Below the pieces are notes generated by a model. That model was given only the letters and a program-made list of their open reading frames with translations. It ran no database searches and was not told the DNA's origin. From positions 2,149-66,148 of the forward strand of contig JABWCM010000005.1 in the NCBI GenBank assembly GCA_013360285.1: DNA of 64,000 nucleotides, written 5' to 3'. The translations under genes were made by a program, and so were the position numbers. The stretch's first letter is position 1. The number at the start of each line of letters is the position of its first letter. This stretch comes from Myxococcales bacterium. GTDB lineage: Bacteria > Myxococcota_A > UBA9042 > JABWCM01. Of the stretch, positions 1 through 64,000 are shown piece after piece.

Positions 1-713
1 GCCTTTGCTGCGGCTGCGATCAGCGCCAGCACGGAATTACGCAGGCTTCGACCTTCCCGATCTAGCCACTCACGCACGCGTTCGGTGACGTCGCCGGTTT
101 GCCGACGTGCATCCCGAATTCGTGTCAGCAACTCCGCGGAAAGCAACGGAACCATGGTCTGACGAAGGTTAAGGCCTGCTCGAATCCGTGCGGGCCGGCT
201 CAGTAAGTTCCGCAGAACTTTCCGAACGCCTTTGCCAGGCTGAATCCGGGAACACAAGGATTCAATGAGCGGAATATCCACCCGACGTGTGCGGGCTTTT
301 GGGCTACACACAAGGTCATCCACAGCGGAAACACGCGCTCGTCCACGAATTTCGGCGATTACCAGCGCTTTGCGTAATTCTGCCGGATTGGTTGCCCCAA
401 GTGAGATTGCATATCGAAGTGCGTCCAAATACGGCTCATTCGATCGTGCGCGGCGAATTTCCGTTCGCAGGGTATCCAGTACCGGCTCCATTCGGTGTGG
501 TAAAAGAATGGTTTCCGGCACGTGAGGAACCGAGCCGGACCGAACTCCGCAAATTGTTGCAAGGGCTTCGTCCTCGGTTGCCCACACCCAGTTGTCGAAT
601 GCACGCGAGTCAATCAGTCGAAGACCCCGCAAGAGGGTCAAGTCCGGAGTGGTGCGCGTCGGAGGCCGCGCCTCCTCGGAATCCTGGCGGTCATAGTAAC
701 GTAACGATGTCAT
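1..713 (-). CDS. Hypothetical protein, 3' end outside the window. It is missing from the supplied ORF track.
   Basis: Manual translation of the minus strand from the ATG at 713..711 runs 237 codons to position 1 without a stop (MTSLRYYDRQDSEEARPP...LALIAAAAKA). The frame is Arg/Leu-rich, like other genes here. No family was recognised. Confidence 0.45.
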   Translation of the reverse strand, partial: MTSLRYYDRQDSEEARPPTRTTPDLTLLRGLRLIDSRAFDNWVWATEDEALATICGVRSGSVPHVPETILLPHRMEPVLDTLRTEIRRARSNEPYLDALRYAISLGATNPAELRKALVIAEIRGRARVSAVDDLVCSPKARTRRVDIPLIESLCSRIQPGKGVRKVLRNLLSRPARIRAGLNLRQTMVPLLSAELLTRIRDARRQTGDVTERVREWLDREGRSLRNSVLALIAAAAK

Positions 714-1114
714 TTGCTACCATCCATTTAGTTGTGGTCAACAAGTGCCCACCGTCTGCCAGGGTGGGCGTGTTGCCGATTGGCGTTGGCTCGTTCCAGC
801 GGTACAAATAGGAACATAGGCCGTATGCTTCTTTTGGAATCGCTCTGTGATCAGCGAGAATAAATAAGTTAAACCCGGGTGGGTAACTTAAGCCGTCTTG
901 GGCGTGTTCGTCCTTTCGGCATATACCTGATATTGCCTCAGTCCGTTCCAGCTCGAAGCGCTAAATTACCTTGACCACGCTCATCTTCTTATTGCCGCTA
1001 ATCCTCCCTGAACAAGTCGATTTCAACAATCATCTGCCCGACTGTTTCGAAGCCCATACTCCAATTGACTACGCATCGATGATTCGTCGGACTTTTTGAT
1101 TCCATACATGCCCT

Positions 1115-1273
1115 AAGAGGGTGTTTGGGAAAAAAATAAGCTGCGTGAGCCATTGGCCTACTGCGTCGGTCCTGCCTCGGTCGGCCCATCCTCAGCGTAC
1201 CTTCGGGTACGCCTCCGGTGGGCCTCGGTCGGCAGGCCCGCCTCGTATTTTTTTCACAAACACCCTCTAAACA
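1115..1273. mobile_element. MITE-like element: 25-bp terminal inverted repeats around a structured ~105-bp core
   Basis: Left end AAGAGGGTGTTTGGGAAAAAAATA (1115-1139) and right end TATTTTTTTCACAAACACCCTCTAAACA (1246-1273) are near-perfect reverse complements. The core carries the direct repeat CCTCGGTCGGC twice and a GTACC-UUCG-GGTAC tetraloop hairpin (1197-1210). It is non-coding and sits in the 690-bp gap upstream of the CoA-ligase gene. Confidence 0.5.
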
Positions 1274-1408
1274 TGTAAAATGTTTAGAACTGTGGTTGCT
1301 CAGACGATTTCCTCCGGAACCCCGGCTTTTTCAACAACCTGTTTTGTTTCCTAGAACCAATAGATTTCCGGTGCTTACCGGATGCCCTGTCCACCAAGGA
1401 AAGTCACC

Positions 1409-3016
1409 ATGAACTCCAATTCCACGTTTCCGGACCCCCCCGAGCAACTCAACATTGCGGAGTACTTCCTGGACAGACGTATCGATGAAGGATTGGGTGA
1501 CCATGTTGCTATTTACGGCCACAACGGGCCGTCTTTGACTTATAAGGATGTACAAAACGCTTCGAATCGGCTGGCCAATGTATTTCGCGACCGTGGTCTT
1601 GAAATGGAAAACCGAGTTTTGATCGCACTCCCGGACTGCCACGAATTTGTCATTGCGTGGTTTGCCACCTTGAAATGCGGCGCTGTGTTTACCATGGTCA
1701 ATCCACGAGCCACCGACGCTGACCTGGAATACACCCTTAATTACACCCGAGCGAAGATATTGATTACAAATTACGACATCTTTGTTCGGGTGATGCGCAA
1801 CTTCCACCAAGACAAGCAAACATCGTGCCATCTTCGACATGTGCTTGTGGTGGGAGAACAAGTCTCCGGAGAGCAAAGTTACTCCGACGCAATCCGCCAC
1901 GCCACCCCCTCGTTCACCAATGCGGTTACACATCGAGATGACGTGGCCGGTTGGCTGTTCACTTCGGGCTCCACCGGACACCCCAAAGCGGCGGTGCATT
2001 TGCACCACGACTTTGTATTCAATACCGAGAGATACGCCAAATACGTACTCGGGATCAATCCCCGCGATCGTACATTGAGTGTTCCGCGGCTTTATTTTGG
2101 TTACGCAACCGGAACAAATCTGATGTTTCCGTTTTCGGTAGGTGCTTCCACGGTCTTGTTTGATGCCCACCCAACCGCTGATCTCATGTTTTCGCTCATC
2201 GAGCAGTATCGTCCGACTATTCTGACGGCTGTACCAACCATGATTGCGGCGATGTTGGCGGTTCCTGGGGCAGAAAATTACGATTTGTCGTCGTTGCGTG
2301 CGTGTTTGTCGGCCGGCGAGGCCCTTCCCGAAGAATTGTACCGCCGGTGGATGAACACGTTTGGGGTAGAAATTTTGGACGGTATTGGCTCCGCGGAAAT
2401 GTTTCATATCTACATTACGAATTACCCGGGACAATCGATACCTGGTTCGGTTGGAAAAATCGTGCCCGGTTACAAAACGCGAATTGTGGGTCCGGATGGG
2501 CAAGACGTGGAGCCGGGCATGATTGGCACACTTTGGGTGAATGGTGACAGCGCAGCGGTATGTTACTGGCACGATCATGAGCGTTCAAAGCAGTGTTTGC
2601 GAGGTGATTGGGTTGTTACAAGTGATCAATTTCAACTGGATAACGACGGAAATTACCGTTATTGCGGCAGATTGGATGATATGCTCAAGGTTGGCGGCAT
2701 ATTTGTATCTCCGGTGGAAATTGAAAACTGTCTCCACGAACATGTAGCGGTCGCGGAATGCGCCGTTGTCGGTTACAGCGAGGCAGGGCTTACCAAGCCG
2801 ATGGCTGTTGTGGTCGTCCGTGATGGCGTTACACCGGGCAGCGAACTGGCGGAACAGCTTCAGGCATTTGTTCGTTCGAGGTTGGCACCGTACAAGTATC
2901 CGCGCAAGGTTTTGTTTGTGGCGTCTCTTCCCAAAAATGATCGAGGTAAATTGGACCGAAAAACTCTTTCTTCGATAGCGAATTCTCTTGATTTAAGTTA
3001 CCAAATTCATGGTTAA
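1409..3016 (+). CDS. Benzoate-CoA ligase family AMP-dependent synthetase (aromatic acid-CoA ligase)
   Basis: AMP-binding motif FTSGSTGHPKAAVH. The gate and linker motifs YGxTE-like (GIGSAEM) and LAPYKYPRKVLFVASLPKNDRGKLDRK match the C-terminal end of BadA/BclA-type ligases. AGGAAAG lies 6 nt upstream of the ATG at 1409. Confidence 0.85.
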   Translation: MNSNSTFPDPPEQLNIAEYFLDRRIDEGLGDHVAIYGHNGPSLTYKDVQNASNRLANVFRDRGLEMENRVLIALPDCHEFVIAWFATLKCGAVFTMVNPRATDADLEYTLNYTRAKILITNYDIFVRVMRNFHQDKQTSCHLRHVLVVGEQVSGEQSYSDAIRHATPSFTNAVTHRDDVAGWLFTSGSTGHPKAAVHLHHDFVFNTERYAKYVLGINPRDRTLSVPRLYFGYATGTNLMFPFSVGASTVLFDAHPTADLMFSLIEQYRPTILTAVPTMIAAMLAVPGAENYDLSSLRACLSAGEALPEELYRRWMNTFGVEILDGIGSAEMFHIYITNYPGQSIPGSVGKIVPGYKTRIVGPDGQDVEPGMIGTLWVNGDSAAVCYWHDHERSKQCLRGDWVVTSDQFQLDNDGNYRYCGRLDDMLKVGGIFVSPVEIENCLHEHVAVAECAVVGYSEAGLTKPMAVVVVRDGVTPGSELAEQLQAFVRSRLAPYKYPRKVLFVASLPKNDRGKLDRKTLSSIANSLDLSYQIHG

Positions 3017-3093
3017 ATTGGCAGTTGATGCGGCTGGTGTTTCTGACGTAGTGTCGGAAAGGGATCAATAGAGAACAATTCGAGAGGCGGCAA

Positions 3094-3879
3094 ATGACTT
3101 CCGGCCAGATACATCGCCTTGAGCGCATTTCTTATACGGATTTGATTCCACTGATAGCATTACGTCCGATCGTCTTACTGCCATGGGGCAGTGCTGAGGC
3201 GCATGGACCCCATTTGCCGCTGGGTACCGATGGGATCATCAGCCGAGAGGTAACGCGCCGCGCGGCGGTCCGTCTGGCCAATGAAGATGGGTGTTGCGTG
3301 ATCATTGCGCCGTCTGTGGATTACGGCGTTACGAACTTTGGTGCGGCGTTTCCCGGAACGTTGTCGGTTTCGGATTCTACTGTTTCGAGTCTTGTTGATG
3401 AGATCTGTCGTTCTCTGGGGAAGCATGGCCTTTCTCGGACCTGTATTGTCAACAATCACCTTGAACCAGCACATATTGCTGCGCTGAAGCTTGGGGCGTC
3501 CCGAGCGGCGGCTTCGGGCTGTGTTGTTTGGGTGCCGGATAATACCGAACGACGTTGGGCGACAACGTTGGGCGACGAATTTCGTTCCGGTGCGTGCCAC
3601 GCGGGTCGATATGAAACGTCGTTGGTGTTGGCTGCCGAGCCGCATACGGACGTACTGACCAGGGCGGCCCGCCTGTCACCTAATCCAGCAAGTTTGTCAC
3701 GTGCCATTCGGCTGGGGGCGAGAACTTTTGAGGAAGCTCAGGGCCCCGATGCTTACTTTGGGTGGCCCGCTGATGCGACGGTGGAAGAAGGTGACGCGCT
3801 GTACTCGGCCCTCGTGGAAATGGTTGTTCAGACAATTCGAGAATCAGGGATATCCACCCCGGATTTCTCACGAGTTTAG
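3094..3879 (+). CDS. Creatininase (creatinine amidohydrolase) family protein
   Basis: Family signature LLPWGSAEAHGPHLPLGTDGII near the N-terminus, with His/Glu metal ligands later in the protein. Confidence 0.75.
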   Translation: MTSGQIHRLERISYTDLIPLIALRPIVLLPWGSAEAHGPHLPLGTDGIISREVTRRAAVRLANEDGCCVIIAPSVDYGVTNFGAAFPGTLSVSDSTVSSLVDEICRSLGKHGLSRTCIVNNHLEPAHIAALKLGASRAAASGCVVWVPDNTERRWATTLGDEFRSGACHAGRYETSLVLAAEPHTDVLTRAARLSPNPASLSRAIRLGARTFEEAQGPDAYFGWPADATVEEGDALYSALVEMVVQTIRESGISTPDFSRV

Positions 3880-4068
3880 GATCGCTCTTCCCGTTTGCAA
3901 ACTTGTCGGACCGAAATAAACGTGTTTTGTCGTTAACGTAGTGAGATCTATTGTTGGACAAACAGCATCCACTACACACGAATTTGCTGATGTCTCGCTC
4001 AGTTCGCCTAAAGTCACATAAGAAATGTGGGCTCAGGGCGTTGTTGCGCACCATGGACCTTTTGGGCA

Positions 4069-4710
4069 ATGGAGAATATTTCGATTCGCAGACTGATTAT
4101 TGGGCCATTTGTGGCGGTTTTAGTTGTTTTGACGTCGTCTTTCTGCTCGGCAGACGATGGCAGTATGTTTTTTCAGGTCCACGCGGGTGGAGGGCACTAT
4201 TTCGTTGCCGATGACGTTTCGTTGGATGGCGTTGATGGTGGGGTTGGTGATCGTTCATCTTGGTCTGGTTTTGGGCTTCCGGATATTGGGCTGAATCTCG
4301 GCTCAAATTTGGGAGATTTTCTGGCATTGGAAATTATCTGGGACAATCGCCATCGGATTGCGCAGAATTCAGACATTTATCGGTCTGATATGGGTCTTTC
4401 CTTTGGATTTCGATCTTATCCGCTTGGTCTCGGACCCATTGCGTCATTTGTTGGCATGGGAGCAGGATTGTCCGTTCGCAATATTCAGCCAGGCGAACCC
4501 TGTATTGTTGCCTGTGATAGCCGATCTCAAATTGTAGACGAACTTGTAAGACCCATGCTCGCGGTCGGTATGGGTGTCGAGTGGTACCCGTTCGGGGACG
4601 CGGTGCATTGGCTGGCGCGGTGGGATTGGCGATGGTCGATAGAGACAGCGGGTGGAGAAAACGATCTTTGGATGAGCGTATCTATTGGTTTGGGGGTTCG
4701 GTTACACTAA
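4069..4710 (+). CDS. Hypothetical secreted/outer-membrane protein
   Basis: Signal peptide MENISIRRLIIGPFVAVLVVLTSSFCSA. Alternating Gly/aromatic-rich segments and a C-terminal ...GLGVRLH end are compatible with a small beta-barrel. No family assignment. Confidence 0.45.
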   Translation: MENISIRRLIIGPFVAVLVVLTSSFCSADDGSMFFQVHAGGGHYFVADDVSLDGVDGGVGDRSSWSGFGLPDIGLNLGSNLGDFLALEIIWDNRHRIAQNSDIYRSDMGLSFGFRSYPLGLGPIASFVGMGAGLSVRNIQPGEPCIVACDSRSQIVDELVRPMLAVGMGVEWYPFGDAVHWLARWDWRWSIETAGGENDLWMSVSIGLGVRLH

Positions 4711-4775
4711 ACGCCGAGGACATTGACTGATTTATTTAGAAATTTTGACTTGCTGGGCTCATTTTCAAAAAACGC

Positions 4776-4804
4776 TTGACCGCGTTATCGTTCTCCCGTA
4801 CAGT
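4776..4804 (+). promoter_or_regulatory. Sigma70-like promoter for tRNA-fMet
   Basis: TTGACC (4776-4781), a 17-nt spacer, then TACAGT (4799-4804), about 40 nt upstream of the tRNA 5' end. Confidence 0.45.
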
Positions 4805-4845
4805 GCGGCTCCCATGTCGATGAATGCAATGCAAAATCGACAGTA

Positions 4846-4922
<77 letters not shown>

Positions 4923-4928
4923 AATAAA

Positions 4929-4963
4929 CGGCTCTGAGACACAACTCAGGGCCGTTTTTTTTT
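4929..4963 (+). terminator. Rho-independent terminator after the tRNA
   Basis: GGCTCTGAG-ACACAACT-CTCAGGGCC hairpin followed by T9. Confidence 0.7.
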
Positions 4964-4994
4964 GTTGTGAGAAAGTCTACGGACGCGGGGTGGC

Positions 4995-5140
4995 TGGTGT
5001 TTGTAGATGAATTCCAGGCCCGGGCGGCCTTTGGCTGTCTCGCCCGTAAAAATCCCTGCGCCATATTCCCGATATGATTCAGGATTTTTTCTGACGAGAT
5101 CGATCCTCGAATTCCAACGCTGGTCAGAAGTGTGTGTTAA
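4995..5140. repeat. Partial copy of a ~160-bp MITE-like element (second copy at 19116-19278)
   Basis: A ~110-bp core is shared with the 19.1-kb copy: GGTGTTTGTAGATGAA...GGCGGCCTTTGGCTGTCTCGCCCGTAAAAATCCCTGCGCCATATTCCCGATAT.ATTCAGGATTTTTTCTGACGA. It includes the AAAAATCCCTG...CAGGATTTTT stem. It sits immediately 3' of the tRNA-fMet terminator. Confidence 0.6.
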
Positions 5141-5163
5141 GTTAACGATTTCGGTTGATCCGA

Positions 5164-5829
5164 TCAGTCGCCATCTGCAACACGAAGGGTGCTTAACAAC
5201 GTCTGAATCTGGTTTTCAACACGGTTTACGTTTAGCACCGTATCAATCACGATAGCACGTTGCTCACGTTCCGGGACCAATACGAGGCGCCCTGATCTGC
5301 AGAGTAGATATTCCAATACGTCGTGAATTTCTTTGGACATCCGCATGCCGGGTGCGGGCCAGCGTTCGACATCACCTAAAAACCCGTGGTGGTGAAGTAA
5401 TTCGTTGTTTTTGATTTCCCAATAGTCAAATCGTGACTTCAGAAATACCAAAAAAATCAACATAAAGATAAGAACCGCCCAAACCCAATAAAAGGTCGCG
5501 TTCATGAAGACAGGTTGGTCCATCACGGCTCGAATCGTATCACCGATTCCCGGGTATATTGTGGACAAAAGTCCTAAGATGACCGCGACAAGAACGATCA
5601 AAATGCTCGCAAGTCGACCAAAGTCAAAGGCGATAATGGACAGGTTCACAAACAAGACGAGGCTGAATACCAAACCGCTTGCGCCAGGAGTTTCCGGTGT
5701 CGCTCCGGTGGCGGTAACCCATATTCCGCAAAGGATTGCTGCGAGTAATGATGGATAAAGGAACACGATAGGCGAATAGGACCGAATGACGACTCGGCCC
5801 GGAGGTGGGGATTTGGTGTTCATATTCAT
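5164..5829 (-). CDS. Membrane protein with bacterial PH-like (YdbT/bPH_2-type) C-terminal domain
   Basis: Two to three TM helices (FSLVLFVNLSIIAF..., ATFYWVWAVLIFMLIFLVFL) are followed by a soluble ~90-aa domain (FDYWEIKNNELLHHHGFLGDVERW...). The start is placed at MNMNTKS (5829), because the longer ORF overlaps the divergent gene. Confidence 0.45.
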   Translation of the reverse strand: MNMNTKSPPPGRVVIRSYSPIVFLYPSLLAAILCGIWVTATGATPETPGASGLVFSLVLFVNLSIIAFDFGRLASILIVLVAVILGLLSTIYPGIGDTIRAVMDQPVFMNATFYWVWAVLIFMLIFLVFLKSRFDYWEIKNNELLHHHGFLGDVERWPAPGMRMSKEIHDVLEYLLCRSGRLVLVPEREQRAIVIDTVLNVNRVENQIQTLLSTLRVADGD

Positions 5830-5964
5830 TCTGGCCTCGATTCGGCGGGAAAAAAGGTCCGAAACAACGTAAGAGTGTTGAGTCGGACGTTGCGATTCGG
5901 TGTTATCTTTAGGTATCGGGATGAGTTTGGCAAGTTGGGTGTCGGCAGAATCAGAGGTACAGCG

Positions 5965-8520
5965 ATGCCGATGTTTTGGAGACCACGGGCAAAGGAGGGT
6001 GTTTTGAAAAAAAAAAGGTGGATTGTCTGGACTGCCGTCGTCGCTCTCGGATTTACGCTGGGTGCCGGTACAGCCCTGTCGATTCATTTCTACGTAGATC
6101 ACACACTCAAGAACAAACTGGCCGAAATTGCTCACCGGTTTGGGGCAACGGTGATTGTTGACGGTGTTTCCTTTGGCTACAACGGTCAAATATCAATTCG
6201 GAAACTCGCCTTGTCGTGGCCGAGGGAAGTTGGACTAGAACTCACTCTGAATCGGTTGACTACGCGTATTCATATTGGTGCGCTATTGATGAATATGCAG
6301 CGATTTGATCCGGTAGTAATTGAATCATGTGATGTTTTTGCCCATAACATTCCAAATAACATCGACAGCTTTGTAAAAGATATGAAATTGCGAGTGGCGG
6401 CGCTTCAGGAATTTCGGAGTGTGGACAACCCGTCATCCCCCGACGGTGGGAGGCTGTCCACCACAAGTTTGGAAATCAACATTCGGTCCGGTTCTGTGAC
6501 AGCTTTACGGTCCGACCAGCCCGCAGATAAGATAGTTGATTCGTTGGTTTTTTCTATCGCACGTCATGAAAGTGGCGTCTGGGTCGGTGACGGAACAGTT
6601 GGGGTGAGTCGACGCCCGTCAACGTTGCGCCTAGTCGGTCAGACAGGGCCGGAAGCATTGGTAGAAATACGCAGCAGCAGCCCGTGGGCTCTGTTCGACG
6701 GTGCCGTGTCCTTTACGGGAGTTCGAGCCGAGAAATCCGGACGTATTTCGGTGTTTGATGTGTTGTTTGATTATGCCGTTGCAGGGATGGGACGGGGAAA
6801 CGGTGCGGCGGCGGAAGTAACAGCACAGATTGAGTTTTCACCAGATAAGAAGCCATCGGTAAGTCACATAACAGTTTCCGGTGGTCATTTTGCATTCGTA
6901 TCCGAATATTCGGTGGACGAAATACTAAACCAGTTGCGGCGTCAGTCCGGCCACTCCGGACAGCATTCGGCATTGCCGGTTCTTGCACCCTTGTCCCCCG
7001 ATTCCATTGGGCAGTTGCCTGTCGACTTGGCGCCGGAGTTTGTGGCTTCAGTGAAAGACAGTCACGTTCTACTCACCGATCCAAATCGTTTGTCTGCAAC
7101 CATAAACGTCCACGAGGGGTACGGCACCCGGAACCCAAAAGGGTTGTCAGTGGATGGACACACAGCGGTACATGTCGACGGTTTTCCAGAATTTTCTGGT
7201 CATTTTGGCTTAAAATGGGATGCCAAAGAGCAATTACTCACACAGATTTCGGCGGATATTGACAATGTGTCGATTCCGTCGCTTTTTCGACGGCTGAAAT
7301 TGCCGGCGTGGTCTGCAATTGCTGGAAGTGGTCGTCTGCAGGTGAAGTGGAGTCGTCCACCGTCGTCACGGGCTTTTTTTCCGTCTCATCGGGACGGAGG
7401 ATGGCAAGTTGTTGTTTCTGCTCGAGATTGGGTTATTCTGCACCCAAAAATCTCGCCCCTACCGGTGGTGGTGGATGGATGGCAGGCGACCCTTACCGGA
7501 TCCGTACCGCCTGCCGGAACAAAAGGGATGGTTCAATTTGTTTTTCGTCACGTCGGCGGCGCCCAAGCGTTGGTCGATGTCGTAGTGGACCGTCAATATA
7601 GCCCGCCACGATTGGACGTTTTGTTGCATGTTCCGGAGCAAGACTGTTCAACGCTTGTCGCTGCGATTCCCGCTGGGTTGTTACCTACAATTGGTTCAAA
7701 GTTAGTTGTTACCGGTCGATTTGAGGGTGACCTGAACCTGTTCGAATTTGATTTCGCATATTTTCCAAGGTTGCGGCTCGAATCGAAGGGAACACTTACA
7801 TCATGCAAAATTGAATCGTTGGGTGCGCTTCACGATGAACGTGTTGAGCTGCTGTCCGGGAAGTTCAAGATAGAGGTGGACGAAGGCGATGGTCCCATCG
7901 GAGTTTTTGTCGGTCCGCGTACTCCCGGCTACATGGCGTTTGCGGATATTCCTGAATTGGTACGATCCGGAGCCATCCTAAGTGAAGATGGTGAGTTTTT
8001 TCTGCACGAAGGGATCAGTCTCAAGCTTATTGAAGGCGCGCTGCGACTTGATCTTGCGAAGGGCCGATACGTATACGGAGGCAGCACGATCACGCAACAG
8101 TTGGTAAAAAATTTGTTTGTGGGGCGAAGCAAGAGTTTGGCTAGAAAACTCGAAGAATTGTTTATCGTTCGTAAGTTAGAGCAGACCTTACGTAAAGAAC
8201 GGATACTTGAGTTGTATCTCAACTGCATTGAGTATGGCGTTCACTTGTATGGCATTCGAAATGCGAGTTACCACTACTTCGGAAAAGAACCTCGGGACCT
8301 AACGGGCGTAGAAGTTGCGTTTCTGATGCACCTGAAGACAACACCGAAGGAGGCATGGTACCTTGCAAAGCAGGGAGCGTTGCCGGATAGGTGGAGAAAT
8401 GCGGTGCGTACAAGGATGAGAAAGATGGTGGAACGTGGCAGAATTACGCAAGAGGAATTTGATGCCAGTGCGCCTTATGATCCGATCGCGATGAAGAATG
8501 GCGCTTTGACTTCACAATAA
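5965..8520 (+). CDS. Large membrane-anchored protein with C-terminal GT51 peptidoglycan glycosyltransferase (transglycosylase) domain
   Basis: N-terminal TM helix (WIVWTAVVALGFTLGAG). The last ~200 aa carry the GT51 motifs EDGEFFLHEGISLKLI, GGSTITQQLVKN and RKLEELFIVRKLEQTLRKERILELYLN. The preceding ~650 aa is unassigned. Confidence 0.8.
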   Translation: MPMFWRPRAKEGVLKKKRWIVWTAVVALGFTLGAGTALSIHFYVDHTLKNKLAEIAHRFGATVIVDGVSFGYNGQISIRKLALSWPREVGLELTLNRLTTRIHIGALLMNMQRFDPVVIESCDVFAHNIPNNIDSFVKDMKLRVAALQEFRSVDNPSSPDGGRLSTTSLEINIRSGSVTALRSDQPADKIVDSLVFSIARHESGVWVGDGTVGVSRRPSTLRLVGQTGPEALVEIRSSSPWALFDGAVSFTGVRAEKSGRISVFDVLFDYAVAGMGRGNGAAAEVTAQIEFSPDKKPSVSHITVSGGHFAFVSEYSVDEILNQLRRQSGHSGQHSALPVLAPLSPDSIGQLPVDLAPEFVASVKDSHVLLTDPNRLSATINVHEGYGTRNPKGLSVDGHTAVHVDGFPEFSGHFGLKWDAKEQLLTQISADIDNVSIPSLFRRLKLPAWSAIAGSGRLQVKWSRPPSSRAFFPSHRDGGWQVVVSARDWVILHPKISPLPVVVDGWQATLTGSVPPAGTKGMVQFVFRHVGGAQALVDVVVDRQYSPPRLDVLLHVPEQDCSTLVAAIPAGLLPTIGSKLVVTGRFEGDLNLFEFDFAYFPRLRLESKGTLTSCKIESLGALHDERVELLSGKFKIEVDEGDGPIGVFVGPRTPGYMAFADIPELVRSGAILSEDGEFFLHEGISLKLIEGALRLDLAKGRYVYGGSTITQQLVKNLFVGRSKSLARKLEELFIVRKLEQTLRKERILELYLNCIEYGVHLYGIRNASYHYFGKEPRDLTGVEVAFLMHLKTTPKEAWYLAKQGALPDRWRNAVRTRMRKMVERGRITQEEFDASAPYDPIAMKNGALTSQ

Positions 8521-8575
8521 TGTGTGCTGCCGAGGGTGGTCACAGTGTTGCGGTTTGACTGGCTGAAGGTGGACT

Positions 8576-9343
8576 ATGAGCAGAGTGATATGGGTGGTTG
8601 GTGCAGGTCGGGGAATTGGGCGAGTAGTTGCTGAAACCTTCGCGAATGCCGGTGACAAAGTTGCTCTGGCGTCTCGAACACTGTCCGAGGTGTCGGAAGT
8701 TGCGGCAACCATACGTGCGGCCGGTGGCCAGGCAGAAGCATTTTGCTGTGACGTGGGTAGAACAGAGAGTGTTGAGCAATGCATCGTTGCCGTTCGCGAA
8801 CGATTTGGAGACCCGGACGTTCTGGTTAACAGTGCCGGCATCGCCGAGTCGGCGCCCATTACACGAATGCCGATGGAACTGTGGATGAGGACGCTGGAAA
8901 CCAACCTGACCGGAGCGTTTCGGCTCACTCAGGCTTGTTTGCCGGCAATGGTCGCTAAGAAATGGGGACGGGTGATTCACATTGGCTCCATTGCCAGTAA
9001 GGCTGGAATGAAATACGTAAGCGCCTACTGTGCCTCCAAACACGGGCTTCTTGGATTTGTGCGGGCCGTGGCGCTGGAAGTTGCCGATCGCGGAATTACC
9101 ATCAACGCCATTTGTCCTGCTTATGTTAACAGTCCTATGACCGACGGCAATGTAGAACGTATTTCGCAGGCTACCGGCAGAAGTCCGGAAGATATTTTGG
9201 AACATATGCGCGCAGTGAGCCCGCAGCATCGATTAATCGATTCCGATGAAGTTGCGCAGATGTCCCTGTATCTCGCTTCGGATGCGGCGCGAGGCATCAA
9301 CGGGCAGGGAATCAACATTTGTGGTGGGGCGGTGATGTCATGA
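8576..9343 (+). CDS. SDR family oxidoreductase (3-oxoacyl-ACP reductase-like)
   Basis: Rossmann motif VVGAGRGIGRVVA, the NSAG motif and the catalytic YxxxK (YCASKHG). Confidence 0.85.
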   Translation: MSRVIWVVGAGRGIGRVVAETFANAGDKVALASRTLSEVSEVAATIRAAGGQAEAFCCDVGRTESVEQCIVAVRERFGDPDVLVNSAGIAESAPITRMPMELWMRTLETNLTGAFRLTQACLPAMVAKKWGRVIHIGSIASKAGMKYVSAYCASKHGLLGFVRAVALEVADRGITINAICPAYVNSPMTDGNVERISQATGRSPEDILEHMRAVSPQHRLIDSDEVAQMSLYLASDAARGINGQGINICGGAVMS

Positions 9344-9804
9344 GCCAACTCGATACGGCTCCTATTTTTCCTCTTCACCCCGACGGGTGGCCAAAAGCGC
9401 GTGGGTATACGAACGGCTTTCGTGTCCAATCCGGGTGCGACCTGATTTGCGTCGCTGGACAAATCGGTTGGGATACTGACGGGAAATTCCCCGGTGATGG
9501 AGACGTGGTCGCTCAGTTTAGCCAAGCGCTCGATAACTTTCTTGCTGTTGTTGCAGCCGGGGGCGGCAAACCAACAGATGTTGTGTCCATGACGATCTAC
9601 GTAACCGACATGGACCAGTACATTCGTGGTCGTTCGGAACTGGGTCGAATTTGGCAGCAGCGTTTTGGGCGCCATTATCCCGCCATGGCACTGGTTGGGG
9701 TTTCTGCGTTGGTTGAGAAATTGGCGTTGGTGGAAATACAAGGACTTGCGGCCATTTCGGCCAGTGATGTGACCGCAGAGTCCCATAATGGATGCGAAAG
9801 ATGA
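9340..9804 (+). CDS. RidA/YjgF family protein
   Basis: RidA fold motifs in the GWDTDG.../...TDVVSMTIYVTDMDQY.../...PAMALVGVSAL region. The ATG overlaps the SDR stop (ATGTCATGA). Confidence 0.75.
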   Translation: MSQLDTAPIFPLHPDGWPKARGYTNGFRVQSGCDLICVAGQIGWDTDGKFPGDGDVVAQFSQALDNFLAVVAAGGGKPTDVVSMTIYVTDMDQYIRGRSELGRIWQQRFGRHYPAMALVGVSALVEKLALVEIQGLAAISASDVTAESHNGCER

Positions 9805-10607
9805 CTGAACAGTGCCTCCCGGAAATGGATTGGACTGCGCAATCCGATGAGTTTGGGGTCTTTATTCTTACGTTGAACCGCCCACACAAAAAAAACGCTC
9901 TCACCTTCACGATGTATCGGGAGTTGACCGACTGGTTTGTCGCGCTCGAGCGAAATCACGACGCACGTGTGGTCATCATTCGGGGAGCCGGGAAAGACTT
10001 TTGCTCGGGTGGTGATGTTCGGGAGATTATCGCGCCCCTGCTGGATCGTACCGCTGAACAACTGTTTGAGTTCACACGGATGACCTGCGACTTGATCGAG
10101 GCGATACGTGGTTTGTCTATCCCAGTTTTGGCGGCTGTTGATGGCGTCGCGGTAGGGGCTGGTTCAGTGATTGCGCTGGCCAGTGATATGCGGATTGTGA
10201 CTACACGTGCGCGGTTTGGGTTTTTGTTCGTCAAAGTGGGTCTTTGTGGTGCAGATATGGGGGCTGCGTATTTGCTGCAACGTGTCGTAGGACTCGGTCG
10301 AGCGACCGAAATGCTGATGTTTGGCGATTTTGTCGACGCCACCGACGCGCTAAGTTACGGATTAGCCAACCGGGTAGTTCCGCCGGAAGAATTGATGGAG
10401 ACCACGTTGACCTGGGCACGTCGACTTGCGGCCGGTCCCAGGTTGGGGCTGGCGATGACGAAACGGTCTCTCAACGATGCAATGGGGCTGGATCTGCGTA
10501 CCGCATTGGAGGCGGAGGCTCGAACTCAGGCTTTCTGTATGAAATCCGCCGATTTTCGCGAAGGCCACGACGCGTTTATCGAAAAACGTGGGCCGGTGTT
10601 TCGATAA
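9792..10607 (+). CDS. Enoyl-CoA hydratase/isomerase (crotonase) family protein
   Basis: Crotonase signature VVIIRGAGKDFCSGGDVRE and the oxyanion-hole region AAVDGVAVGAG. Confidence 0.85.
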   Translation: MRKMTEQCLPEMDWTAQSDEFGVFILTLNRPHKKNALTFTMYRELTDWFVALERNHDARVVIIRGAGKDFCSGGDVREIIAPLLDRTAEQLFEFTRMTCDLIEAIRGLSIPVLAAVDGVAVGAGSVIALASDMRIVTTRARFGFLFVKVGLCGADMGAAYLLQRVVGLGRATEMLMFGDFVDATDALSYGLANRVVPPEELMETTLTWARRLAAGPRLGLAMTKRSLNDAMGLDLRTALEAEARTQAFCMKSADFREGHDAFIEKRGPVFR

Positions 10608-10718
10608 TGACCTTCGGATATGGCTTGACACAACTGTGCCGTGATCCGCTGCGAATCGGGTTGCTAATTGAATCGAATTTGTCGTTAAATAAGTTGCGTG
10701 GCGCAGGGTGTTTGGGTA

Positions 10719-11900
10719 ATGAACAGTCCATCCTTTCAATTTCCTTACCTGTTTGATGACCATCACCGCGAGTTGTCCAAAGAACTGGATGCCTTCGTAC
10801 GCGATAACGTAGAGCCCATGGAACATCTTACCGCGGGATGGGACGAGGACCGCGCGGCGATGGAATGGGCAGGAATTCTGCGGAGTTCCGGCTTGGCGGC
10901 CCTGTGTGTCCCGCGTGCTTTCGGCGGCAGGTCTAACCAAGTCGATTTTCGATCCGTGTGCCTCGCCCGCGAAACGATTGCTTGGGGCAGTGGCTTTTGC
11001 GACACGCTGTTCGCGATGCAGGGACTGGGTTCTTATCCCATCACGTTGGCTGGGACCGATGACCAAAAACACCGTTTTCTCCCGGCCGTCGCCCGCGCGG
11101 ACACATTGTGCGCATTTGCGCTGACGGAGGAAGGCGCCGGTAGCGATGTCGGTGGAATAACCACCCAGGCTGTGCGAACAGCCGGAGGTTATTTGGTTAA
11201 CGGGCGGAAGTGTTTCATCAGCAACGCCGGTGTGGCAGATATATACGTGGTTTTCGCCCGTCTCGAGGGAACCGAGAAAACCAACGGAATCGTTGCGTTG
11301 ATTATAACCCCTGGAGATGAAGGGTTTTCGATCATCAAACGCCAACAAGTGATGGCACCTCATCCAATTGGTATTGTTGGTTTTCGTGATTGTTTCGTGC
11401 CCCACGACCGGTTACTAGGGCAGGAAGGACAGGGGTTTCGAATTGCGATGGCAACACTGGATCGATTTCGTCCCGGTGTGGGGGCAGCGGCGTTGGGAAT
11501 GGGGCAGCGTGCCATAGACGAGGCGCTGCACCACTCCCAGACCCGAGTGCAGTTTGGAAAGCCGTTGTTCGACTTTCAAATGGTGCAAGCACAGATCGCG
11601 ACCGCAGCCGTTGACCTCGAGGCGGCTCGGCTTTTGGTTTACCATGCCGCTTGGCACGCCGATCATGCCGGCGACCGCAGAATAACGCTCGAAGCGGCTA
11701 TGGCGAAGCTTCAAGCGACCGAAGCGGCGTTTCGTGCCATTGATACGGGTGTGCAACTGCACGGTGGAAACGGCGTGTTGGTTGGAAGTACCGTAGAGCG
11801 GTTGTATCGGGAGATTCGCGCGCTGCGTATATACGAGGGAACAAGTGAAATTCAGCGATTGGTGATAGCGCGGCATCTGAAAAAGGAAACAAAGACCTAG
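10719..11900 (+). CDS. Acyl-CoA dehydrogenase
   Basis: ACAD N, middle and C-terminal domains, with the [10 protein letters not shown] and QxHGGNG-like (QLHGGNGV) motifs and a catalytic Glu region near the C-terminus ([10 protein letters not shown]). Confidence 0.85.
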
Positions 11901-12072
11901 TTTCCGTTTGCGCCACAACCCCCTAACCGGGATTTCTACCGAGAGCGATGGTCATCGCCCCGAGATTAGGAGAAATCCTGGTTAGATTAGAGCCGCTACT
12001 CCCCGACGACAAATATCGGAGCACCCGATTAGCACGACCTAAAACGGTTTTCCCAAACCGGACGGAGAAAAC

Positions 12073-12792
12073 ATGAAGCTGAAGTTTGAAATTGGAGCAG
12101 GCAAAACGGATTATGAAAAATATCTTCGTACCACCGAACTTCTTTCGTTGCAGAAAAGCCAGGCGGAACGCAGTTGTCCCGACGAACTTCAATTTCAGGT
12201 GGTCCACCAGATAGAAGAATTATGGATGAAACTGGTGCTTTCGGAACTGGAACGTGTTGAAGTTGCGCTCAATGCCGACGAGTTTTTGACCGCGACGCTC
12301 CTCTTACGGCGTATTCAAGAAGTCGAAAGGTTGATGGTTAATAATTTAGCGTTGTTGGATACCATGAGCCCGCTGGAGTATCAGAAAATTCGTATGGGCC
12401 TTGGCAACGGAAGTGGTATGGAATCCCCCGGATTTAACTGGATTTTGAACTATTCTCCGGCGCTCGGGACGGTTTTTGATCGCGTGTTGGCAAGATCGGG
12501 GGTGACCGTCGACGAAATTTATCGGAGCCCTGACACACATCAGCAGTTGTATATGGTGGCTGAAGGTTTATGTGAACACGACCAACAGTTTCACCGATTT
12601 TTGTATCACCATTGGTTGTTGATTCAGCGCATTATTGGTGGGCACGTGTTAAGTCTCAAGGGTGTTGAGGCAAACCAGGTTATGGTGCGTGTGATGCAAC
12701 GTTTTTATCCCGAGCTTTGGTCGGTTCGGGAGCGAATGACCAATGAGTGGAACGAAAAACGTGGTCTTACAAAACCGACCGAGCACGGCTAA
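12073..12792 (+). CDS. Tryptophan 2,3-dioxygenase-like (TDO family) protein, short form
   Basis: N-terminal pattern YEKYLRTTELLSLQ...PDELQFQVVHQIEELWMKL matches the TDO helix A/B signature (YxxYLxLDxLLxxQ...DExxFIxxHQxxELWxK). At 239 aa it is shorter than canonical TDO. Confidence 0.5.
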   Translation: MKLKFEIGAGKTDYEKYLRTTELLSLQKSQAERSCPDELQFQVVHQIEELWMKLVLSELERVEVALNADEFLTATLLLRRIQEVERLMVNNLALLDTMSPLEYQKIRMGLGNGSGMESPGFNWILNYSPALGTVFDRVLARSGVTVDEIYRSPDTHQQLYMVAEGLCEHDQQFHRFLYHHWLLIQRIIGGHVLSLKGVEANQVMVRVMQRFYPELWSVRERMTNEWNEKRGLTKPTEHG

Positions 12793-12847
12793 GCGCAACG
12801 AAATCGTTGGTTTGCAGTAATGTTGGCAAAAGAGAGCAGGTGAATAT

Positions 12848-13246
12848 ATGGCTGTTTCGCCCGAAGTCCGGCATGCGTGTTATCAGTGCAAAGAAGAGTT
12901 GATTTTTGATGTAAAAATTGGCCGCCGCGATATGTGTCCCAATTGTGGCGCCTACTTACATTGTTGTTTTAACTGTAAGTTTTGGGACAAAAACGTTCAC
13001 AACCAATGTACCGAAAACCAAGGTGAATTCATTCGTGATCGAGCAGAGGGCAACTTTTGTTTGTATTTCACTTTCCGCGAAGTGCCCGAAGATACCACTA
13101 CCGACGCGGACCGTGCGCGTGCTAAGTTAGACGCCTTGTTTGGTAAACCCAATGCCGCCGCTCCTTCTGCGGTATCGGGTCCCCCAAAAAAGCTAACGCC
13201 TGAAGAAGAAGCCCGAAAAAAACTCGAGTCTTTGTTCAAAAAATAG
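12848..13246 (+). CDS. Small Cys-rich (zinc-ribbon-like) protein with Lys/Glu-rich C-terminal tail
   Basis: Cysteine spacing CxxC...CxxC...CC..C...C...C. GAGCAGG Shine-Dalgarno upstream. No family recognised. Confidence 0.4.
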   Translation: MAVSPEVRHACYQCKEELIFDVKIGRRDMCPNCGAYLHCCFNCKFWDKNVHNQCTENQGEFIRDRAEGNFCLYFTFREVPEDTTTDADRARAKLDALFGKPNAAAPSAVSGPPKKLTPEEEARKKLESLFKK

Positions 13247-13383
13247 CCTCAACCAGCATTTCTAAAAAAGTTGGCCGTAAGAGTCCCAAGATGTTTAGAA
13301 ATTCGGACTGTGTGGAGGTTGGCGTTTTGTTTGTCGAACCCGGCTGCCTGAGTGCGCTATGTCAATGCCTCCGCGGGCCGAAT

Positions 13384-13407
13384 GTCTTGTCCAAAAAATG
13401 ACAAGAC
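13384..13407. terminator. Bidirectional hairpin terminator between convergent genes
   Basis: GTCTTGTC-CAAAAAAT-GACAAGAC perfect 8-bp stem, directly 3' of the minus-strand gene stop at 13415-13417. Confidence 0.55.
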
Positions 13408-13414
13408 ATGCGGT

Positions 13415-15673
13415 TTAGTGGCCGGGGCTCTGATGAGATGTGGTGTCAAGATGCCGCACAAGTTCCAGAGCGCCTGCATGATTTTGATTGATTTCCAGTG
13501 CTTGTTGGGTATGAAACTTCGCTTCGTCATAACTTTTTGACAAAAGCGCAATTTTGCCGAGTTCTACGTGAACATTGGCCACATCGGAAGGGTTTTGGGC
13601 TAACGCCAGGGTTTCCGACGCCAGAGTTGTTGCTTGGGTAAGCTCTCCGGTTCTTATGAACATTCTCGTTAAGTTAACGCGCGGTCCTGCCGCCCAAGGA
13701 CGTAATTCCACCGCGCGTTGGGTTGCTGTGATCGCGGCAGCAACGTCTCCCATCCGATCCAGCACCGCACCGAGATTGGCAAGTGAACGGTCATAATCGG
13801 GAGCGATGTTGAGGCTCGCGGCGAGTATCGCGGATGCCGATTGTAAACGATTTTGCTGGGCTTCCCACAGAGCCCCCTGCCGAAGGCATTCGGCAATTAA
13901 ATGGGCGCTCTCCAAGGTCGGTGGTGTGTGTAACCATTGCGACCATCGTTTGACGGTGTCCAGCGTATCCGCAAGCGGGTAGGGCGATTGTGGTGCTGCC
14001 GCAGCATCCGCGGAGGGTAGGTTTGGGTTCAAACCCGATAACGTGCCGGAAAACAGTGGGAACGATGGCGTCAACTGAGTTCGCCACAAACTGTCGAAAG
14101 ACGGCTGACCTGTTTCCCAGACCCCGGTAGAGTGGGCTACTGGAACATCGGCCATACTCGCCAGAATCTGCCGCTGCTCCTCGGTGTACATCCAGCGGTT
14201 CGATGCCCGAGCCGCCTGAGATAGACGGAGGGTCCGGTCGGGAATCTGTGATTTGTACAAACGCCCCCATCTGGTTACGGCGTTATGGTCATAGACATGC
14301 GACGAAAAAATGACGGCGACATCCGGGCGGGCTCCATCGACGGCAGTAAGATAAGCAAGTGCCGCGGACATGTCGTCTGACGCCACAAACAGTCGGCCTC
14401 CCGGTGCAGTTTGCTGCAGAATGGCGTGGCCAACGAGGTCCGCATACTGGTCATTTTTCCTGGTTGGACGGTCCGGTGCCGAAATCGTTGGTAGGGCGAG
14501 TAAAATAGCCAATGATGTTAGGCAGATAGACCGAATCAGCGCCGATTTGGGCGCTTTGATACAAATGACATGGTATAGCCAAACCCCGCCATAAGCGGAC
14601 AAGATCGTGGACACAACAATAGACGGTACTGCGGTTTGGCGGTCGACGATTCCCATCGGATTCACCCACACAGAAAACGCACCGTCGATCGCCCAAATAA
14701 ACACCAATGCTGCGGCGAATTTCTTCTGATTCGAACGCCAAACGGCATAAAGTCCGAATATCCCAAAGAATATCAACCATGTCGCTCCTTCCCAAAGCTG
14801 GAGCCAGTATTGCTCCAGCCACATTTGGGTCGTCGCCCAGGAATGAATGCCCATGGAGTCGGCAAACGCCATCCGAATGGAGGCGCCGGACACATGTGCA
14901 ACAAATCGATCCAGTGTTGTGGGGTCTCCCCAGTTCCAAAACGGGTCCGCCAAGGCAGTGAGCGGCAAATACAGATAGACCAAAGGTGCCGTGATGGCTC
15001 CCGCCACGAGAAAACGGGCATCGAGCCCCAAGTATCTACGTTTCGCTGCCGTCGAGATGGATGCCACCACCATCATCACAAGTAATACAAGAATGGGTGT
15101 GGCCAATATATGGGTGCCAACGCCGAACGCGGCTATAAAGTATAGAAACCACCTCAAATAGGGTGCATCTGGATCGTGTGTCCACGCTACAAAGACCGCC
15201 AGAGACAGTGTTATCGCCATCGCGAGCGGGCTGTAGACTTCAGCAGTGGTTGAAATGAGATCAAACGTGGGAGATTGAAGTAAGATACCGACCGATAGGA
15301 TCGCTCCAATCCAGACGGATATCGATGAGATCGTTGGCGGTTTTAGGCGTTCGGCTATTTTTGTAACGGAATAGACACACGCACCTACGGCAACCGATGC
15401 ACATATCACGCTGACCATTGTCACGCGGAAAGCTACGTTTCCCACGGGAATCATGCTCGCTAATTTAGCAAACAACATGTAGGTGGGAAACCCGGTGGGA
15501 TGAGGTACCCCCAGAACGAACCCCGCCGTAGTGAGTTCGCCCGCATCTTTCCAGTACAGGCCGGGAACACAAGACCAAAGAAACCACACAAAAGCAACTC
15601 CGCCGGCAGCGAATGCCATCTGAATTGCTCGCGGTTGGTGAAGTAATTGCTGTTTGAAAAAACGTTCGTGCAC
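13415..15673 (-). CDS. DUF2723-like multi-pass membrane protein with C-terminal TPR repeats (putative PMT/ArnT-fold glycosyltransferase)
   Basis: N-terminus WKDAGELTTAGFVLGVPHPTGFPTYMLFAKL plus ~11 TM helices. The C-terminal ~250 aa hold TPR repeats (LANLGAVLDRMGDVAAAITATQRAVEL...). Confidence 0.55.
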   Translation of the reverse strand: MHERFFKQQLLHQPRAIQMAFAAGGVAFVWFLWSCVPGLYWKDAGELTTAGFVLGVPHPTGFPTYMLFAKLASMIPVGNVAFRVTMVSVICASVAVGACVYSVTKIAERLKPPTISSISVWIGAILSVGILLQSPTFDLISTTAEVYSPLAMAITLSLAVFVAWTHDPDAPYLRWFLYFIAAFGVGTHILATPILVLLVMMVVASISTAAKRRYLGLDARFLVAGAITAPLVYLYLPLTALADPFWNWGDPTTLDRFVAHVSGASIRMAFADSMGIHSWATTQMWLEQYWLQLWEGATWLIFFGIFGLYAVWRSNQKKFAAALVFIWAIDGAFSVWVNPMGIVDRQTAVPSIVVSTILSAYGGVWLYHVICIKAPKSALIRSICLTSLAILLALPTISAPDRPTRKNDQYADLVGHAILQQTAPGGRLFVASDDMSAALAYLTAVDGARPDVAVIFSSHVYDHNAVTRWGRLYKSQIPDRTLRLSQAARASNRWMYTEEQRQILASMADVPVAHSTGVWETGQPSFDSLWRTQLTPSFPLFSGTLSGLNPNLPSADAAAAPQSPYPLADTLDTVKRWSQWLHTPPTLESAHLIAECLRQGALWEAQQNRLQSASAILAASLNIAPDYDRSLANLGAVLDRMGDVAAAITATQRAVELRPWAAGPRVNLTRMFIRTGELTQATTLASETLALAQNPSDVANVHVELGKIALLSKSYDEAKFHTQQALEINQNHAGALELVRHLDTTSHQSPGH

Positions 15674-15681
15674 GAAAGAAA

Positions 15682-17955
15682 TTACGGCACGTAGATTTCG
15701 GAATAGGGAACCAGGTCCGGCGTGTCGGAGTCATTGGACAGATTCATTCCGCCGCTGACCAACACCGCACCTTTAAGCGGGCCGCGGGTGATAAGCGTAG
15801 CCGAATGTCCAAATCGTGGTATCGTCATTTGAACCGTTTCGGCTTCGTACGAATTGGCTTGTGGGTCGTAGAGCAACGCCGTTGACGTGGCACGGTTGTC
15901 GTTGTTGAGGCCGCCGGTGATAAGAATTTTCCCGGTGTTCAGTAACGTTGCGGTGTGGTGGGTGCGAAATGTTGCTGGAGCGCCGCCACTTACCCCGCTT
16001 GTGCTCGCTTCGTCGCCCGCAAGTGTTGGGGTTTCGCCATCGGCATTTTGTAACGTCAACAAGTAGGTCGGTAAATTAGCGGGTCCATCGAACGCCTCCC
16101 CGGAAACGCCGCCAATCGATACCGCTGTGGTGGTCCCCGGAATGCTCACAACACGCGAAAACTTGGCGCGGCGCAACTCGCCCACACCGTTTGCTTCCAA
16201 AGCAACAAAACCACCGGATTTGCTTTCATCGCCGCTGCGAAATAGCTCTCCAACCGGTGCCGTTACGGATTGGGCTCCGCCGATGATGGCGAATGCGTCG
16301 CATGCACCGTCCGCGGCGCGCGCAAAACACGCCGTGGAAGCAGCCGAACGGGCCACGGTGAACACATTGGGATTCACAAGGCAATTTGCCTGTACCGGCG
16401 CCTGAAAAACGCAGTTTGCTACGAGATTTGCGCTGGTGTACTGATTGACTGTTGTCGGAGAAGTGTCCCATTGAGTCGCTGGAGTATCTTTCGGGGCGAA
16501 ACCGCCCGAGAACATAAATTCCGCGTTGTTGCCATTTCGTGCGATGTCAACGGCCTGAAGTGCAATGGGTTGGGGCTCTTTGGCCTTGACAGCGTCTTTG
16601 TTGACGGTGGCTTCGAGCGGATAAACTTTGGCTCTTGGGTTGGATCCGGTGGTATCCAGCAACAGGATGTTGGACAACAAATTGTCGCCGCCGTCAGGTC
16701 CCGTAGCACTTGGCACTAATTTAAGGCGCCGCACTCCGGCGCCATCGGCGGTCACTTTGATATCGGTTGCCCGAAGGCCACCGGACAACGCAAGCAGCAG
16801 GCCATCGCGCGATAACGCCATGGTGTGAAACGCGCGGTTTAGGTCTACCGGTGCAAAACTGGATGCTTCTGCGCCGGAATAGTCCACCGTTTGGAATGTA
16901 AACGTGTCGGGATCGAACAATTCAACCGGGGCGTCTCCTGCGACAAAGTTACCCACGCGTCTAGTCAACCCACCCGTGAACAGGATGTTGCCGTTTTGCA
17001 GGCCGGCCGCTGCATGAAACGCCCGTGGTACAAGGTTGTTTAGCGGAAAGTATGTCCGCAGTGTGCACCGGTTGCCGGTTCCGCAGGTACTATAAGGATA
17101 AATCGCCGAACAATCGTCATCTGCATCGCATTCGGTGGTCAACAACGATTCAAATGGATTATCAACCGTGCATGCCCCGGCATTGCAGCGAATCGGCGCT
17201 CCAGGCAGTGAAGTCAACGCTTTTTGTTCCTCGGTACACTGTTTTTTTAGGTCATTTTTGAATGCGTCGATACACTCGCAGTCTGTGGTACAGGTCGTTA
17301 AAGCGACATTTCGCGTAAAAGTCTCAAGTGCTGCATCCGGTGTTGGAAGTGCCGAAAAATGTCCGACACACAACGGGGAAAGATAGTAGGTACGCGGGTC
17401 ATTTTCCCGAACCTCGACACCGCCTCGAAGTCCGATGAAGGTGCGTTCAGTACAATTGTCATCGCTGAACGCTTCAAACAGCATCGTGATGTTGGCGCGA
17501 GGTTTGATGTCCCCCACCTGAATCACCGTTGCATTTTCCAGACGACCACCGGCGTCTTTACACGCTTGTGCACGGTCGTCTTGCGATGAGTTGCTGACCG
17601 CATCCATTCGAACGTTGGCACCGACACACTGGACGAACGACAAACATCCGTCGGGTGCTTTTCCTTTATCACTGGTGTCAAACAACGCATTTGCAGCCGC
17701 GGGATCGTCGGGAGTTCCATCGAACAACCGAAGTCGGACACTGCGCACATCCGGGTAAGATAACGTAGCCGGACAGGTTGCGGAAAATGCCCCATCTGCC
17801 TTTAACGCCACCGAAACCTGAACCAATCCGTGGGTATCGCCGTTTTCTACCTCAGAACTGGTAGTGCACGCCGCGGCGAGCATGACTGCGCCTATGGAAA
17901 CGTAAATAGCTATGGGCAACTCTGCTGAAGGAAGAGAATTCATCGGTTTGTTCAT
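15682..17955 (-). CDS. Secreted lipoprotein with Kelch-like beta-propeller repeats and a Cys-rich insert
   Basis: Lipobox ...VMLAAAC. Repeated blades LFTGGLT..., ILITGGLNND..., VLVSGGMN.... Translationally coupled to the upstream gene by a 4-bp overlap. Confidence 0.5.
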   Translation of the reverse strand: MNKPMNSLPSAELPIAIYVSIGAVMLAAACTTSSEVENGDTHGLVQVSVALKADGAFSATCPATLSYPDVRSVRLRLFDGTPDDPAAANALFDTSDKGKAPDGCLSFVQCVGANVRMDAVSNSSQDDRAQACKDAGGRLENATVIQVGDIKPRANITMLFEAFSDDNCTERTFIGLRGGVEVRENDPRTYYLSPLCVGHFSALPTPDAALETFTRNVALTTCTTDCECIDAFKNDLKKQCTEEQKALTSLPGAPIRCNAGACTVDNPFESLLTTECDADDDCSAIYPYSTCGTGNRCTLRTYFPLNNLVPRAFHAAAGLQNGNILFTGGLTRRVGNFVAGDAPVELFDPDTFTFQTVDYSGAEASSFAPVDLNRAFHTMALSRDGLLLALSGGLRATDIKVTADGAGVRRLKLVPSATGPDGGDNLLSNILLLDTTGSNPRAKVYPLEATVNKDAVKAKEPQPIALQAVDIARNGNNAEFMFSGGFAPKDTPATQWDTSPTTVNQYTSANLVANCVFQAPVQANCLVNPNVFTVARSAASTACFARAADGACDAFAIIGGAQSVTAPVGELFRSGDESKSGGFVALEANGVGELRRAKFSRVVSIPGTTTAVSIGGVSGEAFDGPANLPTYLLTLQNADGETPTLAGDEASTSGVSGGAPATFRTHHTATLLNTGKILITGGLNNDNRATSTALLYDPQANSYEAETVQMTIPRFGHSATLITRGPLKGAVLVSGGMNLSNDSDTPDLVPYSEIYVP

Positions 17956-18965
17956 TTCAACTGGCTGCGGAGAAGGAAATCTTGATCGGGGCGTTGCCCG
18001 ATTAGAAGGTTCACATTGCCGGTTGCCGCGGCTTCGGAATCAAAAGCGCCGGCCGCGGCGGCGATTCCAACCCCGGCTCCGGCTGCTGCCACCCCAACGG
18101 CGGTCCAAAACCACCACGTCTCATAAAATTCTGGACCGTCTTCTTCTTCATCACCTTTGGGGCCGGTATCTTGTTGACTCCCATCGGTGGGCGTGGGTCC
18201 GGGAGTGACCGCGACATCAGGCGATTTCGACAGGGAAACATTGAGTTCTACATTTTTGTCACGAATAACAAGCTCGCGAATCGCATCGTCGTGACCGTTT
18301 AAGACCAACCGCAGGCTGTATTTGCCTTGTACTTTTGTAAAGGTGGACGGTGTTTTGCCCATATTCTTGTTATCAAGGTACACGGTTGCTCCGCTCGGTT
18401 CCGACAGAATACGTACCGTGACCTCCTTGGGCTCTTCTTTTTTGGGCTCTTCTTTTGGGGGTTCGGGTTTAGGTGCTTCCCCCATCAACGCGACCGCCGC
18501 GATGGCCGTGGTTTTTGCGAGCGCATCGACCGAAGCGGCGCTCTGGTTGTCTTGGGCAACCTGTTCCCCTTTTTTGACATCGATAAGCCGAACCACCAAC
18601 TTAAGACTTCCTTTTTCACCGGTTACTTCGCCAAACAAAACCAGGTCTGCGTTGTTTGTTTTCCCAATGGTTTGAAGACAAGCGGTATCCGGTTCTACAC
18701 ATTCCGCGTCGAACATCAGATCGATGATTTCGGCGTCCGGAGTAGGCAGCGCTTTGTATTTTGGGCGAGCGGTGATTTCTTGAGTGAGGGCTTCGGTGAT
18801 CTTTTTTTGGTCGTTTTTGTCCAGTTTTGAACCAACCACGACCTTCAACGGCAGTACGGACCGTTGTTGCGTTTGCGCGTGGGCGACTGTTGCCCACCAA
18901 GGAATTCCCCCAATCATGGCTAAAACAGCGATGATTATTTTTGTCGATGTCGGCATCCGGTTCAT
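17952..18965 (-). CDS. PEGA domain-containing secreted protein with C-terminal TM anchor
   Basis: Signal peptide. PEGA motif VRILSEPSGATVYLDNKNMGKTP. PEPPKEEPKKEEPKE linker. C-terminal hydrophobic WWFWTAVGVAAAGAGVGIAAAAGA. Confidence 0.6.
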   Translation of the reverse strand: MNRMPTSTKIIIAVLAMIGGIPWWATVAHAQTQQRSVLPLKVVVGSKLDKNDQKKITEALTQEITARPKYKALPTPDAEIIDLMFDAECVEPDTACLQTIGKTNNADLVLFGEVTGEKGSLKLVVRLIDVKKGEQVAQDNQSAASVDALAKTTAIAAVALMGEAPKPEPPKEEPKKEEPKEVTVRILSEPSGATVYLDNKNMGKTPSTFTKVQGKYSLRLVLNGHDDAIRELVIRDKNVELNVSLSKSPDVAVTPGPTPTDGSQQDTGPKGDEEEDGPEFYETWWFWTAVGVAAAGAGVGIAAAAGAFDSEAAATGNVNLLIGQRPDQDFLLRSQLK

Positions 18966-19115
18966 TCTTTCGTCGCCTCTCGGTTTTCGGCTCGACGCCG
19001 AGCCACGGCATGGGATGCTACTCTATGGCAAGAAACAGTGTCAACGCACCGCATAAGATTGCAGGTGGTTTGGGTGCGTCGGGTGATGGGAGTTCTCGCA
19101 AATGGGCACCTACCT

Positions 19116-19278
19116 AGGTGTGTGGTGTTTTTAGATGAAATTTGTGTCCTGGCCGCCTTTGGCCGCCTCGCCCGCAAAAATCCCTGCGGCATATTCCGGA
19201 TATTCCTCAGGATTTTTTCCGACGATTCGGCTCAAATTCGGCTGGCCAAAAATTCCCCTAAAAAACACCACACACCCA
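19116..19278. mobile_element. MITE-like element with perfect 16-bp terminal inverted repeats
   Basis: GGTGTGTGGTGTTTTT at 19117-19132 and its exact reverse complement AAAAACACCACACACC at 19263-19278. The internal ~110 bp match the copy at 4995-5140. It lies between the PEGA gene start and the metalloprotease gene stop. Confidence 0.7.
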
Positions 19279-19280
19279 GC

Positions 19281-22190
19281 TCAGAATCCAGTGCCGCTGA
19301 CAAAATAACATTGCAATATCCCAACTTCGCCTAGGCCGTGGGCGATTCCGAGCCGAAAATGGGTTGCGTGGCCGGTCAACAACGTTGCCGCGGTGCGCAG
19401 TTCTGCTCCAAGACTCATGTGCCAGGGCGCGCTACGGAGCGATTCACCGGTTGCCGTTCCGACGTCAAAAAAGAGCGCAGCGTGTAGCCTTTCTATGAAA
19501 AACGGCAAACTAGTGAATCCATCGTGGATGTACCAGACAGGAAAACGATACTCGATATTAAATAAGTGGATCTGGTCACCGCGAAACGCGTCTGGAACAA
19601 ATCCTCGAAGCAAACCGGCACCGAGCCCACGTTCTTCCAAGATATCTTCGACGAGGTCCCTCTCCGGGATGCCGCCAAGGCGAAACCCTTCTTTTCTTGC
19701 CGGGTCGCCGCCGGAAATTCCCCCGTCGTATCGCAGGGCAAAGACATGGGCTCGAGCGTACGGCATGGCAAAATATTCGTTCCACTGCCATCTGGCGGTA
19801 TACGTTAAACTGTCGGAATCCAATAACGATGTTCTGACAACCAACGATGTGCCGAGTCGGCGACCGGTTTCCGGGCTGATTGAATAATAAAAACTCTCCC
19901 TGTTGTCGTATCTCCAACTAAACGAGAAACTGATATTCGTTGCCCCTGTGGGGACATAGGGGATTCCGGTCGCCGGATCAGGGCGCAAAGACGGGGTCTC
20001 TACCAGGAACCCTTTGGAGATATCGACGCGGAAATTGGTTGTAAATGAGCCGGAATTGTTGGGAAACGGCAACGACACGTCAACAGAGCCGAGTGCGACG
20101 TCTTCATCCACCACAACAGTGGTGAAGGCATCAAATGCAATTCTTGGTCGACGAAACCACGCCGCACTGAGTCCTACCGACGGAATATAGTGCTGATTTC
20201 TGTAAGATAAGGCTATCGACGGAAACGGATTTTCGACGTTCCAGTGAGCACCGATAGACCACGTATGCAATTGTACGGCATCGTTTCCGGTCAATTGGAG
20301 TTGTAGAGTCGCATTATCGGGCGATACAAACCTAAATTCCGGCAACCATGTTGCAGGGTAGAGCGTAAACATAGGATTGTATTCGGATTCAGGATAATGA
20401 ATTTGGTTTGGCGAATACCGCCCCCGGGGGGAGAAGTCTTCAAGTGCGACGGTTTTTTGCGCGGTGTCGGCATCCGGAGACGGCGAAAAATCAAGAGCAC
20501 TTTCTGCAAGGTCCCAGCCTTGTGTGCTGTACCGGCTAAATAGGACCGTGGTTCCGTCGGTGGTTGGGTCGACTGCGCCGGTCAGCGTTCGTGTAATTTG
20601 GTGTTTTTCTTTTGTTTTGATGTCCAGCGCAAACAATTCGGGACCGTCTTCTCCAGAAGCTGCGTAGACAACAATCCGCCCATCCGGCGAAAAACTGGGG
20701 GTCATGTCGGCCGCAGCATCCGCCGTCAAACGTGTTACCTGACCGGTGCCCAGTTCTTTTGTATACAAATCCCACACGTTGTTTTTGTGCATCGCAAACA
20801 CAATCCGGCGCCCATCGGGGCTGAATCGCGGATGGATGACCTGTTGCAGCCCAACCGGTGCGACGAGGTCGGTTTCCTGACCCGTGGACAAATCCCGCAG
20901 CACCAGGCGGGAACGTCCATATTGGGATGTGGCAAATACGATGGACCGGCCGTCCGGAGACGGCGTTGGATCGAGAACCCGTCGCCCCCAAGTCAGCCGG
21001 GTGGTTTGTTGTGTTGCCAGGTCATAACGGAAGAGGTCGTCGAAGTGATATACCGTGTCAAATCGTTCACTTCTGGTGAAATAAACCGACATCCCGTCGG
21101 CACTGAAAACGGGCCTGCCACATCCTCCGCGACAGGTGATTACGTCTTGTTCGACGCCGGTTTTTCGATCTCTTATACGCAACGTGCTGATCTGGTCGCC
21201 GGTCGAAGACCGATACACCAGCAGGCGACCGTCTGGGGACAACGACGGGTTCCGTTGAAACTCGCCTTCGGTGGTCAGCGGTGTACCATTTTTTAATCCG
21301 AGTTGTTCTTGGTTAGTCTTCCATCGACCGTACCGAATCTTCAGATCACGGTGCCAGGTCATTTGCATATCGTCCCACGTCGATCCAAACACCTCTTTTG
21401 CGATCGCGTTGTATCCTATGGGCACCAAACGGCGGCTGTATTTTTGCAAAAATAACCGCAATCGGTCTTCTCCGTAGTTTTCCGCCAGAAATGAGATGAA
21501 TGAACCGCCAAAAGCATACCAACCGGTTCTGCGGGGTTGTTCGTGGGGGCTGCCTCCCAACTGGGCAAAACTGGGCAACGTGTCGCCCAAAGCTGCGGTG
21601 CGTAAATACATTTCGAAAAAAGACCGGTGGTTTCGCCCACCGCCGGTTTTTTGGGTCTCAACCCAGGTCGCGAGGCCCTCGATGAACCAGTTGGGAAGAT
21701 TCTGATGGGGGCGCACCGAGAGCCCGATACTGGTCAATAGGCCAGGAATCCCGTCCACCATGTTTAAATGCAGGATGTGGGTGTATTCGTGATACAGCAG
21801 CATTCGTAGATAGTCGTCGGCATCTCCTAGATCACTGTCGGGACCCGGATGAAACGCCAACAACGTGATCAAATTATATCGGTCAACGGATGCATATCCG
21901 TTGGCGTTGTCGCCCGGGTCCACCAATACAATGTTGGTATGAATCGAATCGGCCGTGCCGAAAAACGGCGCAAGGGCATCGTGGGCTTCCTCGGCTATAT
22001 TGGCCGCTTTTCTTCCAATTTCTTCGGCTGAGGCGGGATAGTGTACCGAAAAGTGTTTTGTACTGATCGTACGCCACGAGATCTTTGGATCTGCCGCCAA
22101 CACCTGGGTGATAAACGCTGACTGCCCCAACAAAATCAGCGGGAAATACATCAAGGCAAAAAGGAATTTCGTTTTGGCGGTAACGGTCAC
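19281..22190 (-). CDS. Secreted zinc metalloprotease (HEXXH) fused to TolB-like beta-propeller and C-terminal beta-barrel
   Basis: HEYTHILH zinc motif. Multiple SPDG/FSPDGR WD40-like repeats (SLSPDGRLLVYRS, FSADGMSVYF, FSPDGRRIVFA, FSPDGRIVVYA). The C-terminus has alternating aromatic and beta-strand character and ends ...YFVSGTGF. GTG start with a signal-like N-terminus. Confidence 0.6.
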   Translation of the reverse strand: MTVTAKTKFLFALMYFPLILLGQSAFITQVLAADPKISWRTISTKHFSVHYPASAEEIGRKAANIAEEAHDALAPFFGTADSIHTNIVLVDPGDNANGYASVDRYNLITLLAFHPGPDSDLGDADDYLRMLLYHEYTHILHLNMVDGIPGLLTSIGLSVRPHQNLPNWFIEGLATWVETQKTGGGRNHRSFFEMYLRTAALGDTLPSFAQLGGSPHEQPRRTGWYAFGGSFISFLAENYGEDRLRLFLQKYSRRLVPIGYNAIAKEVFGSTWDDMQMTWHRDLKIRYGRWKTNQEQLGLKNGTPLTTEGEFQRNPSLSPDGRLLVYRSSTGDQISTLRIRDRKTGVEQDVITCRGGCGRPVFSADGMSVYFTRSERFDTVYHFDDLFRYDLATQQTTRLTWGRRVLDPTPSPDGRSIVFATSQYGRSRLVLRDLSTGQETDLVAPVGLQQVIHPRFSPDGRRIVFAMHKNNVWDLYTKELGTGQVTRLTADAAADMTPSFSPDGRIVVYAASGEDGPELFALDIKTKEKHQITRTLTGAVDPTTDGTTVLFSRYSTQGWDLAESALDFSPSPDADTAQKTVALEDFSPRGRYSPNQIHYPESEYNPMFTLYPATWLPEFRFVSPDNATLQLQLTGNDAVQLHTWSIGAHWNVENPFPSIALSYRNQHYIPSVGLSAAWFRRPRIAFDAFTTVVVDEDVALGSVDVSLPFPNNSGSFTTNFRVDISKGFLVETPSLRPDPATGIPYVPTGATNISFSFSWRYDNRESFYYSISPETGRRLGTSLVVRTSLLDSDSLTYTARWQWNEYFAMPYARAHVFALRYDGGISGGDPARKEGFRLGGIPERDLVEDILEERGLGAGLLRGFVPDAFRGDQIHLFNIEYRFPVWYIHDGFTSLPFFIERLHAALFFDVGTATGESLRSAPWHMSLGAELRTAATLLTGHATHFRLGIAHGLGEVGILQCYFVSGTGF

Positions 22191-22512
22191 AGTTACAAAA
22201 CATACCGAACCGTGTCTCCATTCGATAGTCCGAAGTTGTTCAAATCCGTTTTTTGAATCATGGCACCGGCTTTACACAAGAGTTTGTCAACGCGTTTAAG
22301 CCCATCAGAAAAACCGGCGGGAGTCCGGCGCGGAGATTTTTCCGCGCGAAGCGGCCAAGATGTGGGATTCATCTAACAGCGCCATACACCGTTTCCGTTT
22401 TGTAACCATTTCCCGCTGATTTGCTCTTGCGCGTCTCAAAAAACGTATGGTAACGCTAACCATACGCAAGCTTTAGTACGCTGCGTTTCAGCAACACAAA
22501 CGGAGGTAGAGG

Positions 22513-23310
22513 ATGAGTTTGGATAAAATGATGACCAATCGGCGGCAGTGGTCCGACCATTTGGTTGCTGCCGGGAAGTCCCATGCGCCGGCGTTGGCGG
22601 AGAAACTGGCGGCCGAGTCGTTGGCTTGCGGGATCAACCCTCCCGACGGTCTTGACGCGGTGATTCTTTGGCTGGCCGGCCTGCTCCAGTACCGAACGGG
22701 CGCGATGGTTGCCGCCGAAACTGCCTTGAATCAAGAGGCAGTCGACGATGTGCCCTATCGTGAAGCCCGCGATGGTGCGGCAGTGGAGTTGTACACACTT
22801 CTTTCCGGGGTTCGGACGGCGGCGTCGCTCCAATCGAATGCGCTTGCCGAGAAATGGATGGTCAAAATGCCGGTCCCCGAAACGGCGTCGCTTCTTTATA
22901 CCTACGGCAAAAACGTGTCTGGTGCGTTGTCATCCGACGCCCAAACCTACAAACTGATAGGCGGCCTCACGTTCATTCCTCAAGAAGCCGCCCAGGCCCT
23001 GAAATCCCCTCTCGACACGTTGGGCCAAGCCTTGGACGACCTTGCCCGCGAAGGACACGAATGGAACGCGGCACTCAACCTCCGCGACCTCACCATCGCC
23101 GACTGGGCACGCAGCTATTCCGGGCTCGGACACATTTTCGAAGGGCTCTTTTTATTGGTAAACGAACCCCTGCTGGCCGACCGTGCCCGACCTACGATCC
23201 GCAAACGGCGAGGCGAAGAAATAGCGCCACCGTTACCCACCACTCAAGCCGACGCCGCTACCGTCACCCCGACCGAACCCACAACCGTCACCCCGTCCGA
23301 ACCTGCGTAA
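22513..23310 (+). CDS. Hypothetical protein
   Basis: GGAGG 6 nt upstream of the ATG, good coding statistics and a Pro/Thr-rich C-terminal tail. No family recognised. Confidence 0.45.
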   Translation: MSLDKMMTNRRQWSDHLVAAGKSHAPALAEKLAAESLACGINPPDGLDAVILWLAGLLQYRTGAMVAAETALNQEAVDDVPYREARDGAAVELYTLLSGVRTAASLQSNALAEKWMVKMPVPETASLLYTYGKNVSGALSSDAQTYKLIGGLTFIPQEAAQALKSPLDTLGQALDDLAREGHEWNAALNLRDLTIADWARSYSGLGHIFEGLFLLVNEPLLADRARPTIRKRRGEEIAPPLPTTQADAATVTPTEPTTVTPSEPA

Positions 23311-23395
23311 TTCTCCAATTGCCCGACCGGGAGAGCCGTTTCGGCCGCACGAGGTCACCTCGCGCCGGCGGAAAGGCGTCTTGTGACCCTCCCTT

Positions 23396-23700
23396 TCGTT
23401 TTTCCGAAATGGGAAAGGCGTTGTCGACTATCAAAAGTCGTCTTTCCCAAATGGGAAAGGTGTTTTTTAAACCCGGATCGTGTTGTGTCACCCGGGAAAG
23501 CCTTTTCCAAAAGCCGGAATCGTCTTTTGCCACAAAAAAAGCCGTTGCCGAAAGTCCGGATCGCCTTTCCCAAATGGGAAAGATGTTCGTGAATGCCGGA
23601 GATTGTCTTTCCCACTTGGGAAAGGCGTTTCCGAACGCCAAAAGTCATCTTTCCCAAACAGGAAAGGTGTTCGCGAATGTCAAAGTCGTCTTTCACAGCC
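23396..23700. repeat. Tandem array of ~8 degenerate ~42-bp units, each centred on the palindrome CTTTCCCAAATGGGAAAG
   Basis: Units begin at about 23396, 23441, 23489, 23523, 23565, 23607, 23649 and 23691. The consensus is CTTTCCCAAATGGGAAAGGYGTTYNNGAATGYCNNAGNNTCGT. The array is non-coding and lies between convergent genes. The small FPKWER-repeat ORFs here are translation artefacts of the DNA repeat. Confidence 0.7.
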
Positions 23701-23835
23701 TCAAAGTTTCCGGAAAAAACACGCCGGAGTTTCCGGAACCCACATCCCGCACCAACAGCATGGTACCAAACCCTGACGCCCGGGGTTGTGCCTGCGCGAT
23801 TTCCGACGGGAGTGGTTTTGTTTCCCGTCCCTGCT

Positions 23836-24174
23836 TTATTGCCGCGCTACGCTACTTTCTGCATGAATTCCGCGATCATAGAACACGACCCCGAAGCGGT
23901 CGATGTGTTTCCGCAACTCCTCGTGATCTAGGTCAGCATAAATAGATAAGTCCACGGTATGGGGAATTGGGGAGTCGTCTAGCCGCGTGGCTATTTTGCT
24001 CAGGACGGCGGCGGTCAATTGGGGGCCGATTAAGGTCAGATCGATATCGGAGCCGGGTTTGTGTGTTCCTTTCGCCCGCGAGCCGTAAAGAATCGCTATT
24101 TCCACTTCGGGGAAATCGGCAAGAATCTGCCGGATGGTGCCCAAAATTCTGGGAGATAATCCGAAGGTGTCCAC
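23836..24174 (-). CDS. Minimal nucleotidyltransferase (MNT) antitoxin-type protein
   Basis: GSRAKGTHKPGSDIDL motif (GS...DxD) of the Pol-beta nucleotidyltransferase superfamily. Length 112 aa. Confidence 0.75.
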   Translation of the reverse strand: MDTFGLSPRILGTIRQILADFPEVEIAILYGSRAKGTHKPGSDIDLTLIGPQLTAAVLSKIATRLDDSPIPHTVDLSIYADLDHEELRKHIDRFGVVFYDRGIHAESSVARQ

Positions 24175-24176
24175 GT

Positions 24177-24581
24177 TTACGGCTCTCCACCGAGCCGCGT
24201 TTGCAAAGCCAGAAAAGCCGGATAATAACGGTCGCGGACGTCGGCAAGAATCGATGACGCCACAGCTTGGTTGTATGTGTGGCTGGAAAGGTTACGGGTC
24301 TCGATCATGTCCATCCAGGCTTCACCATCACCAACCAGCCCCCGTTTGAACGCTTCGCGCGCCGTGCTCCGAGACCCGACAATCCCTTGGATTCCTTCCA
24401 TTTCGAGATAATCCTTCAGCACATTCCAAGCGAGTTCGTGGGTGAACTCAAACCCCTGGATCAATCCTTGCTCTTCCAATTTGGAGAGCGGACGCTGTCT
24501 TAACAGTTCAATAGCCTCCGTCAGGCATTGCAGCGCCCGCTGAAAATTACTGAACCGCTGTTTCCATCGAATGTCGGTCAT
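24177..24581 (-). CDS. HEPN domain protein (HI0074-family nucleotidyltransferase substrate-binding protein)
   Basis: 134 aa, HI0074-like pattern (RWKQRFSNFQRAL...EFTHELAWNVLKDYLE). It sits 2 nt upstream of the MNT gene. Confidence 0.7.
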   Translation of the reverse strand: MTDIRWKQRFSNFQRALQCLTEAIELLRQRPLSKLEEQGLIQGFEFTHELAWNVLKDYLEMEGIQGIVGSRSTAREAFKRGLVGDGEAWMDMIETRNLSSHTYNQAVASSILADVRDRYYPAFLALQTRLGGEP

Positions 24582-24584
24582 CGT

Positions 24585-26354
24585 CTAAGGCTCCAATTCG
24601 AAGACTGCAAAACCCTCCAACATTTCGTCCAGTTCGGAATCTTCGTTTGCCGACGGCGAACGGGATGGCGCGGATGGTGGTACCACCGGCGGGGGTGGAG
24701 TCGTGGGTTTGGGTGAGGTGGTTCCGCTGGGCGGGGAGGGAAACGTAAGATCCAACGCCGGCTTTGTCGCAGCCTGTTCAGCAGCTTTCGCGGCAGCGGC
24801 TTGTTGTTTGTCCTTTTTGATTCGAGCTGCCGGAACCAGGTATCCCTCTACCGCTTCTTTTTCGGCCTCCGCCTTTAATTTAACAATGCTTTCCGGTAAC
24901 ATTGTTGTTTGCATTCGTTCAATACGTTTTTCGGCTTCATCTGTCAGAGGCGAACGTAGTTTTTTTAGAATGGGTCTTGCTTGGATAAGGCTTTTGTAGG
25001 CAAGGTCATACTGGTAACGTTCTTCGGCAACATGTGCCAGTTGCATGAGACTTGCTGCTAATCCTCGGTCGTCTTTTAGATACGCTTCGAGTTCGACGGA
25101 ACGTAAATAACAGTCTATTGCCGTGTCATACTCGGCACGAAAAAAATGGACGTTTCCCAATTGGTGTAACGTCGCGGCGACCCCCGGTAGGTCGTTGGCT
25201 GCTTCTTTGATCATCAACGAGTGGTTGTACAAATCCCGTGCTTCAACCCATTGCTGTTTTCTTTCCATCAAGCGGGCTCGATGATGGAGTACGCGGGCCA
25301 TTCTTTGGTTGTCACCTGCTGTTTTTGCCAATTTTTCCGCCTCTTCCAACATGTTTTCCGCTTCTTGAAGTTTGTTACACCTCTCGAGAAGCATGGCGAA
25401 ATGACGGCTCGCGTCGCAGATACGAATCGGGTCTCCGACCACACGTTCTAATTGTAAGGCGATTTCCAAGAGTTTTTCTGCTGCATCGTAGTCGCCATCT
25501 TGGAATCGGAGTGAACCTAGTTTCCCGTTGATCGAAGCGAGTCCCCTTTTTGATGAAGTGGTTTTCCATTGTTGTAACGATTCGTTGTACCAATCCTCGG
25601 CGGCCCGCCGGTCACCTCGATGTTCCGCTACAGCGCCCAATATTTGCAGGGCTTCGGCAACTTCTTCGGTGTGACCTTCACTTTTGAGTTCCTGAATCGC
25701 CGAAAGTACTTTTTCCGCTGATTCGAGATCACCCACCAAAAAAGCGTCTCGGCAAGCCCGAAAGATCACACCACCTCGTTCTGGGCTTTTCGGTCGCTTC
25801 AACGCATCATGAAGGCGTGCCCGGATCGGACCCCATTGCTCGGTGCCCGGAATCGGAGCGTCATTGGCAGAGCCGGCTTCCTCGGAGGGTTGGGTCGTAG
25901 AGGAATTGGAGGTCCAGGAGACACTTTTGTCCCGACGCGAAAAAAGGTCGGGTGCTGCTTCTGCGAGACGGCGACTTTCTGCGCGGGTAAACAAAAAGAC
26001 GGCCCGGAGATTATGGCGGCGGTATTCTCCACGATTTACCGACAAATGTTGCGCTGCACCTTCCGAAAGGACTTTTACCAGACAAAAAACCCTGCGAGAC
26101 CGTTGGGCATCACGCAAAACATCCAGTGGGTCATCGGAATCGTTCAGCGTCAATACTTCCCAACGGACATGTCGAGAGAACCGAACAATCGCCGCTTCGG
26201 CTTCCTCACGGGCGTTTTCATCGTCACATCGTACCAAAACGGTTGCGTCACGATTCTCCGTTACGGCATCGGCTAGTGTTTGCGCGATATCCAACAGTAT
26301 CTGTTTTTTGGCAGAGGTGGACATAAGATGTTCCCGTGTGTTATTCGCCCACAA
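24585..26354 (-). CDS. TPR-repeat protein with an unassigned ~150-aa N-terminal domain and Pro-rich acidic C-terminus
   Basis: At least 8 TPR units in the central ~350 aa. The C-terminus is TTPPPPVVPPSAPS...ELDEMLEGFAVFELEP. Its stop is 3 nt before the HEPN start. Confidence 0.5.
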   Translation of the reverse strand: MWANNTREHLMSTSAKKQILLDIAQTLADAVTENRDATVLVRCDDENAREEAEAAIVRFSRHVRWEVLTLNDSDDPLDVLRDAQRSRRVFCLVKVLSEGAAQHLSVNRGEYRRHNLRAVFLFTRAESRRLAEAAPDLFSRRDKSVSWTSNSSTTQPSEEAGSANDAPIPGTEQWGPIRARLHDALKRPKSPERGGVIFRACRDAFLVGDLESAEKVLSAIQELKSEGHTEEVAEALQILGAVAEHRGDRRAAEDWYNESLQQWKTTSSKRGLASINGKLGSLRFQDGDYDAAEKLLEIALQLERVVGDPIRICDASRHFAMLLERCNKLQEAENMLEEAEKLAKTAGDNQRMARVLHHRARLMERKQQWVEARDLYNHSLMIKEAANDLPGVAATLHQLGNVHFFRAEYDTAIDCYLRSVELEAYLKDDRGLAASLMQLAHVAEERYQYDLAYKSLIQARPILKKLRSPLTDEAEKRIERMQTTMLPESIVKLKAEAEKEAVEGYLVPAARIKKDKQQAAAAKAAEQAATKPALDLTFPSPPSGTTSPKPTTPPPPVVPPSAPSRSPSANEDSELDEMLEGFAVFELEP

Positions 26355-26586
26355 GTCATAGGTTCCAGGTAAATGGTCCGTATCGCGAACCCCTGGGCGG
26401 TGCCGTAACGCCGCGAGCGCTGTGGGTTTACGTATCCCGCTTCAACCACGTCGATTGTGCCGGTGGCGTTTGCGACACCTAATGGTGCTCACTGTAACAA
26501 TCATCAGGAAAAAACGGAACCCATTTGAACGAGGTAAGTGAACGGAGCGTGCAGGAGGGAGGGCGAACGAAGAGGGTAACCGGGTG

Positions 26587-27189
26587 TTATTGCCCGCCGC
26601 CGGCCGGGGGTGCGCCGGTGGGAACCGCTCCGCCCGCTGCGCCGGCGGCCGCGGTTAACGCTGCCATCGATTGTTTTAAGCCGTCGTAGGCTGCTTTACA
26701 GCCGCTTTCCGCGCTGACAAAATAACCTTCCGGAACATTCGGTGGTACATTTTTCTCCATTCCGTCAATTCCCTGAAGCCACGCGCCGCAAGCTTGGCCT
26801 ACGCCCGCAGTATCTTTGTTTTTCTCGCAAAATTCACGGACACCTGACATATACGCTTTACATTCGGGGCCCCACGCTGCACCGGCGTTCGCTGCGGCGC
26901 CTTCGGTGGGTTTGGCTTCTTCGGTCGGTTTGGCTTCTTCGGTTGGTTTGGCTTCCTCGGTCGGTTTGGCCTCTTCCGTTGGTTTGGCCTCTTCCGTTGG
27001 TTTGGCTTCCTCGGTTGGTTTGGCTTCCTCGGTTGGTTTGGCCTCTTCGGTTGGTTTGGCCTCTTCGGTTGTAGCCGCGCCGCCTTTGTTTGAGGCGGGA
27101 GCAGCGGTCTGCTCTTTCTTACATCCCGCGCTCAACGCCATGGCGCCCGCAATCATTGCCACGGTCACGCATCGCATCCACAGTTTCAT
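26587..27189 (-). CDS. Lipoprotein with 9 tandem TEEAKP repeats
   Basis: Lipobox LSAGC. (TEEAKP)x9 is encoded by an 18-bp DNA tandem repeat. The C-terminal domain has 4 Cys. Confidence 0.55.
   Translation of the reverse strand: MKLWMRCVTVAMIAGAMALSAGCKKEQTAAPASNKGGAATTEEAKPTEEAKPTEEAKPTEEAKPTEEAKPTEEAKPTEEAKPTEEAKPTEEAKPTEGAAANAGAAWGPECKAYMSGVREFCEKNKDTAGVGQACGAWLQGIDGMEKNVPPNVPEGYFVSAESGCKAAYDGLKQSMAALTAAAGAAGGAVPTGAPPAGGGQ
26897..27072. repeat. 18-bp tandem repeat (x9-10) inside the lipoprotein gene
   Basis: Repeats of TTCGGTTGGTTTGGCCTC (minus-strand coding for EEAKPT) with synonymous variation. Confidence 0.8.
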
Positions 27190-27371
27190 GCTGGTCTCCT
27201 GGTTTATTGGTAGGTTTTGTGGGCAGCGTTGTCTGCTTTGCGCCACAATGTCAGCCGAACTTGCTCCGCAATTCTACGGTTGTTCAACAAACGGACAATG
27301 GATGCCACATGTCTTCAATTTGCGCAATATTTCGACACCCGTTCTTTTATTCCCAGTGCTGATGCTCGCTT

Positions 27372-28802
27372 TTATGGTGTTTCGAATAGGCGCCGACATA
27401 CGGTCAAGAAGTTTTGCACACCACGATTGTAACCCCGATGGGTTTTGTCACTTACGCGTCGTTTACCCTGCACCCAAACATCTGTAACAGCCCCCGCCGC
27501 TCCGTGCAGAACCAATGACGGTATCAGCGTTGCCCTCGAACATCCGACCAACGATGGGTGATGTAGGTCGACCACCACGAAGTCTGCCGGCAACCCAGGA
27601 CGGAGCAGGGAAGGGTTTTCCACAACGTTTGGGTGCAGGGACCGGCTTCCAGCCACAGTACCGCTGCGCATCAGATGCTCAGGCATGGTGAGCGAGGTGC
27701 CGTTGTCGTGTGCGGATGGGCCGCCAAGGCATATTCTTTGCCCGGTTCGTAACCGTTCACCGGTCTCCAACATTCGCATTTCGCAAAAAGGATCGATGAT
27801 GGCTTGGCTGTCGCTACCGAGCGCCATTGGAATTCTTTTCTGAGCCATGAGTCCGGCCGGCAAAAGCCCGTCTCCCAGGTCGGCTTCGGTCGTGGGGCAT
27901 ACACATACGGTGGTTTGGGTATCGGCAATCCGATCGATTTCGTACTGATTCACATGGGTTGCGTGTACAAGTGTCGTAATTTTCGACAAAACACCCAAAT
28001 TGGCGAGGTATTCGACCGGTCGTAAGCCCGTGTGTGTCAGAGATGCCTCTACTTCCGCGGGTTGTTCTGCTGCATGAATGTGAAACGATATATGGTTTTT
28101 TTCTGCCCATGCGTGAAACCGGACAAGTTCCGATGCGCCGACGGCGCGTATGCTGTGGGGTGCGACTCCCATTCGGCTACACGGGTCGTCTGTGCGTCTT
28201 AAGTAATTTTGTAGACACTCCAAGTCATTGAATATCTGCTCTGGGTCCGGTTCAACAAACCGTCGTTGTCCTCCTTCTGCGGGCGTGTTGGCAAACCCCG
28301 AACGGCAGGTTGCGGTACGTAACAACACGATCCGAATTCCCGCGTCGAGGGCGGCTTGGATGACAATTTTGCCGAGATAGTTGGATTCATCATAGGGGCT
28401 ACCGTCCGGTTGGCGGTGAATATAGTGAAATTCGCCAACCGTTGTGTATCCCGCCAACAACATTTCGACAAAGGCCAGGTAAGTTACTTGATAAAGTTCT
28501 TCGGGGGTCAGTTGGGACACGGCGGTCATCATCATTTGCCGCCAACTCCAGAAATCCTCCCTGAGCGCTGCCTTTTCGTGTGTTCGACCGCGGATGAGGC
28601 GTTGGAATGCGTGGCTATGGGAATTGACGAAGCCCGGAACAATTGCTTTGTTTCGAAATCGTAGGTGGGTTGTAGATACATCGTCCAAAATTTGGCTGGG
28701 ATCAACGAGTGTCCCGGATTCATCAAACGTCAGTTTGCCTCCGTCGAGGACTCTTATGCCGTCGTACAACAAATCGGGCTCAACGGTAACATAACGTGTC
28801 AT
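27372..28802 (-). CDS. Amidohydrolase superfamily deaminase (formimidoylglutamate deiminase/HutF-like)
   Basis: Metal-binding HxH at FVNSHSHAFQRLIRG, then the HIHAAEQ and ..LGSDS.. motifs typical of the HutF/guanine-deaminase subgroup. Confidence 0.6.
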   Translation of the reverse strand: MTRYVTVEPDLLYDGIRVLDGGKLTFDESGTLVDPSQILDDVSTTHLRFRNKAIVPGFVNSHSHAFQRLIRGRTHEKAALREDFWSWRQMMMTAVSQLTPEELYQVTYLAFVEMLLAGYTTVGEFHYIHRQPDGSPYDESNYLGKIVIQAALDAGIRIVLLRTATCRSGFANTPAEGGQRRFVEPDPEQIFNDLECLQNYLRRTDDPCSRMGVAPHSIRAVGASELVRFHAWAEKNHISFHIHAAEQPAEVEASLTHTGLRPVEYLANLGVLSKITTLVHATHVNQYEIDRIADTQTTVCVCPTTEADLGDGLLPAGLMAQKRIPMALGSDSQAIIDPFCEMRMLETGERLRTGQRICLGGPSAHDNGTSLTMPEHLMRSGTVAGSRSLHPNVVENPSLLRPGLPADFVVVDLHHPSLVGCSRATLIPSLVLHGAAGAVTDVWVQGKRRVSDKTHRGYNRGVQNFLTVCRRLFETP

Positions 28803-28820
28803 TTTGTCCCATTCCCGCCT

Positions 28821-30359
28821 TTATTCAACGATGTGGACCTTCAGCATGTTGGTGCCTCCGCGTGGCCAGGGTGGTTGTCCACCGCAGAGTACGAGTAGGT
28901 CTCCCTTTTTGACCATATTTAGTGTTCGCAGCCTCTTTTCGAACAGTGCGACACGGTTGTCGAAATTCATGTTGTCGGTTTCATCCAAAACGATGGGGTA
29001 GGTTCCGTAACTTAACAACAATTCACGCATGACTTGGTTGTCCGTTCCTGCCGCAACAATGGCCATATGCGGTCGGAAACGAGAGATTCTGCGCGCGGAT
29101 GCGCCGCTTGCGGTCACAGCAGCGATCAGATTGCTGCCAATCGCGTCAGCCAACGCAACGACCGAGTGGGCAATTTTGTCGTTGATCTGAGCTAACGCCT
29201 CCGAGTCGGATGCTCCCCGTGCTTCGTAACTGTCCATGAGTACACGGTCATTTTCAGCTTGAGTACGATTCGACGTTCTCCACAACTCCGCCCGCAATGC
29301 GATACGGTGCATCATTTCGATTGTGGCGTGGGGTCTGTCGCCTCGAGATGTTTCACCGGATAACATCACCGCATCGCAGCCGTCCAGAATGGCGTTGAAC
29401 ACATCGGTAACCTCCGCACGCGTCGGTTCGAGGTTAAAAGTCATCGATTCAAGCATCTGCGTTGCGATAATACATGGTTTCGCGGCAACACGACACAAAT
29501 ACGCCAAACGTTTCTGAACTTGGGGTACCTCCTCAATTTCCAACTGCAAACCGAGGTCCCCACGAGCAACCATAATGGCGTCTGCTTCTTCGACGATGGA
29601 ACGGATGTTGGAAACCGCCGAGGCGGTTTCGATTTTGGCAATGAGCGGGACAGGCCGCCGACAGCCCAACGTGTCGCGAATGTAATAACGAATACGCCGC
29701 AGGTCCTCAGCAGAACGGACAAACGAAACGCCCACAAAAGTAACCTGGTTTTCAACGAGAAACTTTAGATCGACCCGATCTTTGGCGGTAAATCCCTCGA
29801 TGTCGAGATCCACTCCGCGAGGAGTAAAGCCCATTCGACTCCGTATTTTCCCACCTACACGTACACGGGCACGAGCTTCGCCATTTTTTGGCGCAAAGAC
29901 GTCCAAAACCACTTCTCCGTCTCCCAGAAGTAACTGAATCGACTGAGAATCGGTGCGACATGCTTGGGAAATTCCATTAAAAACCGCGGTTCCGAGCGGA
30001 TCCGGGATAGGAAGGACATCTGTTGATGCGCTGTCTGGTGCTACGCGAATGACCAAGTCCTGGTGTTGTTCCAGCACATCGTTTTCTTGAGCCAATTGGC
30101 CCACTCTCACCTTGGGTCCTTGCAGGTCCCCCAGTGAGGCGAGACGTGCGCCGGTGTCTGGGACACCGACCGTTTGAAGCCATTGCAGAATTTCGTGCTC
30201 TTTTGCGTAATCTGGATCACAGTGGCTCATGTTTAGCCTTGCTACGTCCATTCCGCACGCGGCGAATTCCTCCAACATTTTTGGATAAGAGCCTCCATGG
30301 TTACGACCAATGGTGGCAACGATTTTGGTTAGGCGTTGTTCGACGGATTTCCAGTGCAT
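28821..30359 (-). CDS. pyk: Pyruvate kinase
   Basis: TKIVATIG N-terminal motif. MVARGDLG active-site motif. Trailing C-terminal regulatory domain. Confidence 0.8.
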   Translation of the reverse strand: MHWKSVEQRLTKIVATIGRNHGGSYPKMLEEFAACGMDVARLNMSHCDPDYAKEHEILQWLQTVGVPDTGARLASLGDLQGPKVRVGQLAQENDVLEQHQDLVIRVAPDSASTDVLPIPDPLGTAVFNGISQACRTDSQSIQLLLGDGEVVLDVFAPKNGEARARVRVGGKIRSRMGFTPRGVDLDIEGFTAKDRVDLKFLVENQVTFVGVSFVRSAEDLRRIRYYIRDTLGCRRPVPLIAKIETASAVSNIRSIVEEADAIMVARGDLGLQLEIEEVPQVQKRLAYLCRVAAKPCIIATQMLESMTFNLEPTRAEVTDVFNAILDGCDAVMLSGETSRGDRPHATIEMMHRIALRAELWRTSNRTQAENDRVLMDSYEARGASDSEALAQINDKIAHSVVALADAIGSNLIAAVTASGASARRISRFRPHMAIVAAGTDNQVMRELLLSYGTYPIVLDETDNMNFDNRVALFEKRLRTLNMVKKGDLLVLCGGQPPWPRGGTNMLKVHIVE

Positions 30360-30400
30360 GTTGTTTCGTTTCGTTATGAATGAGGTCAGCCTTTCTTATG

Positions 30401-31345
30401 TTAGCCTTTGTCAAGAAGCTGAACGTCTTTGACACGGACCTTGACAGGCACTTTGCCGACCAGGACCCGAACCCCACCTTTGCCGTCGAGTTCAACCACC
30501 TGACCGTCTCTTCCGGAAAACAATCCAACGGTGACCTTAACTCGGCTGTTGATTTGCAACTCGGCTGCGTTGGCCTTTTTTGCTTTCTTGTCCTCTTTTA
30601 TTGCCTTCTGGAGGCTAATAAAGTCATTATCACGCCTCCACGACGCGAACGCATAAAGTGACAGCAAGCCGGACAGTGTTTCGCGGACTGTTTGGACTAC
30701 ATTTTCACCGAGGGAGGTTATTTCGTCACGTGACAACGTCCTGACAAATTGTAGCCACTCCCCACCGTTGTCATTGAGTAAGTGGTTCACTGCGGTACGG
30801 ATATGTTTTTCTTCAACATCGAATGGATTCACCGTCACTTCACCGCTTACGAACCGCACACCGGCAGGCAGCATTTTGAGCAGGTCGGTAAACAACTGTC
30901 GTTCGTACGGAACGTCGACTTTTTGTAAAAAATTGCGGAGATCGAGACTGGCGTGTCGATGAATTCCGAACAGGATGTCTAGGCCATTAAAATGAAGTTT
31001 AAGCCCAACAATGGCGTGAAGATGATGAAGTGCGGGATCGCCTACCTGAACTTCTACGGAGTGTTCGCTGTCTATCTTCGCGGTGAGCCGTTTTTGTTCT
31101 TCATGGTTGCGAACCAGAAACACCCACTGAGAATCGACTCGGCGGTGGTTAAAAAGGGTAGGGTGATCATGCGATGACGTTTGTTCTAGGCCGAAAATGG
31201 CTTGGCGTTCGGTCGGGAACACCAGTTTCGCCAACGCCTCGGCGTTTTCCCGTGCTCGCATTCGTTCAAGATTGAAACGATTTGACGTCCATTTTTTCTC
31301 ATCGTATGCGTCGAAGTCTTTTTCGGAAAAGCCTGCAAAACCCAT
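30401..31345 (-). CDS. Hypothetical protein with KOW-like C-terminal motif
   Basis: 314 aa with no family recognised. The C-terminus is VKVTVGLFSGRDGQVVELDGKGGVRVLVGKVPVKVRVKDVQLL. Confidence 0.4.
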   Translation of the reverse strand: MGFAGFSEKDFDAYDEKKWTSNRFNLERMRARENAEALAKLVFPTERQAIFGLEQTSSHDHPTLFNHRRVDSQWVFLVRNHEEQKRLTAKIDSEHSVEVQVGDPALHHLHAIVGLKLHFNGLDILFGIHRHASLDLRNFLQKVDVPYERQLFTDLLKMLPAGVRFVSGEVTVNPFDVEEKHIRTAVNHLLNDNGGEWLQFVRTLSRDEITSLGENVVQTVRETLSGLLSLYAFASWRRDNDFISLQKAIKEDKKAKKANAAELQINSRVKVTVGLFSGRDGQVVELDGKGGVRVLVGKVPVKVRVKDVQLLDKG

Positions 31346-31502
31346 ATAAATCCGCCGCCGTGTATCACCCCTTTACCAACCCGGGCGCAAGATAGCAACC
31401 TCTGGCGCTTTTCGCTACCTCTATGTAGATGGGATCGGACAATTCTGAGAGGGATTGTGACAAAGAACCGGGCGAAGCTCTCATCTCAGAAGTTCTTTAT
31501 GG

Positions 31503-32699
31503 TTACTGTGCCTTGGGGCACTGAACGTCGGTGTATTCGGCGGAGATGACATCACTAAGATAACGACCGGAAGCAAGGAGTCCGGCGAGCTGTTTCGCTT
31601 GATTCTGAGCGGAACCGGGGCCGACGGACTCCTGAATTGGCAATTCGATGGTACCGTGCAAAACCGGAGCGTGGACGATGTGGGTGTGCAACAGATCATG
31701 GCCGATCACAAACGTAAGTTTACGCCCGGTGTGTGTGCTCGTTGCTTCTACAAGTGTTGTCAGTCCGGCCGGGTTCAAACCGATGCGGATAGACGGGCTA
31801 TCGCCGTCGTCGGCTGCTTCGGCCGTAAGCAAATTGTCCTGAGTCAATAACGGCGGATGTTCTACCGATACGAGCCGCCACGTAGGCCTACTGCCGGCGT
31901 GATCTTTTTGGGGATGGGTACGTTCGATGGTGATCGTGGCATTCGGCAGCAAGCCAAACATTTGCTCGGCAAACTGCTTTAGATCTGCGGCGTGGGTGGA
32001 TTCGATTGTTGGGTCTGTTGAATGGTGCGACAGCATAAGTGTTGCGGACTGTTCGGGGTACAATTTGGCGAAATCGGCCAATTTGTTCTCCAATTCCGGT
32101 ACGGTAAAAAGGCCCGAATTTATCCAGGAGACCGAAAACAGATTGTCTTGGCTCAGCCAACGCTGAATGGCGGGTGCATCCGACAACGGGGCTTGGAAGG
32201 TGAGAACGACTCCTTGCCCCGAATGATGCGGTGTGGTGATGACCTCTTTGGCTCCAAGTGCTTCCGCCCGAGCTTTACTAACTTTAGCAACGATGTCGGT
32301 GTCGGTGTTTGCGGTTAACACCGCCAAGGACAAAACACACAGAGTAGGTGCGCCGTTAAGCTGCGTAGGTTGTTCCGAAGACAGAGGATCGAATTCTACG
32401 ATCGGCGTTTTTTGCGGCAGGGATGGGCTCGGCAGAATCGGAACGCCGGGGTCCGATTGGCCGACCCGTTGTTTGAACACCAACTCGTCGACTTGATTGT
32501 CCAAGTCGACAACGGTTTGTTTTAGTTCTTCCAATTCTGATCGTAATCCCCTGACTTCGTTAGATAACTTAGTGAGTTCTGAACTGTGTTGGGGAGGCGG
32601 CGGTGATTTTGAACAGGAACAAACGACCACAACCAGCCACAGCACAAATGTGGGTATTGGTGTGCCTCGAACAAAAGTTCTTAGTTGCGGCCGAATCAT
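31503..32699 (-). CDS. Hypothetical membrane-anchored periplasmic protein with coiled coil
   Basis: N-terminal TM (PTFVLWLVVVVCSCS), then a coiled coil (LRSELEELKQTVVDLDNQVDEL) and a ~300-aa periplasmic domain. Confidence 0.4.
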   Translation of the reverse strand: MIRPQLRTFVRGTPIPTFVLWLVVVVCSCSKSPPPPQHSSELTKLSNEVRGLRSELEELKQTVVDLDNQVDELVFKQRVGQSDPGVPILPSPSLPQKTPIVEFDPLSSEQPTQLNGAPTLCVLSLAVLTANTDTDIVAKVSKARAEALGAKEVITTPHHSGQGVVLTFQAPLSDAPAIQRWLSQDNLFSVSWINSGLFTVPELENKLADFAKLYPEQSATLMLSHHSTDPTIESTHAADLKQFAEQMFGLLPNATITIERTHPQKDHAGSRPTWRLVSVEHPPLLTQDNLLTAEAADDGDSPSIRIGLNPAGLTTLVEATSTHTGRKLTFVIGHDLLHTHIVHAPVLHGTIELPIQESVGPGSAQNQAKQLAGLLASGRYLSDVISAEYTDVQCPKAQ

Positions 32700-33037
32700 G
32701 GTTTTTCGGTATGACGCCGTACCAAAACACCGGCGACGTGATCGGCTGTAAAATGAATGGGAGTACCGGGTTGTAGGCCGCGAATATAATGTGGTTGATT
32801 GTCAAGCAAACCAACGTAAGTGGTGTCGCCTATATCGGTGATTTCCACCCAAAGATACTCGGCACGGGTCTCGTCGTCGGGTCGATTTGTTTTTCGGCAA
32901 AACAACAATTCGGCGTTGTCGCCAACCCGCAAATCAATGGCTGTGGGTACGACCGGCGAATGAGGCGGGAAGGGGCCGGAACCAGCACGTTCGTTCATCG
33001 TTATGATCCACCATTCATCTTTTGTTTCGTGCGCCAT
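32696..33037 (-). CDS. Hypothetical small protein
   Basis: 113 aa. It overlaps the upstream gene by 4 bp, which suggests co-transcription. Confidence 0.4.
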   Translation of the reverse strand: MAHETKDEWWIITMNERAGSGPFPPHSPVVPTAIDLRVGDNAELLFCRKTNRPDDETRAEYLWVEITDIGDTTYVGLLDNQPHYIRGLQPGTPIHFTADHVAGVLVRRHTEKP

Positions 33038-33259
33038 GGTGCGGACCTCCGATTTACGCCAAACCTACATTCCCAAATTTTACGGCGACCAGAAATTCCC
33101 TGCAACCGGTTGGAGACAACGGCAGAAAACTAGGCGGTATTTTCCCCAAGTATGCCGATGAACGAAATAAAACTTTGTGTGAATTCTGATGATGGGAGAG
33201 GGGTTATGGCCGGGTGGAGGTTACCCGGCCAGTTAACTGACCGGGCTGTGAAGCGAACC

Positions 33260-36200
33260 CTAGTCTTTGATGCAGATAATACCAGCGAAGTAACGAACCG
33301 AGGTTGACTCGTTACCGCCTGAGGGCCCGTAGCCGGTACCGACGTTGTTGACGCTCAAGTCGGCGCCGTCAGCACTGGTCGTGTGAAGGTAAGTCGCCGT
33401 TGTTGGCGTTGTACCCTTTACACGCAGATACTCGCGGTATTTGGTGTAGTTTTCCCACTCGCTGTCGCCGCAGCAGGGTCCACCGCCGGGTGGGCAGTGA
33501 TTGCTTGCAGTACCCGATACCATTCCGTTTGGCGAACCCGAGAAGTTGTTGTCGGAATAATAACATTCGTTGATGTTCCGGTTGTTACGCCAGGACGCCT
33601 CATCGATACCACCGCATTTTCCGTCCGCACCTTCTTCGGTACCTTGGGCGTTACACGTCGTGCTGGGGTGATAGGTGTTACACGAAGTGCAGCCCTGAGC
33701 GAAGTTCTGCTGATCCGAAGGCAACATTTTGTCCAACCGCCATTCGCTCATCGTCGGCGTACCGGCATTGGAAGTCGAACCACAACCGGTGTTGCCGTAA
33801 GAGCTGCAACCCCAGGTCCAGGCGACGTTCCAGTTGTAGCCGGACCATCCGCATTGATTGTGATACGCTTTCTGGCCGGAAACAACGATGTTCCCGTTTG
33901 CCACCTTACGTGCGGCATACTCGGCTGCGGTTGCCCAGTGCCAACCGGTCGGGCATTGGTAATCATAAGTCGGGTTCCAAATCGTCGATTTGGCAATGGC
34001 ATACGCGATGTTGGGATCGGCCAAACTGACACGCCAACCGCCACAGTTATCCGATGTGTCCATCCAGGCCAATGGTCCGGCGGAAACATTTTTCTTACAC
34101 ATAATACCGGCAAACGAAGTGATGGTTTCGTCGGCGCCGGAATCAAGGAATGCGTCGTAGTTACCCGCATGTTTGTATCGACCGGTGACATTGGAGTCGG
34201 AGAACCGGAAATAAGTTCGTGACCGACCACGCCATACATAAGCCGACCATCCACACATGTCGTGATAGGCGTATGGACCTTGGTTGTAGTTGCCAAGTCC
34301 GGTTTTGAAACTCGCGTCCCCTTCCGCGGTGGTCATCCAGTGGTAACCATCTGGGCAAGTGTACACTTTGTTGGGGTTCCACAAGGTGCTTTTGGACACC
34401 ATGTAATACACATCCGGGTCAAAGAACGACTGACGGAAACCGCCGCAGTTGTCGCTGCGATCCCACCAATCCAGGGGGCCTTCAACGTAGTTGTCCTGGA
34501 TACAAACAATACCGGCAAAGCTCGTGAGAGTTCCATCCGTAGCGTGGGCCGACGTTTCATGGGACTCCGAGTGCAGGTAGCGGTTGTTGGTTGCCGAATC
34601 GGAGAACCGGAAGTACGTACGGGTTTGACCATGCCATACCTGGGCACTCCAACCGCATTGGTTCGAGTAGCGGTAAAACGAGCCGGTAGACGGTTGATTG
34701 TCCATGATCGCTTTGTATTCCGCCGAAGAAGCCCAGTGATAACCGGTCGGGCACTGGTAGGGATAGGTTTTATTCCAAACGTTTTGGCGCGCCACGGCGT
34801 ACCGGATTTGGGGTGCCCAAGAAGATTGGCGGAACCCTTTGCAGTCATCGTCGGTCAGCATCCAATCGGTCGTGCCCGGCTTCGGATACGGATCGTCGGT
34901 GATTTTCTTACAGATAATACCCGCAAAGTTAGCCGTTGTTGAGTTGGTCGTACCACGATATTGTTCGTAGTCGCCGGCGTGCATGTACCAGTTGTCAACG
35001 GCCGAGTTGGCAGTGCGGAAGAAATAACGGTTGAGACCCGACGCACCCCACACATAACCGTTCCAGCCGCAAGTACTGTAGTAGTTGTAATGGGTTGCGC
35101 TGTTGCTCGTGGTGAATGCCGCCTGAACGTCGGCGGTGGTTGCCCATACATAACCGGCGGGACAAGCATAGGGATAGGTTTTGTCCCATGTTCCCGACTT
35201 GGCAACGGCGAAGTAAAAACGCGGATCCCATTGGCTCTGGCGGAAACCACCGCAGTAATCGGTTTTATCCATCCAGTCGGTCGGGTCGGCTGCCGGATCC
35301 ACGTCGGCTTTGCAAACGATACCGGCGAAGTATTCGCTGCTTGCACCGTTGGCGATGTCGAACTGCACGGTGTAGGGATCGGCGTTACCCGCGTGTTTGT
35401 GGGCCAAAGTGGTCCCGTCTTTGAACGAATCGGCAAACCGGAAATGGTGGCGGGTCAAACCGTCGTTGAGTGCGCTGTAGCTGTTCCAGCCACACATATT
35501 CTGGTAAACACGGACACCTTCGTTGTTGGTCGTCTTAAACACCGAATAAGCTTCGGCGGTGGTTGCCCAATGATAACCGGTGGGGCATTGATAGTTGATG
35601 TTGGGGTCGTACCAGTTTTTGCGGGCAACGGCATAGTAGAATCGGCTATCAAACGTGCTTTGACGCCAACCATTACAACTGTCCTCGGTCAGCATCCAAT
35701 CCAGTGGCCCCGGAGTAGCCGTCGAGATACAGATAATCCCAGCGAAATCCTGAAGGGACATGGTGGTGCTGGTGGAGGTACCATCATACGACGTGGAGTC
35801 TTTATAAAAGCCGCTGTTCAGTTTGGAGTCGGAAGTACGGAACCAACGGCGATTTTTTCCACCCCACACCGTGCCGCTCCAACCGCATTGATTCTGGTAA
35901 ACCAACGCACCGGCTGCTTGTGGCCCGTTAAAAATCGCTTTCGCTTGATTTGTGGTCATCGGCACAAAGCCATTCGGGCAAGTATAGTTATAGTTCGGAT
36001 CCCACTGATTGGACTTCGCAACGGCATACCAAACGCGGGTATCCCACGTGCTTTGACGGAACCCACCACATTCATCGGTGGTGTCCATCCATGACGGCAT
36101 CAGATCCTGCCCACAGAGTTTGGGATTCGGTGTCGCAATGCCGCCGGAATATTCGCAGCGGTTACCCGGAGCGTAATAAACCCATTCACCGCCTGAAAGC

Positions 36201-37504
36201 ATGCTAAACGAGCTGGCGAGTTTCATGTGGGTGTCGGCCATGTATACATCCCGTTGGCAAACCTGCGTAGGCATCGCAGCGTTGCAAATGGCTTTTTGCA
36301 TCGATGGCGTCGCCGCGGCAAGGTTGTCCAACTTGTCGTTGAGGGTGTCTACTTGGTCCTGCGACGCGTAATAAGAAGCCGGTTGGCCACCTAAGGTCAA
36401 CGCGTCGGTCGAATCCCACACCGGTGAATAGTGGTATCCGTCCACCTTATCTGAGTCATTCGCGTAGTTAACCGTAATATTGTCGGGAATTTGAGCGTCC
36501 GTAGCAGTACCTGTCAACTCACTAAAGTTACTGATGGTCGCGTCATTTTGGCAGGTCCAGCCGGCGGCGCCATACTTCAGGATCTGGCCGGCCGCGCAGG
36601 TGGAGAGAAGACCAAACGACGTACCGGTCAGCGCCACACCGCCGTTGGCGGACGCGGTGTAAACCTGTCCAACGTTAATGCAGGTAGCGGTTCCATCCTG
36701 ATTGATCTTCATGATGGCGCCACCGGTGCAAGTCGTAGTGACCCGGCGTTGCACGTAGGTGTCGTCGATGTGGAAAATCGACCCGCTGGCGGTGAGCCCG
36801 GTACCCGCAAAGTATTGGGGACCTTCGTCATCGGTGCCGTCGGCAAAGTCCGACGGGATTCCGGTGAGTTGCGACCAGTCAACGGTGGCATTTCCGCTGT
36901 TCAGCAGGGTTTTCCAAGAGGTGCCGTCACAAAACGACAACATTCCCTGGTAATAACGGATGGTACCGGCAGCACCGGAGACGCACGCGTCGGTTGTTGG
37001 ACCCACTTGCAGGGTTCCAGACAGCGCCAAGGCATCTGCGTCCAGGTCGCCGACTTCGATGTCGTCGCCTACTTGCAGGAAGTCCGACGCGGGTACCCCG
37101 CCGAGAAACTGAGCGTCACCAGCGAGAACAGCAAATGGAACCGACAGAATTTTCTGTCGTGGCGCCAGGGCTTCGCCTTCAATAATGATCTCCAGCCAAA
37201 GGTCCGATTGGGACATCAACGCACTATCAAGTGCCGACGGTGTTCCACCAGACAAAACCAAACTCATGGTACCATCGGCCACCGCAACATCCTCAAACAC
37301 ACTGGATGTCCAGATTGCGCCGGCACCACCATCGGGCGCTGGGTAAATTTTTGCCTGAACCGTTGCCAGAACCCCGTCATAAGGGGATCCAGCCTGGTTA
37401 AGTTGCCCTGTATAGGGGACGGCCACTGGCACTGCCAAGGCCGGAGCCTGGAGCGCCATCATCAGGGCTAACGCTCCCAACAGTCGAAATCGAATCGAAC
37501 GCAT
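33260..37504 (-). CDS. Giant secreted protein (1,414 aa), paralog A: fibre-like N-terminal region, then six tandem ~125-aa Cys/Trp-rich modules and a Cys-rich C-terminus
   Basis: Signal peptide MRSIRFRLLGALALMMALQAPALA, with GGAGGTG upstream of the ATG at 37504. Six modules each begin D[WT]MxT[DE]DxC[GK]G[FW]RQS.[WF]D.R.[WY]YAV[AS][KR] and then contain YxCPxGYHWATT.E, QCGWSGY.W, YFRFSDS and FAGI[IV]C[IK]. About 60-75% identical to the 45928-50184 protein. Confidence 0.7.
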   Translation of the reverse strand: MRSIRFRLLGALALMMALQAPALAVPVAVPYTGQLNQAGSPYDGVLATVQAKIYPAPDGGAGAIWTSSVFEDVAVADGTMSLVLSGGTPSALDSALMSQSDLWLEIIIEGEALAPRQKILSVPFAVLAGDAQFLGGVPASDFLQVGDDIEVGDLDADALALSGTLQVGPTTDACVSGAAGTIRYYQGMLSFCDGTSWKTLLNSGNATVDWSQLTGIPSDFADGTDDEGPQYFAGTGLTASGSIFHIDDTYVQRRVTTTCTGGAIMKINQDGTATCINVGQVYTASANGGVALTGTSFGLLSTCAAGQILKYGAAGWTCQNDATISNFSELTGTATDAQIPDNITVNYANDSDKVDGYHYSPVWDSTDALTLGGQPASYYASQDQVDTLNDKLDNLAAATPSMQKAICNAAMPTQVCQRDVYMADTHMKLASSFSMLSGGEWVYYAPGNRCEYSGGIATPNPKLCGQDLMPSWMDTTDECGGFRQSTWDTRVWYAVAKSNQWDPNYNYTCPNGFVPMTTNQAKAIFNGPQAAGALVYQNQCGWSGTVWGGKNRRWFRTSDSKLNSGFYKDSTSYDGTSTSTTMSLQDFAGIICISTATPGPLDWMLTEDSCNGWRQSTFDSRFYYAVARKNWYDPNINYQCPTGYHWATTAEAYSVFKTTNNEGVRVYQNMCGWNSYSALNDGLTRHHFRFADSFKDGTTLAHKHAGNADPYTVQFDIANGASSEYFAGIVCKADVDPAADPTDWMDKTDYCGGFRQSQWDPRFYFAVAKSGTWDKTYPYACPAGYVWATTADVQAAFTTSNSATHYNYYSTCGWNGYVWGASGLNRYFFRTANSAVDNWYMHAGDYEQYRGTTNSTTANFAGIICKKITDDPYPKPGTTDWMLTDDDCKGFRQSSWAPQIRYAVARQNVWNKTYPYQCPTGYHWASSAEYKAIMDNQPSTGSFYRYSNQCGWSAQVWHGQTRTYFRFSDSATNNRYLHSESHETSAHATDGTLTSFAGIVCIQDNYVEGPLDWWDRSDNCGGFRQSFFDPDVYYMVSKSTLWNPNKVYTCPDGYHWMTTAEGDASFKTGLGNYNQGPYAYHDMCGWSAYVWRGRSRTYFRFSDSNVTGRYKHAGNYDAFLDSGADETITSFAGIMCKKNVSAGPLAWMDTSDNCGGWRVSLADPNIAYAIAKSTIWNPTYDYQCPTGWHWATAAEYAARKVANGNIVVSGQKAYHNQCGWSGYNWNVAWTWGCSSYGNTGCGSTSNAGTPTMSEWRLDKMLPSDQQNFAQGCTSCNTYHPSTTCNAQGTEEGADGKCGGIDEASWRNNRNINECYYSDNNFSGSPNGMVSGTASNHCPPGGGPCCGDSEWENYTKYREYLRVKGTTPTTATYLHTTSADGADLSVNNVGTGYGPSGGNESTSVRYFAGIICIKD

Positions 37505-37760
37505 CTCCGCACCTCCGCTACGTGGTTGGGGAACCTGCGCAGAATCCCCGGGGTTCACTGCACATATCACAGTCTCTCCGTACTCTCGCGTCACGGAAAG
37601 TTCAGAATAACTGTTTCTGCCCATTGATCCGGGATCTGCGAGCGCCAGTAATTTGCCGCCAGTCTTGGTACCCATCGAAACGCCTCTGCCAAATTGTCAA
37701 TAACACATCAAACACGCACCACGTCGTTCCGGCGCGGCTTTCACCGCACCCAGTTTTGGG

Positions 37761-40700
37761 CTACGGGCAAATCCCGCAGTCGGAAGGACAAAACGAACAA
37801 TACTCGTAACTTTCACAAATGCCGTTCCCGCAGTCATACAACTCGCAGGAATCAACACAGTTATTTCCGTTTGCATCGGGTGCAACCGGTAATTTTAGCG
37901 CATAGTAGATCACCAACTGCACGTCGATTACGTTCAAATTCGTATCACAGTTGAGATCGCCAATTGTTGTCGGTCCGATCAAACACGCTGGAAGCGGACC
38001 GGTGTCGCCGACAAGAAAATACAAAGCCAATAGTGATGTACATTGCGCATCGACTACGTTTGTCATGCCGTCGCCGGTGACATCGCCTTTGAAGAGGCAC
38101 GCGCAACCTTCATCGAAACTTTCGTCGCAGTCGTTATCGGAGTCATCACAGAACTCAAAGTTCCGTCCATGAATTTCGTCAACGATTCCACTACTATACA
38201 GGTCGAGAATATCTGCGGAGTCAAGCGCAAACTCGTAAAGTGCGATCTGATCAATGAGACCATTAAACACTCCACCGTTTCCGGTAAACCCGACAACAAA
38301 ATAGCCTTGAGTCGTAAGCAGTGAATCGCCGTCGCCAGGATCCGACGCACAAATTTCGCTACCATCAACGTAAAGTTTACAACCGTCCACCGACCCGCAG
38401 GAAAGGGCGACATGATGCCAAGCGTCATCGGCCACAACAGGTCCTTGACCGGAACACGTCGCTGTGCCGCCGGCAGTGGCAACGGAATAGGACAGTTTTC
38501 CTCCAGTGACGTTGAGTGTGCGGTCGTAACCACCCACTCCAAGTGGTGTGCCGGCCGACGCCATCATGATGCCACCGTTGGTGGCGGTTTTAATGTAGGC
38601 GGTCAACGTGAAGTTCGACTCAGGAATATTGGCGGTAGAGCTAAGATAACCGCCGAAACCGGATAACTTAAGCGCACCACCCTGATAGCCGCTGGCACTA
38701 AGTGTTGCCGGTGGAACCGCTGCGGCATTGTTTCCTGTGCCGGAGCCGTCGATGATTTGTGTGCTCAGCACATCGAATTCCCATAGCGCCACGGGCCCGG
38801 TGTTAACACACTCAATGCCTGTGATCGCCGAAACACAATCCAGTCTGCCGTCTTCACAGAGGTCGGCATCTCCGGCGTCGCACAATGTTCCGATGGTGGG
38901 ATCTTGTGTACCTACGCAGTTTCCAGCCACACATTGATCTGACAGTGTACAAACGTTGCCGTCGGTACACGGGCCAGGGGTCGCGGCATAAATGCACCCA
39001 CTGTTCACGTTGCAGGTGTCTGATGTGCACACGTTGTTGTCGTTGCAGACGGAGTTGTTGGGTGTGTATTGGCAGCCAAATGTTGGGCTGCAGCTATCGG
39101 TTGTGCAAGCGATGTTATCGACACACACCAAACCTTCGTTTTTGCATCCGACACCGGACTCACAACTATCCAGCGTACAAGCGTTGTTGTCATTGCAACT
39201 GGTGACGATTCCGGTCGGTGTGCAGATTCCGTCGATGCAGAACGCCAGTGCCACACAGGGGTCTCCATGGTCGCACGTAAAGAGGTTGTCGAAGTAGACA
39301 CACCCGGTTCCGGGTACACATACGTCGTTTGTGCAGGGATTGCCATCGTTACAATCGAGCGGCACATTAGGAAGGCAACCGAAGAACGAATCACATGTTG
39401 GAACGGTGCATATGTTGCCGTCTTCGCAGTCAGGCGCGGGGCCACTTACGCAGCCGATGTCTGAAATGCAGGTGTCGATCCCGGTGCAGAAATCCCCGTC
39501 TCCGCAGACTACTTCCGTACCCACACAGTAACCGGATACGCATTTGTCACTTTCTGTACAGGTATCGCCGTCATCGCACGCGGCTCCCGGCGTATCGCAA
39601 AATACTGCCGGTACACCGGTAAAGATGGTGCTGTCTTCGACTTCTACGATCAACGGTACCGCGCCGGGTCCGCTTGCTACTACCGACGTCGCGACGACCG
39701 GAGCTGGTTTGGATGGATCGATGTCGGCACTCAGCACAAAGGTCAGTGCCAAAAACACCGGATCACCATCTATTCCACCGGGAATTTCGTATGCGTCCGT
39801 AATCGGTGCGGTCGGTGTACCAAAATTCAGCATCGCGAGGGTTGCAGCTCCGCTCCAGTTGGAGGGGGTACCTGGAGCCATCAACAAGAGATGTCCCGAA
39901 GGCAGGGCAACCGATGGAGGGTAGGTTGGTACACATGTCTCGCATGCGGTCAGTTTTTGCGCTGTCAGCGAAGGAGGATAGGCGAGACTCAGTTGAAGGG
40001 CCGAAGCGTTTGGCTCAGGTTGTTGGCGGCGAGCTAGTTTCAACAAACAAACCGCAGTAGAACCGGCGTTTCCGCTGATTTGGCAAAGAACATTTTCGGT
40101 TACGTTGTAGCAGAACTCCGGAGCATAGATGCAGCCGGTTGCGCTGTTGCACTCCTCTTGTGTACACGGGTCGCCGTCGTCGCAAGAATGCGGCGGATAG
40201 GTACATCCCGCCAAGGGATCGCATGTATCATCCGTGCACAAGTCGTTGTCGTTGCATATAACAACCGTAGACGAATCACAGGCTCCGGCACTGTCACAGG
40301 TGTCGATGGTGCATTGATTGCCGTCTTCGCAATCAGGGGACGGGCCAGCCTGGCACCCGAGAGAGGGGAGGCAAAATTCGATCCCATTACAAAAGTCGCC
40401 ATCGTCACAACTGGTCGTGGTTCCGACACATACTCCGGCTACACACGTGTCGTTGGTGGTGCACAAGTCTAGGTCATCACAAGCGCTGCCGTTTTCTGCG
40501 CACAAGGTCGTGTACGCATCCGTTACGATAAGGTTGTTTTCGACCGTCGCTTTGAGCGGAACGGCTTGCGCGCCGGTGGCAATCACGTTGGTGGCTTTGA
40601 CAAACACTGGAGTCTCTGGTGCAACGTCTTGCTCCAGAGTGAAGAAGCCAACGAGATACTCGACGTCGCCTACCGTCGTCAGTCCGTCCACGTAGCCGGT

Positions 40701-43700
40701 TGTCAACGGGGAATCCGAACCGCTGAAATCCAGGGACAACAAATTTCCGGAACCACTCCAGGCGCCAGGTGTGCTCGGCGACAGCGCGACGGTATGGCCG
40801 GTAGAAAGTGGTGCGGGCGGAGTGGGGAACGCACAACCCGAGCACTCCTTAAACATGCTCAATGTTGCGGTATTCGGGTAACTTAGCGTCATTTGTATGG
40901 ACGAAGCAGATTCTTGATCAACTGTTCGTTTTGCAATACGAATTAGGCATTCCTGTACGCTGCCTGCGGACCCCGACAATTTACAAATCACATCTGTGTC
41001 GTTCGGGTCGTAACACGCCAGAGGCTGATGAATGCAGCCTTGCACTGGGTGGCACGAATCGGCTGTACAGTCGTTTCCGTCATCACACGACAGTCCTGGA
41101 TTGTTGATACATCCCACCGCGGGATTACAGGTGTCGGTGGTACAGGCGTCATTGTCATCGCAGTCGGTTGCTCCCGAAACAAAACACCCGGTTAAATCAT
41201 CACAGCTTTCGGTTGTGCACGGATCTGAATCAGCGCAGTTGGGAGATGGGCCAGACACACAACCAGCCAAGGAATCGCAGAGTTCAAGGCCATTGCAGAA
41301 CAGTCCGTCGTCGCATTCGATTTGTTGTCCAACACAAAACCCGGTAACACAAATGTCTCCGCTGGTGCACGCATTTCCGTCATCACATGGCATGCCGGAA
41401 GCAGCGCAGGAAACCGGATACTCGCCGGTTAAAATCACGCCATCCTCAATCGAAGCGTCGAGCGGATACGCTCCTGGTCCTGTGGCAAGAATCCCGGAGC
41501 CAACAACGGCAATCGCGTTGTCGAGTGCCACATTTTCGACCAGGGTAAAATGCGCAATTACAAATACGGGGTCACCCTGAATCGCGCCACCGTCCATGTA
41601 TGCCGATGTGATCGCGTCGTCTGGATTGGTGAGGTTCACAATTGCGAAAGTGCCGGTTCCAGACCAGGAAGCAAGGTTTGGTGGAGCGAAGCCGACGGTA
41701 TGTCCGTTCACGAGTGTATTCAGTGGTGGAATGGTGCCCGGACAACCGTCGCAGCGAGTAAGATAAGACAGGGTGGCGCCGTTTCCGTAACTTAACGTTA
41801 GTTGAAGTGCGGCGGCATTGTCTTCAGAAAAATCCCGTCGAGCGAGTCGCAGCGGGCATGTTACCGTTTCTCCGGCGAGACCGCTCAGTTCACACAACGT
41901 GTTCTGGTCATAGGTAGGGTCATAACAAAAGAGAGGAACATATTCGCAGCCCACCGAAGGTACGCAAATGTCGTCGGTACATGCATCTCCGTCGACACAG
42001 GTCGCCGAAATATCATCATAAACACAACCGATAGCCGAGTCGCAGGAATCGGCGGTACAAGCGTTGTTGTCATCGCATACAACTGTCGGTAGTGACACAC
42101 AACCCAGAACGGGGTCACATCCGTCGTTTGTGCACGCATCGCCGTCGTCACAATTGGGGACTGGTTGCGATTCACACCCTGTAGCCGCGTAACAGGACTC
42201 CAGCCCATTACAAAAGTCGCCGTCGTCACACGTTATCGGCGCACCGACGCACAATCCGCCGATACACAGGTCACCGCTGGTGCAAGCGTCGCCATCATCA
42301 CACGGAACCCCGCTGTCTTCGCACACTACGGTATACGGATTCGTTACGATGATCGTATCAATGACCTCGACGCTCATCGGTGATGCGGTGCTGTTCGCTG
42401 CGAGAATATCGTTCGCCACTACATGTAAGGGAGCGGAAGGTAGTATGTCGGACGCCAGCGTAAACCACGCGACAAACAAAGTCGCATCGCCGTTTACCGT
42501 GGGGCCAGTCATCCATGCGTCCGTTAGTGGATCCGTTTCTCCGGAGAGCGGAAGGGCCAAAATCGTTCCCGACCCGGACCAAGCGTCGAGTGTCGGCGGA
42601 TTTAGCCCCACGATCTGCCCGTGCGGAAGCGGCGAAGGGGGAACCGGCGCTGGGCAGGCTTCACACGCGGTAAAATGCGTGATTTCCGCTTCCGCCGGAT
42701 CGAACGTTAACGAAAGCTGTACACTGGATGCTGCGGACTGCGCCATCGCACCGCGCGCGAGCCGGACAATGCAAGGAACTGTAGCACCCGAGGTCCCCGA
42801 CAAGGAGCATACAGTGTTGGCGGGTACGGTTGGGTCATAACAAAACAGCGGCGTGTAAACACACTTTCCCGGTGCTTCGCAGATCTCGCTAGTACAAACA
42901 TCACCATCGTCGCATAGCCCGGCGATTTGGTTGTTTTGGCATCCGGTTGCAGGGTTACAGGTGTCTGTCGTACAGGTGTTGTTGTCGTCGCAGTCCACGA
43001 TGCCGCTGGGTAGACACCCGATGTCGTCATCACACAATTCGGTGGTGCACAAATCGCCATCGTTGCAATCGGGAACAGGACCGGACAGGCAGCCGCTCGA
43101 CGGCACACAGACTTCGATTCCGTTGCAGAAATCTCCGTCGTTACAGTTCACAGGTTGGCCCGCACACACACCGGCAACACATAAGTCTGACGTCGTACAG
43201 AGGTTGTTGTCATTACATGGGGCACCGGGTGTGGCACACGTTACCGTATTGTCACTTACAACAATAACCTTGTCTCCGTTTACGCTCGCCATCATCGGAA
43301 CAGCACCCGCACGGGCTACTGTGATATTGCCCGCACGAACATAAATGGGATTCGCTGCGTCGACATTTGCGGTCAGTTGAATGTTTGCGACCACAAACAT
43401 GGCTTCCCCGTTCAAAGTCCCGCCGTCGTAGTAGCCGTCCAACAGGGCGGTATCGGGGGCTCCAACATGAAGCGCTAGGATGGTGCCGTTCGTTGTCCAA
43501 GCAGACGGATTAATGGGGGATAACGACAGGATATGACCGCTGGACAGGGTTGTTGCAGGCGGAAACGTCGGCAAACAACCATCGCACTCCGTAAAGTGAG
43601 CTAGTGCGGTGTTTGACGGAAGTATCAGGCCAATTTGGGTGCTTACGGGTAACGACGTTGCAGCGTCTTTTCGCGCAAGTCGTATGGGGCAAGCCACCGT

Positions 43701-44819
43701 GCTGCCGGCGGTCCCCCAAAGTGAACACAGTGCGTCGTCCGGTACCGTAGGGTCAAAACAAAACAGCGGCGTATGAGAACAACCCGCTGGGCCCCCGCAA
43801 ACGTCGGCGGTGCATACGTCTCCGTCGTCACAGACCGAAGCATCGGGTGTGTATGTACAACCTGTAACCGGGTTGCAACTGTCTATTGTACATGTGTCGT
43901 TGTCATCGCAGACCGTCGGCGTCCCAAAATGACAGCCGGCAGCAGGATTACACAGGTTTGCAGTGCACGGAAGGCCGTCGTCACAGGTAGCTGGGGTCCC
44001 CTGCGCGCAGGAACCGCCCGAACAATAATCAATGCCGTCACAAAAATCGCCGTCATCACAACTTACAGCTATACCAATGCAGTAGCCCGCAAGACAGGTG
44101 TCTCCTGTGGTGCAGGGATCGCTGTCGTTACATGGCGCACCATTAAAAGGGCACGCCGGCGGAAGAAGAGTGGTAATAATTCCATCTGTGGTTTTCGTAA
44201 TTAGCGGAATGGCGCCTGTGCCACTTGCGACCGCACCGGTAACGACAACCAACTTCGGGTTTGCAGCATCGACGGTTTCGCCCAACACAAAGTTTGCTAC
44301 CAGCACGACTGGATCGCCAACCAGCAAACCATTGTCCATGTGCGCATTTGACAAAGGGGGGGCATCAGGATCAAAGCTCAGCAGCAACAGGGTGCCGGTA
44401 CCGGGCCAGTCGTTCGGATCATCGGGGGACAGTGACACGATCTGCCCCGTATCAATGGAGATAGCCGGAGGAAATGAGACTGGGCAACCCTCACATTCAG
44501 TAAACGACTGTAGGCTAAGACCTTGAGGAAAATCGAATTCAAGTTGGAGTGCTATAGCGCCGTCTTGGCTCGGATTGGCGCCTGCAACACGGATGGGGCA
44601 GGAAACGGTCGAGCCGGCAGGCCCGCTGATTTCGCACAAGACGTTCGGTTCAATTGCTATGGCGTTAGCGGCACAAAAAACAACCGATGCGGCGACCATC
44701 GTGGCGACCGCCGTGTGGCAGTGGGCCAAATGCCGACCGTTTTCTGCGGCTTGGCGCCCTACCCATCGACACCGATTGACGGTGCTGGCAATGATGTTGA
44801 CAGCGGCATTCGCCGACAT
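37761..44819 (-). CDS. Giant secreted scaffoldin-like protein (~2,350 aa): 8 cohesin-like modules alternating with CDDGxxCTxDxC repeats, then LamG and a C-terminal dockerin pair
   Basis: Eight ~165-aa modules (LCEISGPAGSTVSCPIRVAG...ALQLEFDFPQGLSLQSFTEC...) resemble type-I cohesin (G.TV.VPV.....G.I...DF...YD...L). Each is followed by 6-7 copies of a ~24-aa repeat C[DN]DG[DN].CT.D.C.P..GC. A LamG-like region (LWEFDV...AWHHVALS...LYVDG) follows. The C-terminal dockerin segments are GDVTGDGMTNVVDAQ and GDLNCDTNLNVIDVQ. The start is placed at the ATG at 44819, with AGGAAAGG 6 nt upstream. The alternative is 44699. Confidence 0.65.
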   Translation of the reverse strand: MSANAAVNIIASTVNRCRWVGRQAAENGRHLAHCHTAVATMVAASVVFCAANAIAIEPNVLCEISGPAGSTVSCPIRVAGANPSQDGAIALQLEFDFPQGLSLQSFTECEGCPVSFPPAISIDTGQIVSLSPDDPNDWPGTGTLLLLSFDPDAPPLSNAHMDNGLLVGDPVVLVANFVLGETVDAANPKLVVVTGAVASGTGAIPLITKTTDGIITTLLPPACPFNGAPCNDSDPCTTGDTCLAGYCIGIAVSCDDGDFCDGIDYCSGGSCAQGTPATCDDGLPCTANLCNPAAGCHFGTPTVCDDNDTCTIDSCNPVTGCTYTPDASVCDDGDVCTADVCGGPAGCSHTPLFCFDPTVPDDALCSLWGTAGSTVACPIRLARKDAATSLPVSTQIGLILPSNTALAHFTECDGCLPTFPPATTLSSGHILSLSPINPSAWTTNGTILALHVGAPDTALLDGYYDGGTLNGEAMFVVANIQLTANVDAANPIYVRAGNITVARAGAVPMMASVNGDKVIVVSDNTVTCATPGAPCNDNNLCTTSDLCVAGVCAGQPVNCNDGDFCNGIEVCVPSSGCLSGPVPDCNDGDLCTTELCDDDIGCLPSGIVDCDDNNTCTTDTCNPATGCQNNQIAGLCDDGDVCTSEICEAPGKCVYTPLFCYDPTVPANTVCSLSGTSGATVPCIVRLARGAMAQSAASSVQLSLTFDPAEAEITHFTACEACPAPVPPSPLPHGQIVGLNPPTLDAWSGSGTILALPLSGETDPLTDAWMTGPTVNGDATLFVAWFTLASDILPSAPLHVVANDILAANSTASPMSVEVIDTIIVTNPYTVVCEDSGVPCDDGDACTSGDLCIGGLCVGAPITCDDGDFCNGLESCYAATGCESQPVPNCDDGDACTNDGCDPVLGCVSLPTVVCDDNNACTADSCDSAIGCVYDDISATCVDGDACTDDICVPSVGCEYVPLFCYDPTYDQNTLCELSGLAGETVTCPLRLARRDFSEDNAAALQLTLSYGNGATLSYLTRCDGCPGTIPPLNTLVNGHTVGFAPPNLASWSGTGTFAIVNLTNPDDAITSAYMDGGAIQGDPVFVIAHFTLVENVALDNAIAVVGSGILATGPGAYPLDASIEDGVILTGEYPVSCAASGMPCDDGNACTSGDICVTGFCVGQQIECDDGLFCNGLELCDSLAGCVSGPSPNCADSDPCTTESCDDLTGCFVSGATDCDDNDACTTDTCNPAVGCINNPGLSCDDGNDCTADSCHPVQGCIHQPLACYDPNDTDVICKLSGSAGSVQECLIRIAKRTVDQESASSIQMTLSYPNTATLSMFKECSGCAFPTPPAPLSTGHTVALSPSTPGAWSGSGNLLSLDFSGSDSPLTTGYVDGLTTVGDVEYLVGFFTLEQDVAPETPVFVKATNVIATGAQAVPLKATVENNLIVTDAYTTLCAENGSACDDLDLCTTNDTCVAGVCVGTTTSCDDGDFCNGIEFCLPSLGCQAGPSPDCEDGNQCTIDTCDSAGACDSSTVVICNDNDLCTDDTCDPLAGCTYPPHSCDDGDPCTQEECNSATGCIYAPEFCYNVTENVLCQISGNAGSTAVCLLKLARRQQPEPNASALQLSLAYPPSLTAQKLTACETCVPTYPPSVALPSGHLLLMAPGTPSNWSGAATLAMLNFGTPTAPITDAYEIPGGIDGDPVFLALTFVLSADIDPSKPAPVVATSVVASGPGAVPLIVEVEDSTIFTGVPAVFCDTPGAACDDGDTCTESDKCVSGYCVGTEVVCGDGDFCTGIDTCISDIGCVSGPAPDCEDGNICTVPTCDSFFGCLPNVPLDCNDGNPCTNDVCVPGTGCVYFDNLFTCDHGDPCVALAFCIDGICTPTGIVTSCNDNNACTLDSCESGVGCKNEGLVCVDNIACTTDSCSPTFGCQYTPNNSVCNDNNVCTSDTCNVNSGCIYAATPGPCTDGNVCTLSDQCVAGNCVGTQDPTIGTLCDAGDADLCEDGRLDCVSAITGIECVNTGPVALWEFDVLSTQIIDGSGTGNNAAAVPPATLSASGYQGGALKLSGFGGYLSSTANIPESNFTLTAYIKTATNGGIMMASAGTPLGVGGYDRTLNVTGGKLSYSVATAGGTATCSGQGPVVADDAWHHVALSCGSVDGCKLYVDGSEICASDPGDGDSLLTTQGYFVVGFTGNGGVFNGLIDQIALYEFALDSADILDLYSSGIVDEIHGRNFEFCDDSDNDCDESFDEGCACLFKGDVTGDGMTNVVDAQCTSLLALYFLVGDTGPLPACLIGPTTIGDLNCDTNLNVIDVQLVIYYALKLPVAPDANGNNCVDSCELYDCGNGICESYEYCSFCPSDCGICP

Positions 44820-45137
44820 GTTGCCCTTTCCTTGCGCCGTTTCTGGGTCACCTGAACCCACCGCGGCACCTAAACCGTCATTAAGCCAACATTTGGACAA
44901 GACCAGGTGGCTTGTCGCCGTTTCTCCGCGCGTACCCTGCGTTTTCTTCGCAGCTTTCGGTGCTGACGCACCCAAAGACGCTGTCGGGTCTGGAGGCTTA
45001 AGTTAGCGTGGGTCCGCTAAATGCTTGTTCGCTTTGGTTTTGCTACAACATTTCTGACGGAGCCTACGTGATATCGTAATGCACGGAACTACGAGCGAGC
45101 TGAGTAAACGAGCGCACTCGCGCAAATATCCATTCGC

Positions 45138-45773
45138 TTAGGGAATTTCTTGAGGAATTCCTTCGCTCTTCGGTTTTAGTTCAAATTCTGCGCCACCGTC
45201 TGGGCTGGCAGACGATCCTGTCGTCGCGGCACCGGTTCCGATTGCGCGTAAGCTAAACCCACCCCCGGTTGACTCACCGGTGGAATAAATCGGCAACACC
45301 ATCGGCAACGGGACATACCCGAGTGGTTGACACGGTGCCGCACAACCAGTGCCGGACGGGTCCACTCCGCTCGAAAGCGGCTGATTGAGTGCCAATGTGA
45401 TCAGAATGTTTACGTCGATGACGTTGACTGTTCCGGAGCAGTTCACATCTGCTTTGGACAGGGGTTGCGCCGCACAGGCGGGAGCTGCGCCAACTTGTCC
45501 ACCCAATTCCCATAGGGACAATATGATCCCACAATGGGCATCAATTACGTTGACATTGCCGTCGCCATTAATGTCGCCAAGTGGGCTGAGAATGACCCCG
45601 TTGAACGGGTTTACGCACTCGTTGGCGGCGGCCGTGCCGGCAACGGCGGTCACGAGTGCAATGCAAAATAGTCCTACGCCTGTCGCTGTGAAACCGCGAC
45701 GCTCACTGTATCTCGTGGCGCCACTGGCACCGTTTCGGCCATTCATATTGTGTGCACCCATTTGCGCTTTCAT
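45138..45773 (-). CDS. Small secreted dockerin-repeat protein
   Basis: TM/signal GVGLFCIALVTAVAGTAAA. Two Ca-binding dockerin-type segments, GDINGDGNVNVIDAHCGIILSLW and ADVNCSGTVNVIDVNILITLAL. GGGAGG lies 5 nt upstream of the ATG at 45773. Confidence 0.55.
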   Translation of the reverse strand: MKAQMGAHNMNGRNGASGATRYSERRGFTATGVGLFCIALVTAVAGTAAANECVNPFNGVILSPLGDINGDGNVNVIDAHCGIILSLWELGGQVGAAPACAAQPLSKADVNCSGTVNVIDVNILITLALNQPLSSGVDPSGTGCAAPCQPLGYVPLPMVLPIYSTGESTGGGFSLRAIGTGAATTGSSASPDGGAEFELKPKSEGIPQEIP

Positions 45774-45927
45774 TGAAACCTCCCGAACGATATAACCTCG
45801 TACGGTCATTGATGGCATTTTTTCGGACGCCCGGTACCGGGTGAGAACTTTACTTTATGGAATTGGAGCTGTTCGTGCTGGGTCGACTTCGCTGTCGGCC
45901 CAGCACCTACGTTGGAACAACGAATCA

Positions 45928-48900
45928 CTACAGTTTGATGCAGACAATTCCGGCGAACTGGTCCTGCCCGGTGTAGTTTTCCACGGGCTGATTATCGTTG
46001 TCGGCGGCATCTTTGGCCGTATTGTTGGTTTTGGAATCAGCGAATCGGAACCAACGACGTGTAAGTGTACGTCCCTGAATTTCGCTGTTACCGCAACACA
46101 CGCCGTTGTAGCAATGGTCGCCATACGTACCTGAGACAATGTTCTTCGGAGTTCCAGAAACGCTGTTTGGCGACCAGTAGCAGTCATTTAACTCCTGACC
46201 ATTTCGCCACCGGGGCTCGTCAATTCCGCCGCATTTTCCATCCGGACCGGAAGTGGTTCCGGAAGACTGGCACGTGCTGGTGTAATTTTGACATTGTGTA
46301 CAGCCAAACGCGAAGTCCGACGCTGCGGTCATGATTTGTCCCATAGTCGGTGACGGAGATGCGGTGCCCGAACCACAGCCGGCCTGGCCGTAGGAGCTGC
46401 ATCCCATCTGCCACAGTGGGTTCCAGTTGGAACCGCTCCAACCACATTCGCCCCAGTAGGTGTTGGCTGGGAAACTCGGGTTGTTGTTGAAAGCAACTTC
46501 GCCGGAATTGGCCCACTTATAACCCGCGGGACAAGCATAGGTACGGTCACGGTCCCACACGGAACTTTTTGATACCACGTACAATACGTTCGGGTGGGAA
46601 GATGAAGTACGCATGCCACCACAGTTATCGGAGGTGTCGACCCAGTCGAGAGCACCGGCGGCTGCGTCTTTCATACACAGAATGCCCGCAAAGTTAGATG
46701 TGGTGTCGGTAATATTAGCAGTGATATATGCTTCGGGTTCGTCCACGTGTTTGTATCGCAGCGTCAAGTTGGAGTCGGCGAAACGGAAGTAGTGACGGAG
46801 TAGTCCGTGCCATTGATTGTTTGGCACCGTGTAGTCTTGTGATGTTGTCCAACCACACTCTCCGCGATAAGAACGCTGCGCTTCGTTGATGATGTTTGCG
46901 GTGTTGTATTCTGCACCAAGGCGGAACACCACGTTTGCTTCGTTGGTCGTCATCCAATGGAATCCCGGCGGACAAACATAGGTTTCGGGGTTGTTTTTGG
47001 CCCACGTGTTGTTCCGGGCGATTGCGTAGTAGACCCGCGGATCCCACGCCGACTGACGAAACCCGCCGCAGTTGTCGGTTTTGTCCATCCATGCGGTTTG
47101 ATCAGCAGGTGGGGAGTTGGAAAGACATACGATACCCGCAAAGCTGGTCATCGGAGTCGAGCCAAAGGTCGAATAGAGGGTTGGTTCGGCGTGCGCCGCG
47201 TCGAAATATCGTTTTGTGCCGGAATCGCCTGTGTTCCAGGTATCGGAGAAAAAGAAATACTGACGATAACGATTTTCCCAGTTGTAAGCGCTCCAACCAC
47301 ATTGGCCATGATATTTGTAATAGTTTGTGCTGCTGCCGACCATCAAGTTGTCGACTTCGGTGGAAGCCGCCCAGTGGTAACCCGTGGGACATGTGTACGT
47401 ATAACCCGGCTTGAAAATGTTTTGTCGAGACACAGCAAAACGAATCCGCGCATTCCAGGTAGACTCACGGAAACCTTTGCAGTCGTCGCTGGTTTCCATC
47501 CACTCCGTGGTTCCTACCGGCGGATAAGCAGGCGTTCCTGTTTTTTTGCAGACAATTCCTGCAAATTCACTGGTTGCGCCGGACGTGGTGCCTCGGTAAG
47601 AATCGGCATCTGCGGCGTTCATGTAACGATTGGTTCCGGTGACGTCCGGTTTGATTCGGAAATAAACACGTTGTACGCCGTTCCAATACTGGCCGCTTGT
47701 TGAAGACCATCCGCATTGGTTGCCATATACACGTTGGTCAGACGAGGGGTTGGACGTGGTGAATGCAGCGTCAATTTCGGCGCCCGTCGCCCACGTATAG
47801 CCTGCCGGACATTGGTAGTCCAAGGCTGGGTTCCAAGTCGTAGATTTCGACACCGCGAAGTAGAAGTTGGGGTCCCATGAACTCTGACGGAAACCGCCGC
47901 AGTAGTCGCTGGTATCCATCCAGTCGGTCGGAGATACGGTCGGATCTTCTTTCATGCAGACAATGCCGGCAAATTCGGTCAGGGTTTTGTCATCGAACTG
48001 AACGGTATACATTTCACCGTTGCCCGAATGTTTGTATGCGCCGGTCGCCAATCCCTCGAACGAATCTTTGAAACGGAAGTAGTACCGGTTCATGCCGTTT
48101 GCCTGCATGTCGTAGCCGGTCCAGCCACATTTGCCGTTGTAAACCGTTCCCTGATTCAACGTCGTTTTGAACACGGCGTACGCTTCTGCGGTGGTAGCCC
48201 ATTTGAAGCCCGTGGGACATTGATAATTGAAGCCATATTCATACACGTTACGACGAGCAACCGCATAGTAGAACCGGCTGTCAAACTCACTTTGTTTGAA
48301 ACCGCCACAAAGGTCCTCGGTGAGCATCCAGTCCAATGGACCTGCCGGCGTTTTGGAGATACACACCATTCCAGCGAAGTTGGTCAACGTGCCGGATGTG
48401 GGCAACCCAAATCCGTCTGCGTGTGTGGAGTCTTTATAATAGTACTGTGACTTGCCTGAATCTTTGTAGCGGAAGTAGGTTTTGGTTTGGTTTTTCCAAA
48501 CGTTGCTCTGCCAGCCGCATTGGTTTTGGTAGGTTTTAGCACCGGCATTGTTTGCGCCTTTAAAAATCTGCTTCGCTTGTTCGACGGTCATTGCGTCGAA
48601 CCCTGCCGGACACTCGTAGTTGTAGGCCGGATCCCAGACGTTGCTTTTGGAGACCGCGTACCAAACCCGCGTATCCCAAGTGCTTTGACGGAATCCACCA
48701 CACAGGTCGGTGGTGTCCATCCAGGACGGCATCAGGTCCTTCGCACATTGTTCCGGAGCAGGTGTCTCGATTCCACCTTGGTATTCGCAGCGATCTTCCG
48801 AAGCGTTGTAGCTCCATGTGCCGCCGGACAACAACATCATCGAATACGGATCCATGGATGGATCGGCACCCGCCATGTGAACACTCCGTTTGCAGACTTT

Positions 48901-50184
48901 TGTCGGCAACGAATTCTGGCACAGGGCTGTTTTTTCGGCCGGCGTGAGCGCTGGGTCCGGAAATCCACCGGTTGCCGCGTCGATCGCTGAAATGGCCGAC
49001 GATGTGGCAAATTGATCGGGGGCGAGGCCTTGTAGGGTTTCCGAATCGGTGGAGTCCCACACCGGACTATAATGATGGCCGTCAACTGTGTCGGCGTCTT
49101 TGGACCAGCCTACGGTCAGCGCGTCGGAAATCTGACCGTCCGACATGCTGCCACCGATGGAACCGAAGGTTGTGTTGTTGGTGTCGTTGGCGCAGTTCCA
49201 TGCCCCAGCAGACCACTTCAACAACTGGCCGGTCGTACACGGCTTCAGACCAAGCGCGTTGCCGGACAACTGCATGCCGCCGCTGGCGCTCACCGTATAA
49301 ACATTGCCGACCGGTGCGCATACCGCTGTTCCGTCGGAATTGATGGTGCGCATCGCTTGACCGCTGGGACATTCGGTGCCCACACGCCGTTGGAATTGCG
49401 CCACGTCAACATAAAACCCGGCACCTTGAGCGTAGAGCCCGATGCCTGGATAGTACAGATACTCCGTGGAGTCATCCGTTCCGTCGGCGATGGTCCCCGG
49501 AATGTTTCCGACGTCGTTCCAATTCAACGAGGTCAGCGGTGCCGCCGGGTCGATTTCTTGCCACGACGCACCGTCGCAGTACTCGAGGAGTTTCGAGGCG
49601 GATACGTACCGAACAACGCCGGCGTTGTCCATGTCACAGTCGGTGTCGCCCCAGCCGATTTTGGCGCCTGCGTTGACACTTGCGCTTCCGCTGGCAGTGA
49701 CCGCTTGCACCGTTGCGGAATCTCCCATCTGCAGGAAGTCGGCCGGCATCATGCCGTCGAGTGCCTGTGCGTCGTGGGCTTCTACCGCGAACGGTTGAGA
49801 GCGTAGTCGCTGACGAGGCAGCAACTTATTGCCGTCAATGGTGAATTCAATCCACAAGTCGTTCGATGTCAGCGCATCTGTTCCGAATTGAGGAGTGCCG
49901 CCCGTCAAAACTAGGCTAAATCGACCGTCGGCAACTGGAATGTCTTCCAAGGTCGAGGACATCCATACCAACCCGGTATCTCCCGAAGAAGATGCCACGT
50001 TGAATATACGAACCTGGACCGCTGAAAGTACGCCGGTGTAATCGGCGTCATTCAACTGGAGCCGGCCGAAGTACGGCATTTGTGCCGGTGCGGCGAAAGC
50101 TGGGACAGTGGTTCCGAGCGCAAGCGCTGCGGCTAGGACATAAAGGTAAGGATTGCGACTACCGCGCTTCTTCATCTGCATCAC
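45928..50184 (-). CDS. Giant secreted protein (1,418 aa), paralog B of 33260-37504
   Basis: Same architecture as paralog A: signal peptide, VPYTGQL/MPYFGRL N-terminal region, six D.M.T.D.CGGFRQS modules, and a shared C-terminus CGGIDE..WRN......CY...N..SG.P...VSGT...HC.....CCG.SE. Confidence 0.7.
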   Translation of the reverse strand: MMQMKKRGSRNPYLYVLAAALALGTTVPAFAAPAQMPYFGRLQLNDADYTGVLSAVQVRIFNVASSSGDTGLVWMSSTLEDIPVADGRFSLVLTGGTPQFGTDALTSNDLWIEFTIDGNKLLPRQRLRSQPFAVEAHDAQALDGMMPADFLQMGDSATVQAVTASGSASVNAGAKIGWGDTDCDMDNAGVVRYVSASKLLEYCDGASWQEIDPAAPLTSLNWNDVGNIPGTIADGTDDSTEYLYYPGIGLYAQGAGFYVDVAQFQRRVGTECPSGQAMRTINSDGTAVCAPVGNVYTVSASGGMQLSGNALGLKPCTTGQLLKWSAGAWNCANDTNNTTFGSIGGSMSDGQISDALTVGWSKDADTVDGHHYSPVWDSTDSETLQGLAPDQFATSSAISAIDAATGGFPDPALTPAEKTALCQNSLPTKVCKRSVHMAGADPSMDPYSMMLLSGGTWSYNASEDRCEYQGGIETPAPEQCAKDLMPSWMDTTDLCGGFRQSTWDTRVWYAVSKSNVWDPAYNYECPAGFDAMTVEQAKQIFKGANNAGAKTYQNQCGWQSNVWKNQTKTYFRYKDSGKSQYYYKDSTHADGFGLPTSGTLTNFAGMVCISKTPAGPLDWMLTEDLCGGFKQSEFDSRFYYAVARRNVYEYGFNYQCPTGFKWATTAEAYAVFKTTLNQGTVYNGKCGWTGYDMQANGMNRYYFRFKDSFEGLATGAYKHSGNGEMYTVQFDDKTLTEFAGIVCMKEDPTVSPTDWMDTSDYCGGFRQSSWDPNFYFAVSKSTTWNPALDYQCPAGYTWATGAEIDAAFTTSNPSSDQRVYGNQCGWSSTSGQYWNGVQRVYFRIKPDVTGTNRYMNAADADSYRGTTSGATSEFAGIVCKKTGTPAYPPVGTTEWMETSDDCKGFRESTWNARIRFAVSRQNIFKPGYTYTCPTGYHWAASTEVDNLMVGSSTNYYKYHGQCGWSAYNWENRYRQYFFFSDTWNTGDSGTKRYFDAAHAEPTLYSTFGSTPMTSFAGIVCLSNSPPADQTAWMDKTDNCGGFRQSAWDPRVYYAIARNNTWAKNNPETYVCPPGFHWMTTNEANVVFRLGAEYNTANIINEAQRSYRGECGWTTSQDYTVPNNQWHGLLRHYFRFADSNLTLRYKHVDEPEAYITANITDTTSNFAGILCMKDAAAGALDWVDTSDNCGGMRTSSSHPNVLYVVSKSSVWDRDRTYACPAGYKWANSGEVAFNNNPSFPANTYWGECGWSGSNWNPLWQMGCSSYGQAGCGSGTASPSPTMGQIMTAASDFAFGCTQCQNYTSTCQSSGTTSGPDGKCGGIDEPRWRNGQELNDCYWSPNSVSGTPKNIVSGTYGDHCYNGVCCGNSEIQGRTLTRRWFRFADSKTNNTAKDAADNDNQPVENYTGQDQFAGIVCIKL

Positions 50185-50462
50185 CTCGGTGAGCTACAGC
50201 GGTTGGGCTGTCCGATTCAACCCTGGGCACTCTGGCGTGAGTGTTCCGGGCTCGGTGCCTTCCATCTCGCTAGGCGGAGCGAACGTACCACGGGATGTTT
50301 TGGTTTGGAAGAGAGAAAATGGGAGTTACAAAAAAAATTTTTTCCGAGCGGAATTTTCACATCGGTTCGTGGGTTTTGGCCACCTTAAGTCCTTGTTATT
50401 GTGTGAAGATCGCGTGTGTAACTGTTGTTACAAATAAGCGGAATCGGCGGCGTTTGTGATCG

Positions 50463-53400
50463 CTAAAATACCGGGTTGGAGACTACGCAGCGTACGTGAG
50501 CGGACGAGGTTTTCGTGGCGAATCCCGTACCGCCATAATATTGATACGCTACCCACGCCTGTGACGGGAAAACGTCCAAAGTCGTCGACGACCAATACTG
50601 TTTGTTGGCCGCGGATCCGAACACGGTTGTGTCGATTGCGCCGTCGTAAACATTGTTTTGTAATGACGCCAATTCGGAAATCGTTGGCAATCTCCAGAGA
50701 TCGAGGTCAGCATCGGTCAGATTTTCGCAGTGCGATAGTGCATTTGTCCATGAATCGGCCGGACCGGGGTCGGTTTGCCACAATAGATCTGTCCAGGGAT
50801 CGAAGGCCACCGTCGTCTCGGCGATTTTCGCCGTAAAAAAGCGATGCGGAACCGTTTGTGGTTGTCCTTGTCCGTTGACACAAACGATGCCCAGTTTCGC
50901 CGTCTCATCGGAGATTGCAACAAGTCGCCCGTCGTAGGCGTCGACAGTCCACCTCGATCCGGCGAATGCCTGCGTATTGGTCCACAATAAATCCGAAGAA
51001 GATGCGGATGTTGCGGCTGGGTGAACAAGGGCCGGGTCGTGTTTGCCAAAATGTATCAAAGTCCACAATTCGTGCCACGAAGGCACTCTCCACGGCTGTC
51101 CATCAATCAAATCCCCATAATTTGTGCATATTGTTGTTGCCGACGAGTAGGAACCTTTTGCAGTAGATACGGGCGACCAGAAAAGACCGGTCTCATTGTC
51201 GGCCCAAACCTGCCCTGACACGCCGGTTAATGTGAGCTTCTGCATTCGATTTGGCGAAAACCAATCCTCTTCCAGGTTAAGTTGTCCATCCTGGCCGCAA
51301 CCGGGTGTAAGGCCACACTGTTCCGTGGGAGGATTGCATATCAGCACCAAATCCGGTTGCGATGCGGAATAACATTTTTGTTGGCCGGTATCCGGTGGCC
51401 ACGGCATCGCAAACGGAAGCCCATTTGGCTGACCGGCGGGTATCCAGGTGACTCCGGACGGCAGGGGGTGAGGTAAGGCGATACACATCCCCGTGTCACA
51501 AACGCCTGTCGCCGATCCCACTGCCGTACACGGTTGTGCATCCATCGGTTTTGGATTAAACGCGCATTTTCCCGTTTCTGAGTCGCAATTGTCGATTGTG
51601 CATGCCAGACCGTCGTTGCAATTAACCAACGTTGTTCCTGGTACACATTTCCCAACCTTACAACTGTCTCCAACTGTACACGCATTGTTATCCGTACATG
51701 CCCCCAAAATCGGGGTAAATACGCATCCTTTGGTGACAGAGCAGGTATCGGCGGTACACGCTTCGTTGTCGTTGCAAACGGTGGGCGTTCCTGGTTTGCA
51801 TTTGCCGAATTCACAATGATCCGGCGCAGAACACGGATTTCCATCGTCGCAAGAGAGCGACGATTGTGCGGCCACAAAAAAACACCCGAGCAATGGGTCA
51901 CACTCGTCGAAGGTGCACACCTCGTTGTCGTTACAAACAAGTGTGGTCAATGCTTCGCAGGTTCCGTTTTGGCAGCTTTCGGACGTTGTACAGAGGTTGT
52001 TGTCGTCGCACAGCGTGCCGGTGAGTGGTATCGGGGTGGCGCAGCCAGTATCGACATCGCACGGGGTTTCCATACATGGATTGCCGTCGGAACAATCGAG
52101 CGGCGTCCCTCCCGCGCAGATGTTTTCGAAACAAACCGTGTCGGTTGTGCAAGCATCCCCATCGTCGCACGCGGCGCCATTTTCCACCGCAACGTACTCA
52201 CAAACGCCGTTTTTACACGAATCGTTGCTGCAGGGGTTGTCGTCATTGCAATTGACGGATTCTTGGCCTACGCATGCGCCGTTTTTGCAGATATCGCCGG
52301 TTGTACACAAGTCATCGTCGTTGCAGGCTGTGCCCGAGATCTCAACAAAAGTGCAACCACTTGTGGGATCACAACCATTTTCCGTACACTCGTCGCTGTC
52401 CTCACAGGTCTTTGGTTTTCCTCCTGTGCATACCCCATTGTTGCATAAGTCTTCGACCGTACAGGGATTGTTGTCTTCGCAAACCTCGCCATCGACGGCA
52501 ATATAAGAGCATCCCATGGTATCTAAACACGTGTCGGCGGTGCACGGGTTTTGGTCATCGCAGGTTTTGGGTTTGCCGCCGGTGCATTCGCTGTTTTCAC
52601 ATACACCGCCGGCAAGGCACAGCCCGGGACCGTCGCACAATCCACCATTCAGCGGTTCATACGCGCAGCCAACTTCCGGGTCGCATAGGTCTTTTGTGCA
52701 CGGGTTTTCATCATTGCAGTCGAATAACCACGTTCCCATACACAAACCACGTGTACACTTGTCGGATTCGGTGCAAGGTTCGCCATCATCACACGGAACA
52801 CCTGTTATGGCTTCAAATGAACATCCAACTTCAGGTACACACGAATCTTCCGTACAAGGGTTGTTATCTTCACAAATTGTTGGTGTATCTGAGCGACATG
52901 TCCCCTTGTTACACACCTCGTTCGCAGAGCATATATCGCCGTCATCACAGGGCTGCCCCGTCGCCGGAATGGAGACGCAATCGCCTTGCTCATTACATTC
53001 CTCAGTAGTGCAGACGTTGTTGTCGTCACAATCGCTGGGGTCACACGTTGTCGCCGCGTCCCCGGTGGTGTCTTCGTTGTGTGCCGTGTCATCGAACTCG
53101 TCTTCGCCGGTATCATCGGTGCTGTCGGCAACGGTTGCTGTATCGCCTCCGGTGTCGGAAATGAGATCCGAACCTTCCACGTCACCCAGTTGGTCGCCGG
53201 ACTGTGTATCCTCCGGCGTGGTTACGTCCGGATTGGCAACGTCAATCGAGACGTCGTCCTTGATGTTTGTGTCCTCCTCAACGACACATTTGCCGGCGAT
53301 GCAGGTTTCTCCCAATTGGCACCCGGGAGTTAAAGCAACAAATTCTTCTCCCGTGGACGAACATTGATAAGGGTTTCCGTCAATACAACTTTTTTGGTTT

Positions 53401-53534
53401 GGAGTGCACAAATCGTCTTCGACAACAACGGCACATGCGGCGGACATCGTGGTTGTGAACAGAATCAACAACGACATCTGACGGAATTGGGTTACGATTT
53501 TAAACGGATTCCGTTTTACTGACGTTTGCGTCAT
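50463..53534 (-). CDS. Secreted Cys-rich repeat protein (1,023 aa) with two C-terminal DUF1566 (Lcl C-terminal-type) domains
   Basis: Acidic linker, then ~14 CDDxNxCTxDxC-type repeats identical in style to those of the scaffoldin-like protein. The C-terminal DUF1566 motifs are WRVPSWHELWTL...IVCV and WRLPTISELASL...YWSSTTLDVFPSQAWVAYQYYGGTGFATKTSSAHVRCV. Confidence 0.65.
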   Translation of the reverse strand: MTQTSVKRNPFKIVTQFRQMSLLILFTTTMSAACAVVVEDDLCTPNQKSCIDGNPYQCSSTGEEFVALTPGCQLGETCIAGKCVVEEDTNIKDDVSIDVANPDVTTPEDTQSGDQLGDVEGSDLISDTGGDTATVADSTDDTGEDEFDDTAHNEDTTGDAATTCDPSDCDDNNVCTTEECNEQGDCVSIPATGQPCDDGDICSANEVCNKGTCRSDTPTICEDNNPCTEDSCVPEVGCSFEAITGVPCDDGEPCTESDKCTRGLCMGTWLFDCNDENPCTKDLCDPEVGCAYEPLNGGLCDGPGLCLAGGVCENSECTGGKPKTCDDQNPCTADTCLDTMGCSYIAVDGEVCEDNNPCTVEDLCNNGVCTGGKPKTCEDSDECTENGCDPTSGCTFVEISGTACNDDDLCTTGDICKNGACVGQESVNCNDDNPCSNDSCKNGVCEYVAVENGAACDDGDACTTDTVCFENICAGGTPLDCSDGNPCMETPCDVDTGCATPIPLTGTLCDDNNLCTTSESCQNGTCEALTTLVCNDNEVCTFDECDPLLGCFFVAAQSSLSCDDGNPCSAPDHCEFGKCKPGTPTVCNDNEACTADTCSVTKGCVFTPILGACTDNNACTVGDSCKVGKCVPGTTLVNCNDGLACTIDNCDSETGKCAFNPKPMDAQPCTAVGSATGVCDTGMCIALPHPLPSGVTWIPAGQPNGLPFAMPWPPDTGQQKCYSASQPDLVLICNPPTEQCGLTPGCGQDGQLNLEEDWFSPNRMQKLTLTGVSGQVWADNETGLFWSPVSTAKGSYSSATTICTNYGDLIDGQPWRVPSWHELWTLIHFGKHDPALVHPAATSASSSDLLWTNTQAFAGSRWTVDAYDGRLVAISDETAKLGIVCVNGQGQPQTVPHRFFTAKIAETTVAFDPWTDLLWQTDPGPADSWTNALSHCENLTDADLDLWRLPTISELASLQNNVYDGAIDTTVFGSAANKQYWSSTTLDVFPSQAWVAYQYYGGTGFATKTSSAHVRCVVSNPVF

Positions 53535-53569
53535 TGCAGCACCCCGGTTTTTGCGAAAAGAAGCGAAAT

Positions 53570-56314
53570 TTAGGATCGAATGTTGCTGTCTTTACGCAAT
53601 CCCAGCAACGCAGGCAGCACGACCACCGAGGCGATCAAACAAGCTATAACTCCCAACACCAACGTTTGCCCAAGCGATTGTAAGCCGCGGTGTTGGGCCG
53701 CCCCCAGCGCTCCAAATGCGGCCACGGTGGTCAACGACGAAATCGTGATCGCTTTACCCGCGGTTTTCACCAGAAGGTGGGGCGTCACACCTTCACGCAG
53801 CCGATGGACCATGTGTACACCGCTATCCACACCAATGCCTAAAATCAGTGGAATTGCGACAATGTTGGCGAAATTGTAGCCGATACTGAGCAGGTTCATC
53901 AATCCGACCATCCACACCGTACCCACAAAAAGCGGTAAAATGGCGAGTATTGTGTGCCGAATGGTGCGGAAATCGATAAACACAAGCAGAATGATTGCGC
54001 AAATTGCAAGGATTGCCGAACGTTCAAGCCCATCCCTCAGCAGATTGCCCCATGCCAAGTATGTAATGGGCAATCCAGTAATGTCGGGCGCCAGCGGAAC
54101 AACGAATTCCCGGAAGCGCGCCATAAACTGGGGGTCGGCAATGGAGCCTTTTGGGAATACACGTACTGCGAAACGCTGTTCTCCGGTTTCCCGTTTCCGC
54201 CAATAGGTTTGTAATAATTCGTCGGGTAGATCCTGCACCACCATGTGCACCTTGCCCGACCGAATCGTTGTGAGAGCATCGTTCATGATTCCGTCGAGTA
54301 TAACGTCGAACCTGGCCACGTACTTAGATAACGTATCGGAGTCCACTTTTCGAAGTGCTTCAGCGGTTTGTTTACATTCGAGGGCAATCTTTTGGACAAC
54401 CGAAAGAAACCTCTCCTGTTTGTGGACGCGTAATGTTAACGGTAGGTCAAGTTCGGCATAGGCTGCAAGTTTGTCCAATTCGGCAACCAGCGTGTCCGAC
54501 TGATGCGATTTTGGTAGGGAAAACTCGAGTTGCGGGAGTTGATTCAGTTTTTTACTGACCAACGTAAGCAACTGCTCCTTTTCGGGATCCGTCGGCGGCA
54601 GATAAGTTGCGATCGATTCGACGCGCGCCACGAGATCGGGTCGTTTAGACAAAGCTGCCCCCAATTCTTGCGCGTGGGCAACGCTGTCGGTAACAACGGC
54701 TGCAAAATCGGGACTGAACACGTTTTCTTCACGAAGCTGTTGTAATGCCAACAATGCCGGCTCGTCGTCGGGCAACAATTCCGCAACATCGAAACTGAAC
54801 TCAAGTGGGCGAATCAGGGTGCCTATGCCCACTGTAGCGACCACTGCAGTAATCAGAATCCAGCGCTGAGTGGATTTTCGGTTTTTTTGTGTTTTTTCAT
54901 TTGGTGAATTGATCGAAGTGGGATGGGGCAGGTTGGTTGTTCCCTGGCGGTGCCGGAGCGAAAGGCTTACCAGCACGCAAGGTAACAACGTTAAGGCTGC
55001 AGCCAGTACGAACAACAAACCTGCTGCGGACAACAGTCCCAGTTCCACCATCCCCGTGAAATCGCTATACGCTGCGGCCAAGAAAGCGGCGATGGTCGTC
55101 ATTCCTCCTGTAAAGACGCCGATTCCGGTTCCCATCAAGGTTGTCGTAATGGCATCCGTTGCGTCCACACCGTTGGCTCGCTCTTCGCGAAATCGTGCGA
55201 TGATATGGATCGAAAAATCGATACCCAGGCCGACCAGAAAGGAAAAAAACGCCGACGACAACATGTTGATCTGCCCGATTGTCGCTGCGCACAAGCCGAG
55301 CGTAACGATGATTCCTACAACGAGCGGAATCATTGCAATCGCGGTCGTGACTACCGAGCGATAAGCGATCGCGAAGATCAACATCACTAAGATAACCGAA
55401 GCAATACTCGTTCCGATGACATCCCGAATCATAAGCCGCATTTCCGCGGCGATGGTCGCCGGATAACCCGTCACGCCAACCTGCAGCTCAGGGTGCGGAA
55501 TCGAATCAATTGTTTTCAAAATCTCATCGGTAAACGCCCGCAGTGCTTCGGATTGATCGCTGTCGGACGCGGGTTGTACAAACAAAAACACCAACTTTCC
55601 GTCATGGCTGCTAAGATAACCGTGATCATCTACGCCCGCACTGGTCAGTTTTTCCCGGTGGTGTTCCGATACCAATGCCAACTCAGACCAATCCGGAATT
55701 GTCAACGCGTCGCGCAGCACACCAAACGTCTTGGAAACAGCATCGGTTGTTTTGACGATATCCAATTGAATGTCTGCTAAGTGCCCCAGCCCTTCCGTTT
55801 CGCCGTCCTCCAGTTTGGCTAGGTTCTCGTTGAGTCGGCGAATCACGTCGGTCAGCCCAGTTATGACAACTGGGTCTTTGGAATCCCATTTCAGGTCTCC
55901 CAAGGCAGTCGTTAAGTCATAAAAAGACTGCAATGACTCCTTGTCGGCGTATAGCAGCGCAAACGGTTGAAACTGTTTAGGTTCGATGCGATAGATCACC
56001 GCACCGATCGAATCGGTTCGTCTTCGTAACTCATGGGCCAATAAGTCGGCAAACTTACGGTTCTGTTCAGGATTTTCCCCGTCTATCACCACCACGTTGT
56101 TCAATGTGGCGCCAAATTCGCGGCCGAAGGCCCGAAAACGTCTGGAGTCAGGATCGTTTTCGCCGACCATGCCTTGCCGGGACGTGTCGACACCTAACCC
56201 AAACCACGCCAAACAGATCACGGACACGACCATCAGCGCCGCCCATACCACGTAGACCGACCGGCGATGGTGCGTGGCCGATGTCAGCGAGAGTTCAAGT
56301 AGTTTACGTCGCAC
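53570..56314 (-). CDS. MMPL/RND-superfamily exporter (HpnN-like)
   Basis: 914 aa with two repeats of (large periplasmic loop plus 6 TM bundle). Sterol-sensing-domain-like TM cores (GIGVDSGVHMVHRL, LGIDFSIHIIARF). It lies 35 bp upstream of the DUF1566 gene. Confidence 0.7.
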   Translation of the reverse strand: MRRKLLELSLTSATHHRRSVYVVWAALMVVSVICLAWFGLGVDTSRQGMVGENDPDSRRFRAFGREFGATLNNVVVIDGENPEQNRKFADLLAHELRRRTDSIGAVIYRIEPKQFQPFALLYADKESLQSFYDLTTALGDLKWDSKDPVVITGLTDVIRRLNENLAKLEDGETEGLGHLADIQLDIVKTTDAVSKTFGVLRDALTIPDWSELALVSEHHREKLTSAGVDDHGYLSSHDGKLVFLFVQPASDSDQSEALRAFTDEILKTIDSIPHPELQVGVTGYPATIAAEMRLMIRDVIGTSIASVILVMLIFAIAYRSVVTTAIAMIPLVVGIIVTLGLCAATIGQINMLSSAFFSFLVGLGIDFSIHIIARFREERANGVDATDAITTTLMGTGIGVFTGGMTTIAAFLAAAYSDFTGMVELGLLSAAGLLFVLAAALTLLPCVLVSLSLRHRQGTTNLPHPTSINSPNEKTQKNRKSTQRWILITAVVATVGIGTLIRPLEFSFDVAELLPDDEPALLALQQLREENVFSPDFAAVVTDSVAHAQELGAALSKRPDLVARVESIATYLPPTDPEKEQLLTLVSKKLNQLPQLEFSLPKSHQSDTLVAELDKLAAYAELDLPLTLRVHKQERFLSVVQKIALECKQTAEALRKVDSDTLSKYVARFDVILDGIMNDALTTIRSGKVHMVVQDLPDELLQTYWRKRETGEQRFAVRVFPKGSIADPQFMARFREFVVPLAPDITGLPITYLAWGNLLRDGLERSAILAICAIILLVFIDFRTIRHTILAILPLFVGTVWMVGLMNLLSIGYNFANIVAIPLILGIGVDSGVHMVHRLREGVTPHLLVKTAGKAITISSLTTVAAFGALGAAQHRGLQSLGQTLVLGVIACLIASVVVLPALLGLRKDSNIRS

Positions 56315-56580
56315 CTGATTTTCTCCCGTACAAAAGAAGTAGTGGGCGGGGGCTAAAAGCCTGTGCCCGTAGGTTTCTGATGGGTGACGGCGCGGAGATG
56401 CGCCGCCGGCGGCGCACTGTAGTAATTTCGTGGTTAATGAGCAAGAACGGCTGCGGGTTATTGAGTAAACCCACCGACAGACAATGGCTTTTGGAAAACC
56501 AACGGGGCGGTGCTTATGTGTAATTTAACGCTTGGTGGGCCGCGAGAGCAGGGGTACGTCGGTGGGTAATTCCGGCTGAA

Positions 56581-59500
56581 TTATGGGCAGTTACATGCGG
56601 AATCGCAATCGAGTGCCGCTTCCGAGACGCAGATTTCGTCCCAGGTGACTTCACAACAAAAATCGTCGAGAGCACAAACACACGACTGGCAATCCGCATC
56701 GGAACACCCCAGTCCGCCGTTTGCAAAACAACAATCGTTTGCAGCCTCACATCCGCAGTCGGTATCGCAAGCGGTTTGTGCAACCGTCGCACAACTGTCC
56801 GTCCACTCCGTGGTGCAGCAGGTATCGTCGATATCGCACACACACGCGGTACATCCGGTTACCGCGCAGCCCGGGGTTCCGTTCGCCGCGCAACAGTCCC
56901 CTTCCGGAGCCGCGCCGCAGCCGCATGCCGCCGAGCAGTCACCCGCCGCAAACTGCACACACACTTCGTCCCAGCCGACATCACAGCAGAAATCGTCATT
57001 TGTGCACACGCAGCTTTGACATGCGGGTGTTTCGCAACCCGGCTCAATGTGGGGTGCGCAGCAATCACCAGTTGCAAAGACACCAAAACACCCACACAAC
57101 GGTCCACAATCTTCGGCCGCAATCGTTACACACAACTCGTCCCAGGAAACACTGCAGCAAAAGTCGTCGAGTGCACACACGCAGGATTCACATTCGGCGT
57201 CGTCGCACCCAGGCTCCCCTTTCGGTGCACAACAATCCGAATTGGGACACCCACACTCGGTGCAGTTGGATGCGGCTTCCGCAACACACAGACCATCCCA
57301 GGTGACATCGCAGCAGAACGTATCGAGAGCACATACGCAGTCTTGGCAAAGCGGGTTACCACACCCAGGGGTATCCAGTGCCGTGCAACAATCTCCAGCC
57401 CCGAAATCAGGGCAATCACACACATCGTTGCAACCGGCCGATGCCTCCGCGACACACAGGTTGTCCCATCCGGTCGAGCAGCAAAACGGGTCATTACCAC
57501 AGACGCAGGATTGGCAGAGTTCATCTTTGCACCCAGCGGCACCCGTCGGGACACAACAGGAGCCTTCGCCCGGCTGGGAGATACACTGGCACGCATCATT
57601 GCAGTCCAGCGCCGCCTGACTTACACACAGGTTGTCCCACGCGGTGTCACAGCAGAACGGATCTGCAGCGCAGACGCATGCTTCGCACGCCGGTGCATTA
57701 CATCCTGGACCATTGTTGGGTAAACAGCAGTCGCCCGCGTCACACAAACACACCGAGTTGCATTCCAATCCGGCTTCACCTACACAGATGCTGTCCCACG
57801 CCGTGTCGCAACAGAAGCCATCCAGGCCACATACACACGCCTCACAGGCAGGGTTGTTACATCCTGTGTCATCATGGCTGCCACAGCAGTCGTTTGCGGG
57901 GCATCCACAAGCGGAACCACACTGGTCCGAAGCAATCGACACACACAGGCTATCCCATGCGGTACCGCAACAGAACGCATCGGTGCTGCAGACACAATTC
58001 TGGCACGGTAAGTTATCACATCCAGCCGTTGTGTGAGTGAAACAGCAATCCTCTGTGCCGGCGAACGGCTGGCACGAACAGGCTGCGTTACACTCTATTC
58101 CGGCCGTTGCCACACACAGGTTGTCCCAACCCACATCGCAACAGAACGAGTCCAGGTTGCAGACGCATTCCGAACAGTCCGCATCGTCGCAGCCGGCGCT
58201 GCTGTGGGGTTGGCAGCAGTCTTCGCTGTTGCACAAACAGGACGCATTGCAGTCCTCTGACCCGGCAGCGTCAACGCATAACGTATCCCACGCGGTGTCG
58301 CAGCAGAATGTGTCCAATGAACACACACAGTCAGTACATGCCACGTTGTCACAGCCCGGGACAGAGCTTGCGGTACAACAATCACCTGGCGGGCAGGAGC
58401 ATTGGCCAGCACAAGTGGTCTGTGCTTCACCGGCGCAGACGTCGTCCCACATCGTGTCGCAGCAGAAAGAATCCGCGGCGCATACACATGCTTCGCAGTC
58501 GAATGTTCCACACCCCGGGGACCCATTTGCCGAACAACAATCGCCGACACCACACCCACAGAAGTCCGCGCAGTTGTCTTTGGCACTGGCTACACACGCC
58601 GTATCCCAAGCGATACCGCAGCAGAAACCATCCAGGGCACACACACACCCTTCACACGAGTCGTCTTCGCATCCCGGAGAATTGTGGTCATCACAACAGG
58701 GTTGGTTACACAAACAGGGTCCGTCGACGTTCACCACACTGATTTGGCCGCGGAGTTCACCGTTGGGATACAGATCCGAGTGAATGTTGACATACAGGTT
58801 TCCAGCCACGAGTTCCGTGAGCAAAGTCGGCGTCAACAATGCGCTTCCGATTTTCGGCGTGCCGTCGGGTAACGGAATCACCACCGGGCCATTTTCGCCG
58901 GGCGGCGCCTGATGGATATGAGCGGCGATTTCCACGCCATCGAGATCTTTGTACGTGATTACGTAACTTAGCATCATGCCGTTTAATGTGAACGTTGCCG
59001 TTCCGGATCCTCCGGACGGAACCGGTGGATTATGCTGGCTTCCTTGGGGGGTTGCCGTAATGGACTGAGAAACCGCGCACAAACCGGTCGCTACGCTGAC
59101 ACAAAATTCGTCCCACGCCGAATCACAGCAAAACGGGTCGGCATTACACACACACGTTTCGCATTGGAAATTGGTGCATCCACCGATGTCGCTGGTCGAG
59201 CAGCAGTCACTTTGTGCTGGACAATCCAATCCGCACAAGGTTTGGGCTTCGGAAACACAGATCGAGTCCCATGCTTGTTCGCAGCAGAACGGGTCGAGAT
59301 TGCATACGCAGGTTTCCACCGCACTGTCGGAGCAACCGAGGTTGGTCCCGGCATCACAACAATCACCTTTGCACGCTCCAAATTGGCCGGCCAAGGAAGC
59401 ACAAGCACTTCCCCAGGTATCCGTACAGCAGGCGGCGTTAATCGAACACACCAACAACGTGGTCGTGTTGTCCTGGCAGCCGGGTGTTCCGTTGGCGCTG

Positions 59501-64000: not shown

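Follow-up and report, generated by a model that had tools for sequence, protein, structure and literature searches.

The window, which is the whole 64-kb stretch of DNA that was analyzed, carries two adjacent genes on its minus strand. The upstream gene (53570-56314) encodes an MMPL/RND transporter of 914 aa from a GTG start, and the downstream gene (50463-53534) encodes a Cys-repeat DUF1566 protein of 1023 aa with 95 cysteines from an ATG start, both as given in the ORF listing. With the MMPL stop codon TAA at 53570-53572 and the downstream ATG at 53532-53534, the intergenic spacer (53535-53569, minus strand) measures exactly 35 nt by ORF coordinates, the same length as stated in the initial annotation. 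A start at Met20 of the downstream gene is possible in principle, in which case the gap would measure 92 nt. Preference was given to the first ATG because the gene of the sister species (L001) also starts there with a basic n-region.

The pair lies within seven consecutive minus-strand genes at 33260-60021. Apart from the MMPL gene, all of them encode large proteins, and signal-peptide-like N-termini are present in most of these, which agrees with the secreted-protein island that had been described. No other same-strand gap of the island is as short as the 35-nt one, the rest being 85-278 nt long. In GC3, both genes resemble the rest of the island and the window's housekeeping genes. The downstream gene, with a GC of 0.529 and a GC3 of 0.554, does not stand out from its neighbours or from the housekeeping genes, and its horizontal acquisition was rejected on this ground. 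Several giant cysteine-rich secreted proteins are encoded in the island, the Cys-repeat DUF1566 protein among them. An Rfam scan of 49800-60300 returned two chance lncRNA matches only, far below gathering scores, and a riboswitch or sRNA in the spacers was unsupported.

Candidate transcription signals of the gene pair

The 266-bp spacer between the upstream CHRD gene and the MMPL gene contains a single well-conserved block in the alignment with the sister species. This block, TTGCTC-N17-TACAGT at 56416-56444 on the minus strand, precedes the GTG start by about 100 nt. It is a promoter candidate that could drive the MMPL gene and, if transcription reads through, the downstream gene as well. It was picked out by conservation, as the consensus scan did not call it (hexamer matches of 3/6 and 4/6). 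A Shine-Dalgarno-like GGGAG occurs at 56323-56327 (minus strand), 9-13 nt upstream of the GTG. The sister species shares both GGGAGAAA and the GTG start with the window, and its MMPL gene as called begins at the same codon.

The gap itself contained no promoter-like or terminator-like site when scanned, and folding identified no stable hairpin (z-score -0.72), so that it is regarded as unstructured. A weak Shine-Dalgarno-like GGGGTG is found within it at 53540-53545. The corresponding gap of the sister species is 50 nt long, and only the GGTG before the ATG is conserved between the two. About 100-135 nt past the stop codon of the downstream gene, folding identified a weak hairpin at 50330-50365 (minus strand), composed of a 7-bp stem followed by AAAAAAUUUUUUUU, with an A6U8 pattern. 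It was not called by the terminator scan and is a weak candidate for the terminator of the transcription unit.

The MMPL and DUF1566 genes are probably co-transcribed from a promoter upstream of MMPL. Co-transcription, which the initial annotation had considered apparent, is plausible because the genes share a strand, are separated by a short gap without terminator or hairpin, and have a conserved promoter-like block upstream of MMPL only. Alternatively, the downstream gene could be transcribed independently, the two genes then being neighbours only.

Such independent transcription appears unlikely. It would start within the MMPL gene, from a promoter towards its 3' end, for example at TTGATG-N18-TACAAT (53873-53902, minus strand, MMPL codon 805), a site found by the consensus scan about 340 nt upstream of the downstream ATG. 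The site is identical to that of the sister species at 28/30 positions, including both hexamers, and most of the other surface-protein genes of the island, being 85-278 nt apart, probably have promoters of their own. However, the scan identified only five promoter-like sites where 7.3 +/- 2.9 were expected by chance, which is not significant. The site also encodes the invariant transmembrane motif LMNLLxIGYN, and its conservation is uninformative because of this coding constraint. Identity at third codon positions between the window and the sister species did not rise at the MMPL 3' end, and no terminator separates the MMPL gene from the downstream gene.

The transporter and the Cys-repeat protein

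The domain calls of the initial annotation (MMPL for the first protein, a DUF1566 tandem with Cys repeats for the second) were confirmed by Pfam. The transporter matched MMPL (PF03176) with an E-value of 3.7e-40. Its topology, as predicted by hydropathy, comprises TM1 at residues 22-40, TM2-6 at 299-451, TM7 at 486-504, and TM8-12 at 767-904, with two predicted periplasmic loops of about 260 aa each (residues 41-298 and 505-766). This 1+5/1+5 layout is the 12-TM topology of RND transporters. Two motifs, GLGIDFSIH in TM4 and GIGVDSGVH in TM10, are invariant within the transporter clade.

Against the NCBIfam HpnN model TIGR03480 the transporter scored 435.0 bits over its full length (residues 15-908 onto 9-860/862), below the cut-off of 751.85, and against the stricter HpnN model NF052374 it scored 300.1 bits with a cut-off of 1100. 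The HpnN of Methylorubrum (P0103), included as a control, reached 1022 and 1096, respectively. The BstA model NF045600 was likewise matched at full length with 331.1 bits (E 1.2e-98), compared to a cut-off of 1400. Scores across the clade were similar, ranging from 413 to 454 bits on TIGR03480 and from 321 to 371 bits on the BstA model. Identification as HpnN or as BstA was rejected on these curated cut-offs. Scores for the MmpL3 model (25 bits) and for TIGR00833 (148.6 bits, cut-off 874.7) were lower still. The closest solved structure was HpnN (6wu0/5khn) with an E-value of 1.6e-49, while matches to mycobacterial MmpL structures ranged from 3e-22 (MmpL4/5) to 9e-4. An actinobacterial MmpL (HAE-2) was rejected, as both models and structures are nearer to HpnN. 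By these comparisons the transporter belongs to the HpnN/BstA-like (HAE-3-type) branch, in which it is placed in a small separate clade distinct from both HpnN and BstA. Of the placements raised in the initial annotation (HpnN, MmpL, or other), the HpnN type was thus recovered and MmpL was not, with scores remaining below the curated cut-offs for HpnN and BstA.

D366 of the transporter aligns with the Asp of the HpnN motif GLGVDFAIQ in TM4, and T862/T863 align with the HpnN motif AATTATAFG in TM11. The TM11 threonines are invariant in the clade, as is the TM4 Asp. Their counterparts in HpnN are D344 and T818, to which the HpnN structure work of Kumar et al. in 2017 reportedly ascribed a functional role. 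Among the large ORFs scanned in the window, there were no hopanoid genes (squalene-hopene cyclase, hpn families), no triterpenoid or sterol biosynthesis genes, and no bstB/bstC-like partners.

The downstream protein matched two Pfam families: Dicty_CTDC (PF00526) with seven scored stretches and an E-value of 2.1e-33, and Lcl_C/DUF1566 (PF07603) with two stretches, an E-value of 4.5e-31, and 108 bits compared to a cut-off of 34.9. Its orthologue in the sister species is 62% identical overall and 74% identical in the Lcl_C tandem. Residues 1-34 (53433-53534, minus strand) form a signal peptide with a basic n-region, a hydrophobic core, and a lipobox-like end in which LFTTTMSAA is followed by C34. 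The sister species has its Cys at the same position, preceded by CVLTYG. Judged against the PROSITE-type lipobox rule, this signal indicates a probable lipoprotein.

The signal peptide region is followed by an acidic Asp/Thr-rich linker of low complexity (53046-53282, minus strand, residues 85-163), with 20 D, 14 T, 7 E, and 7 G among 80 residues counted. The stalk (51465-53045, minus strand, residues 164-690) was delimited by Cys spacing and consists of ten double units of 52 aa, i.e., about twenty Dicty_CTDC-type CxDxNxC repeats with 8 Cys per unit. The motifs are located at residues 169, 221, 273, 325, 377, 429, 481, 534, 587, and 639. Tandem Repeats Finder detected no tandem repeat at the DNA level in the gene, which suggests that the stalk units are old and diverged and not the result of a recent expansion.

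The C-terminal head (50466-51386, minus strand) contains a PDTGQQKCY...GQDG motif and the two Lcl_C/DUF1566 domains identified by Pfam, located at about residues 717-885 and 900-1017, with the best Pfam stretch at 912-1017. When the Lcl_C tandem (334 aa) was used as a query for homologues, just three remote proteins came back, with identities of 28-30%, and even the sister orthologue was not among them. The conserved W/R/P/E/L columns of the head are common to remote Lcl_C proteins. There was also a weak match of the downstream protein to the C-terminal end of FimD, a fimbrial tip adhesin (NF052322, E 1e-4). A PDB sequence search with the whole protein gave no match, and an AlphaFold2 model of the Lcl_C tandem from a 4-sequence alignment reached a mean pLDDT of 53 and a pTM of 0.40, values too low for the model to be interpreted. 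In Legionella Lcl, whose head binds glycosaminoglycans, DUF1566 makes up the C-type-lectin-like part of that head (PMC11162425). By analogy, the protein has the layout of an adhesin or lectin, in which two C-type-lectin-like DUF1566 domains would be kept at a distance from the cell surface by the acidic linker and the disulfide-rich stalk of Dicty_CTDC repeats.

Gene neighbourhoods of the transporter clade

An exhaustive search of 1.84 billion representatives identified a single protein at 77% identity to the transporter. Two more were at 43% and four at 38-40%, and no other exceeded 36%. Scans of a genome collection and of metagenomes with the clade alignment added only one further MAG with clade members. 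On these searches the clade is small and rare, and its named members are Myxococcota MAGs. A possible relation of the source bacterium to Myxococcota is suggested by the names of the MAGs that carry the transporter relatives at 43-44% identity; for a housekeeping acyl-CoA dehydrogenase of the window, the next relatives were at 81% identity, presumably from the sister species, and then at 61%. The contigs derive from SRA runs SRR8490538 and SRR12897917. Co-conservation of the gene pair was examined in this poorly sampled lineage at only one close and eight distant evolutionary distances. At the close distance, the sister species keeps the pair, with 77% identity for the MMPL protein and 61-62% for the downstream protein. 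The upstream CHRD gene is syntenic there as well, so the pair in this species amounts to simple retained synteny.

In seven other lineages of the clade (38-49% identity) the MMPL gene has other neighbours. The lineage L003-L007 (43-44% identical) carries a divergent squalene epoxidase gene together with a convergent penicillin-binding-protein (PBP) transpeptidase gene; among solved structures, human squalene monooxygenase is the best relative of the epoxidase. A convergent PBP gene also occurs beside MMPL in L026, L027/L028, and L030. Neighbours in L002 were an SDR, a glyoxalase, and a B12 radical-SAM gene, those in L008 were HxsB-like radical-SAM genes, a methyltransferase, and a BKACE gene, and those in L029 a hydrolase and Omp85. 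An Lcl_C protein was encoded at none of the 20 other fetched loci with a transporter homologue (seven clade lineages and 13 distant loci). Using tblastn with the Lcl_C tandem, no transporter locus was matched except the window's own contig and that of the sister species, and neither of two remote Lcl_C-tandem relatives that were looked up adjoins an MMPL gene.

Genes for Cys-repeat proteins whose N-termini are signal- or lipobox-like were present near two of these clade members. An 865-aa Cys-repeat lipoprotein with an acidic linker and CxDxxxC repeats is encoded upstream of the transporter gene in L029, in a same-strand string with gaps of 16 and 9 nt, and acidic double-disulfide-repeat proteins are encoded 3-5 kb downstream of MMPL in L002, also in a same-strand gene string. 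As a positive control for co-conservation, relatives at only 25-32% identity still have a LolA_like (PF17131) gene and a gene for a protein of about 400 aa beside MMPL in nine loci, and in L009 the MMPL protein is apparently fused to a LolA_like domain. In the window, tblastn for the LolA_like and ~400-aa partners gave nothing below an E-value of 0.05.

The favoured explanation, which is considered reasonably likely, is that the two are adjacent chromosomal genes of an uncultivated bacterium, are probably co-transcribed, are not an obligate functional pair, and reflect a lineage-specific gene order in a variable surface-protein island. In this reading the transporter is a proton-motive-force-driven inner-membrane RND protein of the HpnN/BstA-like type. 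Its most likely activity would be the extraction of a hydrophobic envelope lipid, of the triterpenoid type or another bulky lipid, from the inner membrane, with the extracted lipid being passed towards the outer membrane.

The initial annotation had instead suggested the export of a lipidic or glycolipid component for the surface assembly. Spelled out as a functional operon, the transporter would supply a lipid or glycolipid without which the DUF1566 adhesin, and perhaps the rest of the island proteins, could not be anchored, folded, or assembled on the cell surface. This reading is quite unlikely, as functional coupling is unsupported by a pair that recurs only in one sister species. The tight 35-nt gap without a terminator, the retention of the pair together with the upstream CHRD gene in the sister species, and the Cys-repeat lipoprotein-like genes near clade members in L029 and L002 all agree with it, and the lipoprotein-type signal would make the downstream protein membrane-lipid associated. 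Against it stand the 20 transporter loci and the two remote Lcl_C-tandem relatives at which the partner gene is lacking. The LolA_like and ~400-aa proteins, true partners in this transporter family, stay adjacent at the far greater divergence of 25-32% identity, and a comparable trace would be expected had the pairing reflected a real dependency. Furthermore, both the remaining secreted proteins of the island and Dicty_CTDC proteins at large exist without an RND gene beside them.

A variant of this idea, held to be highly doubtful, is that the clade is recurrently wired to acidic Cys-repeat lipoproteins, which would apply to three of its eight sampled lineages (window/L001, L029, and L002). 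The pump might then extract these lipoproteins from the inner membrane or supply the lipid environment required for their display at the surface, and the DUF1566 head would be an interchangeable tip rather than the partner. In a very improbable stricter form, drawn by analogy, the transporter would handle lipoproteins as such and pull the downstream Cys-repeat lipoprotein as its cargo from the inner membrane for the outer membrane or surface. To our knowledge, there is no experimental precedent for an RND pump extracting a lipoprotein cargo. Lipoprotein-type Cys-repeat genes do lie in the transporter gene string of the window, L001, and L029, and distant relatives are invariably coupled to the LolA_like fold, which carries lipoprotein acyl chains, as in the apparent fusion of L009 and the MMPL-LolA-like fusion TOL_3187 (PMC6304351); however, the LolA_like gene is absent from the window at the above tblastn threshold, five of the eight clade lineages have no such lipoprotein gene nearby, and HpnN and BstA, the characterized members of the branch, have been described as transporters of hopanoids and sterols (PMC10942540; PMC8277102).

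The proposed lipid-for-adhesin coupling fails on co-conservation, the lack of which the initial annotation had named as refuting it, and the pair is an HpnN-like exporter beside one of many surface-protein genes in a variable island. As a side result, a rare third branch of HpnN/BstA-like transporters was defined. Myxococcota are a phylum known to make sterols, and the squalene-epoxidase-linked lineage in Myxococcota MAGs is a candidate sterol-pathway transporter. There is also a weak hint that the transporter branch associates with cysteine-repeat lipoproteins and not with DUF1566 specifically. If true, this would bear on the movement of lipid-anchored surface proteins in diderms outside Proteobacteria, and the wiring to Cys-repeat lipoproteins would represent an envelope-sorting route not yet described.

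Comparison with known systems

The mycobacterial MmpL transporters (HAE-2: MmpL3, MmpL4/5, MmpL11) share the Pfam MMPL domain, the use of proton-motive force, and a role in the export of envelope lipids or siderophores with the transporter as read here. They are much more distant than HpnN (PDB E-values of 3e-22 to 9e-4 compared to 1.6e-49), and no MmpS-type partner accompanies the window gene. The triads of MMPL, LolA-like, and porin-like genes, such as the TOL_3187 region of Thalassolituus oleivorans (PMC6304351), have transporters that are homologous at 25-32% identity. These triads represent a real and deeply co-conserved partnership in the transporter family. In contrast, the window has neither the LolA_like nor the ~400-aa partner, and its transporter gene has cysteine-rich secreted proteins as neighbours.

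BstA of Methylococcus capsulatus, encoded in the bstABC operon (PMC10942540), falls in the same HpnN-like RND branch and its model is matched over the full length. Its gene neighbourhood contains bstB/bstC and genes of sterol biosynthesis or demethylation (PMC10942540), to which the squalene epoxidase gene lying divergently beside the transporter gene of L003-L007 is comparable. The window transporter differs in its score (331 compared to 1400) and in the lack of bstB, bstC, or sterol genes among the scanned window ORFs, and the squalene-epoxidase linkage belongs to another lineage of the clade.

HpnN, an HAE-3 RND transporter known from Burkholderia multivorans (PDB 5KHN/5KHS) and Rhodopseudomonas palustris, is the best solved match, with a full-length alignment and the same 12-TM layout with two loops. 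The TM4 Asp and TM11 Thr-Thr positions are conserved in the window transporter, which is likewise a stand-alone inner-membrane RND protein without genes for a membrane-fusion protein or an outer-membrane factor. Nevertheless, it is only 25-26% identical to true HpnN, has an extra Asp in TM10 (GIGVDSGVH) where HpnN has Ala, and has no hopanoid biosynthesis gene among the scanned window ORFs.

For the downstream protein, the closest known layout is that of Lcl of Legionella pneumophila (PMC11162425). The stalk of Lcl is a collagen triple helix, whereas that of the window protein, which had no Pfam match to the collagen family (GXY stalk), is built of disulfide-rich Dicty_CTDC repeats. Lcl carries one DUF1566 domain and relies on type II secretion and an N-terminal helix, while the window protein carries two domains in tandem and a lipoprotein-type signal. 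In both, a long repetitive stalk carries a DUF1566/Lcl_C head at its C-terminal tip, as part of what would be a surface-associated protein.

The transporter gene, its DUF1566 neighbour and the surrounding island

The ORF map places a 914-aa transporter with a GTG start at 53570-56314 (-) and a 1023-aa protein with an ATG start at 50463-53534 (-). Pfam assigned the former to MMPL (PF03176, E 3.7e-40) and the latter to Dicty_CTDC (E 2.1e-33) and, over two stretches, Lcl_C/DUF1566 (E 4.5e-31). The junction reads ...TCC TAA, 35 nt, ATG ACG..., which is exactly the spacing reported in the initial annotation. Its description of a DUF1566 Cys-repeat gene beside an MMPL/RND gene amid secreted proteins was confirmed by the ORF map and Pfam.

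All same-strand neighbours of the pair encode large, secreted-type proteins. Upstream of the MMPL gene lies a 1146-aa CHRD protein (56581-60021, -) with a signal peptide, a dockerin-like segment, a single CHRD domain at residues 322-427, many DCC...PGC..xxCxxCVCxxDxFCCxxxWDxxCV repeats (~17% Cys in a motif screen) and a weak precomputed Pfam match to DUF8252. Divergent from it, a gene at 60163-62151 (+) fuses a DUF4331 domain to a C-terminal cupredoxin/plastocyanin-like domain and adjoins a hybrid PAS histidine kinase gene (62161-63990). On the other side of the pair are a dockerin-like protein gene (45138-45818, -) and a 2404-aa Dicty_CTDC and LamG protein (37761-44975, -), the second Cys-repeat surface protein of the island, which carries 12 scored Dicty_CTDC stretches and a different tip domain, Laminin_G_3, at its C-terminus. 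Two further giant secreted-type proteins of 1418 aa (45928-50184, -) and 1471 aa (33260-37675, -) are paralogues, 46% identical over their full length; neither matched a Pfam family, and a weak Bdellovibrio 'mosaic adhesive trimer' match at the N-terminus was their only other hit. Each contains about seven repeats of ~140 aa (WMDT(T/S)DxCGGFRQSxWDxRxxYAV...CPxGYHWAT...CGW...FRFxDS...FAGIxC), which appear to represent an uncharacterised repeat domain. The N-terminus of a 398-aa protein (31503-32699, -) resembles that of a lipoprotein (…VVVCSC); the protein also contains a weak SecDF P1-head-like domain, here not part of a SecDF gene.

The pair lies on one strand, and its 35-nt gap is the shortest of the island, the others measuring 85-278 nt. 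No terminator-like site was found in the gap, which has no stable structure (fold z = -0.72) and, compared with the sister-species locus L001, conserves GGTG before the ATG and nothing more. Upstream, GGGAG precedes the MMPL GTG start, motif and start both being conserved in L001, and a promoter-like TTGCTC-N17-TACAGT (56416-56444, -) is the sole conserved block of the 266-nt spacer. A weak hairpin followed by A6U8 occurs at 50330-50365 (-), ~100-135 nt beyond the downstream stop codon. Three further observations are neutral or speak against co-transcription: within the MMPL gene, L001 also conserves a promoter-like site (53873-53902, -), but this stretch encodes an invariant transmembrane motif; the promoter-like scan overall gave no excess of sites over chance; and conservation at third codon positions showed no increase towards the 3' end of the gene. 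From the short terminator-free gap and the conserved upstream block, we infer that the co-transcription proposed initially is fairly probable.

Family placement of the transporter

The transporter matched the HpnN model TIGR03480 end to end (435 bits, E 5e-130, residues 15-908 on 9-860 of 862), and also matched BstA (331 bits), a stricter HpnN model (300 bits) and the HAE3 subfamily (all NCBIfam). It stays well under all four curated cut-offs, which are 751.85, 1400, 1100 and 351.9 for TIGR03480, BstA, stricter HpnN and HAE3, respectively. Far weaker than the HpnN matches were those to the MmpL3 model (25 bits) and an actinobacterial MMPL model (149 bits against a cut-off of 875). The nearest solved structures are HpnN 6wu0 (E 1.6e-49) and 5khn (5e-46), while solved MmpL4/5 reached 1e-22 or weaker. 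On the two HpnN models, a true HpnN used as control scored 1022 and 1096 bits, against 413-454 and 254-309 bits for every member of the transporter's clade. The question of HpnN, MmpL or other is thus answered on the HpnN side, but the curated thresholds exclude HpnN or BstA proper. The initial family assignment was right in outline and is refined here to a third HpnN/BstA-like branch, distinct from both. HpnN and its relatives have been described as exporting hopanoids, which are sterol-like triterpenoids (PMC8277102), and BstA as the HpnN-like sterol transporter of Methylococcus (PMC10942540).

The hydropathy profile follows the RND pattern: TM1, a ~258-aa loop, TM2-6, TM7, a ~262-aa loop and TM8-12. 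Three motifs are invariant in close relatives: GLGIDFSIH in TM4, whose D366 aligns with the HpnN Asp, GIGVDSGVH in TM10 and SSLTT in TM11. Because of this topology and these motifs, an active proton-coupled pump is a reasonable reading of the sequence.

A word-indexed search returned, besides the transporter itself, single proteins at 77% and 47% and three at 43-44% identity before dropping to 29%. An exhaustive HMMER search of 1.84 billion representatives confirmed how thin this tail is: within a family of 3,235 proteins at E <= 1e-30, identity reached 77% in one protein, 43% in two and 38-40% in four, and did not exceed 36% in the others. Named sources of the relatives are Myxococcota/Myxococcales MAGs. 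For a housekeeping gene of the window, the nearest relative was at 81% identity and the next at 61%, and the taxonomic placement is tentative. A neighbour-joining tree grouped the window transporter, its homologues P0002 and P0003, that of locus L008 and a tight 'squalene-epoxidase' group (members 74-80% identical to one another) into four branches, mutually 44-49% identical and well apart from alphaproteobacterial HpnN.

Neighbourhoods of related transporter loci

In L001, the CHRD, MMPL and Cys-repeat/Lcl_C genes keep their order with a gap of 50 nt. Identities to the window are 86% for the CHRD C-terminus, 77% for MMPL and 61-62% for the Cys-repeat/Lcl_C protein, a distance at which retained synteny says little about function. 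In all other lineages, the neighbours differ from those of the window. L002 (47%) has MMPL followed by SDR, glyoxalase, a B12 radical-SAM gene and others; L003-L007 (43-44%) have a squalene epoxidase gene in divergent and a PBP transpeptidase gene in convergent orientation; L008 has HxsB-like radical-SAM genes and a methyltransferase upstream and BKACE downstream; and L026, L027/L028 and L030 (38-40%) share the convergent PBP gene of L003-L007. The PBP gene, the most widely shared neighbour in the clade and absent from the window, lies directly downstream of the transporter in four clade lineages (L003-L005, L007, L026, L027/L028, L030), whose PBPs are 50-80% identical mutually. The L003-L007 epoxidase matched Pfam SE with 127 bits, its best solved relative being human squalene monooxygenase (E 3.9e-35). 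Since its gene adjoins the transporter gene divergently, these loci encode a candidate sterol-pathway-linked RND transporter in Myxococcota.

In tblastn, the window's own contig and L001 were the only transporter loci matched by the Lcl_C tandem, and neither of two remote Lcl_C-tandem relatives has an MMPL gene beside it. As a positive control, transporter homologues at 25-32% identity keep adjacent LolA_like (PF17131) and ~400-aa genes, the latter without a Pfam family, in nine loci without exception (L009, L010, L013-L018, L021). In L009, the LolA_like part is apparently fused to the transporter ORF; from Thalassolituus, an MMPL-LolA-like fusion is known that lies beside a porin-like gene (PMC6304351). 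The three genes form a deeply co-conserved module, and neither partner gene was found in the window. Real partners of this transporter family thus stay adjacent at divergences far beyond those over which the DUF1566 gene does.

A looser connection, between the clade and Cys-repeat lipoproteins in general, was also considered. L029 (38%) carries a same-strand string at 889-8726 of an 865-aa protein, a hydrolase, MMPL and Omp85, with gaps of 16, 9 and 87 nt; the hydrolase is a thioesterase-like alpha/beta hydrolase and the last gene Omp85/POTRA. A classical lipobox (LILGG|C) and an acidic linker rich in Thr, Asp and Gly are present in the 865-aa protein. Its CxDxxxC repeats, at the C-terminus, match the window stalk at 34.5% identity over 281 aa (E 7e-16, low-complexity filtering off); Pfam did not call Dicty_CTDC in this protein. 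In L002, the SDR, glyoxalase and B12 radical-SAM genes are followed on the same strand, 3-5 kb downstream of the transporter, by genes for two 'acidic double-disulfide repeat' proteins (7764-10737; NF033662, E 9e-77 and 8e-25). A crude motif screen found Cys-repeat lipoprotein-like genes in 3/8 clade lineages and none in ~160 kb around more distant homologues. Because the DNA sampled reaches no further than 10 kb from a transporter gene and such proteins abound in these genomes (the window alone has three), these cases are a lead and not support, and a link is improbable. The hint concerns lipoprotein architecture, not DUF1566.

The initial annotation was right about the adjacent pair. Its proposal that assembly of the DUF1566 adhesin depends on lipid export finds no support in the comparative evidence, as the pair occurs, among the loci compared, only in the window and L001; lack of co-conservation had been named beforehand as refuting, and the pairing fails beyond the sister species. 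The transporter would instead be a stand-alone RND exporter of an envelope lipid, its gene embedded in a lineage-specific island of cysteine-rich surface proteins into which transcription probably reads through from the MMPL gene.

The Cys-repeat/DUF1566 protein

The signal region of the downstream protein (residues 1-34) comprises a basic n-region and a hydrophobic core, with ...MSAA|C at its end. L001 has a Cys at the same position, so the product is probably a lipoprotein. A small Cys-rich module (43-83), an Asp/Thr-rich acidic linker (85-163) and a stalk of ten 52-aa double units with eight Cys each (164-690) precede the head, which from ~717 comprises a PDTGQQKCY...GQDG motif and two DUF1566 domains, the second weakly matching the FimD tip adhesin C-terminus. 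The stalk repeats are old at the DNA level. Identity between the window and L001 is 61-62% for this protein and 77% for the transporter, and within the protein 62% for the stalk and 74% for the head; the protein thus evolves faster than the transporter, and the stalk faster than the head. Faster divergence of this kind is usual for exposed surface proteins.

In Legionella Lcl, DUF1566 is part of a C-type-lectin-like head that binds sulfated glycosaminoglycans (PMC11162425). The collagen repeats of Lcl are missing from the window protein, and its assignment to the Lcl family proper was rejected on this ground. Its layout, with a spacer and a rigid disulfide stalk leading from the membrane anchor to two lectin-like tips, is that of a surface adhesin.
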